Virus record (IMG/VR): IMGVR_UViG_2778261009_000004
Length of the DNA stretch: 28,707 nt
Origin: a virus
Lineage: Duplodnaviria; Heunggongvirae; Uroviricota; Caudoviricetes
Direction: 5' to 3' (one strand)
In this document: piece after piece, positions 1 through 28,707 of the stretch
Layout of the letters: every line of letters starts with the position of its first letter
Numbering within the stretch: position 1 is the first letter of the stretch
Notes under the pieces: generated by a model
The model's input: only the letters and a program-made list of their open reading frames with translations
The model's database searches: none
What the model was told of the DNA's origin: nothing
Made by a program: the position numbers and the translations under genes

Positions 1-148
1 CGTTCAGATCATCACTGCCGGGGACGTTCGTCGAGGCATGAAGATACCCCGCGCTCAGCGTGGACTGATGTTCAGACGCCCATGCAGGCGCACCGGATAC
101 GGCCAGACAAATGGCTGCGGACAAAATGGCGGCATAAAGTTTACGCAT
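1..148 (-). CDS. lom: Outer membrane protein Lom, N-terminal part (gene runs off the left edge of the window)
   Basis: Own translation of the minus strand from ATG at 148..146 gives MRKLYAAILSAAICLAVSGAPAWASEHQSTLSAGYLHASTNVPGSDDLN, a signal peptide plus mature N-terminus matching lambda Lom as remembered. RBS GAGAGG lies just upstream. Position directly after J is as in lambda. Confidence 0.85.
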   Translation of the reverse strand, partial: MRKLYAAILSAAICLAVSGAPAWASEHQSTLSAGYLHASTNVPGSDDLN

Positions 149-172
149 AATTACCTCTCGCTTTTCTGCAAT

Positions 173-196
173 AAAAAAGGCGTCATTTCTGACGCC
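173..196 (-). terminator. Putative intrinsic terminator between J and lom
   Basis: Minus-strand hairpin GGCGTCA-GAAA-TGACGCC followed by TTTTTT, between the J stop (215-217) and the lom start (148). Confidence 0.4.
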
Positions 197-214
197 CGTT
201 CTGGGTTATAAAAT

Positions 215-3616
<3,402 letters not shown>

Positions 3617-3673
3617 TCACGCTCCATAAACGACAAAACCGCCCGCAGGCGGTTTCACATAAAACATTTTGCA

Positions 3674-4321
3674 TCAGCGGCCAATCACCACAACCTGACC
3701 ACCGTCCCCTTCATCTGCCGTGCTGATCTCCTGAGAAACCACACGAGACCCCACACGCATTTCACCGTACAGAACAGGCAGAACATTGCCCTGGGCAACC
3801 ATGTTATCCAGTGACGAGAAATACGTGTTCTGTTTGCCGTTATCTGTACTGGCTGCCGTGGGCGTCCTGGCTTTCGGTGCCAGCATCTGCGCCACACCAC
3901 CCAGGATCATACTGGCCCCTGCTGCATACAGACCCGATACAGCCGCGGCCCCCAGCCAGCCAACAGGGTTCCACCATGCCACCGCAATCAGCGCCGCACC
4001 CAGCACCGCCTGAAACACACCGCCACTTTTGGCACCCGCCAGACGCGGAACGACGTGGATCACGGCACCATTTGCCAGCGGTTCATTAAGACGGGCAGAT
4101 AATTCATTTTCGCCTGCATCACGCCCGGAAATGCGCACCTGATACCAGCCCTCATTCAGTTTCTGGCGAAACGACGGAAGCTGTGTGGCCAGCGCCCGGA
4201 TGGCTTCGGCCCCCGTTTTCACACGAAGGTCGATGCGGCGGCCAAATCGTTGTAAATCCCCGTAAAGGCAGATGCGTGCCATGCCCGGTGACGCCAGAGG
4301 GAGTGTGTGCGTCGCTGCCAT
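3674..4321 (-). CDS. I: Tail tip assembly protein I
   Basis: 215-aa ORF whose N-terminus (MAATHTLPLASPGMARICLYGDLQRFGRRIDLRVKTG) and C-terminus (SQEISTADEGDGGQVVVIGR) match lambda I as remembered. Its 5' end overlaps the 3' end of K by about 100 nt in another frame, as in lambda. Confidence 0.9.
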   Translation of the reverse strand: MAATHTLPLASPGMARICLYGDLQRFGRRIDLRVKTGAEAIRALATQLPSFRQKLNEGWYQVRISGRDAGENELSARLNEPLANGAVIHVVPRLAGAKSGGVFQAVLGAALIAVAWWNPVGWLGAAAVSGLYAAGASMILGGVAQMLAPKARTPTAASTDNGKQNTYFSSLDNMVAQGNVLPVLYGEMRVGSRVVSQEISTADEGDGGQVVVIGR

Positions 4322-4962
4322 TTGTCGGTATACCTCTCTCGTTTGCTCAGTTGTTCAGGAATATGGTGCAGCAGCTCGCCGTCACCACAGTAAATGGCGG
4401 CATGATTCGGCACCGATGAACCAAAACAGCACAGCAGCACATCGCCCGGCTGCGCCGCTGACAACGGCACCTGATACAGCCCTGTGGCCTCCAGATTATC
4501 CAGATAGAGATTCTGACCGTGACGCCACCAGTCATCCTCGCGATGAAAATCCGGCATCTCAATCCCCGCCAGATGGTAAGCATCCCGGAACAGCGTGTAA
4601 CAGTCCGTCACCCCGTGCTCAAAGCGCCGCCCGGTAAGATGTGGCACACAGCGGAACTTGTGAATCGCCCCCCGGCAGACCAGCCACCACGGCAAATCAC
4701 TCTGCACCTGCAGCCGCCGGTCGGCCTCACTCAGCCAGGGCAGACCACCGGGGTGGCTGTGGACCAGTGCCACAATCTCACCCTGCATCTCTGCCTGCAG
4801 CCAGTCCTCCGGAGCCATCCGGAAATAATCCTCCGGCTCACCGGAAATATTCACGCAGGGAAAATATCTTTCCCCCTCCGGCGCCCTCACCACGAAGCCG
4901 CACGACTCCGCTGGCGCACATCGCCGGGCGTGCGCCAGAATCGCTGATTCTGTCTCTGTCAT
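4219..4962 (-). CDS. K: Tail tip assembly protein K (JAB/MPN metallo-protease motif plus NlpC/P60-like domain)
   Basis: 247-aa ORF with HSHPGG...SEAD (JAMM-like) motif; located between L and I. Classical lambda K annotation is shorter (about 199 aa, from memory), which would correspond to a start near 4818. The longer ORF fills the gap back to L. Confidence 0.85.
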   Translation of the reverse strand: MTETESAILAHARRCAPAESCGFVVRAPEGERYFPCVNISGEPEDYFRMAPEDWLQAEMQGEIVALVHSHPGGLPWLSEADRRLQVQSDLPWWLVCRGAIHKFRCVPHLTGRRFEHGVTDCYTLFRDAYHLAGIEMPDFHREDDWWRHGQNLYLDNLEATGLYQVPLSAAQPGDVLLCCFGSSVPNHAAIYCGDGELLHHIPEQLSKRERYTDKWQRRTHSLWRHRAWHASAFTGIYNDLAAASTFV

Positions 4963-4967
4963 GGGAT

Positions 4968-5666
4968 TTACTGCGAAAGTTTGTTAATGGAAAGGAAGCC
5001 GCCAAAGTTGCCGACGTTATTGCGAAACTTACAGCCGCTCAGGCATTTGCTGCATTTATCCTTCGTGATATCGGACGTCGGCTGGTCATATTCATCCGCG
5101 ACCGCCGGACCGCTATAACCGCACTCATCGCCGCGATAGGTCCAGGTGCAGGTGTTGGCCAGCATGATACACCCCGGAAAAACAGAGCCATCCGTTTCAG
5201 TCGGTGTGGACAGTACAAAAGAGACACTGACCGCGCTCAGTTCGCTGCACTGCTCGATGCGCCAGCGGCTGATCACCTCCTGCTCCGGATCGGCTTCGCT
5301 GTTTCCGTTGACGAAGTTCACCGCATCCAGAAAACGGGCGTAAACCTTACGCCTGACCACCGTTCCGCCGACCAGACTCTGCAGGTCTTCCGCCATCCCG
5401 GTGACCATGCCGTGCAGGTTAGAGACCGTCAGTGTCGGACGGGCAGCACTGCCCTTACCGTTCAGTTCAAATCCCGTCCCCTGAATGGGATACGGCTGAT
5501 ACTGCCACCCCTGCCAGGTGACCGGCTCACCTTTTTCGTTCTGCTCATTACAGAAAAAATAACGTTCACCACCGACCTCTGTCAGATCGATTTCCCAGAG
5601 CACCACCTGGGCTGACTGAGTGAGGCGTGTCGTCTCATGATGTGTTTCCTGTGGAATATCCTGCAT
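4968..5666 (-). CDS. L: Tail tip assembly protein L
   Basis: 232-aa ORF, same length as lambda L; MQDI...VVLWEIDLTEVGGERYFFCNE...CxxC motifs. Confidence 0.9.
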   Translation of the reverse strand: MQDIPQETHHETTRLTQSAQVVLWEIDLTEVGGERYFFCNEQNEKGEPVTWQGWQYQPYPIQGTGFELNGKGSAARPTLTVSNLHGMVTGMAEDLQSLVGGTVVRRKVYARFLDAVNFVNGNSEADPEQEVISRWRIEQCSELSAVSVSFVLSTPTETDGSVFPGCIMLANTCTWTYRGDECGYSGPAVADEYDQPTSDITKDKCSKCLSGCKFRNNVGNFGGFLSINKLSQ

Positions 5667-5675
5667 CAGAGCCTC

Positions 5676-6005
5676 CTATGCCACGACCTGTTCAAAATCT
5701 GCCGTTATGGTTACCCACAGCGCCCCTACGCTTGCCGACCATTTACGACAAACCACCCTGATCGGCTTCCAGTCATAAGGTGGCGTCCACTGAAATGCGC
5801 GGACGCCACCGTGCCGTTCCAGAAAGGCTTTTAAAGATGGGTGTTCACATTTACGAACACGTATCGTCACGCTGTAAGTCGACAACTGGTTATTCAGTCC
5901 CGCCGCACGACGCTGTTCATAACCATCGCCCAGCTTCACTGTCACCACTTTCGGCTCTGATACCACATTCATATCCGGGCGCACTTTCCAGTGAAACGTC
6001 TCCAT
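5676..6005 (-). CDS. M: Tail tip protein M
   Basis: 109-aa ORF, same length as lambda M; FxWKV N-terminus and FEQVV C-terminus. Start overlaps the H stop by 1 nt. Confidence 0.9.
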   Translation of the reverse strand: METFHWKVRPDMNVVSEPKVVTVKLGDGYEQRRAAGLNNQLSTYSVTIRVRKCEHPSLKAFLERHGGVRAFQWTPPYDWKPIRVVCRKWSASVGALWVTITADFEQVVA

Positions 6006-9000
6006 TACCGATATGCTCCACTTAACCGACCACCATCACGGGCCTGCTGTTGCATAAAGTCCGCTGCCGCTTTTTTCCCAAGGTCATAAACCACCTTCAG
6101 GGCAGCCGGACCTATCTGCCCGTTCGTGCCATCGTTATTGATCTCGATGTTGTACTGCGGGGCAAACATCGCCATACCTGAACCACCAATATCCGCCACA
6201 ACCCCCAGCTTACCGTCAGCACCACGACGCAGAGGCAGAATGGCTTCAGGTCCCGCTTCACCCATCACACCCGCGCCTTTTGCAAAAGCAAAAAACGTCG
6301 GACGGTTAACCACCGTGCCACTGTAACGACTCAAATCAGCAGACTGATAAATCCCCCCATTGGCATTCAGGGAAAGGCTGCTGAGATCAAATCCCAGTAC
6401 ACTGCCAATCCCTTTTATCGATTTCATCATGGTTGCCTGCGCCAGGATTTTCGCCATATCTGACAGCACAGAAGAGGTGAAGGATTTGAAATTGAGTTTG
6501 CCGGTAGTGACAAAAGTTGCCAGGCCATTTCCCATGTTGCTGAAGGCTGACGAGAACACCTGTTCTGCTGTTCCTGCCGTATTATCTGCATCCACGGTAA
6601 AATCCTGAAATGCACGCAGGACTCCGTTTTTCCAGTTACCCTGCACAACTTCAAGCTGTTGCCAGTAACGGCGATTCTCATTCAGTTGTCGGTTCAGGCT
6701 CTCCGTCAGCGCCTGCTCGGCCTTTCTGTAGTCATCCGTGTTATATGTCCCTTTCTGCTCACTATCCCGCCTCAACTGCTCCAGCTGTTGCTGGTATTTC
6801 TGGCGAAGACTCAGTTGTACCTGATATCGCTGCCGCTGCTGATCACCCATACCCACCGTGGCGATATCCAGGTCATGTTGCTGACGCTGAGCGCGCTCTT
6901 CTTCAGCCAGTTGACTGGTCAGCTGAATTGTTTTTTTCTTCAGATCGTTGAGTGCCGTCTGTTTCTGAAGCTCCTGCTGTTTTACATCCAGCAGCGTCAG
7001 TGCCTGAATCAGTTCATCTTTACGGGCCAGCACACTCTTTTCATCTGCCGTCAGTTTTTTCCCGTCCAGATCGCTGATGCGCTGCTGCAGAGCCAGAAGC
7101 TGTTTATGCGCTTCTGTCATCTTTTCAGTGGCAATGCCTGCTGACTGTCTTGCAGCAGCAATCTGTCCTTCCACCTGTGCCTGTTGCTGACTGTACTGCA
7201 GCAATAACCGGGTGGCCTCATCATTACGGGTTTCGCGTGTTTTTTTCTTACCGGATGCCAGGGCTTTCTCGTAACGTTCATTTTCACGTTGTATCGCTGC
7301 ATCCCTGACAGCCTGATCGGCGTACTGCATGGAATTAATACGCGCAATTTCACGCTGATGTCGTGCTGCTTCCGTTTCATTCATCCGGTTCAGTGCAGCA
7401 TTTTCAGCATTACGTCGTTTCTGTTGCTCCTGATAATTCCGCTCTGCCTGCTCTTTTGCATCCTGCAAATCCTTCTTGCGTTTTTTCTCCTGAAGCTCGT
7501 TAAGACGCTGCTGATCGTACTCAACCTGAGAAGATGATGCCGTCCAGGGGAGTCTTTTCGCCCGCGACACTTTCTCCTGTAAAGCGGAAATCTGTTCATC
7601 CAGCGAGTCTTCACGACCAATATTCATGGCCGCATCCCAGAAACGACTCCATAAATCAGACAGATACTTCAGCGTACTGCCCAGCGCATTGAGGTTATTA
7701 TCAATATCCGCAGTACGCCGACCGGTTTCCTCTGCCAGTGCAGACATGGCTATCCGTGCCGCATCACTGGACCGCCCCTGTTCCCCAAGGACGCGTATCT
7801 GCTCAAGCTGAGTGGCAGTAAGAAAATGCAGCTCATTGTCCAGAGCCTTCGCGGCATTTACAGGATCATCCTTCAGCCGCTTAAACTGATTTATGGTATC
7901 GCTGACCGACTGGCCAACCGATCGCTCCATCTGTGCGGCAGCTCTCGCCACCATACCGATATCGTTTCCACGAAATGCACCACTCCCCACCACCTGAGCC
8001 AGCGCACCGGCTGCAGCATGTTGCGTAATACCATTCCCGGAAATAGCACGACTGAGCGTCCACAGCTGCCCGGCAGTGACTCCGGCATAATGCCCCGTCA
8101 GCGACAACTGGCGGTTAAATTCTTCCCCCTCCTTCTGACCATCATACCAGGCTTTACCCAGACCATAGACGGCCGCGGCAATACCGCCAATAACCCCGCC
8201 CAGCATCATGCCTTTCGGTGACATCAGTGTGTCTATCCATCCGGCACGGTTAGCCAGCGTTATCCCGGATCCCCTCAGCGCATCTAAATTGCCGCGAGCC
8301 AGTTCACCTATCAGAACGCCTATCTCCTGGCGGGCCGCTGCACTTTTCAGACCCAGCGAATGCGTGGCTTTTCCTGCCTGCTCCATTTTGCGGATATACA
8401 CTTCTGCAGCACTGCTTACCCCCAGCTGGGCAGGCTTAGCACGAAGCAACTCAGAAGAAGAAAGATTCTGGCGGGTTGCCTGCTCTTTAAGCTGACGGAT
8501 AAACGCCACTTTCTGTCGGGTAGCCTCTGCCTCAGCCTGCGTAAGAACACCGGTTTTCGCCGTAACCTCAGAAATCAGCGCCAGATAATCCTGCTGACCA
8601 ATCCCGCCACTGTTTCTGGCCTGTCGGATCTGCTGCTGAATACGCTGTAATTCCTGCAGTCCCGCACTGGCCTGTTTCACACTGTCAATCTGACGATAAA
8701 ACGCGGCAGCCGCTTTATCCTGAGCCTCCGCCAGAGCCATGGCCTGCGCCTGTTCCTCGCGCATTTTCTGGCTCAGTGCCTCCATACGCTGGCGGGTTTG
8801 CTCCACCTCGCGGGCCATGCGTTCATGAGCCTGTGCGCTCTTCTCCACCGTCTGCGCATGGACGGATGCGGCTGTTGCAGCCGAAGAAGCCGCCTGCATT
8901 GTCTGCCGGGCGGCCTGAGTCTGACGCTCCATAAAACGCTGCATACGGGCAGAAGACCGTTCTGCATCGCTGGCTGCACCATTCAGAAGGTTTTTGATAC

Positions 9001-9070
9001 GGGGAATTTCATTTTTAAACTCTGCCGCATCAATCCCCAAATCAATGACCAGGTTGGCTATCTGGTCCAT
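6005..9070 (-). CDS. H: Tail tape measure protein (H-like)
   Basis: C-terminus INNDGTNGQIGPAALKVVYDLGKK...DGGRLSGAYR matches the lambda H C-terminus as remembered. Long coiled-coil, Q/A/E-rich centre and a Gly-rich hydrophobic segment. The track ORF begins at a TTG (9100); the first ATG (9070, MDQIANLVIDL...) has SD GGAGGTG 7 nt upstream and is the likelier start. About 1021 aa, versus about 853 aa for lambda H. Confidence 0.9.
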   Translation of the reverse strand: MDQIANLVIDLGIDAAEFKNEIPRIKNLLNGAASDAERSSARMQRFMERQTQAARQTMQAASSAATAASVHAQTVEKSAQAHERMAREVEQTRQRMEALSQKMREEQAQAMALAEAQDKAAAAFYRQIDSVKQASAGLQELQRIQQQIRQARNSGGIGQQDYLALISEVTAKTGVLTQAEAEATRQKVAFIRQLKEQATRQNLSSSELLRAKPAQLGVSSAAEVYIRKMEQAGKATHSLGLKSAAARQEIGVLIGELARGNLDALRGSGITLANRAGWIDTLMSPKGMMLGGVIGGIAAAVYGLGKAWYDGQKEGEEFNRQLSLTGHYAGVTAGQLWTLSRAISGNGITQHAAAGALAQVVGSGAFRGNDIGMVARAAAQMERSVGQSVSDTINQFKRLKDDPVNAAKALDNELHFLTATQLEQIRVLGEQGRSSDAARIAMSALAEETGRRTADIDNNLNALGSTLKYLSDLWSRFWDAAMNIGREDSLDEQISALQEKVSRAKRLPWTASSSQVEYDQQRLNELQEKKRKKDLQDAKEQAERNYQEQQKRRNAENAALNRMNETEAARHQREIARINSMQYADQAVRDAAIQRENERYEKALASGKKKTRETRNDEATRLLLQYSQQQAQVEGQIAAARQSAGIATEKMTEAHKQLLALQQRISDLDGKKLTADEKSVLARKDELIQALTLLDVKQQELQKQTALNDLKKKTIQLTSQLAEEERAQRQQHDLDIATVGMGDQQRQRYQVQLSLRQKYQQQLEQLRRDSEQKGTYNTDDYRKAEQALTESLNRQLNENRRYWQQLEVVQGNWKNGVLRAFQDFTVDADNTAGTAEQVFSSAFSNMGNGLATFVTTGKLNFKSFTSSVLSDMAKILAQATMMKSIKGIGSVLGFDLSSLSLNANGGIYQSADLSRYSGTVVNRPTFFAFAKGAGVMGEAGPEAILPLRRGADGKLGVVADIGGSGMAMFAPQYNIEINNDGTNGQIGPAALKVVYDLGKKAAADFMQQQARDGGRLSGAYR

Positions 9071-9769
9071 AACGCACACCTCCGGAAATACCTTCCCCAA
9101 GATGCATCAGTTCTTCGTCCGTTCGCTCCGGTATCCCGTTCTCTTCCGGTAAAAGGCTGAAATCAGCCACCGCAGCATCACTGCTACCGGACACCATTCT
9201 CACGATCAATGCCTTCAGCGAGGCAAACTGCGCATCCATCCACACATCACTGAAGCTCTGCATCCGGAAATAATCGCCCCACTCACCAAGCTCAGTGGCC
9301 GACATTTCCGACAGCATCCGCCGCCAGTCTGCCCGCCGGAACTCCCGGGCAAGCCGCATGACAAACTGCATTTCCCGCGTCAGGACTTTTCCGGCGTCAG
9401 CACCTCATGCTCCAAATCCCCGGCATTCTCAATGACTCCCATACCGCTCAGCGACAGAACCATCTCCGCCCCCGCTCCCAGGGCATCATACGACCATGTT
9501 GTAATAACGGATGCGCAAAGCGTCTCAACATCCTGAGACTGTTCCGCATTCCACAGTGAGCGGGAAACCAGCCAGGCATTGATATCCATCCCCATCCGCA
9601 GAAAAGCAATCTGTCGTTCAGCCTCCGGCAGTTCTCCCTCTTCGGCATCAAACTTTGCCGTTCGCTGCTGAACAAACGCCAGATATTCAATTCTCTGCAG
9701 CCCGGACAGCTCACTGAGCACCACGGACTGCTTTTCATAATTAAACGTGCCCTGTTTCAGAAACATCAT
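9042..9769 (-). CDS. T: Tail assembly chaperone G-T fusion made by programmed -1 ribosomal frameshift (T segment is 9042..about 9404 in the -1 frame)
   Basis: The ORF at 9042..9371 is in the -1 frame relative to G and stays open upstream to 9404, overlapping the last 8 codons of G. The G-frame sequence just before its stop is CTG ACG CCG GAA AAG TCC TGA, with GGAAAAG at the position of the lambda G GGA AAG slip site. Confidence 0.6.
9380..9769 (-). CDS. G: Tail assembly chaperone G
   Basis: Lambda G-like N-terminus MMFLKQG...LSELSGLQRIEYL from ATG 9769 with SD GGTGGAG. The track ORF start at 9808 would encode the terminator hairpin and is probably an artefactual extension. Confidence 0.85.
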   Translation of the reverse strand: MMFLKQGTFNYEKQSVVLSELSGLQRIEYLAFVQQRTAKFDAEEGELPEAERQIAFLRMGMDINAWLVSRSLWNAEQSQDVETLCASVITTWSYDALGAGAEMVLSLSGMGVIENAGDLEHEVLTPEKS

Positions 9770-9782
9770 GTTCTCCACCTGC

Positions 9783-9806
9783 AAAAAAGCCCCGGATAAC
9801 CGGGGC
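9783..9806 (-). terminator. Intrinsic terminator / attenuator directly downstream of major tail gene V
   Basis: Minus strand: perfect 7-bp stem GCCCCGG-TTAT-CCGGGGC followed by TTTTTT, 20 nt after the V stop and just before the G SD. Confidence 0.55.
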
Positions 9807-9826
9807 AAATGATGAGTATCGTCCTG

Positions 9827-10576
9827 TTAACCTGCGGCGCTGACAGCCACCGCAGCCACTGCCACAAAATCGCCGTCAGAAGTCATGCCCACAATGCTGA
9901 CACTGCCCTGCTTCACGCCTTTCACCGTGGCCACAAGCCCGTTCAGGGTCACCGTGGCAGTCTGTGGATCTGTCGAATGCACACTGATCGCTTTGTCACT
10001 GGCTCCGTCAGGTTTTACTGTAAAGGTCAGCGTGGTGGTTGCTCCCACTTTTACACTGGCAGATGCCGGTGCCACCGTCAGCCCGGTAACGCTCACTGTT
10101 TCAGTGCCTTCCTCTGCCAGATACGGACGCCCCACACCGCTGATTTTCACTGTGCGGGTCATCACGTCTTTTGAGGCAATGGTTTTACCCAGTGAGCTCA
10201 GCCAGCCACGGAAAACATCAACAGTGCCGTTGGGATATTTGATACGAAACGCGCAGACTTCACCGGAGTCGAACAACTGAACCAGTTTTTTCTGCCCGCT
10301 GTCACCCGGACGCCAGGCCAGCGTCGCCGAAGTATCACCGACGGATTTCTGCCCCTGGGTTGTCGTTTTCCAGTCTGCATCTTCATCATCGAGATAAGTG
10401 TCATCTTCTGCATCAGCGGTCATTTCGCCAGGTTGCAGATCCTTCACCATCGCAAGACGCAGCCAGTCAGTGTCCGATAAAGGGTTCGCAAACGCATCGC
10501 CCTTGCCGGTGTACATCCAGAACGTCGTTCCCGCACCTTTCGTTTTTGCCAGTGGATTTGGTGTGGTCATTGCCAC
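9827..10576 (-). CDS. V: Major tail protein V with C-terminal Ig-like (Big_2-type) domain
   Basis: 249-aa ORF in the V position (lambda V is about 246 aa); C-terminal ...VTGLTVAPASASVKVGATTTLTFTVKP... Ig-like repeat. Confidence 0.9.
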   Translation of the reverse strand: MAMTTPNPLAKTKGAGTTFWMYTGKGDAFANPLSDTDWLRLAMVKDLQPGEMTADAEDDTYLDDEDADWKTTTQGQKSVGDTSATLAWRPGDSGQKKLVQLFDSGEVCAFRIKYPNGTVDVFRGWLSSLGKTIASKDVMTRTVKISGVGRPYLAEEGTETVSVTGLTVAPASASVKVGATTTLTFTVKPDGASDKAISVHSTDPQTATVTLNGLVATVKGVKQGSVSIVGMTSDGDFVAVAAVAVSAAG

Positions 10577-10581
10577 CTCCT

Positions 10582-10995
10582 TTAATTCGTGTACGTGATC
10601 TGGTACGTGATTTCCGCCATCGCCCAGGTGGCCATCTCATTATCACGTTGATAGTTAAAACCGAGAGGGAGCAGGGTGTCGATGAGTCCGGAAAGTGCCG
10701 GTATATCATTCAGGGCCGGGAAAATGGTGCTCTCCATCCACATATCCAGCTCTGAATCCGGTGCCTGTGCCCGGATGAAGACAGCAATATGCAGAACAGC
10801 CTGCCAGTCATCTTCATCCGTCATTTTTCCGGTGTACTGAGCATCACTCAGCCACACCGCCACGGCAGGCAGTTCCTGCGCATCAATAAATGCCGGAAGC
10901 CCGTCAAAAAACGTGGCGCTGTCTCCACACTGTTCCCGAAGGCGTGCCAGTACGGCCTGGCGGATTTGTGTATGTCGGTTCATCGGGTCAGCCAT
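10582..10995 (-). CDS. U: Tail terminator protein U
   Basis: 137-aa ORF with ATFFDG...PAVAVWL...DSELDMWMES motif similar to lambda U. An alternative ATG at 10983 overlaps the Z stop in an ATGA arrangement. Confidence 0.85.
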   Translation of the reverse strand: MADPMNRHTQIRQAVLARLREQCGDSATFFDGLPAFIDAQELPAVAVWLSDAQYTGKMTDEDDWQAVLHIAVFIRAQAPDSELDMWMESTIFPALNDIPALSGLIDTLLPLGFNYQRDNEMATWAMAEITYQITYTN

Positions 10996-11558
10996 AACCT
11001 CAGTTGTTGTTTCAGTGCATACCCCAGCTGTTTCGGCATTTCCGCAGCAATAATGCGGTCGCGGGCATCTTCAAATGCCTGTGTCAGCGGTCCGGACAGC
11101 GGGACTTTCACCACATCAATGGGGTAACGATTTTTGCCATCAATACGCCGCATCACATGCCAGCGACCATTCGCCAGTTGCTGAATAAACGCATCCCGGA
11201 AAAGATATTTACCCACCTTCAGCACACTGCCACGGTACTGCAGTTTTCCACCACGCCGGGCCAGTCTGACCCGGGCTGTCCCCAGCTTAATAGCGGGCAG
11301 ATTGCCCCGGTTAACGCGGATCCTGGCCGTCATTTTTCCTGACGGACTGGCTTTAAACACCCGGACACGCTGACGTACCAGTTTCAGGGGGATCCCTTTC
11401 ACCTGGTTATCTCCCGCAACGGTATTCCCGGCAACCTGCCGGGTGGCGACCGAGACCGCTTTCTGTGCCACACGGTTTATCGCCCATGCGCTGGCCTGTG
11501 GCACCATACGGGTATCAAGGCTGTTCAGATTACGGATGGCATTCTCAAGCCCCTTCAT
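10980..11558 (-). CDS. Z: Tail completion protein Z
   Basis: 192-aa ORF, same length as lambda Z; position between FII-like and U. Confidence 0.85.
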   Translation of the reverse strand: MKGLENAIRNLNSLDTRMVPQASAWAINRVAQKAVSVATRQVAGNTVAGDNQVKGIPLKLVRQRVRVFKASPSGKMTARIRVNRGNLPAIKLGTARVRLARRGGKLQYRGSVLKVGKYLFRDAFIQQLANGRWHVMRRIDGKNRYPIDVVKVPLSGPLTQAFEDARDRIIAAEMPKQLGYALKQQLRLWLTR

Positions 11559-11569
11559 CCCACACCTCT

Positions 11570-11845
11570 TTACTCAATAAAGATCATTGGCTTACCGTTA
11601 AAACGTTCATGCCGTGTAACCGTCCATTGTTGTCCGTCATAAACAACGCGATCCCCGCGCCGTGGGCGGTATCCCGAAGAAAACACCACCAGAGAGACCG
11701 CAGGTCCGGACAGAGCATTCAGCTCTGCCAGTGTTTCTCCCGGGATCACAGTCATATCGACATCATTAATCGAGGCTGTCTTTCCCATCTTTCTAACCGT
11801 GATAGCATCCATACGCGCTGCCAGCCGGGAAAAGGGATCAGACAT
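11570..11845 (-). CDS. Head-tail joining protein (FII-like)
   Basis: 91-aa ORF; N-terminal MSDPFSRLAARMDAI and ...RRGDRVVYDGQQWTV resemble lambda FII motifs (MADFDNLFDAAIARA ... RRGDTLTIGEENFWV, from memory). Position immediately upstream of Z. Confidence 0.6.
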   Translation of the reverse strand: MSDPFSRLAARMDAITVRKMGKTASINDVDMTVIPGETLAELNALSGPAVSLVVFSSGYRPRRGDRVVYDGQQWTVTRHERFNGKPMIFIE

Positions 11846-12161
11846 TGAGTTTTACCGGCACTTCTTCTGCACTGGTTCCGGCATCTGCCCAGACAACCCC
11901 GACCAGCGGATCAGAGCCGCTGTTAGTCAGCTGAACTTTTCCGGACTTCAGATAAACCTTCTTACCCGTTTTCATGTCATCCGTTTTCAGCTTAGGCAGC
12001 ATAAACACACCTTCGGTCATGCCGTCGCCTGTTTCACCCTGTGGAATATCGGTCAGCGCCACCGCAAAAACATCGCCCACCTGCACCAGATCTCCGCTGC
12101 TGATGGCTGCACTGGCAACAATCGCCACCGTTTTTCCTTCTTCTACAAAATTCTTTGCCAT
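11838..12161 (-). CDS. DUF2190-like small capsid-associated protein (possible decoration/cement protein)
   Basis: ATG at 12161 (MAKNFVEEGKTV...) with SD GGAGA; small beta-rich protein immediately downstream of the major capsid gene. The track ORF is extended to 12206. Confidence 0.5.
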   Translation of the reverse strand: MAKNFVEEGKTVAIVASAAISSGDLVQVGDVFAVALTDIPQGETGDGMTEGVFMLPKLKTDDMKTGKKVYLKSGKVQLTNSGSDPLVGVVWADAGTSAEEVPVKLNV

Positions 12162-12204
12162 AACTGTCTCCGCACAGCCCCGTTCAGGGGCTGATTTCAG
12201 GTAC

Positions 12205-12225
12205 AAAAAAAGCCCTTACGGGCCA
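12205..12225 (-). terminator. Putative intrinsic terminator / attenuator downstream of the major capsid gene
   Basis: Minus strand GCCC-GTAA-GGGC (GNRA loop) followed by TTTTTTT, between the capsid stop (12248) and the next start (12161). Confidence 0.4.
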
Positions 12226-12247
12226 TCAGAGTTGTTGTCTGCGACGT

Positions 12248-14206
12248 TTACGCCGTACATTTCACCAGACCGCGGTGATCAACTGGCGCGACACCGGCGT
12301 CAATACGCACTTTCGTTGTCACGCCATCCACACTGAAGCCCTCCATCTGATCAATATATGGCGTATCCACACCGTTGAGATAAGCCACTTCAATCGTATC
12401 GGAGCCTTTTGACGCAGCCAGGTAGAAGGTGGTCTGGCTGTTATCATCAAGACGAGGCTCTGCAATAACGGTCGCAAAATCTTTCACCGGGTTAATAATA
12501 CCGGCGTTAATGTCAGCCCCCTTGACACTTGAGGAGCGAATGACCTGGTTAGCAACAGACTCCATCGCCGTCGGTACCAGTACGAACGCAGGACGAATAT
12601 TCAGATGACGCTCCCCCTCTTTCTGAACGCGCATCAACTGGCGGGCTTTATCCAGCGATGCCACGTCCATTGCCGCGCTCTCCAGTACGTTTGCATGTTT
12701 CGCTTTATCGAACAGACTTACATTATCTGTGGAGATTTTCGGGTTAGACGTCAGAATGGCATAAACCAGATCGGCAATAGTGGATTTCGCCGCACGGCCC
12801 AGTTTCATCGGGACATCGGTCAGCATATTCAGATCATCATTGATAATGGCCTGACGGGTGATACTGAACAGCTCGCCATAGGTCGCCAGTGCAATAGTGG
12901 CCTGTTTATCTCCGGTGGTGACGTATTTATATTCCGCCCCTTCACGCACCTGACGTAGAGCACTGAAGCCCCCCATACCCACACGATGGGCAATTTTAAA
13001 ATCAGACAACTGACCTTTCCGCGTCCACTGTTCATAGGTTTCAGGGGCATCTTCCCAGCCCTGCAGAATGGCTTTGTTCGCAACATCCAGCAGAATATTA
13101 CCGAAGTCAGACGTACTGTGTGTGAACGCCGCACCGACCATCTGCATCGGGTTATAACCGGAAACCCCAATACCCCGTTCAGTTAGTGACATACGGGCAT
13201 ATTCACGCAGGGTCATCCCGTTGTAGACATTATCACGTTCGGTTTTTTCAAATCCGGCACGCGCCATCAGCGCCTGGCGAATCCCGTCCCCCACAAAATT
13301 ACCGTTACCGGCATAAATATGAGCCGGGGTATTTTTATTGGATGGCGTGGACTCGCGCCCCATCTCGTTCAACAGCTTTTCACGGGCCTGCTCCAGCGAA
13401 CATTCAGGATCGGCAAGACACTGGGCCTGCAGCGTCTGATAACGCCCGCCAAACATGGCAAACAGATCATTAATACCGTTTACACGCGCTTTTTGCTCTG
13501 CCAGTACCTGCGCACGGATACTGTTTTCATCCACCACGGGTGCTGCTGCCTGCACTGGCGTCCGGGAGGCTGCAGGTTCATCATCCTGTACGCGTGGAGC
13601 ACTGTTGCGTGGCGGAGTAATCATGTTTCGAATGGATTCCGGCATCTTTTTAAATTCCTCTGTACGTTTTGACTGAATACATGCCATTGCCTTAACGGCT
13701 GGTGTCACCTGATCAGCAAATCCCTGTGCCAGACATTCGGCACCGGACATCCAGGTCTCATCCGCCAGCATGGCAGCAATTTCATCGGTGGTTTTCCCGG
13801 TTTTCTGTGCATAAGCGGGTAACAGAACCGCCTCAACTTTATCGAGCAGGTCGGCATAGGTGCGCATGTCCTCCGCATCACCGCCCGTAAAGCCAAATGG
13901 TTTATGAATCATCATGAAGGAGTTTTCCGGCATAATGACCGGGTTTCCCACCATCGCAATGACCGACGCCATTGACGCCGCCACACCGTCGACATAAACG
14001 GTAATGGACGCACCATGTGTTTTCAGTGCATTAAAAATGGCGATGCCTTCAAAGACATCGCCACCCGGTGAATTAATATGGAGATTAATGTGGGTGATAT
14101 CGCCCAGTGCATTCAGATCACTGATAAACTGCTTCGCTGTAACACCCCAGAAACCAATCTCGTCATAAATATAAATATCCGCGTCACTCTGGTGACCTGC
14201 CTGCAT
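12248..14206 (-). CDS. Prohead serine protease (ClpP/S49-like) fused in frame to a scaffold-like linker and an HK97-fold major capsid protein
   Basis: One uninterrupted ORF. N-terminal part DIYIYDEIGFWGV...INSPGGDVFEG...MMIHKP is ClpP-like; middle is a charged helical linker; C-terminal about 330 aa has HK97-type capsid motifs (...GYNPMQ...ITRQAIINDDLNML...). First ATG after the portal stop is 14206; the track ORF start 14467 overlaps portal. Confidence 0.8.
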   Translation of the reverse strand: MQAGHQSDADIYIYDEIGFWGVTAKQFISDLNALGDITHINLHINSPGGDVFEGIAIFNALKTHGASITVYVDGVAASMASVIAMVGNPVIMPENSFMMIHKPFGFTGGDAEDMRTYADLLDKVEAVLLPAYAQKTGKTTDEIAAMLADETWMSGAECLAQGFADQVTPAVKAMACIQSKRTEEFKKMPESIRNMITPPRNSAPRVQDDEPAASRTPVQAAAPVVDENSIRAQVLAEQKARVNGINDLFAMFGGRYQTLQAQCLADPECSLEQAREKLLNEMGRESTPSNKNTPAHIYAGNGNFVGDGIRQALMARAGFEKTERDNVYNGMTLREYARMSLTERGIGVSGYNPMQMVGAAFTHSTSDFGNILLDVANKAILQGWEDAPETYEQWTRKGQLSDFKIAHRVGMGGFSALRQVREGAEYKYVTTGDKQATIALATYGELFSITRQAIINDDLNMLTDVPMKLGRAAKSTIADLVYAILTSNPKISTDNVSLFDKAKHANVLESAAMDVASLDKARQLMRVQKEGERHLNIRPAFVLVPTAMESVANQVIRSSSVKGADINAGIINPVKDFATVIAEPRLDDNSQTTFYLAASKGSDTIEVAYLNGVDTPYIDQMEGFSVDGVTTKVRIDAGVAPVDHRGLVKCTA

Positions 14207-14219
14207 CCTGAACCAGGAA

Positions 14220-15728
14220 TTATTCTTCGGACTGGTCGTCGGTGTGCTGCGGCTCCTGTCGTTTCGTTGCGGCACTGCTGCCTCCTTTATCACTGGCCGG
14301 ATCGGTATCAAATACCAGATCCAGCTTGCGGTTTTCATCAATTTCGGCCTTGCGCCGACGTTTGACATCATCCGGATTACGACCACCTGCACGTACCCAG
14401 TCTGATTCTGTCGCCGCTCCACCACGAATCTGAATTTTCCAGGCCTCAGCCTCCTTAACAGGGTCAATCCACGGCATCACCGGTCCGGAATACACCGCGG
14501 TATACAGTGAAGAACGATCAAGATCGCGGGGTAGCCTGATAACACCGGATGCCACAGCCTGTTTCAGCCAGGCACGATACATCGGGCGGGTGACGGCACC
14601 AATAAACCAGTCCTGCAGGATCAGGTAGCCATCAGTGGATTCAACCAGCTCCTGACGCTGGGCGCTGTAAGTGCCGTTATAGTTGCGTGCCGTACTGGAA
14701 AAACTCAGACGACTGCCCGCCGCCACGGCACGCAACTGACCATTACGAAAAGTTTCAAGGTTAGGATTGGGACGATCCGACTTCACCATTCCGATTTCTT
14801 CGCCGGGTTTCAGATCGTCGTAAATAATGCCTGGCTGAATGGTAAGCTCGCGTTCATTCTCCTTGCTGCCATTACCATCCGGTTCATAGCTCTGCCCGTC
14901 GCCTTTCCGGATGTACATCCCCAGAGCAGCGGCGATCCTTGCTGCAGTCAGCTCAGAATCTTCATACTCTTTCAGGGCACTGAGGCGGATCAGCACACCG
15001 GACAACAAAGACGTCCCGCGCATCTGGTGCAGACGGCGAACAAATTTAAGATGCAGCATTCGCTCTGCATCCACTTCTTTGGTTTCCATCTGCCGCCCGG
15101 ATACGGGACGGCTTTTATACACCAGATATTTTTCGGGACGCCCCCAGTCATCAACAAACACGCCCTGATTCAGCCTGTTGCTCTCATCACTGGTCATGGG
15201 AATAAAGTCCGGCTCGAGCGCCTCCAGCCAGAAATGAACACCGGCAGAAGGCGTCAGGCTGTTTATGCGCCCGGAAACCATCTGGGCAAACACCTCACCA
15301 TCGCGCAGCCAGGTACGCAGCATCAGACGTTCCAGCATCGGACGGGTAAACTGCCCGGTGACTTCCGGACTGACAGACCATTCACTCCATCGGGTGCGTA
15401 TCTCCGCTGCCAGATCACGGGCAATGGCCCCATTGCGTAATACCGGATGTGGCTCGACAATAATCCCGTTTTTCCCCACCACCCGTTCTTCCAGCTTGTC
15501 AAATACACCAATAACCAGATCGTGGTTGTTATCAAGGTAACGGGCCTGCTCACGTAACGACACGGCCCCGTACTGGCTTAACTGGTCGGCAGTTCGGTTT
15601 TCCCGCCGGGCTTTGTGTGTCCGTGTCGTTTTTACGGCCTCATAAGCCTGGATCACCGCACGGGAACGCAGCCTTGCCGCTTTCCATCCTGGTGAAAAAA
15701 CGCCAATCACATCATCAAGAATTGCCAT
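14220..15728 (-). CDS. Portal protein (lambda B-like family)
   Basis: About 500 aa, located between the W-like gene and the protease-capsid gene; acidic C-terminus. ATG 15728 overlaps the W stop (TGATG); the track start 15800 is a longer extension. Confidence 0.85.
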   Translation of the reverse strand: MAILDDVIGVFSPGWKAARLRSRAVIQAYEAVKTTRTHKARRENRTADQLSQYGAVSLREQARYLDNNHDLVIGVFDKLEERVVGKNGIIVEPHPVLRNGAIARDLAAEIRTRWSEWSVSPEVTGQFTRPMLERLMLRTWLRDGEVFAQMVSGRINSLTPSAGVHFWLEALEPDFIPMTSDESNRLNQGVFVDDWGRPEKYLVYKSRPVSGRQMETKEVDAERMLHLKFVRRLHQMRGTSLLSGVLIRLSALKEYEDSELTAARIAAALGMYIRKGDGQSYEPDGNGSKENERELTIQPGIIYDDLKPGEEIGMVKSDRPNPNLETFRNGQLRAVAAGSRLSFSSTARNYNGTYSAQRQELVESTDGYLILQDWFIGAVTRPMYRAWLKQAVASGVIRLPRDLDRSSLYTAVYSGPVMPWIDPVKEAEAWKIQIRGGAATESDWVRAGGRNPDDVKRRRKAEIDENRKLDLVFDTDPASDKGGSSAATKRQEPQHTDDQSEE

Positions 15729-15940
15729 CAGAACCTCGCCAGCCGGTACCCGGGATGCCCCCGTCGTCGTGTAATCAGAGCCGCAAGGCGGCGCTCCCAC
15801 TCCTGCCGTCCCTGCCGGATCTCAGATAAGTTTTCCATGGTCATCTGCTGACCATTAAAGGTGACGGATTTTCCGTCCAGCACCGCCATTTCAGCTTCCG
15901 TATAACGCTGAATCATGGCTTCGATATCATTCTGGTTCAT
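15728..15940 (-). CDS. Head-to-tail joining protein W-like
   Basis: About 70 aa; C-terminal ...LITRRRGHPGYRLARF resembles the lambda W C-terminus (...RRRGPAGFYV, from memory). ATG at 15940 overlaps the terminase stop (ATGA). Order terminase-W-portal as in lambda. Confidence 0.7.
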   Translation of the reverse strand: MNQNDIEAMIQRYTEAEMAVLDGKSVTFNGQQMTMENLSEIRQGRQEWERRLAALITRRRGHPGYRLARF

Positions 15941-18039
15941 AACCATCCTCCGGAAGTCAGCCAGGGGTTAACATCGTCAGTTACTGTTTTCTTCCGTTTT
16001 TGTTTTTTAACAGGCGTGGATACCGGTTCCGGTGTGGGTGACGGTTCGGTACTGTCCGGGACACACTCCAGCCAGGTTTCCCGGCTCGCCCACTCCGGTG
16101 CATCCGGCCAGCGGATCTTTTCGTATCCATGCAGAATGACCAGAGCCTCGGCATACACCATCAGGTCAAAAGCTTCGTTGGCACCGCGACCCGGCTTACT
16201 CCATTTCCCGTCACTGCTCCGCTCTTCATACGTCAGTTCGTCGTAAAACCAGCTCCCCAGCCAGTCAGGGAAATGCACATAGCCGGGACCTGGCGAGTCA
16301 CGCCATAACGCGTTATTCACCCGGTCTTTCAGGGCATCCGTCTGAAGAAGCCAGAGCGGCACATGACCTGCGGCCTGCGCCCGGCGGCCCGTTCGTCCGG
16401 TGTTATCAGGGAATGTACGGCTGATCAGTTTTGCGCGCCGGATGCTGTCACCCTTAAACAGGTAAATACGTTTACCAAGGCCATCACGACGGCAACGACG
16501 CCAGAATTTATAGGCATTATCAGTGACCCCGTCTTCACCGCCGGAGTCCACCGCCATTGCCATCAGTCGCATTTGTTGAGAAGGATCGGAGGCCAGCGGC
16601 CAGCTTTTATGAAAAACATCCGTCAGCAGGACATCCCAGTCTTCCGGATAGCTGGCCGGATCAATTCGCTGGCTCTCCCCGTCGCTGTCACCGCGCAATG
16701 ACTGCGTGATGTTGTAACGATCAATAATCCAGCGTTCGCCACGGCTGCCATAGCCCGTTACCTGAACCACAAAACGGCGATGACGTCCCGCCTGCACATC
16801 CACTGTCGCCACAAGGAAATTAACGCCATCCGGCACACTGCGGGAAGGAACTGGCTCTGCCCGCTGCTCAAGCAATTCACTTTTTCGTTGCTCCATGCTG
16901 GCGCGGGGAAGATAAGGTAATCCCCAGTCGGTATTGATAACCGTCTTGAGTGTCTCTTCACTTCCGGTTGTCTCGTATTCCTGTTCTGCAGTAAGCAGTT
17001 TGTAAACGAGTTGCGAGAGTGTCTGATAAGCAGCTGCCGGACCCTCCATCCAGAATGACGCAATACGTGAACGCCGGGGATCACCATAACGACTGCCATC
17101 TGCATTGATGGATTCACCATCCCGTAACCAGACCCCACGTCCGTTCAGCTCGCGTTTTTGTTCAGGCAAAATCCGTCCTGAACAGGAAGGACACTGAATA
17201 TAAGCCGCCTCACTTGCCAGCACAGGATCGGCAATATCACGGAAACCAGCAACCACATCGCCGCAGGGCTGAAAATACTCACCACAGTGTGGACAGGGCC
17301 AGTACCAGCGACGGCGATCGCCACGGTTATAGAGCGACAGGATCCCCGTGGTTGGTGGAGCCTCATGCGGTGAAGTCCGTCGCCATTTCACATCCTTCAC
17401 ATCCCTGCCGGGGGAACTCTCCACCAGCGTCATACCACTGGACATAAATGTGGTGGTACGTTTTGAGGCAAGAGAGAAGGCATCCCCCTCACCATCAATA
17501 TCTTCCGGAAAACGGTCATAATCCGTCAGCGCCACGCATTTATAATCTGATGAAGACATGATATTGACTGACGGCCAGCCGATTTTCAGGTAGTTGCCAG
17601 CAAGGACTGTTCTGTCATAAACGTTGTTGTCATTTTTGTTCGGACTCAGGCGACTGACCACTTCCGGGCTGACGCGAAACGTTCTGGCGAGTCGTTTTTT
17701 GGAGTGTTCGCGGGCTTTTTCCTCCGTCATCTGAATGATCAGCATATCAGCAGGATCGCAAATCACGTTGTAAATCACCCAGCCGTCAATCAGGCCGATA
17801 GTCTTGCCGGTTCGTGCCGGGCCAACAAATATCACTGCGTCGTATTCACGCGAGGCCAGGCAGTTCATAGGCTCAATAACATACGGTGCCACCAGCGGAT
17901 CCCACGGGACTGAGTTCCCTGCCCCCATAGGCACCCGCATATACTGAGCAACGGCATCAGCAACCCGCATTCGTCTCGGTGCGCGAAGGATATAACCTGA
18001 ATCGGTTCGTGCTGCCTTTGCGGTTTCCTGATTCAGCAT
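15937..18039 (-). CDS. Terminase large subunit (GpA-like)
   Basis: 700 aa; Walker A VIFVGPARTGKT; Cys cluster CPHCGEYFQPCGD...CPSCSG; start overlaps the small-subunit stop (TAATG). Confidence 0.9.
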   Translation of the reverse strand: MLNQETAKAARTDSGYILRAPRRMRVADAVAQYMRVPMGAGNSVPWDPLVAPYVIEPMNCLASREYDAVIFVGPARTGKTIGLIDGWVIYNVICDPADMLIIQMTEEKAREHSKKRLARTFRVSPEVVSRLSPNKNDNNVYDRTVLAGNYLKIGWPSVNIMSSSDYKCVALTDYDRFPEDIDGEGDAFSLASKRTTTFMSSGMTLVESSPGRDVKDVKWRRTSPHEAPPTTGILSLYNRGDRRRWYWPCPHCGEYFQPCGDVVAGFRDIADPVLASEAAYIQCPSCSGRILPEQKRELNGRGVWLRDGESINADGSRYGDPRRSRIASFWMEGPAAAYQTLSQLVYKLLTAEQEYETTGSEETLKTVINTDWGLPYLPRASMEQRKSELLEQRAEPVPSRSVPDGVNFLVATVDVQAGRHRRFVVQVTGYGSRGERWIIDRYNITQSLRGDSDGESQRIDPASYPEDWDVLLTDVFHKSWPLASDPSQQMRLMAMAVDSGGEDGVTDNAYKFWRRCRRDGLGKRIYLFKGDSIRRAKLISRTFPDNTGRTGRRAQAAGHVPLWLLQTDALKDRVNNALWRDSPGPGYVHFPDWLGSWFYDELTYEERSSDGKWSKPGRGANEAFDLMVYAEALVILHGYEKIRWPDAPEWASRETWLECVPDSTEPSPTPEPVSTPVKKQKRKKTVTDDVNPWLTSGGWL

Positions 18040-18533
18040 TACTCCTCCTGCTGTAATTCCTCCTCATCATCCGCACCTGCTTCAGTCACCCGCAGGGCTA
18101 TCTGATCGCGCAGATCATCAATAATGGACTGAACACGGCTCACAGCGGCAGGCTGCAGACCGCAGTCACGTTCAAGAATATCCGGTAATGTCTCCAGCAC
18201 CTGCACGACCGCTTTTGCCCAGATGGCAAACTCCCGTCTGACATCACTGGCCGGAATGAGTTGTGCCGTTTCCTGTTCGAACTTAAGACGCTCACGTTCA
18301 GACTGATACCAGGCTTTGCGCTCATGCGCGTCCATTTCGCCTTCTGCAACCGGCGGTGGTAATGCCAGAAATGCCGACACAATATCAACCACCCGATAAA
18401 GCTTGAGGTTGCTTTCATGCCCCCCTGCAACGGGTAGATTTTGCAGCCTTGCCGCAGCAGTCTGGCGATGTACACCTGACAATGCCGCCAGTTGACTGAT
18501 ATTCAGCGTCAGATTTTTTAACTCTCGATCCAT
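18039..18533 (-). CDS. Terminase small subunit (Nu1-like, N-terminal HTH)
   Basis: 164 aa; N-terminal LNISQLAALSGVHRQTAAARL helix-turn-helix and acidic C-terminus; immediately downstream of the cos-like site. Confidence 0.8.
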   Translation of the reverse strand: MDRELKNLTLNISQLAALSGVHRQTAAARLQNLPVAGGHESNLKLYRVVDIVSAFLALPPPVAEGEMDAHERKAWYQSERERLKFEQETAQLIPASDVRREFAIWAKAVVQVLETLPDILERDCGLQPAAVSRVQSIIDDLRDQIALRVTEAGADDEEELQQEE

Positions 18534-18702
18534 ACCCGCTCCAGAATGTTTTAAACATGCATCTTGCGAACAACTTTAGGCAAACGGTGTTAGTGATGAA
18601 CAAAAAACAATCAGAATCGACACCATAAAAATAAAACCACTGTAATATCAATCAATTACAGTAGTGGTGATGACGAATAAAATTTCAAAAACTAGCCTTT
18701 TT

Positions 18703-18722
18703 CCGCGACGCTCCCGCCCCGT
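18703..18722. other. Putative cos site (cosN core with predicted 12-nt cohesive end GGGCGGGAGCGT, minus-strand orientation, 18708..18719)
   Basis: Minus strand reads ACG GGGCGGGAGCGT CGCGG. Lambda reads ACG GGGCGGCGACCT CGCGGG (from memory): flanks identical, core differs in 5 positions. Located about 170 nt upstream of the Nu1-like gene, with AT-rich (cosB-like) DNA in between. Confidence 0.5.
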
Positions 18723-19085
18723 GGTAGGGACCCCCACTGGGAGGACCCGACAGCCTGACAACCGTTACGAGCATCTGAAACAGAGCTTTACATAATGGCA
18801 TGGGGATAATTCAGAAGGACATCACAGCATGCCCACACAAATTAGTGTGAGTGTCCTGTTTCTTACTACGCGCAGGACTGACGAGCATGAGGGGAAAATA
18901 CGCGAACCGAAATGCCTTATCTTCAGAAATGCAGCCGGCATCCGAACTGGACGATATTGTAAATTCACCTAAATACGAGGCATTACTGTAGTTGAATTGC
19001 AGTACTGTATTAGCCTTACAGTGACAGAATACGATATTGACTCTGTCACTTGTGAAATGGTCAGAATGGTTAGCAGTTATGGTGA

Positions 19086-19292
19086 TCAGTCAACCACCAG
19101 GGAATAATCCTTCGTATTCTTATCGTGCTTTACTAACGCGGCCTCAATTGCCCTGAATGCTTCCAGAGATACTTGATGTTCTATACATGCAATTACAACA
19201 TCCGGGTAACCCATCGAAATGGTGCTATTAAGCATAGTTTTTACACGAACCTGCTCCTGGGAGGGGGCATCAGTGTATTGATCTTTATGCAT
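19086..19292 (-). CDS. Hypothetical small protein (moron between cos and lysis genes)
   Basis: 68-aa ORF with no family I can recognise; soluble composition. Confidence 0.4.
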
Positions 19293-19587
19293 TTTGTCGC
19301 TCCATTCGTTTGCTCTTCACTTGCGGCTAAAAATATAACGTCAAATCACTCAGCATGAAAGAGTGAAAGTTTCAGCGCGTTTCCCTTACATAATCTGTCG
19401 TTTGTATTCTCTTCAGGCATACCGGAAAGACTAGGTATTGTCACACAACCAATACCATCGACAATCGAGATTTATATCTATTCGGTAATGTTTAAATATA
19501 ACAAAACCCCGTAAAAACGAGGTTTATGGGTAATTTGTATTGTTGAATAGCATCTGATGAGAAATTGATGCTAATACTATAAACATG

Positions 19588-19764
19588 CTAGATTAAATCA
19601 ATCTTGATATCATAGCTTTCAAGACCAGTCATTTTTTCCCGTGCAGTAAACTGGATACTGGTAACTTCTTTCCCGGTCTTTTTCTTAAGCTCAATGATTT
19701 TTTTTGTTATATATTCAGAAATATCTGCTTCTGTTTTTGTTTTTAACTCTTCAATGTTCATCAT
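19588..19764 (-). CDS. gnsB: GnsB-like small protein (Gns family)
   Basis: Own translation: MMNIEELKTKTEADISEYITKKIIELKKKTGKEVTSIQFTAREKMTGLESYDIKIDLI, 58 aa, SD AAGAGGAA. Resembles E. coli GnsA/GnsB (about 57 aa, ...FTAREKMTGLESYD...). Below the track's size cut-off. Confidence 0.7.
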   Translation of the reverse strand: MMNIEELKTKTEADISEYITKKIIELKKKTGKEVTSIQFTAREKMTGLESYDIKIDLI

Positions 19765-19933
19765 TTCCTCTTTTAGTCTGTTATGACTGTCCTAGTACAC
19801 AGTAGTGTCAATTATATGGAGCAAACGTATAAAAGATAAGATGAAACATCGCAATAATCAACATACGACGGTCTAAATTTCACACAAACAGATAAAGATG
19901 ATTATCATTTATTATCAATGCATTAGAATCAAA

Positions 19934-20203
19934 TCAATTCAAGAGTCTCATTGCTGCTTCCAGAATTTCTTCTGAAGTTACATGTCGATCCGCTGCTACA
20001 TAAATGACTTTATGATCTCCGGTCAGAGATGGAAACCCTGCAGCCATTACAGTGAGGTGTGTTGTTTCGCCATTTGGATATTCACGCATGATGGTGTTAA
20101 CTCCGGTCATCACTGGCACTACCATTGCTGGTTCAGAGTTAAAAAAAACTATTATTTTTTTCATAATGTTACCGTAATATGTGAGTATCCATCGACTAGA
20201 CAC
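19934..20203 (-). CDS. Hypothetical protein (possibly YnfN-like)
   Basis: 89-aa ORF; an internal start MKKIIVFFNSEP... near 20164 is possible. Lies between gnsB and cspI, where Qin carries ynfN (from memory). Confidence 0.4.
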   Translation of the reverse strand: MSSRWILTYYGNIMKKIIVFFNSEPAMVVPVMTGVNTIMREYPNGETTHLTVMAAGFPSLTGDHKVIYVAADRHVTSEEILEAAMRLLN

Positions 20204-20212
20204 TAAGCAAAA

Positions 20213-20232
20213 AAGCTCCCGAAGGAGCCTTC
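20213..20232 (-). terminator. Putative terminator downstream of cspI
   Basis: Minus strand GGCTCC-TTCG-GGAGC followed by TTTTTTGC. Confidence 0.35.
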
Positions 20233-20435
20233 ATTTTCACTTTCTTAAATCTAACGACAGATGGCTAACATTTAAGTATTGTGAAATATTATCAAATGTA
20301 ATCATCATTGATTTACAAAAGATACATTTTGCCCCGAAAGGATTTCTGTCAGAAACATCAAAAGATGATGTTCTATACTGAGAACCATGGCAACACGGGC
20401 ATCTAAAGTGAATATGGTTTGTAATATTTTCTACC

Positions 20436-20651
20436 TCAAAGTGCCACTACATGAACAGCTGCAGGGCCTTTAGGTCCGTTCTCAATACCAAATTCGACTT
20501 CCTGATTCTCAGTTAACGTTTTGAAATCGTTGCTCTGAATAGCTGAGAAATGCACAAACACATCTTTGCTACCATCTTTCGGCGTGATGAAACCAAAACC
20601 TTTTTCAGGGTTAAACCATTTCACTAAACCAGTCATTTTGTTAGACATCAT
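20436..20651 (-). CDS. cspI: Cold-shock protein CspI
   Basis: (M)[70 protein letters not shown], matching E. coli CspI as remembered. Confidence 0.9.
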
Positions 20652-21011
20652 TATTACCTTTTGAAGAAGTTAGCCCTTGGGCAGAATGGTCCGAAAAAAA
20701 ATATCAGAGAGAAAAACCAACAAGGAAATCTCAAGAGGTACAAATAATAAAATTATAACAATGACTGCTTCAGATAATTTTGTAACAAACCAGAACACCA
20801 TTAACGCATGATTAACCAACCATAGCAAGGATTACTTTTGTAAAGAAAAACACACGAATGAAACAATAGCTTTATTTATTAATAAAACGTGTCATTTTGT
20901 CTAATGACCTTTTATCTTACCCTTAAGATTTCAAGGATTTTGACTCATGGAAGAGTCCTTTTTATTTAAATTTCACATTCAGCGCTAAAAATAATCCGAT
21001 TTAATATTAAT

Positions 21012-22039
<1,028 letters not shown>

Positions 22040-22350
22040 AGATATTTATGATGAGGACGCTCGTGCTTATTGGCAGGATTTTCAATCTTAAAGGAGTACT
22101 GATGCTGCAGATAAGACTCAACTTTTCTGACAATTTTTCTGCTACTTCCAGGAAGACTTGCCGGACGCTCATTCTGGCTGCTGCCTCATAAAACTCCAGC
22201 GTAGCTCCTTCAACACGGTCCATGGCGACATCCAGGCCAAAAATTTCACCGTCAAAGCGTTCTTTGTCCTGTAAGGCTACAGTTACCGTAACTTTATTCT
22301 CAAAATTACGGACTCCTTTCACAACCAGTTCATAGTCTTGAGTCATTGGA

Positions 22351-22566
22351 TTATTCTCCTCTCGCAGCCTTACGCCTGTCTTCTTTAATCTTGAAATAAA
22401 GATTTGTCAGATACGTCAGCAGGCCAAAAACCAGGCTACCCAGCACACCGATTGCAGCCCACTGTGACGGAGTTACTTTATCGAGTAACTGCAATGCCCA
22501 GAAACCAGCATTACCCGCCGATGTGCCATAGGCAACACCTGTTGTTAACTTATCCATTGATTTCAT
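22351..22566 (-). CDS. Class II holin / pinholin (S21-like) with dual-start motif
   Basis: [28 protein letters not shown]...[35 protein letters not shown]: two transmembrane segments, MKSMDK dual start (antiholin/holin), SD GGTGAGGA. The track ORF extends to 22641. Confidence 0.85.
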
Positions 22567-22785
22567 ATCCTCACCCCGATGTACACGGATGGTGCAATAT
22601 GTTTGAAAAGATCGGAGTCTACGGGGTAGTTTTGACAGCACACGTTGTTCTCAACGGCGCTAAAAAAACATACACATTAAAAATGTGGGTAATTATTTTG
22701 AAAGAAAGTCATATATAAAATAATAATACGAGAAATGTTTTCATATTTAGTGTACTGTATACGGCCATTTATACAGGAAAAGCCT

Positions 22786-22956
22786 ATGTCAGAACGTAAA
22801 GACTCAAAATCACGCCGTAATTATCTCGTTAAATGTTCCTGCCCAAACTGCACCCAAGAGTCAGAACACAGTTTTTCAAGAGTACAAAAAGGTGCCCTTT
22901 TGATCTGCCCTCATTGCAACAAAGTATTCCAGACAAATCTTAAAGCTGTAGCCTGA
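22786..22956 (+). CDS. Small zinc-ribbon protein (moron; possibly YdfK/YnaE-like)
   Basis: MSERKDSKSRRNYLVKCSCPNCTQ...ICPHCNKVFQ: CxxC...CxxC. SD AGGAAA 6 nt upstream of ATG 22786. The track ORF starts at 22735. Confidence 0.5.
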   Translation: MSERKDSKSRRNYLVKCSCPNCTQESEHSFSRVQKGALLICPHCNKVFQTNLKAVA

Positions 22957-23019
22957 TTGATTTTATTAGTAACAAGTATTTTTTATATTTTAATAATATA
23001 TTTAAAGCAGATAATAAAA

Positions 23020-23037
23020 AACCCGCCTGAGCGGGTT
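23020..23037. terminator. Intrinsic terminator hairpin (mainly minus-strand orientation)
   Basis: AACCCGC-CTGA-GCGGGTT with an A/T run on the flanks; on the minus strand the hairpin is followed by TTTTTATTAT. Confidence 0.45.
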
Positions 23038-23319
23038 TGAGATTGTGGTGCTTTTTGTGGGAGTCATCCACTTACGCACTTTGTTTTGCGATGCCAGCAG
23101 TTAGCTTCTGCTGTGAAACTATTCATGCAGCAAACCTGCACTTCACCACAATGGTTAGCATACTTTTCCTGATTAAGATTTTGCCAAATATGCTGGCCAT
23201 TGTTTCATGTATTGGACCTCCTTACTTTTTATTAAAGAGATCCAATATTCAATACTCTGTCCGTATCTCTACTCAGGCATCAGCCTTCTTCGTTATCGTA
23301 TACAGACGAGCGATGAATT

Positions 23320-23535
23320 TTAATCAGTAATGATGACATTTGCTGCTGCAGGACCTTTAGCACCACTCTCTATAGAGAAGGTAACCTTTTGACCTTCAAA
23401 TAAGGTTCGATAATTATCATTCTGAATCGCAGAAAAATGCACAAACACATCTTTACTACCATCAACAGGAGAAATAAAGCCGAAACCTTTATCAGCGTTA
23501 AACCATTTTACTAAACCAGTCATTTTATTTGACAT
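23320..23535 (-). CDS. cspB: Cold-shock protein CspB
   Basis: [71 protein letters not shown], matching E. coli CspB as remembered. Confidence 0.9.
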
Positions 23536-23845
23536 TCTACATTCCTTAACTTGAGCCTTTCGGCATAAATGGTTTGCATAACAGAAACGACTTCGTACTT
23601 AATTGGAGAGACTCAAAGAAGGAATAAGTGAATAACACCTGAAATGAGAACTGCTTTAGTAAACTACTTCGTATATCGTCTGTTCTTCAAACCGACGCAG
23701 TCATTAACTCATAGTTGAACATATGAAGCAATGTTTATTTTAGACATCCAGCCACCTTCAACCCTATCAAAAAAGTAGTTTTCTCCAGGAACGTGTGTAT
23801 GGTGCACCAGGTTATCAGTATTAAGGAGTTTTTCTGTCCCCTAAA

Positions 23846-24050
23846 ATGACAGGAATTGTCAAAAACTTTGACTACAAAAGCAGCAAAGGTCTTATATTCC
23901 CATCCGATGGCGTATCGATGCCCAGCTTCACGTTTCAGCTCTCAATCTTCGAGATGCAGAAGAAATTACCACAGGATTACGCGTGGAATTTTGCCGGATA
24001 AATGGTTCGCGTGGACCTTCAACTGCCAATGTTTATCCCGGGATGAGATT
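23846..24050 (+). pseudogene. cspF: cspF/cspH-like cold-shock gene disrupted by a frameshift
   Basis: Frame 1 from ATG 23846 encodes the N-terminal cold-shock-domain motif [22 protein letters not shown] then junk until a stop at 23999. The rest of the domain ([42 protein letters not shown]) lies in another frame from about 23910. The frames switch at GATGGC|GTATCG, about 23909-23912. Confidence 0.55.
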
Positions 24051-24082
24051 CAATATCTCTATTGCCCCATTTAAAGCACAAA

Positions 24083-24102
24083 AACCCGCTTATAAGCGGG
24101 TT
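24083..24102. terminator. Bidirectional intrinsic terminator (candidate tR' for the late operon leader; also 3' of the cspF-like gene)
   Basis: AACCCGC-TTATAA-GCGGGTT followed by TTTTCTACTTTTTT on plus; on minus it is followed by a T-rich run. About 110 nt downstream of the Q stop. Confidence 0.5.
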
Positions 24103-24150
24103 TTCTACTTTTTTCTAAACGTCGGATACACAAAGCCCATCGTTGAGAAA

Positions 24151-24179
24151 ATCTTATCCATGTTTTTTGAAAAATGCAA
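24151..24179 (-). promoter_or_regulatory. Candidate late promoter (PR'-like) immediately downstream of Q
   Basis: Minus strand: -35 TTGCAT (24179..24174), 17-bp spacer, -10 TAAGAT (24156..24151), followed about 50 nt later by the terminator hairpin. Pattern match only. Confidence 0.3.
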
Positions 24180-24210
24180 ACATCATGTCGCCATCTTCAG
24201 CAAAAATCAT

Positions 24211-24963
24211 TTATCTCGTCACCTTCCTCAATTGCGCTTCCGCGTATGCTTCTTCCTGCCAGCACTTTGTTACCAGTTTACCAATGACGTCCGCATACCC
24301 CTTATACCACTGATAATCGGTCAGGTCTGGTACCAGCTTCTGGACATGACGTCGTGCCAGCGTGGTCGGTAAACGACTAAACCGGTTTCCATTACAACGC
24401 CCACAAATCTTATATACCGGTACGCCATGAAACCGGGTTCTTTTTTCATCCAGAACAATCCCTTTACCCTTACACCCTCTGCACGCTGTGCTGACTTCGC
24501 CCTTACCATGGCAATGCTGACATAGTTCCTTTACCCATTCTTCCTTGATTACAGATTCCCCGCGTCTGTAGTGTTTCACCACTTCGCGCAATACATTATA
24601 AAATCCCGTACCTGAACAATGCTCACAGCGAGCCTTACTTGCCGCAGACCTGGAGTAATCAGCAAAGGCAAAATTCACGAGGTAAGGAATAATCTGTAAC
24701 CGGATTTCTTCACTCAATTTGTTCAATGTCGGGTTATCCAGTGCCATCGCGTAATTTAGCAGGCCTTCAATCGCAAACTGAGGGTCCTGAACACCAACTT
24801 TTGCCAGAAATAAGGCCAACCCAAGTGGTGCTTTCGACTGCACCATCCCCTGCGCTGCCATTACATCCGTAATTGTTAAACAACCGGTGCCTGTCGCTGG
24901 AGCGTCATCGCTCAATTTTGGAGATTTTGGGGAGTAATATTTTGGTAAGGCTTCAAGGTTCAT
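24211..24963 (-). CDS. Late-gene antiterminator Q (Qin quuQ-type, four CxxC pairs)
   Basis: 250 aa; CEHCSGTG...CQHCHGKG...CRGCKGKG...CGRCNG zinc-binding motifs; located immediately upstream of the late region. Confidence 0.8.
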
Positions 24964-24976
24964 GCTCGTTCTCCAC

Positions 24977-26065
24977 TTACGCCAGTACGCCAGTTGCCAG
25001 CGCGCGATCGATAAAACGAAATATCAGCTCCAGTTGGGAGCCATACTTCTCTTCAAATGCCACTGTATCCGTATGCAGCTCGTTGTGATGCTTTCTGCAC
25101 AAAGGCAACACAAAGAGATCATGTGCTTTTGTTCCCATTCCGCCCTGCCCGTGACCAATCAGATGATGCGGATCGTCGGCTGGCATACCGCAGCAAGCAC
25201 ACGGCTGTGTCTTAACCCAACGAGTGTATTTCTCCTTAACCCAGCGGCGACGTTTAGGCAGCTTCATGAAAGATTCCGGAGACTCTGGATCAACGGTGAT
25301 GCTTACCACCGTCTTTTCCTGTGGTGGTTTTTGTTGCTGTTGGGCGTAAGGCAACGGTGCAAGATTTTTTGTGCGTTGTTTCAATATGCTGGTGGCGGTC
25401 TGCTCTCCCGGTACGATGTCGCTTTCGCGGTACACCGAGCAGATTTTTTCCGCTGGTAATCCCAGCGAACGACGCGATACAGCCTCAGGTAGTGCATCTA
25501 CCACCTGATTGCAGACCGCCCACCAGGATAATTCAGCCAAAGATAATTCCCGCTCCTGCGTACCGCTTATTGCGTGACGGATGACGTCAATCACCCATGC
25601 TGTCAGATTTTGTTGAGCAAGCAGCTCCAGTGATTCCGATGTCTGGTCACGCAGATGGTTGTCGCAGTGCCAGCACAACACCATTGCGCCGGTACCATAA
25701 CGGTGAATGACTGTTTCAGTGTGATGGTAATCGCCATTAGGCCACTGGCAGGATGTAACATGACGTAATAGCCAGTCAGACAATGCGCCAACGCCGCCAG
25801 CAGCACGAATCACCCGTTCGTTACTAAAAAACGGCAGCAATGTTTTGTCTTCCGCCAGCGGCTGGCGAACGGCAGGAACGACTCCGGATGGCAGATTACG
25901 CATGCTTTTTGGTTCCGGTTCCACCAGCACTCGAGGATTATGAAATATCTGTATGGATTCACGGCCCGGCTTAAGGACCACCAGCCCAAGCTCAGGCACC
26001 AGAACAGGTCTAAGTAATACCCGCACGTTACCTCCAGATCCGTTGCTGGAAAGTGCGGGACGCAC
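24977..26065 (-). CDS. DUF968 protein (YdfU-like) with C-terminal HNH-like Cys/His motif
   Basis: 362-aa ORF; C-terminal ...CACCGMPADDPHHLIGHGQGGMGTKAHDLFVLPLCRKHHNELH resembles an HNH/His-Me finger. True start may be an internal Met (for example about 25903). Confidence 0.6.
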   Translation of the reverse strand: MRPALSSNGSGGNVRVLLRPVLVPELGLVVLKPGRESIQIFHNPRVLVEPEPKSMRNLPSGVVPAVRQPLAEDKTLLPFFSNERVIRAAGGVGALSDWLLRHVTSCQWPNGDYHHTETVIHRYGTGAMVLCWHCDNHLRDQTSESLELLAQQNLTAWVIDVIRHAISGTQERELSLAELSWWAVCNQVVDALPEAVSRRSLGLPAEKICSVYRESDIVPGEQTATSILKQRTKNLAPLPYAQQQQKPPQEKTVVSITVDPESPESFMKLPKRRRWVKEKYTRWVKTQPCACCGMPADDPHHLIGHGQGGMGTKAHDLFVLPLCRKHHNELHTDTVAFEEKYGSQLELIFRFIDRALATGVLA

Positions 26066-26306
26066 GTGGTGGGCGTTCGGAATAAGGCAGCCTGACAGAG
26101 ATTATCCAGTGCCGATAGTCGAGACTGAGAGCTTTCTTAACCTCGAACCCGCGCCTGCGGTAAGAATGAATCAGCCATTCGGCCTGTTCTGCAGTGCATG
26201 GAGGGTGCTGGAACCATTCAGACTTGAATGCGTGAGAATACCGCCCGTGCGTGCAGGCAAGAACGGGCGAATTATCAGAATTGTAATATTTTACGTTGCG
26301 TGCCAT
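26028..26306 (-). CDS. Hypothetical protein
   Basis: 92-aa ORF upstream of, and overlapping, the DUF968 ORF; no family recognised. Confidence 0.35.
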   Translation of the reverse strand: MARNVKYYNSDNSPVLACTHGRYSHAFKSEWFQHPPCTAEQAEWLIHSYRRRGFEVKKALSLDYRHWIISVRLPYSERPPRASRTFQQRIWR

Positions 26307-26372
26307 CGGTTTTCTCCGGTGGCACGGTGTTACTCAGCGGGAGTTCAGCCCCGTGCAAGATTGTAGATGAGT

Positions 26373-26624
26373 TTATTCTTCTGCAAAAGCTGAAAAGCCT
26401 GCTTTTATTCCGATCTCTTTCAGTGCCTGTAATGAAGTGACAAACTCACCTTCGCGCAAGATAAATCCGTCCGTGACCCGAGCATCCACAAAATTAATTA
26501 ACGCAGCTCCATTCTTTCGCAAACACATAATGCGGTAATGACTAACAAGATTTCCATTTTCAACGCACACAGCATAGAGGCCATCTTCACAAAAAATTTT
26601 ACGCAGTTCTTCGATGTTCATCAT
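26373..26624 (-). CDS. rem: Rem-like protein (Qin prophage)
   Basis: 83-aa ORF MMNIEELRKIFCEDGLYAVCVENG... in the position (between hokD and DUF968) and of the length of E. coli rem, from memory. Confidence 0.6.
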   Translation of the reverse strand: MMNIEELRKIFCEDGLYAVCVENGNLVSHYRIMCLRKNGAALINFVDARVTDGFILREGEFVTSLQALKEIGIKAGFSAFAEE

Positions 26625-26754
26625 CAGAATCCTTCCGGATAATTAGCTCTCCCCTTTAAGGGACCATCCCTCTTCTCCCTGCGCGCTACTTAAGTATTTT
26701 TGATTCTATTCCGGCACCGTCCAGAACTTCAAACGCGTTGAAAATAAAAACAAA

Positions 26755-26772
26755 AACCCGCCGAAGCGGGTT
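26755..26772 (-). terminator. Intrinsic terminator of the relB-relE-hokD operon
   Basis: Minus strand AACCCGC-TTCG-GCGGGTT (UUCG loop) followed by TTTTGTTTTTATTTT, about 70 nt after the hokD stop. Confidence 0.6.
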
Positions 26773-26840
26773 AAGTGCGGGTGCGTTGAGGATGCCTGCC
26801 ACATCAGAGGTGGCGAGGGATTTCTCCCTCGCCGGGTCTC

Positions 26841-26996
26841 TTACTCCTCAGGTTCGTAAGCTGTGAAGACAGCGACCTCCGTCTGGCCGGTTCGGATTCG
26901 TACCTCGCAAAGGTCTTTCCTCGTTACCAGTGCCGTCACTATGACGGTTAAACAGATGACGATCAGGGCGATTAACATCGCCTTTTGCTGCTTCAT
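26841..26996 (-). CDS. hokD: Hok-family membrane toxin HokD (RelF)
   Basis: Own translation: MKQQKAMLIALIVICLTVIVTALVTRKDLCEVRIRTGQTEVAVFTAYEPEE (51 aa). Not in the ORF track because it is under 60 aa. Confidence 0.9.
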   Translation of the reverse strand: MKQQKAMLIALIVICLTVIVTALVTRKDLCEVRIRTGQTEVAVFTAYEPEE

Positions 26997-27066
26997 AGCC
27001 TGCTTCTCTGTCAACGCAAAGCAGAAGTGTCACCTTCGGTGCGAAACAGAGATGTCATGCTTTGGT

Positions 27067-27354
27067 TCAGAGAATGCGTTTGACCGCCTCGCTATATACT
27101 TCCGAGCGTTCTCTTTTCCCAACAGAAATCACGAAAACGACAACTTTCTCGTCTATAACCTGGTATACAAGGCGATAGCCTGAAGACCGGAGCTTAATCT
27201 TGTAACAATCAGGCATACCACGGAGCTTGTTTGCTTCAATCCGGGGTGACTCAAGTACTTCAACCAGCTTCTTTTTCAACTGTTCACGTACCGTCGAGCC
27301 CAGCTTTCGCCATTCCTTTAGTGCCCGCTCGTCAAAATCCAGAAAATACGCCAT
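27067..27354 (-). CDS. relE: mRNA interferase toxin RelE
   Basis: 95 aa, MAYFLDFDERALKEWRKLGSTVREQLKKKLVEVLESPRIEANKLRGMPDCYKIKLRSSGYRLVYQV..., matching E. coli RelE as remembered. Confidence 0.93.
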   Translation of the reverse strand: MAYFLDFDERALKEWRKLGSTVREQLKKKLVEVLESPRIEANKLRGMPDCYKIKLRSSGYRLVYQVIDEKVVVFVISVGKRERSEVYSEAVKRIL

Positions 27355-27593
27355 CAGAGTTCATCCAGCGTCACACGTACTGGCTTAGGATTACGAAGCC
27401 GTTCTTTCACTATCTCCACAAGTTCAGCATCTTCATCACTCAGGAGTGTCTGTTTGAACGGCAAGCGTTCATTGTCAGCGATATACTCGAGCATGAGACG
27501 AAGCGCTTCAGAAGGAGTTACACCCATTTTTTCAAGCGCGGCGTAAGAACGCGCTTTAAGTTCATCGTCAATACGCAGGTTAATGCTACCCAT
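27354..27593 (-). CDS. relB: Antitoxin RelB
   Basis: 79 aa, MGSINLRIDDELKARSYAALEKMGVTPSEALRLMLEYIADNERLPFKQTLL...; stop overlaps the relE start. Confidence 0.93.
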   Translation of the reverse strand: MGSINLRIDDELKARSYAALEKMGVTPSEALRLMLEYIADNERLPFKQTLLSDEDAELVEIVKERLRNPKPVRVTLDEL

Positions 27594-27604
27594 GTCTTAC
27601 ACCT

Positions 27605-27630
27605 CTTGTAATTACAAATGTCATTACAAG
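27605..27630 (-). promoter_or_regulatory. relBE operator (relO-like) overlapping the relB promoter/leader
   Basis: Perfect 12-bp palindrome TTGTAATTACAA (27606-27617) plus a second half-site ATTACAAG (27623-27630), 12-37 nt upstream of the relB ATG (SD AGAGGTG). Confidence 0.6.
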
Positions 27631-27923
27631 TATCGCACTACAACATGCTTAGGGCAAGTCACGAAGGAAGTCAGAAAGTAGTCGTAAGAACGGTGATCAC
27701 TGTCCGCTTTGTGCCAGGAGCAGCCATTGCTAAGTCCATCCTGTATTGTGCAGGTCAGCTCATTTTTAAAGAGTCCGGCCATCATCTTACTGGTACAGAC
27801 ACCATATACTTTGTGACGGTCAGGCTACATATGCACAACTCAACTTATTCATCTATTTTTTGCTTTAGCATGTCAGTGTTGCTTTCTCGTCGGCGGGTGA
27901 GCGGTGACCTGACCTGTCGATAA
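27618..27923 (+). CDS. Hypothetical protein (possibly YdfV-like)
   Basis: 101-aa ORF between relB and flxA; composition not convincingly protein-like. Kept only because Qin carries a gene of about this length here (from memory). Confidence 0.25.
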   Translation: MSLQVSHYNMLRASHEGSQKVVVRTVITVRFVPGAAIAKSILYCAGQLIFKESGHHLTGTDTIYFVTVRLHMHNSTYSSIFCFSMSVLLSRRRVSGDLTCR

Positions 27924-28075
27924 AGGAACGTAGCACGTTTTATGCAACACCCGCATGCGGCAGAAAATTATTGCCGAACGTTTACCCCTGTCAACAAGCT
28001 TTACTTTCTGAGGCGCGCCAGCCCGCTAGGAAAACAATCTGAACATCAAACAATTAATGACACAAGAAATACGAT

Positions 28076-28102
28076 TAAAGATTTTTTTGTGCATGCCGAT
28101 AG
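28076..28102 (+). promoter_or_regulatory. Sigma-28 (FliA) promoter of flxA
   Basis: TAAA (28076-28079), 15-nt spacer, GCCGATAG (28095-28102), against consensus TAAA-N15-GCCGATAA; about 25 nt upstream of the flxA SD AAGGAGA. Confidence 0.65.
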
Positions 28103-28125
28103 TGCTTTTTTAAAAGGAGAAATCT

Positions 28126-28458
28126 ATGTCTGTCACAATTCAGGGAAATACCTCAACCGTTATTTCAAACAACTCCGCCCCGGAAGGAACATCAGAAATA
28201 GCCAAAATCACAAGACAAATTCAGGTGCTGACTGAAAAGCTTGGGAAAATCTCATCGGAAGAGGGGATGACGACACAGCAGAAAAAAGAAATGGCTGCAT
28301 TGGTACAGAAGCAAATTGAAAGCCTCAGGGCTCAACTGGAGCAGTTGTTAAGGCAGCAGGCAGAGAAAAAGAATGAAGACGCGACAGTTCAGCCTGATAA
28401 AAAAGAAGAGAAAAAAGACGATACAAATACCGCTGGCACCATTGATATTTACGTCTAA
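28126..28458 (+). CDS. flxA: FlxA (FliA-regulated protein)
   Basis: 110 aa, MSVTIQGNTSTVISNNSAPEGTSEIAKITRQIQVLTEKLGK..., coiled-coil, Q/K/E-rich, matching E. coli FlxA as remembered. Confidence 0.85.
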   Translation: MSVTIQGNTSTVISNNSAPEGTSEIAKITRQIQVLTEKLGKISSEEGMTTQQKKEMAALVQKQIESLRAQLEQLLRQQAEKKNEDATVQPDKKEEKKDDTNTAGTIDIYV

Positions 28459-28472
28459 GTGACAGCCGTATT

Positions 28473-28495
28473 GTGGCCCTCATCGGGCCACTTTT
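28473..28495 (+). terminator. Intrinsic terminator of flxA
   Basis: GTGGCCC-TCATC-GGGCCAC followed by TTTT, 15 nt after the flxA stop. Confidence 0.55.
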
Positions 28496-28581
28496 CGCCA
28501 TCAGCCTTTTCTTTAAAGACATATTATCTTTGTATCATTTCTGATAGTTAACATTACAAGATATAAGTAATGGACGCACTC

Positions 28582-28707
28582 TGAACCGCCCCGGGAATCC
28601 TGGAGACTAAACTTCCTGAGAAAGAGGTAAACAGGATGACTAAAAATACTCGTTTTTCCCCCGAAGTCCGTCAACGGGCAGTCCGTATGGTTCTGGAAAG
28701 TCAGGAT
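28582..28707 (+). mobile_element. Left end of an IS3-family insertion sequence (IS629-like), running off the right edge
   Basis: Terminal sequence TGAACCGCCCCGGGAATCCTGGAG...; SD AAAGAGG then ATG 28636 encoding MTKNTRFSPEVRQRAVRMVLESQD, the N-terminus of the IS629/IS3-family OrfA transposase as remembered. Confidence 0.7.
28636..28707 (+). CDS. IS3-family transposase OrfA, N-terminal fragment (truncated by window end)
   Basis: Own translation MTKNTRFSPEVRQRAVRMVLESQD (HTH region). Confidence 0.7.
   Translation, partial: MTKNTRFSPEVRQRAVRMVLESQD

What the first reader, a model, noticed from the sequence alone, without database searches (positions are those of the whole stretch)
24977..26306. 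DUF968 protein with HNH-like motif plus an overlapping upstream 92-aa ORF between the toxin-antitoxin region and Q
The C-terminus of the DUF968 protein has a Cys/His pattern (CxCCG...DPHH...H...C..HH..H) that looks like an HNH/His-Me nuclease finger. The 92-aa ORF just upstream overlaps its start. Nuclease-like genes of unknown role in the nin/Q-proximal region could be recombination functions (NinG/Rap-like) or something else; this is the only candidate in the window for an uncharacterised enzymatic function.
Basis: inference. Interest (0 to 1): 0.35.

Follow-up and report, generated by a model that had tools for sequence, protein, structure and literature searches.

The report
Prophage nuclease gene with small leader gene
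This is the known E. coli Qin-prophage gene ydfU, an untested zinc-finger HNH-type nuclease, preceded by a real, conserved 92-codon gene that the K-12 reference annotation omits and whose relatives sit just upstream of the recombination nuclease in many lambda-like phages.

Summary
Both ORFs and the Cys/His motif are present as described. The "overlap" is not real. It comes from taking the longest ORF.

- **ydfU start.** YdfU starts at GTG 26026 (349 aa). That is one base after the TAA stop of the 92-aa ORF, and a GGAGG ribosome-binding site lies inside that ORF's last codons.
- **YdfU.** It is 98% identical to K-12 YdfU and matches Pfam DUF968 at E 1.8e-76. It has already been published as a His-Me (HNH) finger protein, group 7, together with YbcO (PDB 3g27). 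All zinc and catalytic residues are intact. The N-terminal half (about aa 1-190) carries a second conserved Cys/His site and matches no known fold.
- **92-aa ORF.** It is a real gene. dN/dS is 0.12 for codons 27-91, against 3.7 and 1.5 in the shifted frames. It is basic (pI 10.2), and its confidently modelled core is β-α-β-β. It has no Pfam or NCBIfam family and is not annotated in MG1655.
- **Its family.** About 66-aa relatives (PHROG 1212) occur in temperate phages of Enterobacterales. They nearly always sit immediately upstream of the nin-region nuclease, which may be NinG, YbcO+RusA or YdfU(+RusA).

Best reading: a translationally coupled recombination-nuclease cassette that fills the slot λ Rap/NinG occupies. 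No biochemistry exists for either protein. This is ordinary, with one modest new comparative observation.

The parts
26028..26306 (-). 92-aa gene (ATG 26306, stop TAA 26030-26028). Small basic protein of the PHROG 1212 family. Residues 1-26 form a weakly constrained, disordered extension. Residues 28-75 form a β-α-β-β core, followed by a conserved Arg/Pro-rich tail, VRLPYSERPPRxSRTFQQRIWR.
   Evidence: ORF. PGAP calls it WP_001309521.1, hypothetical protein. PHROG 1212 at E 1.7e-35 over aa 27-92. No Pfam or NCBIfam hit. dN/dS: core 0.15, tail 0.20, N-extension 0.64. AF2 pLDDT above 90 for about aa 31-70. pI 10.2.
26314..26317 (-). GGAG Shine-Dalgarno, 7 nt upstream of the ATG of the 92-aa gene.
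   Evidence: Read directly from the sequence. Identical in K-12.
26031..26035 (-). GGAGG Shine-Dalgarno for ydfU, formed by the last two sense codons (TGG AGG = W-R) of the 92-aa gene. The junction TGGAGG-TAA-C-GTG implies translational coupling.
   Evidence: Sequence. The same TAA-N-GTG junction occurs in 79 of 79 IMG/VR relatives. An analogous TGGGGG-TGA-NN-ATG junction occurs in the 66-aa family upstream of NinG and YbcO.
24977..26026 (-). ydfU coding sequence (GTG 26026, 349 aa, stop 24977-24979). DUF968 / YdfU-family protein.
   Evidence: Start codon settled.
25457..26026 (-). YdfU N-terminal domain (about aa 1-190). It has no Pfam family, and PHROG 11007 covers aa 2-134. It is conserved down to P1 PdcB.
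   Evidence: AF2 pLDDT is about 90 for aa 61-190. No significant Foldseek match. No relation to λ Orf/NinB.
25664..25750 (-). Conserved Cys/His cluster of the N-terminal domain: C93-Q94 ... H101 ... C118-W-H-C/H121-D-N123. Putative second zinc site, at a β-hairpin (aa 105-118) followed by a helix (aa 119-125).
   Evidence: Invariant columns in alignments A7 and A8. Secondary structure. Zinc binding is inferred, not shown.
25259..25435 (-). Low-confidence, variable linker (about aa 198-256), including the Gln-rich stretch PYAQQQQKPPQEK.
   Evidence: AF2 pLDDT below 50 for aa 198-206 and 224-256. Indel-rich.
24980..25255 (-). C-terminal His-Me (HNH, ββα-metal) finger domain (about aa 258-349).
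   Evidence: Pfam DUF968, HNHc_6 and RecA_dep_nuc. PHROGs 96, 131, 22514 and 7370 'HNH endonuclease'. hhalign to YbcO. PDB profile search gives 3g27 as top hit at E 0.044, then the IscB HNH domain.
25073..25201 (-). Catalytic and zinc core: C276-x-x-C279 ... D285-P-H287-H288 ... K300 ... D303 ... C310-x-x-H313-H314 ... H318.
   Evidence: C276, C279, D285, P286, H287, H288, K300, D303, C310 and H318 are invariant, and H314 is at least 90% conserved, in 37 homologues from six genera. The roles assigned to residues are inferred from the alignment to YbcO.
24211..24963 (-). Context: ydfT, a Q-type antiterminator starting 13 nt after the ydfU stop. Qin-type elements have no rusA here.
   Evidence: Pfam Antiterm at E 2.9e-54. 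rusA lies between the YdfU gene and Q in 57 of 76 relatives.
26373..26624 (-). Context: rem, the gene upstream of the 92-aa gene, followed by hokD, relE and relB.

Best explanation
The locus is a two-gene, translationally coupled cassette in the nin (early-right) operon of a Qin-type lambdoid cryptic prophage. I infer that it supplies the phage's recombination or branched-DNA nuclease function.

Gene 1 (26306-26028) encodes a small, basic β-α-β-β protein with an Arg/Pro-rich tail. Its last two codons form the ribosome-binding site for gene 2.

Gene 2 (ydfU, GTG 26026) encodes a protein with three parts:
- an N-terminal domain with a putative zinc site (C93, H101, C118, C121);
- a flexible linker;
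- a C-terminal ββα-metal (HNH) nuclease. Here zinc would be held by C276, C279, C310 and H313. H288 (with H287) would be the general base, and D303, H314 and H318 would serve the catalytic metal.

Shown: gene structure and start codon, purifying selection on both genes, DUF968/His-Me membership with intact motifs, and conserved position.

Inferred:
- YdfU cuts DNA, and probably acts on branched recombination or replication intermediates during lytic growth. It would be the positional counterpart of λ Rap/NinG, working alongside RusA where rusA is present.
- The small protein is an accessory factor of this nuclease module, either DNA-binding or regulatory. Its family precedes NinG, YbcO+RusA, RusA+YdfU or YdfU(+RusA) in different phages.
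- In a lysogen the cassette is silent. In K-12, a very strong Rho-dependent terminator has been reported upstream of ydfU.
For: Gene structure:
- Coordinates and start codon.
- The TGGAGG-TAA-N-GTG junction is present in 79 of 79 relatives, and 74 of 79 keep an intact 90-92-aa ORF.

Selection on the small gene:
- dN/dS is 0.12 for codons 27-91, against 3.7 and 1.5 in the shifted frames.

Nuclease domain:
- DUF968 at E 1.8e-76, plus weak HNHc_6 and RecA_dep_nuc matches.
- PHROG 96 'HNH endonuclease'.
- hhalign to YbcO at 72% probability, E 3.4e-5.
- PDB profile search: top hit YbcO 3g27, then the IscB HNH domain.
- Foldseek top hits are HNH proteins, though not significant.
- Motif residues are invariant.
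- Literature.

Position in the nuclease slot:
- In 80 IMG/VR loci carrying the 66-aa family, the next gene is NinG in 53 (none followed by RusA), YbcO in 15 (all followed by RusA), a mini-HNH in 5, a Cys-rich unknown in 4, and a NinG remnant in 3.
- The same pattern holds in Gifsy-2, mEp237, phiES15, a Klebsiella phage and Edwardsiella GF-2. Citrobacter phage Chris1 has small gene, then RusA, then YdfU.
- Divergent Escherichia 90-92-aa homologues (63-71% identity) are, where the next gene was called, followed by DUF968, and usually then RusA and Q, with three different Q families.

Link to RusA:
- In SfV, mEp390, Salmonella phage 118970_sal3 and Vibrio phage Pm34, RusA lies one or two genes upstream of the YdfU homologue instead.

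Silencing:
- Rho-dependent terminator upstream of ydfU (PMC9160355).
Against: - No nuclease activity, substrate or phenotype has been reported for any DUF968/YdfU protein. I found none in the literature held here.
- YdfU is not a NinG family member (hhalign 2%), so 'Rap-like' rests on position only.
- Foldseek gave no significant match for either model. The HNH region of the YdfU model is only moderately confident.
- YbcO and YdfU usually travel with RusA, whereas NinG does not. YdfU may therefore do something other than junction resolution.
- The small gene is not obligatory for YdfU. SfV, mEp390, and the Providencia and Vibrio phages lack it, and P1 has an unrelated 66-aa PdcA instead.
- The small gene is not always next to a nuclease. 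In Erwinia phage 59 a Dcm methylase and NinF intervene. In PY54 the next gene is a 175-aa protein with no nuclease motif.
- The association could reflect conserved gene order and a shared recombination boundary rather than a physical partnership.
Confidence: 0.55

Rival explanations
1. The pair is a toxin/immunity or defence-type module. YdfU would be a toxic nuclease aimed at host or competing phage DNA. The small upstream protein would be its inhibitor, like the immunity proteins of HNH colicins.
For: - The cassette sits next to toxin-antitoxin genes in several contexts: hokD/relBE here, parDE or hok elsewhere, and phd-doc next to P1 pdcB.
- The Rho paper lists the terminator upstream of ydfU among those it says suppress toxic prophage genes.
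- The two genes are tightly coupled.
Against: - PADLOC has no match for either protein.
- Many YdfU homologues lack the small gene altogether, which an essential antidote would not allow.
- The neighbouring toxin-antitoxin modules differ in type and often in strand, so they look like independent insertions.
- The constant neighbours are RusA and Q, which are core lambdoid functions.
- The same small family precedes NinG.
Confidence: 0.12
2. The small protein has a function of its own, unrelated to the nuclease. It keeps its position only because gene order in the nin region is conserved and its 3' end serves as a recombination boundary for swapping nuclease cassettes. YdfU would still be a nuclease.
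For: - The downstream partner changes between unrelated or distantly related families (NinG, YbcO, YdfU, a Cys-rich protein) with no obvious change in the small protein's conserved core.
- The junction sequence is nearly identical across different downstream genes, which all begin MA(K/N/I).
- There are exceptions where the next gene is a methylase or an unknown protein.
Against: - The upstream neighbour varies freely: DUF1367, a weak NinB-like protein, RdgC, rem, or toxin-antitoxin genes.
- The downstream neighbour belongs to the nuclease module in at least 76 of 80 sampled loci.
- Translational coupling is maintained in both subfamilies.
- One database protein, P0122, is an in-frame fusion of the 92-aa protein to YdfU. 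It comes from a single assembly, so it carries little weight.
Confidence: 0.25
3. YdfU is an HNH protein that assists the terminase in DNA packaging, as in HK97-like phages, rather than a recombination enzyme.
For: Full-length YdfU homologues occur in HK97-like (Hendrixvirinae) phages. From my own knowledge, HNH proteins are known terminase cofactors in that group.
Against: In every locus examined the gene lies in the early nin region directly upstream of Q, next to RusA. It is never next to terminase genes. I did not look for separate terminase-associated HNH genes in these phages.
Confidence: 0.05

Closest known systems
E. coli K-12 YdfU (b1560, Qin prophage), Pfam DUF968 (PF06147), His-Me finger group 7 of Jablonska et al. 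2017
   Same: It is the same gene. The window's protein is about 98% identical to K-12 YdfU and has the same neighbours. It scores 256 bits on DUF968. YdfU is named in the published classification.
   Different: Nothing material. The window's allele differs at a few residues. No member of the family has been studied biochemically.
YbcO (DLP12 and phage 82; Pfam PF07102, formerly DUF1364; PDB 3g27)
   Same: Both have a ββα-metal core with a CxxC...H...CxxC/H-H pattern. The profile match is 72% probability, E 3.4e-5. Both occupy the same slot upstream of RusA and Q, and in many phages both follow the same small leader gene.
   Different: YbcO is a 96-aa single domain. YdfU carries an extra N-terminal region of about 250 aa, comprising a domain with a second Cys/His cluster and a linker.
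λ NinG / Rap (PF05766), a branched-DNA-specific endonuclease
   Same: It holds the same position in the nin region just upstream of Q and is a His-Me finger protein. In Gifsy-1/2, Edwardsiella GF-2 and 53 of 80 IMG/VR loci it directly follows a PHROG 1212 gene with the same coupled junction.
   Different: There is no detectable sequence relationship beyond the CxxCG knuckle. NinG loci lack RusA, whereas YdfU and YbcO loci usually have it. λ itself has NinF, not a PHROG 1212 protein, in front of NinG.
P1 PdcB (with PdcA), downstream of phd-doc
   Same: PdcB is a full-length YdfU homologue (26-28% identity, PHROG 96 at E 2e-128) with the N-terminal domain conserved. It is also preceded by a 66-aa ORF and lies next to a toxin-antitoxin pair.
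   Different: PdcA is unrelated to the 92-aa protein. PdcB lacks the DDPHH, H314 and H318 residues, so its HNH site looks degenerate.
Gram-positive phage 'Orf-HNH' proteins (Curtis et al. 2014). They were filed under DUF968 at the time, and the Listeria members are now in HNHc_6.
   Same: They share a C-terminal zinc-finger HNH module and a proposed role in recombination.
   Different: Their N-terminal domain is reported to be λ Orf-like. The YdfU N-terminal domain shows no similarity to λ Orf/NinB (hhalign probability 0.07%; no NinB hit in Pfam).

Membership tests
Pfam DUF968 (PF06147) / YdfU family | Match to the family HMM above the gathering score | tested here: met
   256.4 bits against a cut-off of 27.8, E 1.8e-76, covering the whole 171-position model. 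PHROG 96 covers the full length at E 2.5e-171.
His-Me finger (HNH, ββα-metal) nuclease superfamily | Conserved catalytic His after the first strand, an Asn/Asp, and a metal-binding His/Asn in the helix | tested here: met
   D285, P286, H287, H288, D303 and H318 are invariant, and H314 is at least 90% conserved, in 37 homologues. The region aligns to the YbcO core.
His-Me finger (HNH, ββα-metal) nuclease superfamily | Structural zinc site of the CxxC...CxxC/H type flanking the finger | tested here: met
   C276, C279 and C310 are invariant, and H313 is present in the window sequence. Metal binding itself was not tested.
His-Me finger (HNH, ββα-metal) nuclease superfamily | Significant sequence or profile similarity to an established member | tested here: met
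   hhalign against YbcO gives 72% probability, E 3.4e-5. HNHc_6 matches at E 1.2e-5 but scores 25.4 bits against a 26.6 cut-off. Several HNH PHROGs match. The support is moderate.
His-Me finger (HNH, ββα-metal) nuclease superfamily | ββα fold confirmed by structure comparison | tested here: inconclusive
   The AF2 model has mean pLDDT 76. Foldseek against the PDB found nothing at E <= 0.001. Six of the top seven hits are HNH proteins (IscB, Cas5-HNH, Cap5) at E 1-4.
His-Me finger (HNH, ββα-metal) nuclease superfamily | Metal-dependent nuclease activity | not testable with these tools
   This needs a biochemical assay. I found no published assay.
NinG / Rap (PF05766) | Match to the family HMM or profile | tested here: not met
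   No Pfam NinG hit. hhalign against λ NinG gives 2% probability, covering only the CxxCG knuckle. YdfU is therefore a positional analogue, not a member.
λ Orf / NinB-like N-terminal domain (as proposed for Gram-positive 'DUF968' proteins) | Similarity of the N-terminal domain to λ Orf | tested here: not met
   hhalign probability 0.07%. No NinB hit in Pfam.
PHROG 1212 (small phage protein of unknown function), for the 92-aa ORF | Match to the family HMM over its full length | tested here: met
   E 1.7e-35, with aa 27-92 covering positions 1-66 of the 66-position model. A profile search found 71 relatives, most about 66 aa long.
NinF (PF05810), for the 92-aa ORF | Sequence or profile similarity to λ NinF, which holds the same position upstream of NinG | tested here: not met
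   No Pfam hit. hhalign probability 0.1%. Erwinia phage 59 carries both genes.
Known anti-phage defence or toxin-antitoxin proteins | Match to a PADLOC model | tested here: not met
   No hits for YdfU, the 92-aa protein or Rem.

The most novel reading that the evidence does not exclude
The PHROG 1212 small basic protein, represented here by the 92-aa ORF that K-12 leaves unannotated, could be a shared accessory subunit or regulator used by several different His-Me nuclease families (NinG/Rap, YbcO, YdfU) in lambdoid phages. It might target them to branched DNA or restrain them. The YdfU N-terminal zinc domain could be a new DNA-recognition fold.
Probability: 0.25. Interest if true: 0.5.

Novelty: already known. 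Interest (0 to 1): 0.27.

Why it matters
YdfU belongs to the uncharacterised 'y-ome' of E. coli K-12, and related genes are common in Escherichia prophages: at least 84% identical copies in IMG/VR prophage contigs, and about 57-80% identical homologues in Stx-converting phages.

The useful results here are practical:
- The ydfU start codon is fixed.
- A conserved 92-codon gene is missing from the MG1655 reference annotation at NC_000913.3 1644306-1644584, minus strand. It lies in the stretch upstream of ydfU, where a very strong Rho-dependent terminator has been reported.
- Its family marks the 5' edge of the interchangeable recombination-nuclease slot of lambdoid phages.

This gives phage-recombination researchers a defined two-gene unit to test. 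It does not reveal a new kind of system.

Tried and rejected
- **Programmed +1 frameshift or read-through fusing the 92-aa ORF to YdfU.** The ydfU frame stays open for 25 codons upstream in most relatives. I rejected the idea for three reasons. Homologues that lack the small gene start at the same residue. 43 of 54 relatives have no upstream in-frame start. The junction carries a canonical SD-stop-start arrangement. The single fused database protein, P0122, looks like a 13-nt deletion in one assembly.
- **Tail conservation as an overlap artefact.** I considered whether the near-invariant C-terminal tail reflects only overlap or ribosome-binding-site constraint. Synonymous changes are present (pS about 0.29-0.30, dN/dS 0.09-0.20), and the LP...PR...QQ.iW motif persists in 66-aa relatives at 30-45% identity. 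The constraint is therefore on the protein, although the final W-R/G codons also form the downstream ribosome-binding site.
- **P1 PdcA as a homologue of the small protein.** It is not.
- **λ NinF as a homologue of the small protein.** It is not.
- **PF27659 as a family for the YdfU N-terminal domain.** This family was listed for some fused proteins. It belongs to the Q part of those fusions.
- **Structure searches for the small protein.** The PDB gave nothing significant. The best hit was E 0.23, with generic β-α-β-β folds such as R3H and SPOR. BFVD gave only N15 Orf QD1 at E 7e-4, which has no function assigned.
- **Genome scan.** The genome-contig scan returned only 7 close relatives and added little. 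A search with the full diverse small-protein alignment in viral contigs failed for lack of a conserved block. A sub-alignment worked.
- **Cys-rich proteins in the nuclease slot.** The 141-148-aa Cys-rich proteins could not be shown to be HNH. hhalign aligned only the CxxCG knuckle.
Full report
**What is there.** The window matches E. coli chromosomes carrying a Qin-type cryptic prophage. The best match is strain NCTC9064 at 99.9% identity, and at least 80% of the 1.8-kb stretch is present in 2408 of 5426 complete E. coli genomes. On the minus strand the gene order is relB, relE, hokD, rem (26373-26624), a 92-aa ORF (26028-26306), ydfU (24977-26026), then ydfT, a Q antiterminator (24211-24963). 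The C-terminus reads QPCACCGMPADDPHHLIGHGQGGMGTKAHDLFVLPLCRKHHNELH.

**The overlap is an artefact.** The 362-aa ORF from GTG 26065 is only the longest possible reading. Several results place the start at GTG 26026.
- PGAP and the curated K-12 annotation both start YdfU there, giving 349 aa.
- Full-length homologues down to 28% identity (SfV orf45, mEp390, Salmonella 118970_sal3, Klebsiella, Providencia and Vibrio phages, P1 PdcB) all begin at the equivalent M/V-R/K-x-L-L.
- Among 54 distinct Escherichia sequences, 43 have no in-frame start codon in the 25 codons upstream. Only 5 have the GTG equivalent to 26065.

On the minus strand the junction reads TGG AGG TAA C GTG. The last two sense codons of the small ORF form a GGAGG Shine-Dalgarno. 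The stop codon is at 26030-26028, one base follows, and then comes the ydfU start. This TAA-N-GTG junction is present in 79 of 79 IMG/VR relatives that have upstream DNA. The two genes are therefore adjacent and translationally coupled, not overlapping.

**YdfU.**
- *Family.* It matches Pfam DUF968 at E 1.8e-76, with sub-threshold HNHc_6 (25.4 bits against 26.6) and RecA_dep_nuc matches. PHROG 96 'HNH endonuclease' covers the whole protein. NCBIfam and PADLOC give nothing.
- *Relation to known nucleases.* A profile of 37 homologues from Escherichia, Proteus, Morganella, Photorhabdus, Xenorhabdus and Yersinia aligns residues H287-G329 to the core of YbcO at 72% probability, E 3.4e-5. In the PDB sequence search, YbcO (3g27) is the top hit at E 0.044, followed by the IscB HNH domain.
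- *Conserved residues.* C276, C279, D285, P286, H287, H288, K300, D303, C310 and H318 are invariant, and H314 is nearly so.
- *Structure model.* The AF2 model has mean pLDDT 76. It shows a well-modelled region at aa 61-190, a disordered linker at aa 198-256, and the C-terminal finger. Foldseek found no significant PDB match. Its top hits are HNH proteins (IscB, Cas5-HNH, Cap5) at E 1-4, so the structural test is inconclusive.
- *Prior publication.* Jablonska et al. 2017 place DUF968 and DUF1364 in His-Me finger group 7. They name YdfU and YbcO and propose a recombination role based on neighbours such as RusA and Q. Curtis et al. 2014 described Gram-positive 'DUF968' proteins as a λ Orf-like domain fused to HNH. 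That does not apply here, because the YdfU N-terminal half shows no similarity to λ Orf.
- *N-terminal half.* It has its own invariant cluster, C93-Q94, H101, C118-W-H-(C/H)121-D-N123 and N140, at a β-hairpin followed by a helix. I read this as a probable second zinc site in a domain with no recognisable relatives. That is an inference.

**The 92-aa ORF is a real gene.**
- *Annotation status.* PGAP annotates it as a hypothetical protein, WP_001309521.1. Every source names it only 'hypothetical' or 'prophage protein'. It is intact in K-12 MG1655 at NC_000913.3 1644306-1644584 (minus strand), with one V5A difference, but the reference annotation leaves this 346-bp gap between ydfU and rem empty.
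- *Conservation.* Homologues of 90-92 aa occur in E. coli, Shigella, E. albertii and E. marmotae at 63-98% identity.
- *Selection.* With 54 distinct sequences, dN/dS is 0.15 for the core (aa 27-70), 0.20 for the tail (aa 71-92) and 0.64 for the first 26 residues. For codons 27-91 it is 0.12 in frame, against 3.7 and 1.5 in the shifted frames, which contain stops (an 8-sequence set gave similar values).
- *Properties.* The protein is basic, pI 10.2. AF2 models β(28-33)-α(39-52)-β(56-60)-β(67-75) with pLDDT above 90 over about aa 31-70, and a disordered N-terminus.
- *Family and fold.* It has no Pfam or NCBIfam family. PHROG 1212 (unknown function) covers aa 27-92. Foldseek gives nothing significant in the PDB. 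In BFVD the only hit is N15 Orf QD1.

**The wider family and its neighbours.** An exhaustive profile search found 71 relatives. Most are about 66-aa proteins that align to residues 28-92. tblastn finds the family in 59 phage records from Escherichia, Salmonella (Gifsy-1, Gifsy-2, SPN3UB), Klebsiella, Cronobacter, Citrobacter, Edwardsiella, Yersinia, Hafnia, Erwinia and Pantoea.

In 80 IMG/VR loci carrying such a gene, the gene immediately downstream is:

| Downstream gene | Loci | RusA follows? |
|---|---|---|
| NinG | 53 | none |
| YbcO | 15 | all 15 |
| YbcO-like mini-HNH | 5 | none |
| Cys-rich 141-148-aa protein, no family | 4 | none |
| NinG remnant | 3 | none |

. The junction is again coupled, TGG GGG TGA NN ATG. 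Individual phages agree.
- Gifsy-2 and Edwardsiella GF-2: small gene, then NinG.
- mEp237, phiES15 and a Klebsiella phage: small gene, then YbcO, RusA and Q.
- Citrobacter Chris1: small gene, then RusA, then YdfU.

There are two exceptions. In Erwinia phage 59 a Dcm methylase and NinF sit between the small gene and NinG. In PY54 the next gene is a 175-aa protein with no nuclease motif.

The upstream neighbour varies: DUF1367, a weak NinB-like protein, RdgC, rem, or toxin-antitoxin genes. In Escherichia the usual order is 92-aa gene, DUF968, RusA, Q, with three different Q families. RusA follows immediately in 57 of 76 IMG/VR relatives. The window, like K-12 Qin, has only 13 nt between ydfU and ydfT.

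YdfU homologues also occur without the small gene. In SfV, mEp390, 118970_sal3 and Vibrio phage Pm34, RusA lies one or two genes upstream instead. In P1, pdcB follows an unrelated 66-aa PdcA. The small family is unrelated to λ NinF, which holds the same position in λ.

**Interpretation.**
- *Shown.* The locus is a coupled two-gene unit under purifying selection. Its second gene is a DUF968/His-Me finger protein with an intact motif. It occupies the gene slot just upstream of Q that other lambdoid phages fill with NinG or with YbcO plus RusA.
- *Inferred.* YdfU is a DNA endonuclease acting on recombination or replication intermediates during lytic growth. That makes it a positional analogue of Rap rather than a relative. 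The small basic protein is an accessory factor of the nuclease module.
- *Weakest step.* The role assigned to the small protein. Conserved gene order, together with a shared recombination boundary at its 3' end, would explain the same pattern.
- *Rivals.* A toxin/immunity reading is weak, because there is no PADLOC hit and many YdfU genes lack the small gene. A packaging-cofactor reading does not fit the position next to Q and RusA.
- *Expression.* In K-12 the terminator upstream of ydfU is reported among the strongest Rho-dependent terminators (PMC9160355). That is consistent with the cassette being silent in the lysogen. The region concerned is where the unannotated ORF lies.

**Verdict.** Its interpretation is right but already published. 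The gene is K-12 ydfU. My additions are the start-codon assignment, evidence that the 92-aa ORF is a real gene missing from the MG1655 annotation, and the link between its family and the interchangeable nin-region nuclease slot. I found no description of that link in the papers held here, but I did not search for it specifically. Interest is low to moderate.

Noticed in passing
window 26028-26306 (= NC_000913.3 1644306-1644584, minus strand; locus L002 4307-4585): The conserved 92-aa gene is intact in E. coli K-12 MG1655 but absent from its reference annotation. The 346-bp gap between ydfU and rem is left empty there. PGAP genomes call the gene a hypothetical protein.
   Followed up: yes
window about 26027-26372, upstream of ydfU: A published study ranks the Rho-dependent terminator 'upstream of ydfU' among the strongest in K-12 (PMC9160355). 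That region holds the unannotated ORF, so the terminator may act within or just before a translated gene. I did not retrieve its exact coordinates.
   Followed up: partly
window 24964-24976: Only 13 nt separate ydfU from ydfT (Q). In 57 of 76 close relatives a rusA gene sits between them, so Qin-type elements appear to have lost rusA.
   Followed up: partly
window 24211-24963: The Q antiterminator YdfT carries a DnaJ-type CXXCXGXG cysteine-rich zinc-finger region (Pfam DnaJ_CXXCXGXG, E 7.9e-9) in front of its Antiterm domain.
   Followed up: no
window 23846-24372: cspF looks frameshifted here. A 51-aa ORF begins like CspF, and a second ORF in another frame continues with [11 protein letters not shown]... 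This matches the cspF pseudogene annotated in strain NCTC9064. K-12 has an intact cspF.
   Followed up: partly
L106 1405-2448 (phage P1 pdcB): P1 PdcB is a full-length YdfU homologue, but it lacks DDPHH, H314 and H318. Its HNH site is probably inactive or altered, while its N-terminal domain is conserved.
   Followed up: partly
L078 3204-3620, and also L092, L097 and L100: A Cys-rich 141-148-aa protein (PHROG 10082, no Pfam family) occupies the nuclease slot behind the small gene. It carries CxxCG...NHH...CPLCxxLH, which may mark an unrecognised His-Me finger family. hhalign aligned only the first knuckle.
   Followed up: partly
L005 (record titled 'MAG: Veillonella parvula', scaffold of 22.9 kb) and L009 (record titled 'Leifsonia sp.', contig of 248 bp): Both records carry DNA 94-98% identical to this E. 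coli prophage gene. This most likely reflects contamination or mis-binning in those assemblies.
   Followed up: no
L007 and L008 (E. coli strains ECMA0423 and ECGI0523), about 3900-5020: These are degraded copies of the same cassette. Both the small ORF and ydfU are broken by frameshifts.
   Followed up: partly
protein P0122 (438 aa, one assembly): This is an in-frame fusion of the 92-aa protein (through ...TFQQR) to full-length YdfU. It is consistent with a 13-nt deletion at the junction. It comes from a single sequence and could be an assembly error.
   Followed up: partly

What the first reader, a model, noticed from the sequence alone, without database searches (positions are those of the whole stretch)
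26755..27630. relB-relE-hokD toxin-antitoxin operon carried inside the prophage late-regulatory region, with operator palindrome and hok fold-back elements
Three co-directional genes encode antitoxin RelB, toxin RelE and Hok-family toxin HokD (directly translated, 51 aa). Upstream of relB is a perfect 12-bp palindrome TTGTAATTACAA plus a second half-site overlapping the SD region, the expected RelB/RelE autoregulatory operator. Between relE and hokD a short upstream ORF (ATG 27058) and the inverted repeat TCTCTGT...ACAGAGA resemble the mok/fold-back control of hok mRNAs. A strong UUCG-loop terminator closes the operon. A prophage carrying two unrelated toxins beside Q could stabilise the prophage or give abortive-infection-type defence.
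Basis: partly seen in the sequence, partly recalled or inferred. Interest (0 to 1): 0.45.

Follow-up and report, generated by a model that had tools for sequence, protein, structure and literature searches.

The report
Known relBE-hokD toxin operon of Qin

Summary
The region (minus strand, 27657..26745) is the classical relBEF operon of the E. coli Qin cryptic prophage. It is 99% identical to K-12 and present in about 1,170-1,200 of 5,426 complete E. coli genomes. RelB, RelE and HokD, the relO operator (footprinted and mutagenised in published work) and the UUCG terminator are all confirmed.

The mok/fold-back claim is not supported:
- Comparison with relBE-less prophages that carry the same hok gene shows a sharp junction 12 nt upstream of the hokD ATG.
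- Everything 5' of the junction (hok promoter, tac, mok, sok) is replaced by relBE and its 58-nt tail.
- The 15-codon uORF and one arm of the inverted repeat lie in that tail.
- The uORF start is lost in diverged relBE alleles, and the hairpin is no more stable than shuffled sequence.
- The only hok fold-back relic is an orphan fbi element in the 3' UTR.

This window also carries a near-private 1-nt deletion in the hokD Shine-Dalgarno (1 of 1,169 genomes).

Side observation: the same relBE cassette is fused at the same nucleotide to at least eight different hok genes, none with an adjacent sok, in plasmids and other genera.

Verdict: already known, low interest.

The parts
27629..27657 (-). 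relB promoter: -35 TTGCCC (27657..27652), 17-nt spacer, extended -10 TGcGATACT (-10 hexamer 27634..27629)
   Evidence: Custom hexamer scan. The position agrees with relO spanning -10 to +17 of the mapped transcription start (PMC2812701). The built-in scan missed it because it scores 8/12.
27606..27629 (-). relO operator: left pseudo-palindromic half-site TTGTAATGACAT (27629..27618) plus right perfect palindrome TTGTAATTACAA (27617..27606); four [A/T]TGT[A/C]A hexads bound by two RelB dimers
   Evidence: Sequence. Identical to the operator that was mutagenised and hydroxyl-radical footprinted in PMC2812701.
27354..27593 (-). relB, 79-aa ribbon-helix-helix antitoxin and repressor; SD GAGGTG at 27605..27600
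   Evidence: Pfam RelB 1e-32; NCBIfam equivalog 133 bits; PDB 4FXE_A full length.
27067..27354 (-). relE, 95-aa ribosome-dependent mRNA interferase; start overlaps the relB stop (ATGA); K52, K54, R61, R81 and Y87 are present
   Evidence: Pfam ParE_toxin 2e-13; TIGR02385; PDB 4FXE_D and 4V7J/K full length. Residues read from the translation.
27009..27066 (-). 58-nt 3' tail of the relBE cassette, forming most of the relE-hokD spacer; contains the 15-codon uORF (27058..27011) and the 5' arm of the leader hairpin (27052..27046)
   Evidence: Travels with relBE at 99-100% identity into more than 20 unrelated right-hand contexts. No homology to hok leaders (10/58 and 17/58). uORF ATG lost in 4 diverged alleles.
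27008..27009 (-). recombination junction between the relBE cassette and the hok locus; in this window also the site of a 1-nt G deletion that turns the hokD SD from AGGAG into AGAG
   Evidence: Megablast classes break at 27008; alignments A2 and A4. MG1655 and 73 other loci read GACAGGAGAAG. Only 1 of 1,169 genomes matches the window allele.
26841..26996 (-). hokD (relF), 51-aa Hok-family membrane toxin; Tyr47 codon TAC within UACG (26858..26855) in a predicted loop, the TadA A-to-I editing site class
   Evidence: HOK_GEF 1.2e-23; annotated hokD in more than 1,100 genomes; ORF intact in 71/72 fused loci; loop; editing of hokD mRNA reported in PMC5630033.
26812..26833 (-). 3' UTR hairpin GGCGAGGGA-GAAA-UCCCUCGCC, shared with intact hok loci
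   Evidence: 3' UTR fold z = -3.3.
26776..26791 (-). orphan fbi (fold-back inhibition) element CCUCAACGCACCCGCA, complementary to the tac sequence UGCGGGUGCUUGAGG at the 5' end of intact hok mRNAs, which is absent from this transcript
   Evidence: Alignments. The tac sequence is seen in L006 and L007. No GGGTGC-type complement exists anywhere in 27625..26750.
26745..26772 (-). intrinsic terminator AACCCGC-UUCG-GCGGGUU plus U tract; the hok locus's own terminator, now ending the relBEF transcript
   Evidence: identical in intact hok loci L006 and L007.
27009..27727 (-). extent of the roughly 0.72-kb relBE cassette (promoter, operator, relB, relE, tail) as defined by the loss of homology in other genomic contexts; left edge ragged (27711-27727), right edge exact
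   Evidence: Imperfect terminal inverted repeat with 20/24 columns matching; 1 of 2,000 shuffles scores as well.

Best explanation
The locus is the relBEF (relB-relE-hokD) operon of a Qin-type lambdoid prophage.

Shown:
- One promoter upstream of relB drives a single transcript through relB, relE and hokD to the UUCG terminator.
- RelB dimers, helped by RelE as co-repressor, bind the four hexads of relO, which overlaps the -10 box and transcription start, and shut the promoter off. Excess RelE or Lon-mediated loss of RelB opens it (conditional cooperativity).
- hokD is the 3' part of a formerly complete hok/sok locus. A roughly 0.72-kb relBE cassette replaced everything 5' of the hok Shine-Dalgarno, so the hok promoter, tac/ucb elements, mok frame, sok gene and Sok target are gone. 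An fbi element without a partner remains in the 3' UTR.

Inferred:
- HokD is no longer controlled by an antisense RNA. Its control now comes from RelB/RelE-regulated transcription and from the weakness or occlusion of its own ribosome-binding site.
- In this window, a near-private 1-nt deletion degrades that site from AGGAG to AGAG and strengthens a hairpin over it. HokD output here is therefore predicted to be lower than in K-12.
For: Identity and context:
- (99.1% identical to MG1655 Qin; annotated relB/relE/hokD in more than 1,100 genomes).
- (family and solved-structure matches).

Operator: plus PMC2812701.

Co-transcription:
- Northern blots with relB, relE and relF probes, and loss of the transcript on promoter deletion, in PMC3598666.
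- No promoter or terminator found in the spacer.

Loss of hok control elements:
- Rfam sok model negative here at E<=10 but 84-118 bits on hokC, hokB, hokE, L006, L007 and L115.
- Junction at 27008.
- In-frame mok present in L006 and L007, absent here.
- Orphan fbi.
- The idea that relBE integrated into an ancestral 70-codon hokD is already published (Ramisetty & Santhosh 2016, as cited in PMC6379469, and PMC5120126).

Shine-Dalgarno deletion.
Against: - Whether HokD is translated from the native relBEF mRNA was not established by anything I could read.
- PMC5630033 relays the older view that hokD is inactive in K-12, while also showing that it is transcribed and edited.
- The 1-nt deletion could be an assembly error rather than a real allele.
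- The hairpin over the Shine-Dalgarno is not statistically distinguishable from chance folding, so its regulatory role is only a prediction.
Confidence: 0.9

Rival explanations
1. One reading: hokD keeps hok-type translational control. The short uORF starting at 27058 would act like mok (translational coupling), and the TCTCTGT...ACAGAGA repeat would act like the fold-back elements, possibly with a sok-like antisense RNA.
For: - The uORF starts 8 nt after the relE stop and ends 14 nt before the hokD ATG, so a termination-reinitiation relay is geometrically possible.
- The predicted hairpin covers the Shine-Dalgarno remnant.
- The ATG is retained in all the near-identical relBE copies.
Against: - The uORF and the 5' arm of the repeat lie in relBE-cassette DNA, not in hok-derived DNA.
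- The uORF has no Shine-Dalgarno and is out of frame with hokD, whereas real mok genes are in-frame N-terminal extensions.
- Its ATG is AGG in 4 diverged alleles, and the other substitutions are mostly non-synonymous.
- Hairpin z-scores are -0.9 and +0.4, and the repeat is perfect only in the rare deletion allele.
- There is no Rfam sok signal and no credible antisense promoter. The best candidate scores 6/12 plus a TG, while the real sok -35 lies just beyond the junction and was lost.
Confidence: 0.06
2. hokD is a silent passenger: a decaying remnant of a disrupted hok/sok locus that is transcribed only because relBE lacks its own terminator, and that contributes nothing to the cell or the prophage.
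For: - It has lost its promoter, mok, sok and tac, and keeps only a useless fbi.
- Older work, relayed in PMC5630033, classed hokD as inactive.
- This window carries a Shine-Dalgarno-weakening deletion.
- One viral contig has a 100-nt deletion into hokD (L073), and one locus has a frameshift.
Against: - The ORF is intact in 71/72 fused loci, although the sequences are too similar for a selection test.
- The HokD coding sequence is toxic when expressed (bioRxiv 10.1101/2025.08.07.668861).
- The relF part is the most abundant fragment of the processed mRNA (PMC3598666).
- The common allele has a good AGGAG Shine-Dalgarno 9 nt from the ATG.
- At least seven other hok genes sit in the same position behind relBE, which suggests the arrangement is retained rather than accidental.
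Confidence: 0.3
3. The three-gene module acts as a prophage-addiction or abortive-infection defence unit. Two unrelated toxins would be released together when RelB is lost or host transcription is shut off.
For: - Both toxin families have members with such roles: hokW-sokW of prophage Sp5 promotes lysis on induction (PMC8621323), and some RelE/ParE-superfamily toxins are described as defence toxins (PMC11980606, listed).
- The module sits in mobile elements, both prophages and conjugative plasmids.
Against: - No PADLOC defence model matches any of the three proteins.
- No experiment on relBE-hokD and phage was found in the papers read.
- Qin in K-12 is a cryptic, non-excising remnant.
Confidence: 0.15

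Closest known systems
relBEF (relB-relE-relF/hokD) operon of E. coli K-12 Qin prophage (b1564-b1562)
   Same: Same genes in the same order, with the same operator, promoter, spacer and terminator. The window is 99.1% identical in DNA to K-12 over 24036-28581, and the RelB, RelE and HokD proteins are identical to the common alleles.
   Different: One G is missing in the hokD Shine-Dalgarno. The surrounding prophage is more complete than K-12 Qin: the window's first 19.4 kb, which holds large ORFs and which the closest relative annotates as structural genes, does not match the K-12 Qin stretch that was fetched.
[quoted passage not shown]
   Same: Same Hok toxin family. The CDS, 3' UTR hairpin, fbi element and terminator are identical to L006 (367/369).
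   Different: It lacks the hok promoter, tac, ucb, mok, dcb, and the sok gene and its target. Transcription comes from a protein-regulated type II TA promoter instead.
relBE-hok fusions on IncHI2, IncI and other plasmids and in other Enterobacterales (L009, L011, L016, L018, L021, L024, L029, L037)
   Same: The relBE cassette and 58-nt tail are 99-100% identical in most of them (95-96% in L016 and L037). The junction is at the same nucleotide, the hok ATG follows 3-13 nt later, and there is no adjacent sok.
   Different: The hok partners are different: R1-Hok-like, HokA-like, HokC-like and HokE-like proteins, with different downstream DNA.

Membership tests
RelBE type II toxin-antitoxin system (E. 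coli relBE) | Antitoxin gene precedes the toxin gene with overlapping stop and start, and the antitoxin is a RelB ribbon-helix-helix protein | tested here: met
   relB 27593..27354 and relE 27354..27067 share an ATGA overlap. Pfam RelB 1e-32 and NCBIfam equivalog NF008412 at 133 bits against a cut-off of 96. Full-length match to PDB 4FXE_A.
RelBE type II toxin-antitoxin system (E. coli relBE) | Toxin is a RelE-fold ribosome-dependent mRNase with the catalytic residues K52, K54, R61, R81 and Y87 | tested here: met
   TIGR02385 at 54.7 bits against a cut-off of 27.9. Full-length match to RelE in PDB 4FXE, 4V7J and 4V7K. The residues were read from the translation; which residues are catalytic is from my knowledge of the RelE structures.
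RelBE type II toxin-antitoxin system (E. coli relBE) | Autoregulatory operator relO with four [A/T]TGT[A/C]A hexads in two abutting 12-bp half-sites overlapping the promoter | tested here: met
   TTGTAATGACAT plus TTGTAATTACAA at 27629..27606, immediately 3' of the -10 box. Identical to the published relO (PMC2812701). Binding itself is not testable here.
[quoted passage not shown] | Hok-family toxin ORF of about 50 aa with an N-terminal transmembrane helix and a conserved Cys | tested here: met
   HOK_GEF at 82.9 bits against a cut-off of 22. The protein is identical to HokD of K-12.
[quoted passage not shown] | cis-encoded Sok antisense RNA gene and its target in the hok mRNA leader | tested here: not met
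   Rfam RF01794 finds nothing at E<=10 in 26600-27750 but scores 84-118 bits on six genuine loci. The sok -35 position lies just beyond the junction and was replaced.
[quoted passage not shown] | mok reading frame whose translation is coupled to hok | tested here: not met
   The in-frame upstream extension is open only from 27029 and has no ATG or GTG. L006 and L007 have 19-codon in-frame mok extensions. The out-of-frame uORF is not hok-derived and is not conserved.
[quoted passage not shown] | tac (5') and fbi (3') long-range fold-back pairing | tested here: not met
   fbi is present at 26791..26776, but no complementary tac sequence exists anywhere in the transcript. tac is present in L006 and L007.
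Anti-phage defence systems (PADLOC catalogue) | Match to a curated defence-system protein model | tested here: not met
   No PADLOC hit for RelB, RelE or HokD at E<=0.001.

The most novel reading that the evidence does not exclude
The relBE-hok tricistron may be a recurrent, selected hybrid module rather than a one-off accident in Qin. In this module, a type II TA promoter and operator replace Sok RNA as the controller of a type I Hok toxin.

A discrete relBE cassette of about 0.72 kb, with a nucleotide-exact right end, has become joined 3-13 nt upstream of the start codon of at least nine different hok genes (hokD and eight others), none with an adjacent sok, across prophages, IncHI2, IncI and other plasmids, and several genera.

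The joining could have happened through short-homology recombination at the conserved SD-ATG block, or through an unrecognised site-specific mechanism acting at the cassette end. Neither was tested.
Probability: 0.3. Interest if true: 0.45.

Novelty: already known. Interest (0 to 1): 0.1.

Why it matters
The operon itself adds nothing new. relBE is a founding model of type II toxin-antitoxin biology, and relF/hokD has been known since the 1980s.

The useful result is the correction. hokD should not be read as a normally regulated hok/sok system. It is a Hok toxin stripped of its RNA antitoxin and put under RelB/RelE transcriptional control.

This matters when interpreting relBE deletion strains, which usually remove or disturb hokD expression, and when annotating 'type I TA systems' by the toxin ORF alone.

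If the recurrence of the same fusion with many hok genes holds up, it would be an example of one toxin-antitoxin type repeatedly taking over the control of another.

Tried and rejected
1. Rfam at gathering and at E<=10 on the locus gave only sub-threshold hairpin look-alikes on the 3' UTR (isrK 25.7 bits against a cut-off of 50, and rsmX). I treated these as chance.
2. Antisense sok-like promoter: a relaxed hexamer scan with real sok promoters as controls found nothing credible in the leader. The 8/12 site at 26972 lies inside the hok CDS, is shared with intact loci, and does not correspond to the annotated sok starts.
3. Integron attC reading of the 58-nt tail: rejected. The conserved sequence runs through the whole GTTGACA rather than ending at G|TT, and the core sites fit the consensus poorly (inspection).
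4. Classical transposon reading of the cassette: the ends carry an imperfect inverted repeat (1 of 2,000 shuffles). However, no target-site duplications were seen, and no matching distant left end was found in loci that share a 3-kb left flank. This remains unresolved.
5. Selection test on hokD: the sequences are too similar, with 67 of 72 proteins identical.
6. A first fuzzy-regex scan timed out and two scripts failed on file handling; all were rerun.
7. The primary papers by Bech 1985, Gerdes 1986, Pedersen & Gerdes 1999 and Ramisetty & Santhosh 2016 are not held. Their content is cited only as relayed by papers I could read.
8. The one genome sharing the deletion allele (Z1323CEC0015) has a different prophage backbone, so it is not the window's source.
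Full report
**What is there**

All features lie on the minus strand.
- The ORF list and translations give relB (27593..27354, 79 aa), relE (27354..27067, 95 aa, start overlapping the relB stop) and hokD (26996..26841, 51 aa).
- Pfam assigns RelB (1e-32), ParE/RelE toxin (2e-13) and HOK_GEF (1.2e-23).
- NCBIfam gives the RelB equivalog and the RelE/StbE subfamily.
- RelB and RelE match the crystallised E. coli proteins over their full length (PDB 4FXE, 4V7J/K).
- A megablast of 26600-27950 finds the complete rem-hokD-relE-relB-ydfV block in 1,158 of 5,426 complete E. coli genomes, annotated with exactly these names.
- The window is 99.1% identical to K-12 MG1655 over 24036-28581, inside the feature annotated 'cryptic prophage Qin'.
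- The neighbourhood is Q antiterminator (24211..24963), ydfU, rem, hokD, relE, relB, and then the divergent ydfV and flxA.

The operon therefore lies about 2 kb from Q, in the region between the replication genes and Q of a lambdoid prophage. This is the classical relBEF operon.

**Operator, promoter and terminator**

- On the coding strand the sequence reads TTGCCC-17 nt-TGcGATACT, then TTGTAATGACAT TTGTAATTACAA, then GAGGTG-6 nt-ATG.
- The two 12-bp units at 27629..27606 are exactly the left pseudo-palindromic and right perfect-palindromic half-sites of relO.
- Published scanning mutagenesis and hydroxyl-radical footprinting showed four [A/T]TGT[A/C]A hexads bound by two RelB dimers, with RelE as co-repressor, and an operator spanning -10 to +17 of the transcription start (PMC2812701).
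The perfect palindrome abuts the Shine-Dalgarno, and the second half-site lies on the promoter side.
- The terminator AACCCGC-UUCG-GCGGGUU plus U tract at 26772..26745 is confirmed.
- Northern blots with relB, relE and relF probes showed one full-length relBEF transcript that disappears when the relB promoter is deleted. After toxin-induced cleavage, the relF part accumulates as the most abundant fragment (PMC3598666).

**The hokD leader is not a hok leader**

- Rfam's sok/hok-leader model (RF01794, 157 nt, ending at the hok start) finds nothing in 26600-27750 even at E<=10.
- As positive controls, the same model scores 118, 110 and 84 bits on K-12 hokC, hokB and hokE.
- A search with the hokD segment alone shows about 2,800 genomes carrying at least 80% of it. 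In many of these the match starts only at window position 27008 (confirmed from the other side).
- Two such loci are L006, a lambdoid prophage with hok-rem-ydfU-Q, and L007, from O157:H7. Both have the same hok CDS and 3' UTR plus a complete leader scoring 113 and 104 bits.
- Against L006, identity is 367/369 downstream of 27008 and 10/58 upstream (alignment).
- L006 and L007 have the 5' tac sequence GCUGCGGGUGCUUGAGGC and an in-frame 19-codon mok extension. In the window, the in-frame extension is open only from 27029 and has no ATG or GTG.
- In intact loci the sok -35 box lies 14-19 nt upstream of the hok ATG, just beyond the junction, so it was removed. A relaxed promoter scan finds nothing credible antisense to the leader.
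CCUCAACGCACCCGCA at 26791..26776 in the 3' UTR is complementary to tac. No partner (GGGUGC or longer) occurs anywhere in the relBEF transcript.

**The uORF and the inverted repeat**

- The minus-strand ATG at 27058 opens MTSLFRTEGDTSALR*. It ends 14 nt before the hokD ATG and is in a different frame.
- It has no Shine-Dalgarno.
- It lies wholly in the 58 nt that travel with relBE (see the side observation below).
- Its ATG is AGG in four diverged relBE alleles (L010, L028, L033, L034), and the remaining substitutions are mostly non-synonymous.
- The hairpin built on UCUCUGU/ACAGAGA is predicted, but its energy is ordinary. The z-score is -0.71 to -0.92 for the window and +0.37 for the common allele.
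- The repeat is perfect only because this window lacks one G.

**A near-private deletion in the hokD Shine-Dalgarno**

- MG1655 and 73 other loci fetched from the viral and genome collections read GACAGGAGAAGCAGGCUAUG. One further hokD-type locus reads GGGGAAG. The window reads GACAGAGAAG.
- Among 1,169 E. coli genomes carrying the junction, only one (NZ_CP148423, a chicken isolate) matches the window exactly. That genome has a different prophage backbone.
- The change turns AGGAG into AGAG and deepens the predicted leader hairpin from -22.0 to -25.8 kcal/mol.
- I infer reduced HokD translation in this strain. An assembly error cannot be excluded.

**What is known about hokD itself**

- The coding sequence is toxic when overexpressed (bioRxiv 10.1101/2025.08.07.668861).
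- hokD mRNA is made in K-12 and is edited by TadA at the Tyr codon in a UACG motif (PMC5630033).
- The same motif (26858..26855) sits in a predicted loop here.
- The same paper relays the older classification of hokD as inactive.
- The proposal that relBE, acquired from plasmids, integrated into an ancestral 70-codon hokD (that is, mokD) is already published. It is attributed to Ramisetty & Santhosh 2016 in PMC6379469 and PMC5120126. The latter also states that relBEF is co-transcribed because the transferred module lacks a terminator.
- My junction analysis therefore refines a published idea rather than adding a new one.

**Side observation that I could not fully explain**

- relBE with its 58-nt tail occurs at 99% identity or more on over 700 plasmids of Escherichia, Klebsiella, Enterobacter and Salmonella.
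- It also occurs in 27 representative genomes (Kluyvera, Citrobacter, Pantoea, Leclercia and others) and in 74 viral contigs.
- The tail ends at exactly ...GCGUUGACA in more than 20 different right-hand contexts.
- In about half of the distinct contexts, the next thing is a hok gene whose ATG follows within 3-13 nt.
  - The partners are HokD, several R1-Hok-like 52-54-aa proteins (L009, L018, L021, L024), a HokA-like protein (L011), a HokC-like protein (L016), a HokE-like protein (L029) and a diverged HokD-like protein (L037).
  - None has an adjacent sok.
- Three hok lineages exist both with a native leader and fused to relBE, with the break at the same nucleotide 5' of AGGAGAAG. The pairs are L006/K-12, L115/L021 and L116/L009.
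  - These three share a conserved block of about 20 nt from the Shine-Dalgarno to the ATG, so short-homology recombination could explain them.
  - It does not explain the partners that lack this block, nor the non-hok contexts.
- Eleven loci share 1.4-3 kb of identical left flank but have seven different right flanks.
- In Citrobacter portucalensis, an inverted sok/hok leader (94.7 bits) begins exactly at the cassette end.
- One viral contig has a 100-nt deletion into hokD that starts exactly at the cassette end.
- The cassette ends carry an imperfect inverted repeat (1 of 2,000 shuffles), but I saw no target duplications and found no matching distant end.
- I did not find this multi-hok recurrence in the papers I could read, including the recent Hok survey. 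The primary 2016 paper is not held.

**Verdict**

- The identification of the genes, operator and terminator is correct and is textbook knowledge.
- The mok/fold-back reading is refuted by comparative evidence.
- The defence or stabilisation idea is untested, and no PADLOC model matches.
- Novelty: already known. Interest is low.
- The only mildly novel thread is the recurrent, nucleotide-exact fusion of one relBE cassette to many hok genes without an adjacent sok.

Noticed in passing
window 27008-27009 (minus strand, hokD Shine-Dalgarno): A single G is missing relative to K-12 and almost all other relBE-hokD loci (AGGAG becomes AGAG). Only 1 of 1,169 E. coli genomes with this junction shares the allele. 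It strengthens the predicted leader hairpin by about 3.8 kcal/mol. It could be an attenuating mutation or an assembly error.
   Followed up: yes
window ~27727..27009; loci L008-L038, L067, L073, L094, L115, L116: relBE with its 58-nt tail behaves as a discrete cassette of about 0.72 kb with a nucleotide-exact right end. It is fused 3-13 nt upstream of the ATG of at least nine different hok genes (hokD and eight others), none with an adjacent sok, in prophages, plasmids and several genera. Three hok lineages occur both with a native leader and fused to relBE, with the break at the same nucleotide. The mechanism is unresolved.
   Followed up: partly
L025 (Citrobacter portucalensis NZ_MVFY01000016) 2565-2730: A complete sok/hok-leader match (94.7 bits) begins exactly at the relBE cassette end, but in inverted orientation and without a hok CDS. 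It looks like the other half of a hok locus that was split at the same spot.
   Followed up: partly
window 27618-27923 (+), annotated ydfV: The ydfV ORF starts inside the relO operator on the opposite strand and runs across the left boundary of the relBE cassette (~27711-27727). It is therefore a chimera of cassette and prophage DNA. It has no Pfam hit, so its status as a real gene is doubtful.
   Followed up: partly
window 26855-26858 (minus strand, hokD codon Tyr47): The TAC codon lies within a UACG motif in a predicted 9-nt hairpin loop, the signature of TadA A-to-I editing sites that recode Tyr to Cys. Such editing has been reported for hokD mRNA in K-12 (PMC5630033).
   Followed up: partly
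window 20390-20806 and 23304-23696 (minus strand): Two full-length matches to the cspA thermoregulator 5' leader (110 and 159 bits). They belong to the prophage-borne cold-shock genes (cspI/cspB type).
   Followed up: no
window 1-19450: This stretch holds large minus-strand ORFs (up to 1,132 aa) and does not match the K-12 Qin stretch that was fetched. The closest annotated relative (E. coli EC-107) carries phage tail, capsid, portal and terminase genes on this side of the operon. The window's prophage therefore appears more complete than the K-12 remnant.
   Followed up: no
window 26751-26832 (minus strand, hokD 3' UTR): A sub-threshold Rfam resemblance to the Hfq-binding sRNA isrK (25.7 bits against a cut-off of 50) covers the two 3' UTR hairpins. 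It is probably only a shared hairpin-plus-terminator shape.
   Followed up: no
window 26703-26732 (minus strand): A sigma-70-like site, TTGAAG-18-TAGAAT (9/12), lies just downstream of the relBEF terminator. It is a candidate promoter for rem.
   Followed up: no
L014 and L015, about 3.0 kb left of the relBE junction, and the cassette left end: A similar motif (GTCCGC-N12-GCGGACA(G/T)TG at the cassette end and in L014, degenerate in L015) marks both the left end of the relBE cassette and the left end of a 3-kb unit (cytochrome b, cation-diffusion facilitator, relBE) shared by IncHI2 plasmids and a Kluyvera contig. Its meaning is unknown.
   Followed up: no

Follow-up and report, generated by a model that had tools for sequence, protein, structure and literature searches.

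The left terminus of an IS629-group insertion sequence lies 123 nt downstream of flxA in a Qin-like defective prophage

The insertion sequences IS629, IS1203 and IS3411 were first described in Shigella sonnei, in E. coli O111:H- and in a citrate-utilisation transposon. IS1203 and IS3411 are isoforms of IS629, the subtypes of which differ from one another by 4-5% (PMC3271280). The copy-out-paste-in pathway by which IS3-family elements transpose has been described (PMC1636345; bioRxiv 10.1101/2023.06.07.543989), as has the -1 frameshift between orfA and orfB (bioRxiv 10.1101/2023.06.07.543989). The mechanistic model for the family is IS911, with its TG-terminated repeats, its orfA/orfB -1 frameshift and its figure-eight and circular forms (PMC1636345; bioRxiv 10.1101/2023.06.07.543989), but this is a different element and its sequence is unrelated to that of the copy described here. 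In that copy the left terminal inverted repeat (IRL), the leader and the beginning of orfA are those of IS629, IS1203 and IS3411, with 95-100% identity over 126 nt to O157:H7 copies and to those given an IS629- or IS1203-family label, and there is no difference in kind. The element itself is already known and is an ordinary feature.

The window (the whole stretch of DNA analysed) is the entire 28,707-bp contig NMAY01000041.1 of draft assembly GCA_002536795.1. Its minus strand carries tail fibre, tape measure and head genes, terminase, lysis genes, the Q antiterminator, ydfU, rem, hokD, relE and relB, and its plus strand carries ydfV and flxA. The window is a Qin-like defective lambdoid prophage, the best complete genomes being 98.3-98.6% identical over 25 kb of it. 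As expected for such a prophage, hokD, relE and relB (26841-27593, minus strand) are intact and identical to K-12-type proteins. An isrK-like Rfam match covering the full length of the model was seen between rem and hokD (26751-26832, minus strand), with a sub-threshold score of 25.7 bits against a gathering score of 50 (E = 0.0075). The 1132-aa allele of the tail-fibre J protein (215-3613, minus strand) was found on a single contig among 153 billion gene positions; the rest of the prophage, unlike J, is 97-98.6% identical to many genomes, and this host-recognition protein is the strain-specific part.

The contig starts inside a lom-like gene, plausibly one of which lambdoid prophages carry repeated copies, and its last 126 nt belong to the IS. 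As it ends within a multicopy IS, the truncation is a repeat-induced assembly break and not biology; both contig ends look like such breaks, so that neither is informative on biology and nothing should be inferred from them about what follows flxA in this strain. The 126-nt overhang is consistent with an assembly k-mer of about 127.

The first-pass annotation had placed the IS at the prophage/host junction, on its early-region side. This does not agree with related Qin-like prophages, in which flxA separates the late-regulatory from the early region, some 10 kb from the prophage end, and is followed on its 3' side by an ISEsa1-like transposase gene and then by DUF977, YdaT, Cro, repressor, dicB, exonuclease, xis and int. 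The flxA module that is common to different prophage contexts reaches to about 260 nt past the flxA stop codon (about L006:6593), and the insertion therefore lies within the module. The ISEsa1-like element next to it seems to occupy about L006:6594-8374. Its gene for a 446-aa transposase, which some strains have in intact form, is often decayed, and the 49-aa ydfW corresponds to the last 49 codons (48/49 identical) of this ISEsa1-like (IS1202-group) transposase (L010:6770-6919, minus strand, compared with L006:6770-8110, minus strand).

The features of the flxA end of the window are as follows.

28126..28458, plus strand: flxA, intact, 110 aa, upstream of the IS (open reading frame; FlxA-like annotation in the matches; PF14282 on an identical protein)
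28473..28495, plus strand: terminator-like hairpin GTGGCCC-TCATC-GGGCCAC followed by TTTT (-17.3 kcal/mol, z = -2.55), a putative terminator
28579..28581, no strand assigned: CTC, the last three target bases before the IS and, for a simple insertion, the predicted 3-bp duplication (empty site GCACTC/CCAATT)
28582..28606, plus strand: IRL, TGAACCGCCCCGGGAATCCTGGAGA, 25 nt, beginning 5'-TG; unique in the window and at the target boundary
28582..28707, plus strand: positions 1-126 of a 1310-bp IS629-group (IS3 family) element, 126/126 identity; ends with the contig
28623..28627, plus strand: AGAGG, Shine-Dalgarno-like, 8 nt before the orfA ATG; a candidate ribosome-binding site read from the sequence
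28636..28707, plus strand: first 24 codons of orfA, MTKNTRFSPEVRQRAVRMVLESQD, by translation the start of an HTH DNA-binding protein

The beginning of the IS had been put at about 28582, and comparison with the empty site fixes it there: on the flxA side, homology breaks exactly between 28581 and 28582. In the alignment the empty site (KSC1031, L004; LC-1302-2020, L002) reads ...GGACGCACTC/CCAATTAGTC... and the window reads ...GGACGCACTC/TGAACCGCCCCGGG..., the slash marking the break; over a longer stretch the uninterrupted sequence is ...AATGGACGCACTC/CCAATTAGTCTATTTAAATCGCC... and that of the window ...AATGGACGCACTC/TGAACCGCCCCGGG.... Past 28581/28582 an uninterrupted sequence would continue as ...CACTCCCAATTAG. 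When positions 28100-28707 were used as a megablast query against 5426 complete E. coli genomes, many 100% matches were obtained, all of them ending at query position 482, which is window position 28581.

The final 126 bases of the window are TGAACCGCCCCGGGAATCCTGGAGACTAAACTTCCTGAGAAAGAGGTAAACAGG followed by ATG ACT AAA..., and consist of the 25-nt IRL, a 29-nt leader with the candidate ribosome-binding site, and 24 orfA codons, the IS copy being read in the direction of flxA. The 25-mer TGAACCGCCCCGGGAATCCTGGAGA has a single match in the window when both strands are searched with up to three mismatches (0 expected from 100 shuffles). The proposed orfA start at 28636 also stands, as its ATG occupies 28636-28638 and opens 24 codons that fill the rest of the window, and the distance from flxA, estimated earlier at about 120 nt, was measured as 123 nt from the stop codon to the IS. 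A promoter/terminator scan found no site inside the IS end, and an Rfam scan of 26000-28707 gave no match in the IS part. A break in homology that falls, to the base, at the terminal TG of an IS is exactly what transposition predicts and is not what a random chimera predicts. The insertion junction is thus real, and 28582-28707 is the left terminus of an IS629-group element.

The insertion is situated 90 nt past the terminator-like hairpin of flxA, in AT-rich non-coding DNA. This hairpin was missed by a simple terminator scan, its T run being only 4 nt long. As it is upstream of the IS, the flxA transcription unit is left intact.

The identity suggested at first reading, an IS3-family element resembling IS629, was upheld by a match of 126/126 to the left end of full-length 1310-bp elements (E = 1e-58). 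The 126 nt are the same as L005:612-737, the start of a full-length copy carried by plasmid p503025_52, and no fewer than 12 further plasmid copies are identical; these identical copies include plasmids from human and chicken isolates. Comparison with labelled copies gave 123/126 for one that PGAP calls 'IS629 family' and 120/126 for one that it calls 'IS1203 family'. The numbers of differences from the window copy over the 126 nt are listed below.

p503025_52 plasmid copy: 0
Z1323CEC0013 copy: 2
LC-1302-2020 copy: 3
55989 copy: 3
FDAARGOS_1260 copy (PGAP 'IS3-like element IS629 family'): 3
copies of two O157:H7 strains: 5 (121/126 identical)
CREC-544 copy (PGAP 'IS3-like element IS1203 family'): 6
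E2865 copy: 6

The variant in the window ends …CAGGAT, giving D (Asp) as OrfA residue 24, and is common on plasmids, whereas the O157:H7 variant ends …CAGGGC and gives G. The 24-aa OrfA fragment is identical (24/24) to residues 1-24 of the relative's 108-aa OrfA. Searched by itself it gave Pfam HTH_Tnp_1 (PF01527) with E = 8e-4 and 20 bits, against a cutoff of 24.1 bits, and no match in NCBIfam. Judged by its sequence, the element belongs to the IS629 group, comprising the IS629, IS1203 and IS3411 isoforms, 126 nt being too short for the assignment of a named isoform.

What lies beyond the contig end in an intact element can be seen in the p503025_52 copy (L005:612-1921), which is 1310 bp long and ends ...TCTCCAGGAAACCCGGGGCGGTTCA. 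It encodes a 108-aa OrfA (HTH_Tnp_1, 47.8 bits) and, overlapping it in the -1 frame, a 296-aa OrfB with rve (PF00665, 93.6 bits), HTH_21 and rve_3 domains; the NCBIfam model NF033516, 'IS3 family transposase', is matched with 310.8 bits. The ALIL frameshift-stimulating pseudoknot (RF01497, 121.8 bits) is found at IS positions 336-452. The right repeat of the relatives is TGAACCGCCCCGGGTTTCCTGGAGA, which matches the IRL at 23/25 positions. Nine related copies were sampled, six of them full length and three truncated or interrupted. The six full-length copies differ pairwise at 20-80 of 1310 positions (93.9-98.5% identity), and this divergence of 1.5-6% agrees with the published picture of IS629 subtypes and isoforms (PMC3271280). 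Target duplications of 3-4 bp (TAT, ACC, CCAC) flank three of the six, and none was seen at the other three. Among the shorter copies, those of 55989 and FDAARGOS_1260 are cut at about 740 nt beside a group II intron, and that of O157:H7 strain ECP19-598 is without its C-terminus.

For the window copy, which displays the IRL, a putative ribosome-binding site and the start of orfA, membership of the IS3 family suggests the following mechanism. OrfA, with its HTH domain, would bind DNA. A -1 frameshift in the T run of TAT TTT GCG (TTTTG motif), the probable slip site just 5' of the ALIL pseudoknot, would give the OrfAB DDE transposase. OrfAB would then pair the two repeats and form a single-strand bridge, leading to a circular copy with abutted ends, and integration of this circle into a new target would leave a duplication of 3-4 bp, predicted here to be CTC.

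The insertion site itself is widespread and almost always empty. A 200-nt segment centred on it was found in 1191 complete E. coli genomes and is uninterrupted in 1185, K-12 strains included. It had been suggested that the element might interrupt a neighbouring gene, but no gene is annotated at the insertion point; when the position was looked up in strains without the insertion, as had been advised, the 1185 intact sites showed no annotated feature, and the DNA is non-coding. The same junction was not found in the 5426 complete E. coli genomes, where the 13 that cover at least 80% of the query have the IS elsewhere, nor in GTDB representative genomes or JGI metagenome contigs. It is also absent from the 36 related loci compared: 23 related loci have the empty site and none has the junction. 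A junction-spanning 53-aa ORF on the minus strand, looked up in gene calls, gave no other junction, and loci retrieved by exact match to the flxA, ydfU or rem protein either had the empty site or were without the region. The insertion appears, then, to be private to one strain.

Taken together, it is very likely that 28582-28707 is the left terminus of an IS629-group element that has been transposed into the 3' segment of the flxA module, 123 nt past the stop codon. The element is probably complete, and a simple insertion, with CTC duplicated, is rated slightly better than even; both estimates derive from the frequencies among the copies examined, as the window contains about 10% of the element and the remaining 1184 nt are missing. 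The window has no second repeat, and the right repeat, duplication, frameshift site and DDE domain would lie beyond the contig end. For a simple insertion, the prediction is that ...CCGGGGCGGTTCA would be joined to CTCCCAATTAGTC and that the right end of the IS would be followed by CTCCCAATTAGTCTATTTAAATCGCC.

The most serious alternative to a simple insertion is that the IS end marks a rearrangement junction, arising by IS-mediated deletion or inversion or by recombination between IS copies. The rest of the prophage (the ISEsa1-like element, immunity, replication and xis/int) would then have been removed or relocated, and the DNA past the IS would be unrelated to the flxA 3' region. Several strains offer precedents. 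The IS629-group copy of LC-1302-2020 is not flanked by a duplication and has truncated exonuclease, xis and int immediately after it; that of Z1323CEC0013 (Z1323CEC group) also has no duplication, and host genes come next; in OW1E2 a different IS3-family element, 6 nt away, is followed by ykgL. Other IS3-family elements near flxA are thus mostly at deletion or rearrangement junctions, and half of the full-length copies (3/6) are without a duplication. Against this, the E2865 copy (NZ_AP018808.1, L001:4373-5682), which resembles that of the window in prophage module, orientation and IS group, is a clean insertion of the simple type, flanked by a 3-bp TAT duplication. It is an independent event, situated 14 nt past the flxA stop, inside the terminator region and 108 nt upstream of the window site. 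A rearrangement carries appreciable weight but is less likely than not.

It is less likely that the IS end belongs to a truncated or interrupted left-end remnant without a functional transposase. Such copies with the same left end do exist, in 55989, FDAARGOS_1260 and ECP19-598. Full-length copies predominate in the sample, however, and the absence of any mutation from the 126 nt, as compared with intact copies, suggests that the insertion is recent; furthermore, the break of the contig at this point implies that the downstream sequence is repeated in the genome, as the body of an IS would be.

It is very improbable that the junction was created in assembly, by the chimeric joining of an IS read to the flxA region. 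In favour of such an artefact are the nature of the contig, a draft of the short-read type with a repeat at its end, and the absence of the junction from every other public sequence searched, but a chimeric join would not be expected to fall precisely on the terminal TG of an IS, and independent insertions of the same IS group occur nearby in other strains. Scarcely credible at all is the possibility of a different IS3-family element from outside the IS629 group, which draws on the 126-nt length of the match and on 'IS3 family transposase' being the sole PGAP label on most matching copies, but is opposed by the 95-100% nucleotide identity to IS629- and IS1203-labelled copies and to O157:H7 IS629 copies and by the divergence of the other IS3-family element near the site, that of OW1E2 (IRL 16/25, different OrfA).

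The transposition of an IS629-group element to this site can be set beside the other insertions recorded at flxA. In other strains (L001, L002, L003, L013, L038) the flxA region collects IS, including three independent IS629-group copies (E2865, LC-1302-2020 and the Z1323CEC group), an IS1 inside flxA in chicken isolates, an IS5-like transposase (L013), the IS3-family element of OW1E2 and the resident ISEsa1-like element. The OW1E2 element (L038:3607-4836, about 1230 bp) has the IRL TGAATCGCCACGGGTTTAACAGACAC and an OrfA beginning MSGKRYPEEFK...; it has the same orientation as the window copy, and the ykgL-ykgO-ykgM genes that follow it mark a rearrangement junction.

In uninterrupted genomes the conserved 3' part of the flxA module contains a solitary relic of a left inverted repeat of the IS3 family, TAAATCGCCACGAGTTTAACTGACA (L006:6471-6495), which begins 15 nt rightward of the insertion point; L004 and K-12-like genomes have it too. 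The IRL of the OW1E2 element, itself inserted 6 nt from the window site, agrees with this relic at 22/25 positions, and IS629-group repeats agree at 14-16/25. The idea that the relic is an end of the neighbouring ISEsa1-like element was rejected, as it has no inverted partner beyond the transposase gene of that element and as the shared flxA module (to about L006:6593) contains the relic and stops before the ISEsa1-like element. IS911 can insert next to sequences that resemble its own ends. It is conceivable, if rather unlikely, that IS3-family transposases are guided in the same way beside IS-end-like DNA, making the flxA 3' segment of Qin-like prophages a recurrent micro-hotspot; this idea is post hoc and draws on two events. 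A literature search returned no citable passage on IS3-family insertion beside inverted-repeat-like sequences.

The first-pass annotation had taken IS629 as a hint of an enterohaemorrhagic (EHEC) background. This is not borne out by the distribution of the group. Matches of at least 90% identity to the 126 nt were found in 3606 of 5426 complete E. coli genomes (66%), with a median of 3 places per genome and a maximum of 50, and on 2927 plasmids from more than 10 genera (Escherichia 2622, Shigella 156, Salmonella 81, Klebsiella 43, Enterobacter 14, and others). Two O157:H7 genomes that were sampled have 19 and 25 places. What is typical of O157 is only such abundance, which cannot be gauged from a single contig. 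If the sequence variant, at 5/126 differences from the O157:H7 copies, points in any direction, it is away from O157:H7.

It is therefore unwise to read EHEC ancestry from the finding of an IS629-group element. The biological weight of this insertion is small, since the element is among the commonest IS of E. coli and Shigella and no gene is disrupted on the visible side. Its junction, GGACGCACTC/TGAACCGCC, is a strain-specific marker of the type used in IS-printing and, if it proved to be a deletion junction, it would show a Qin-like prophage decaying still further.
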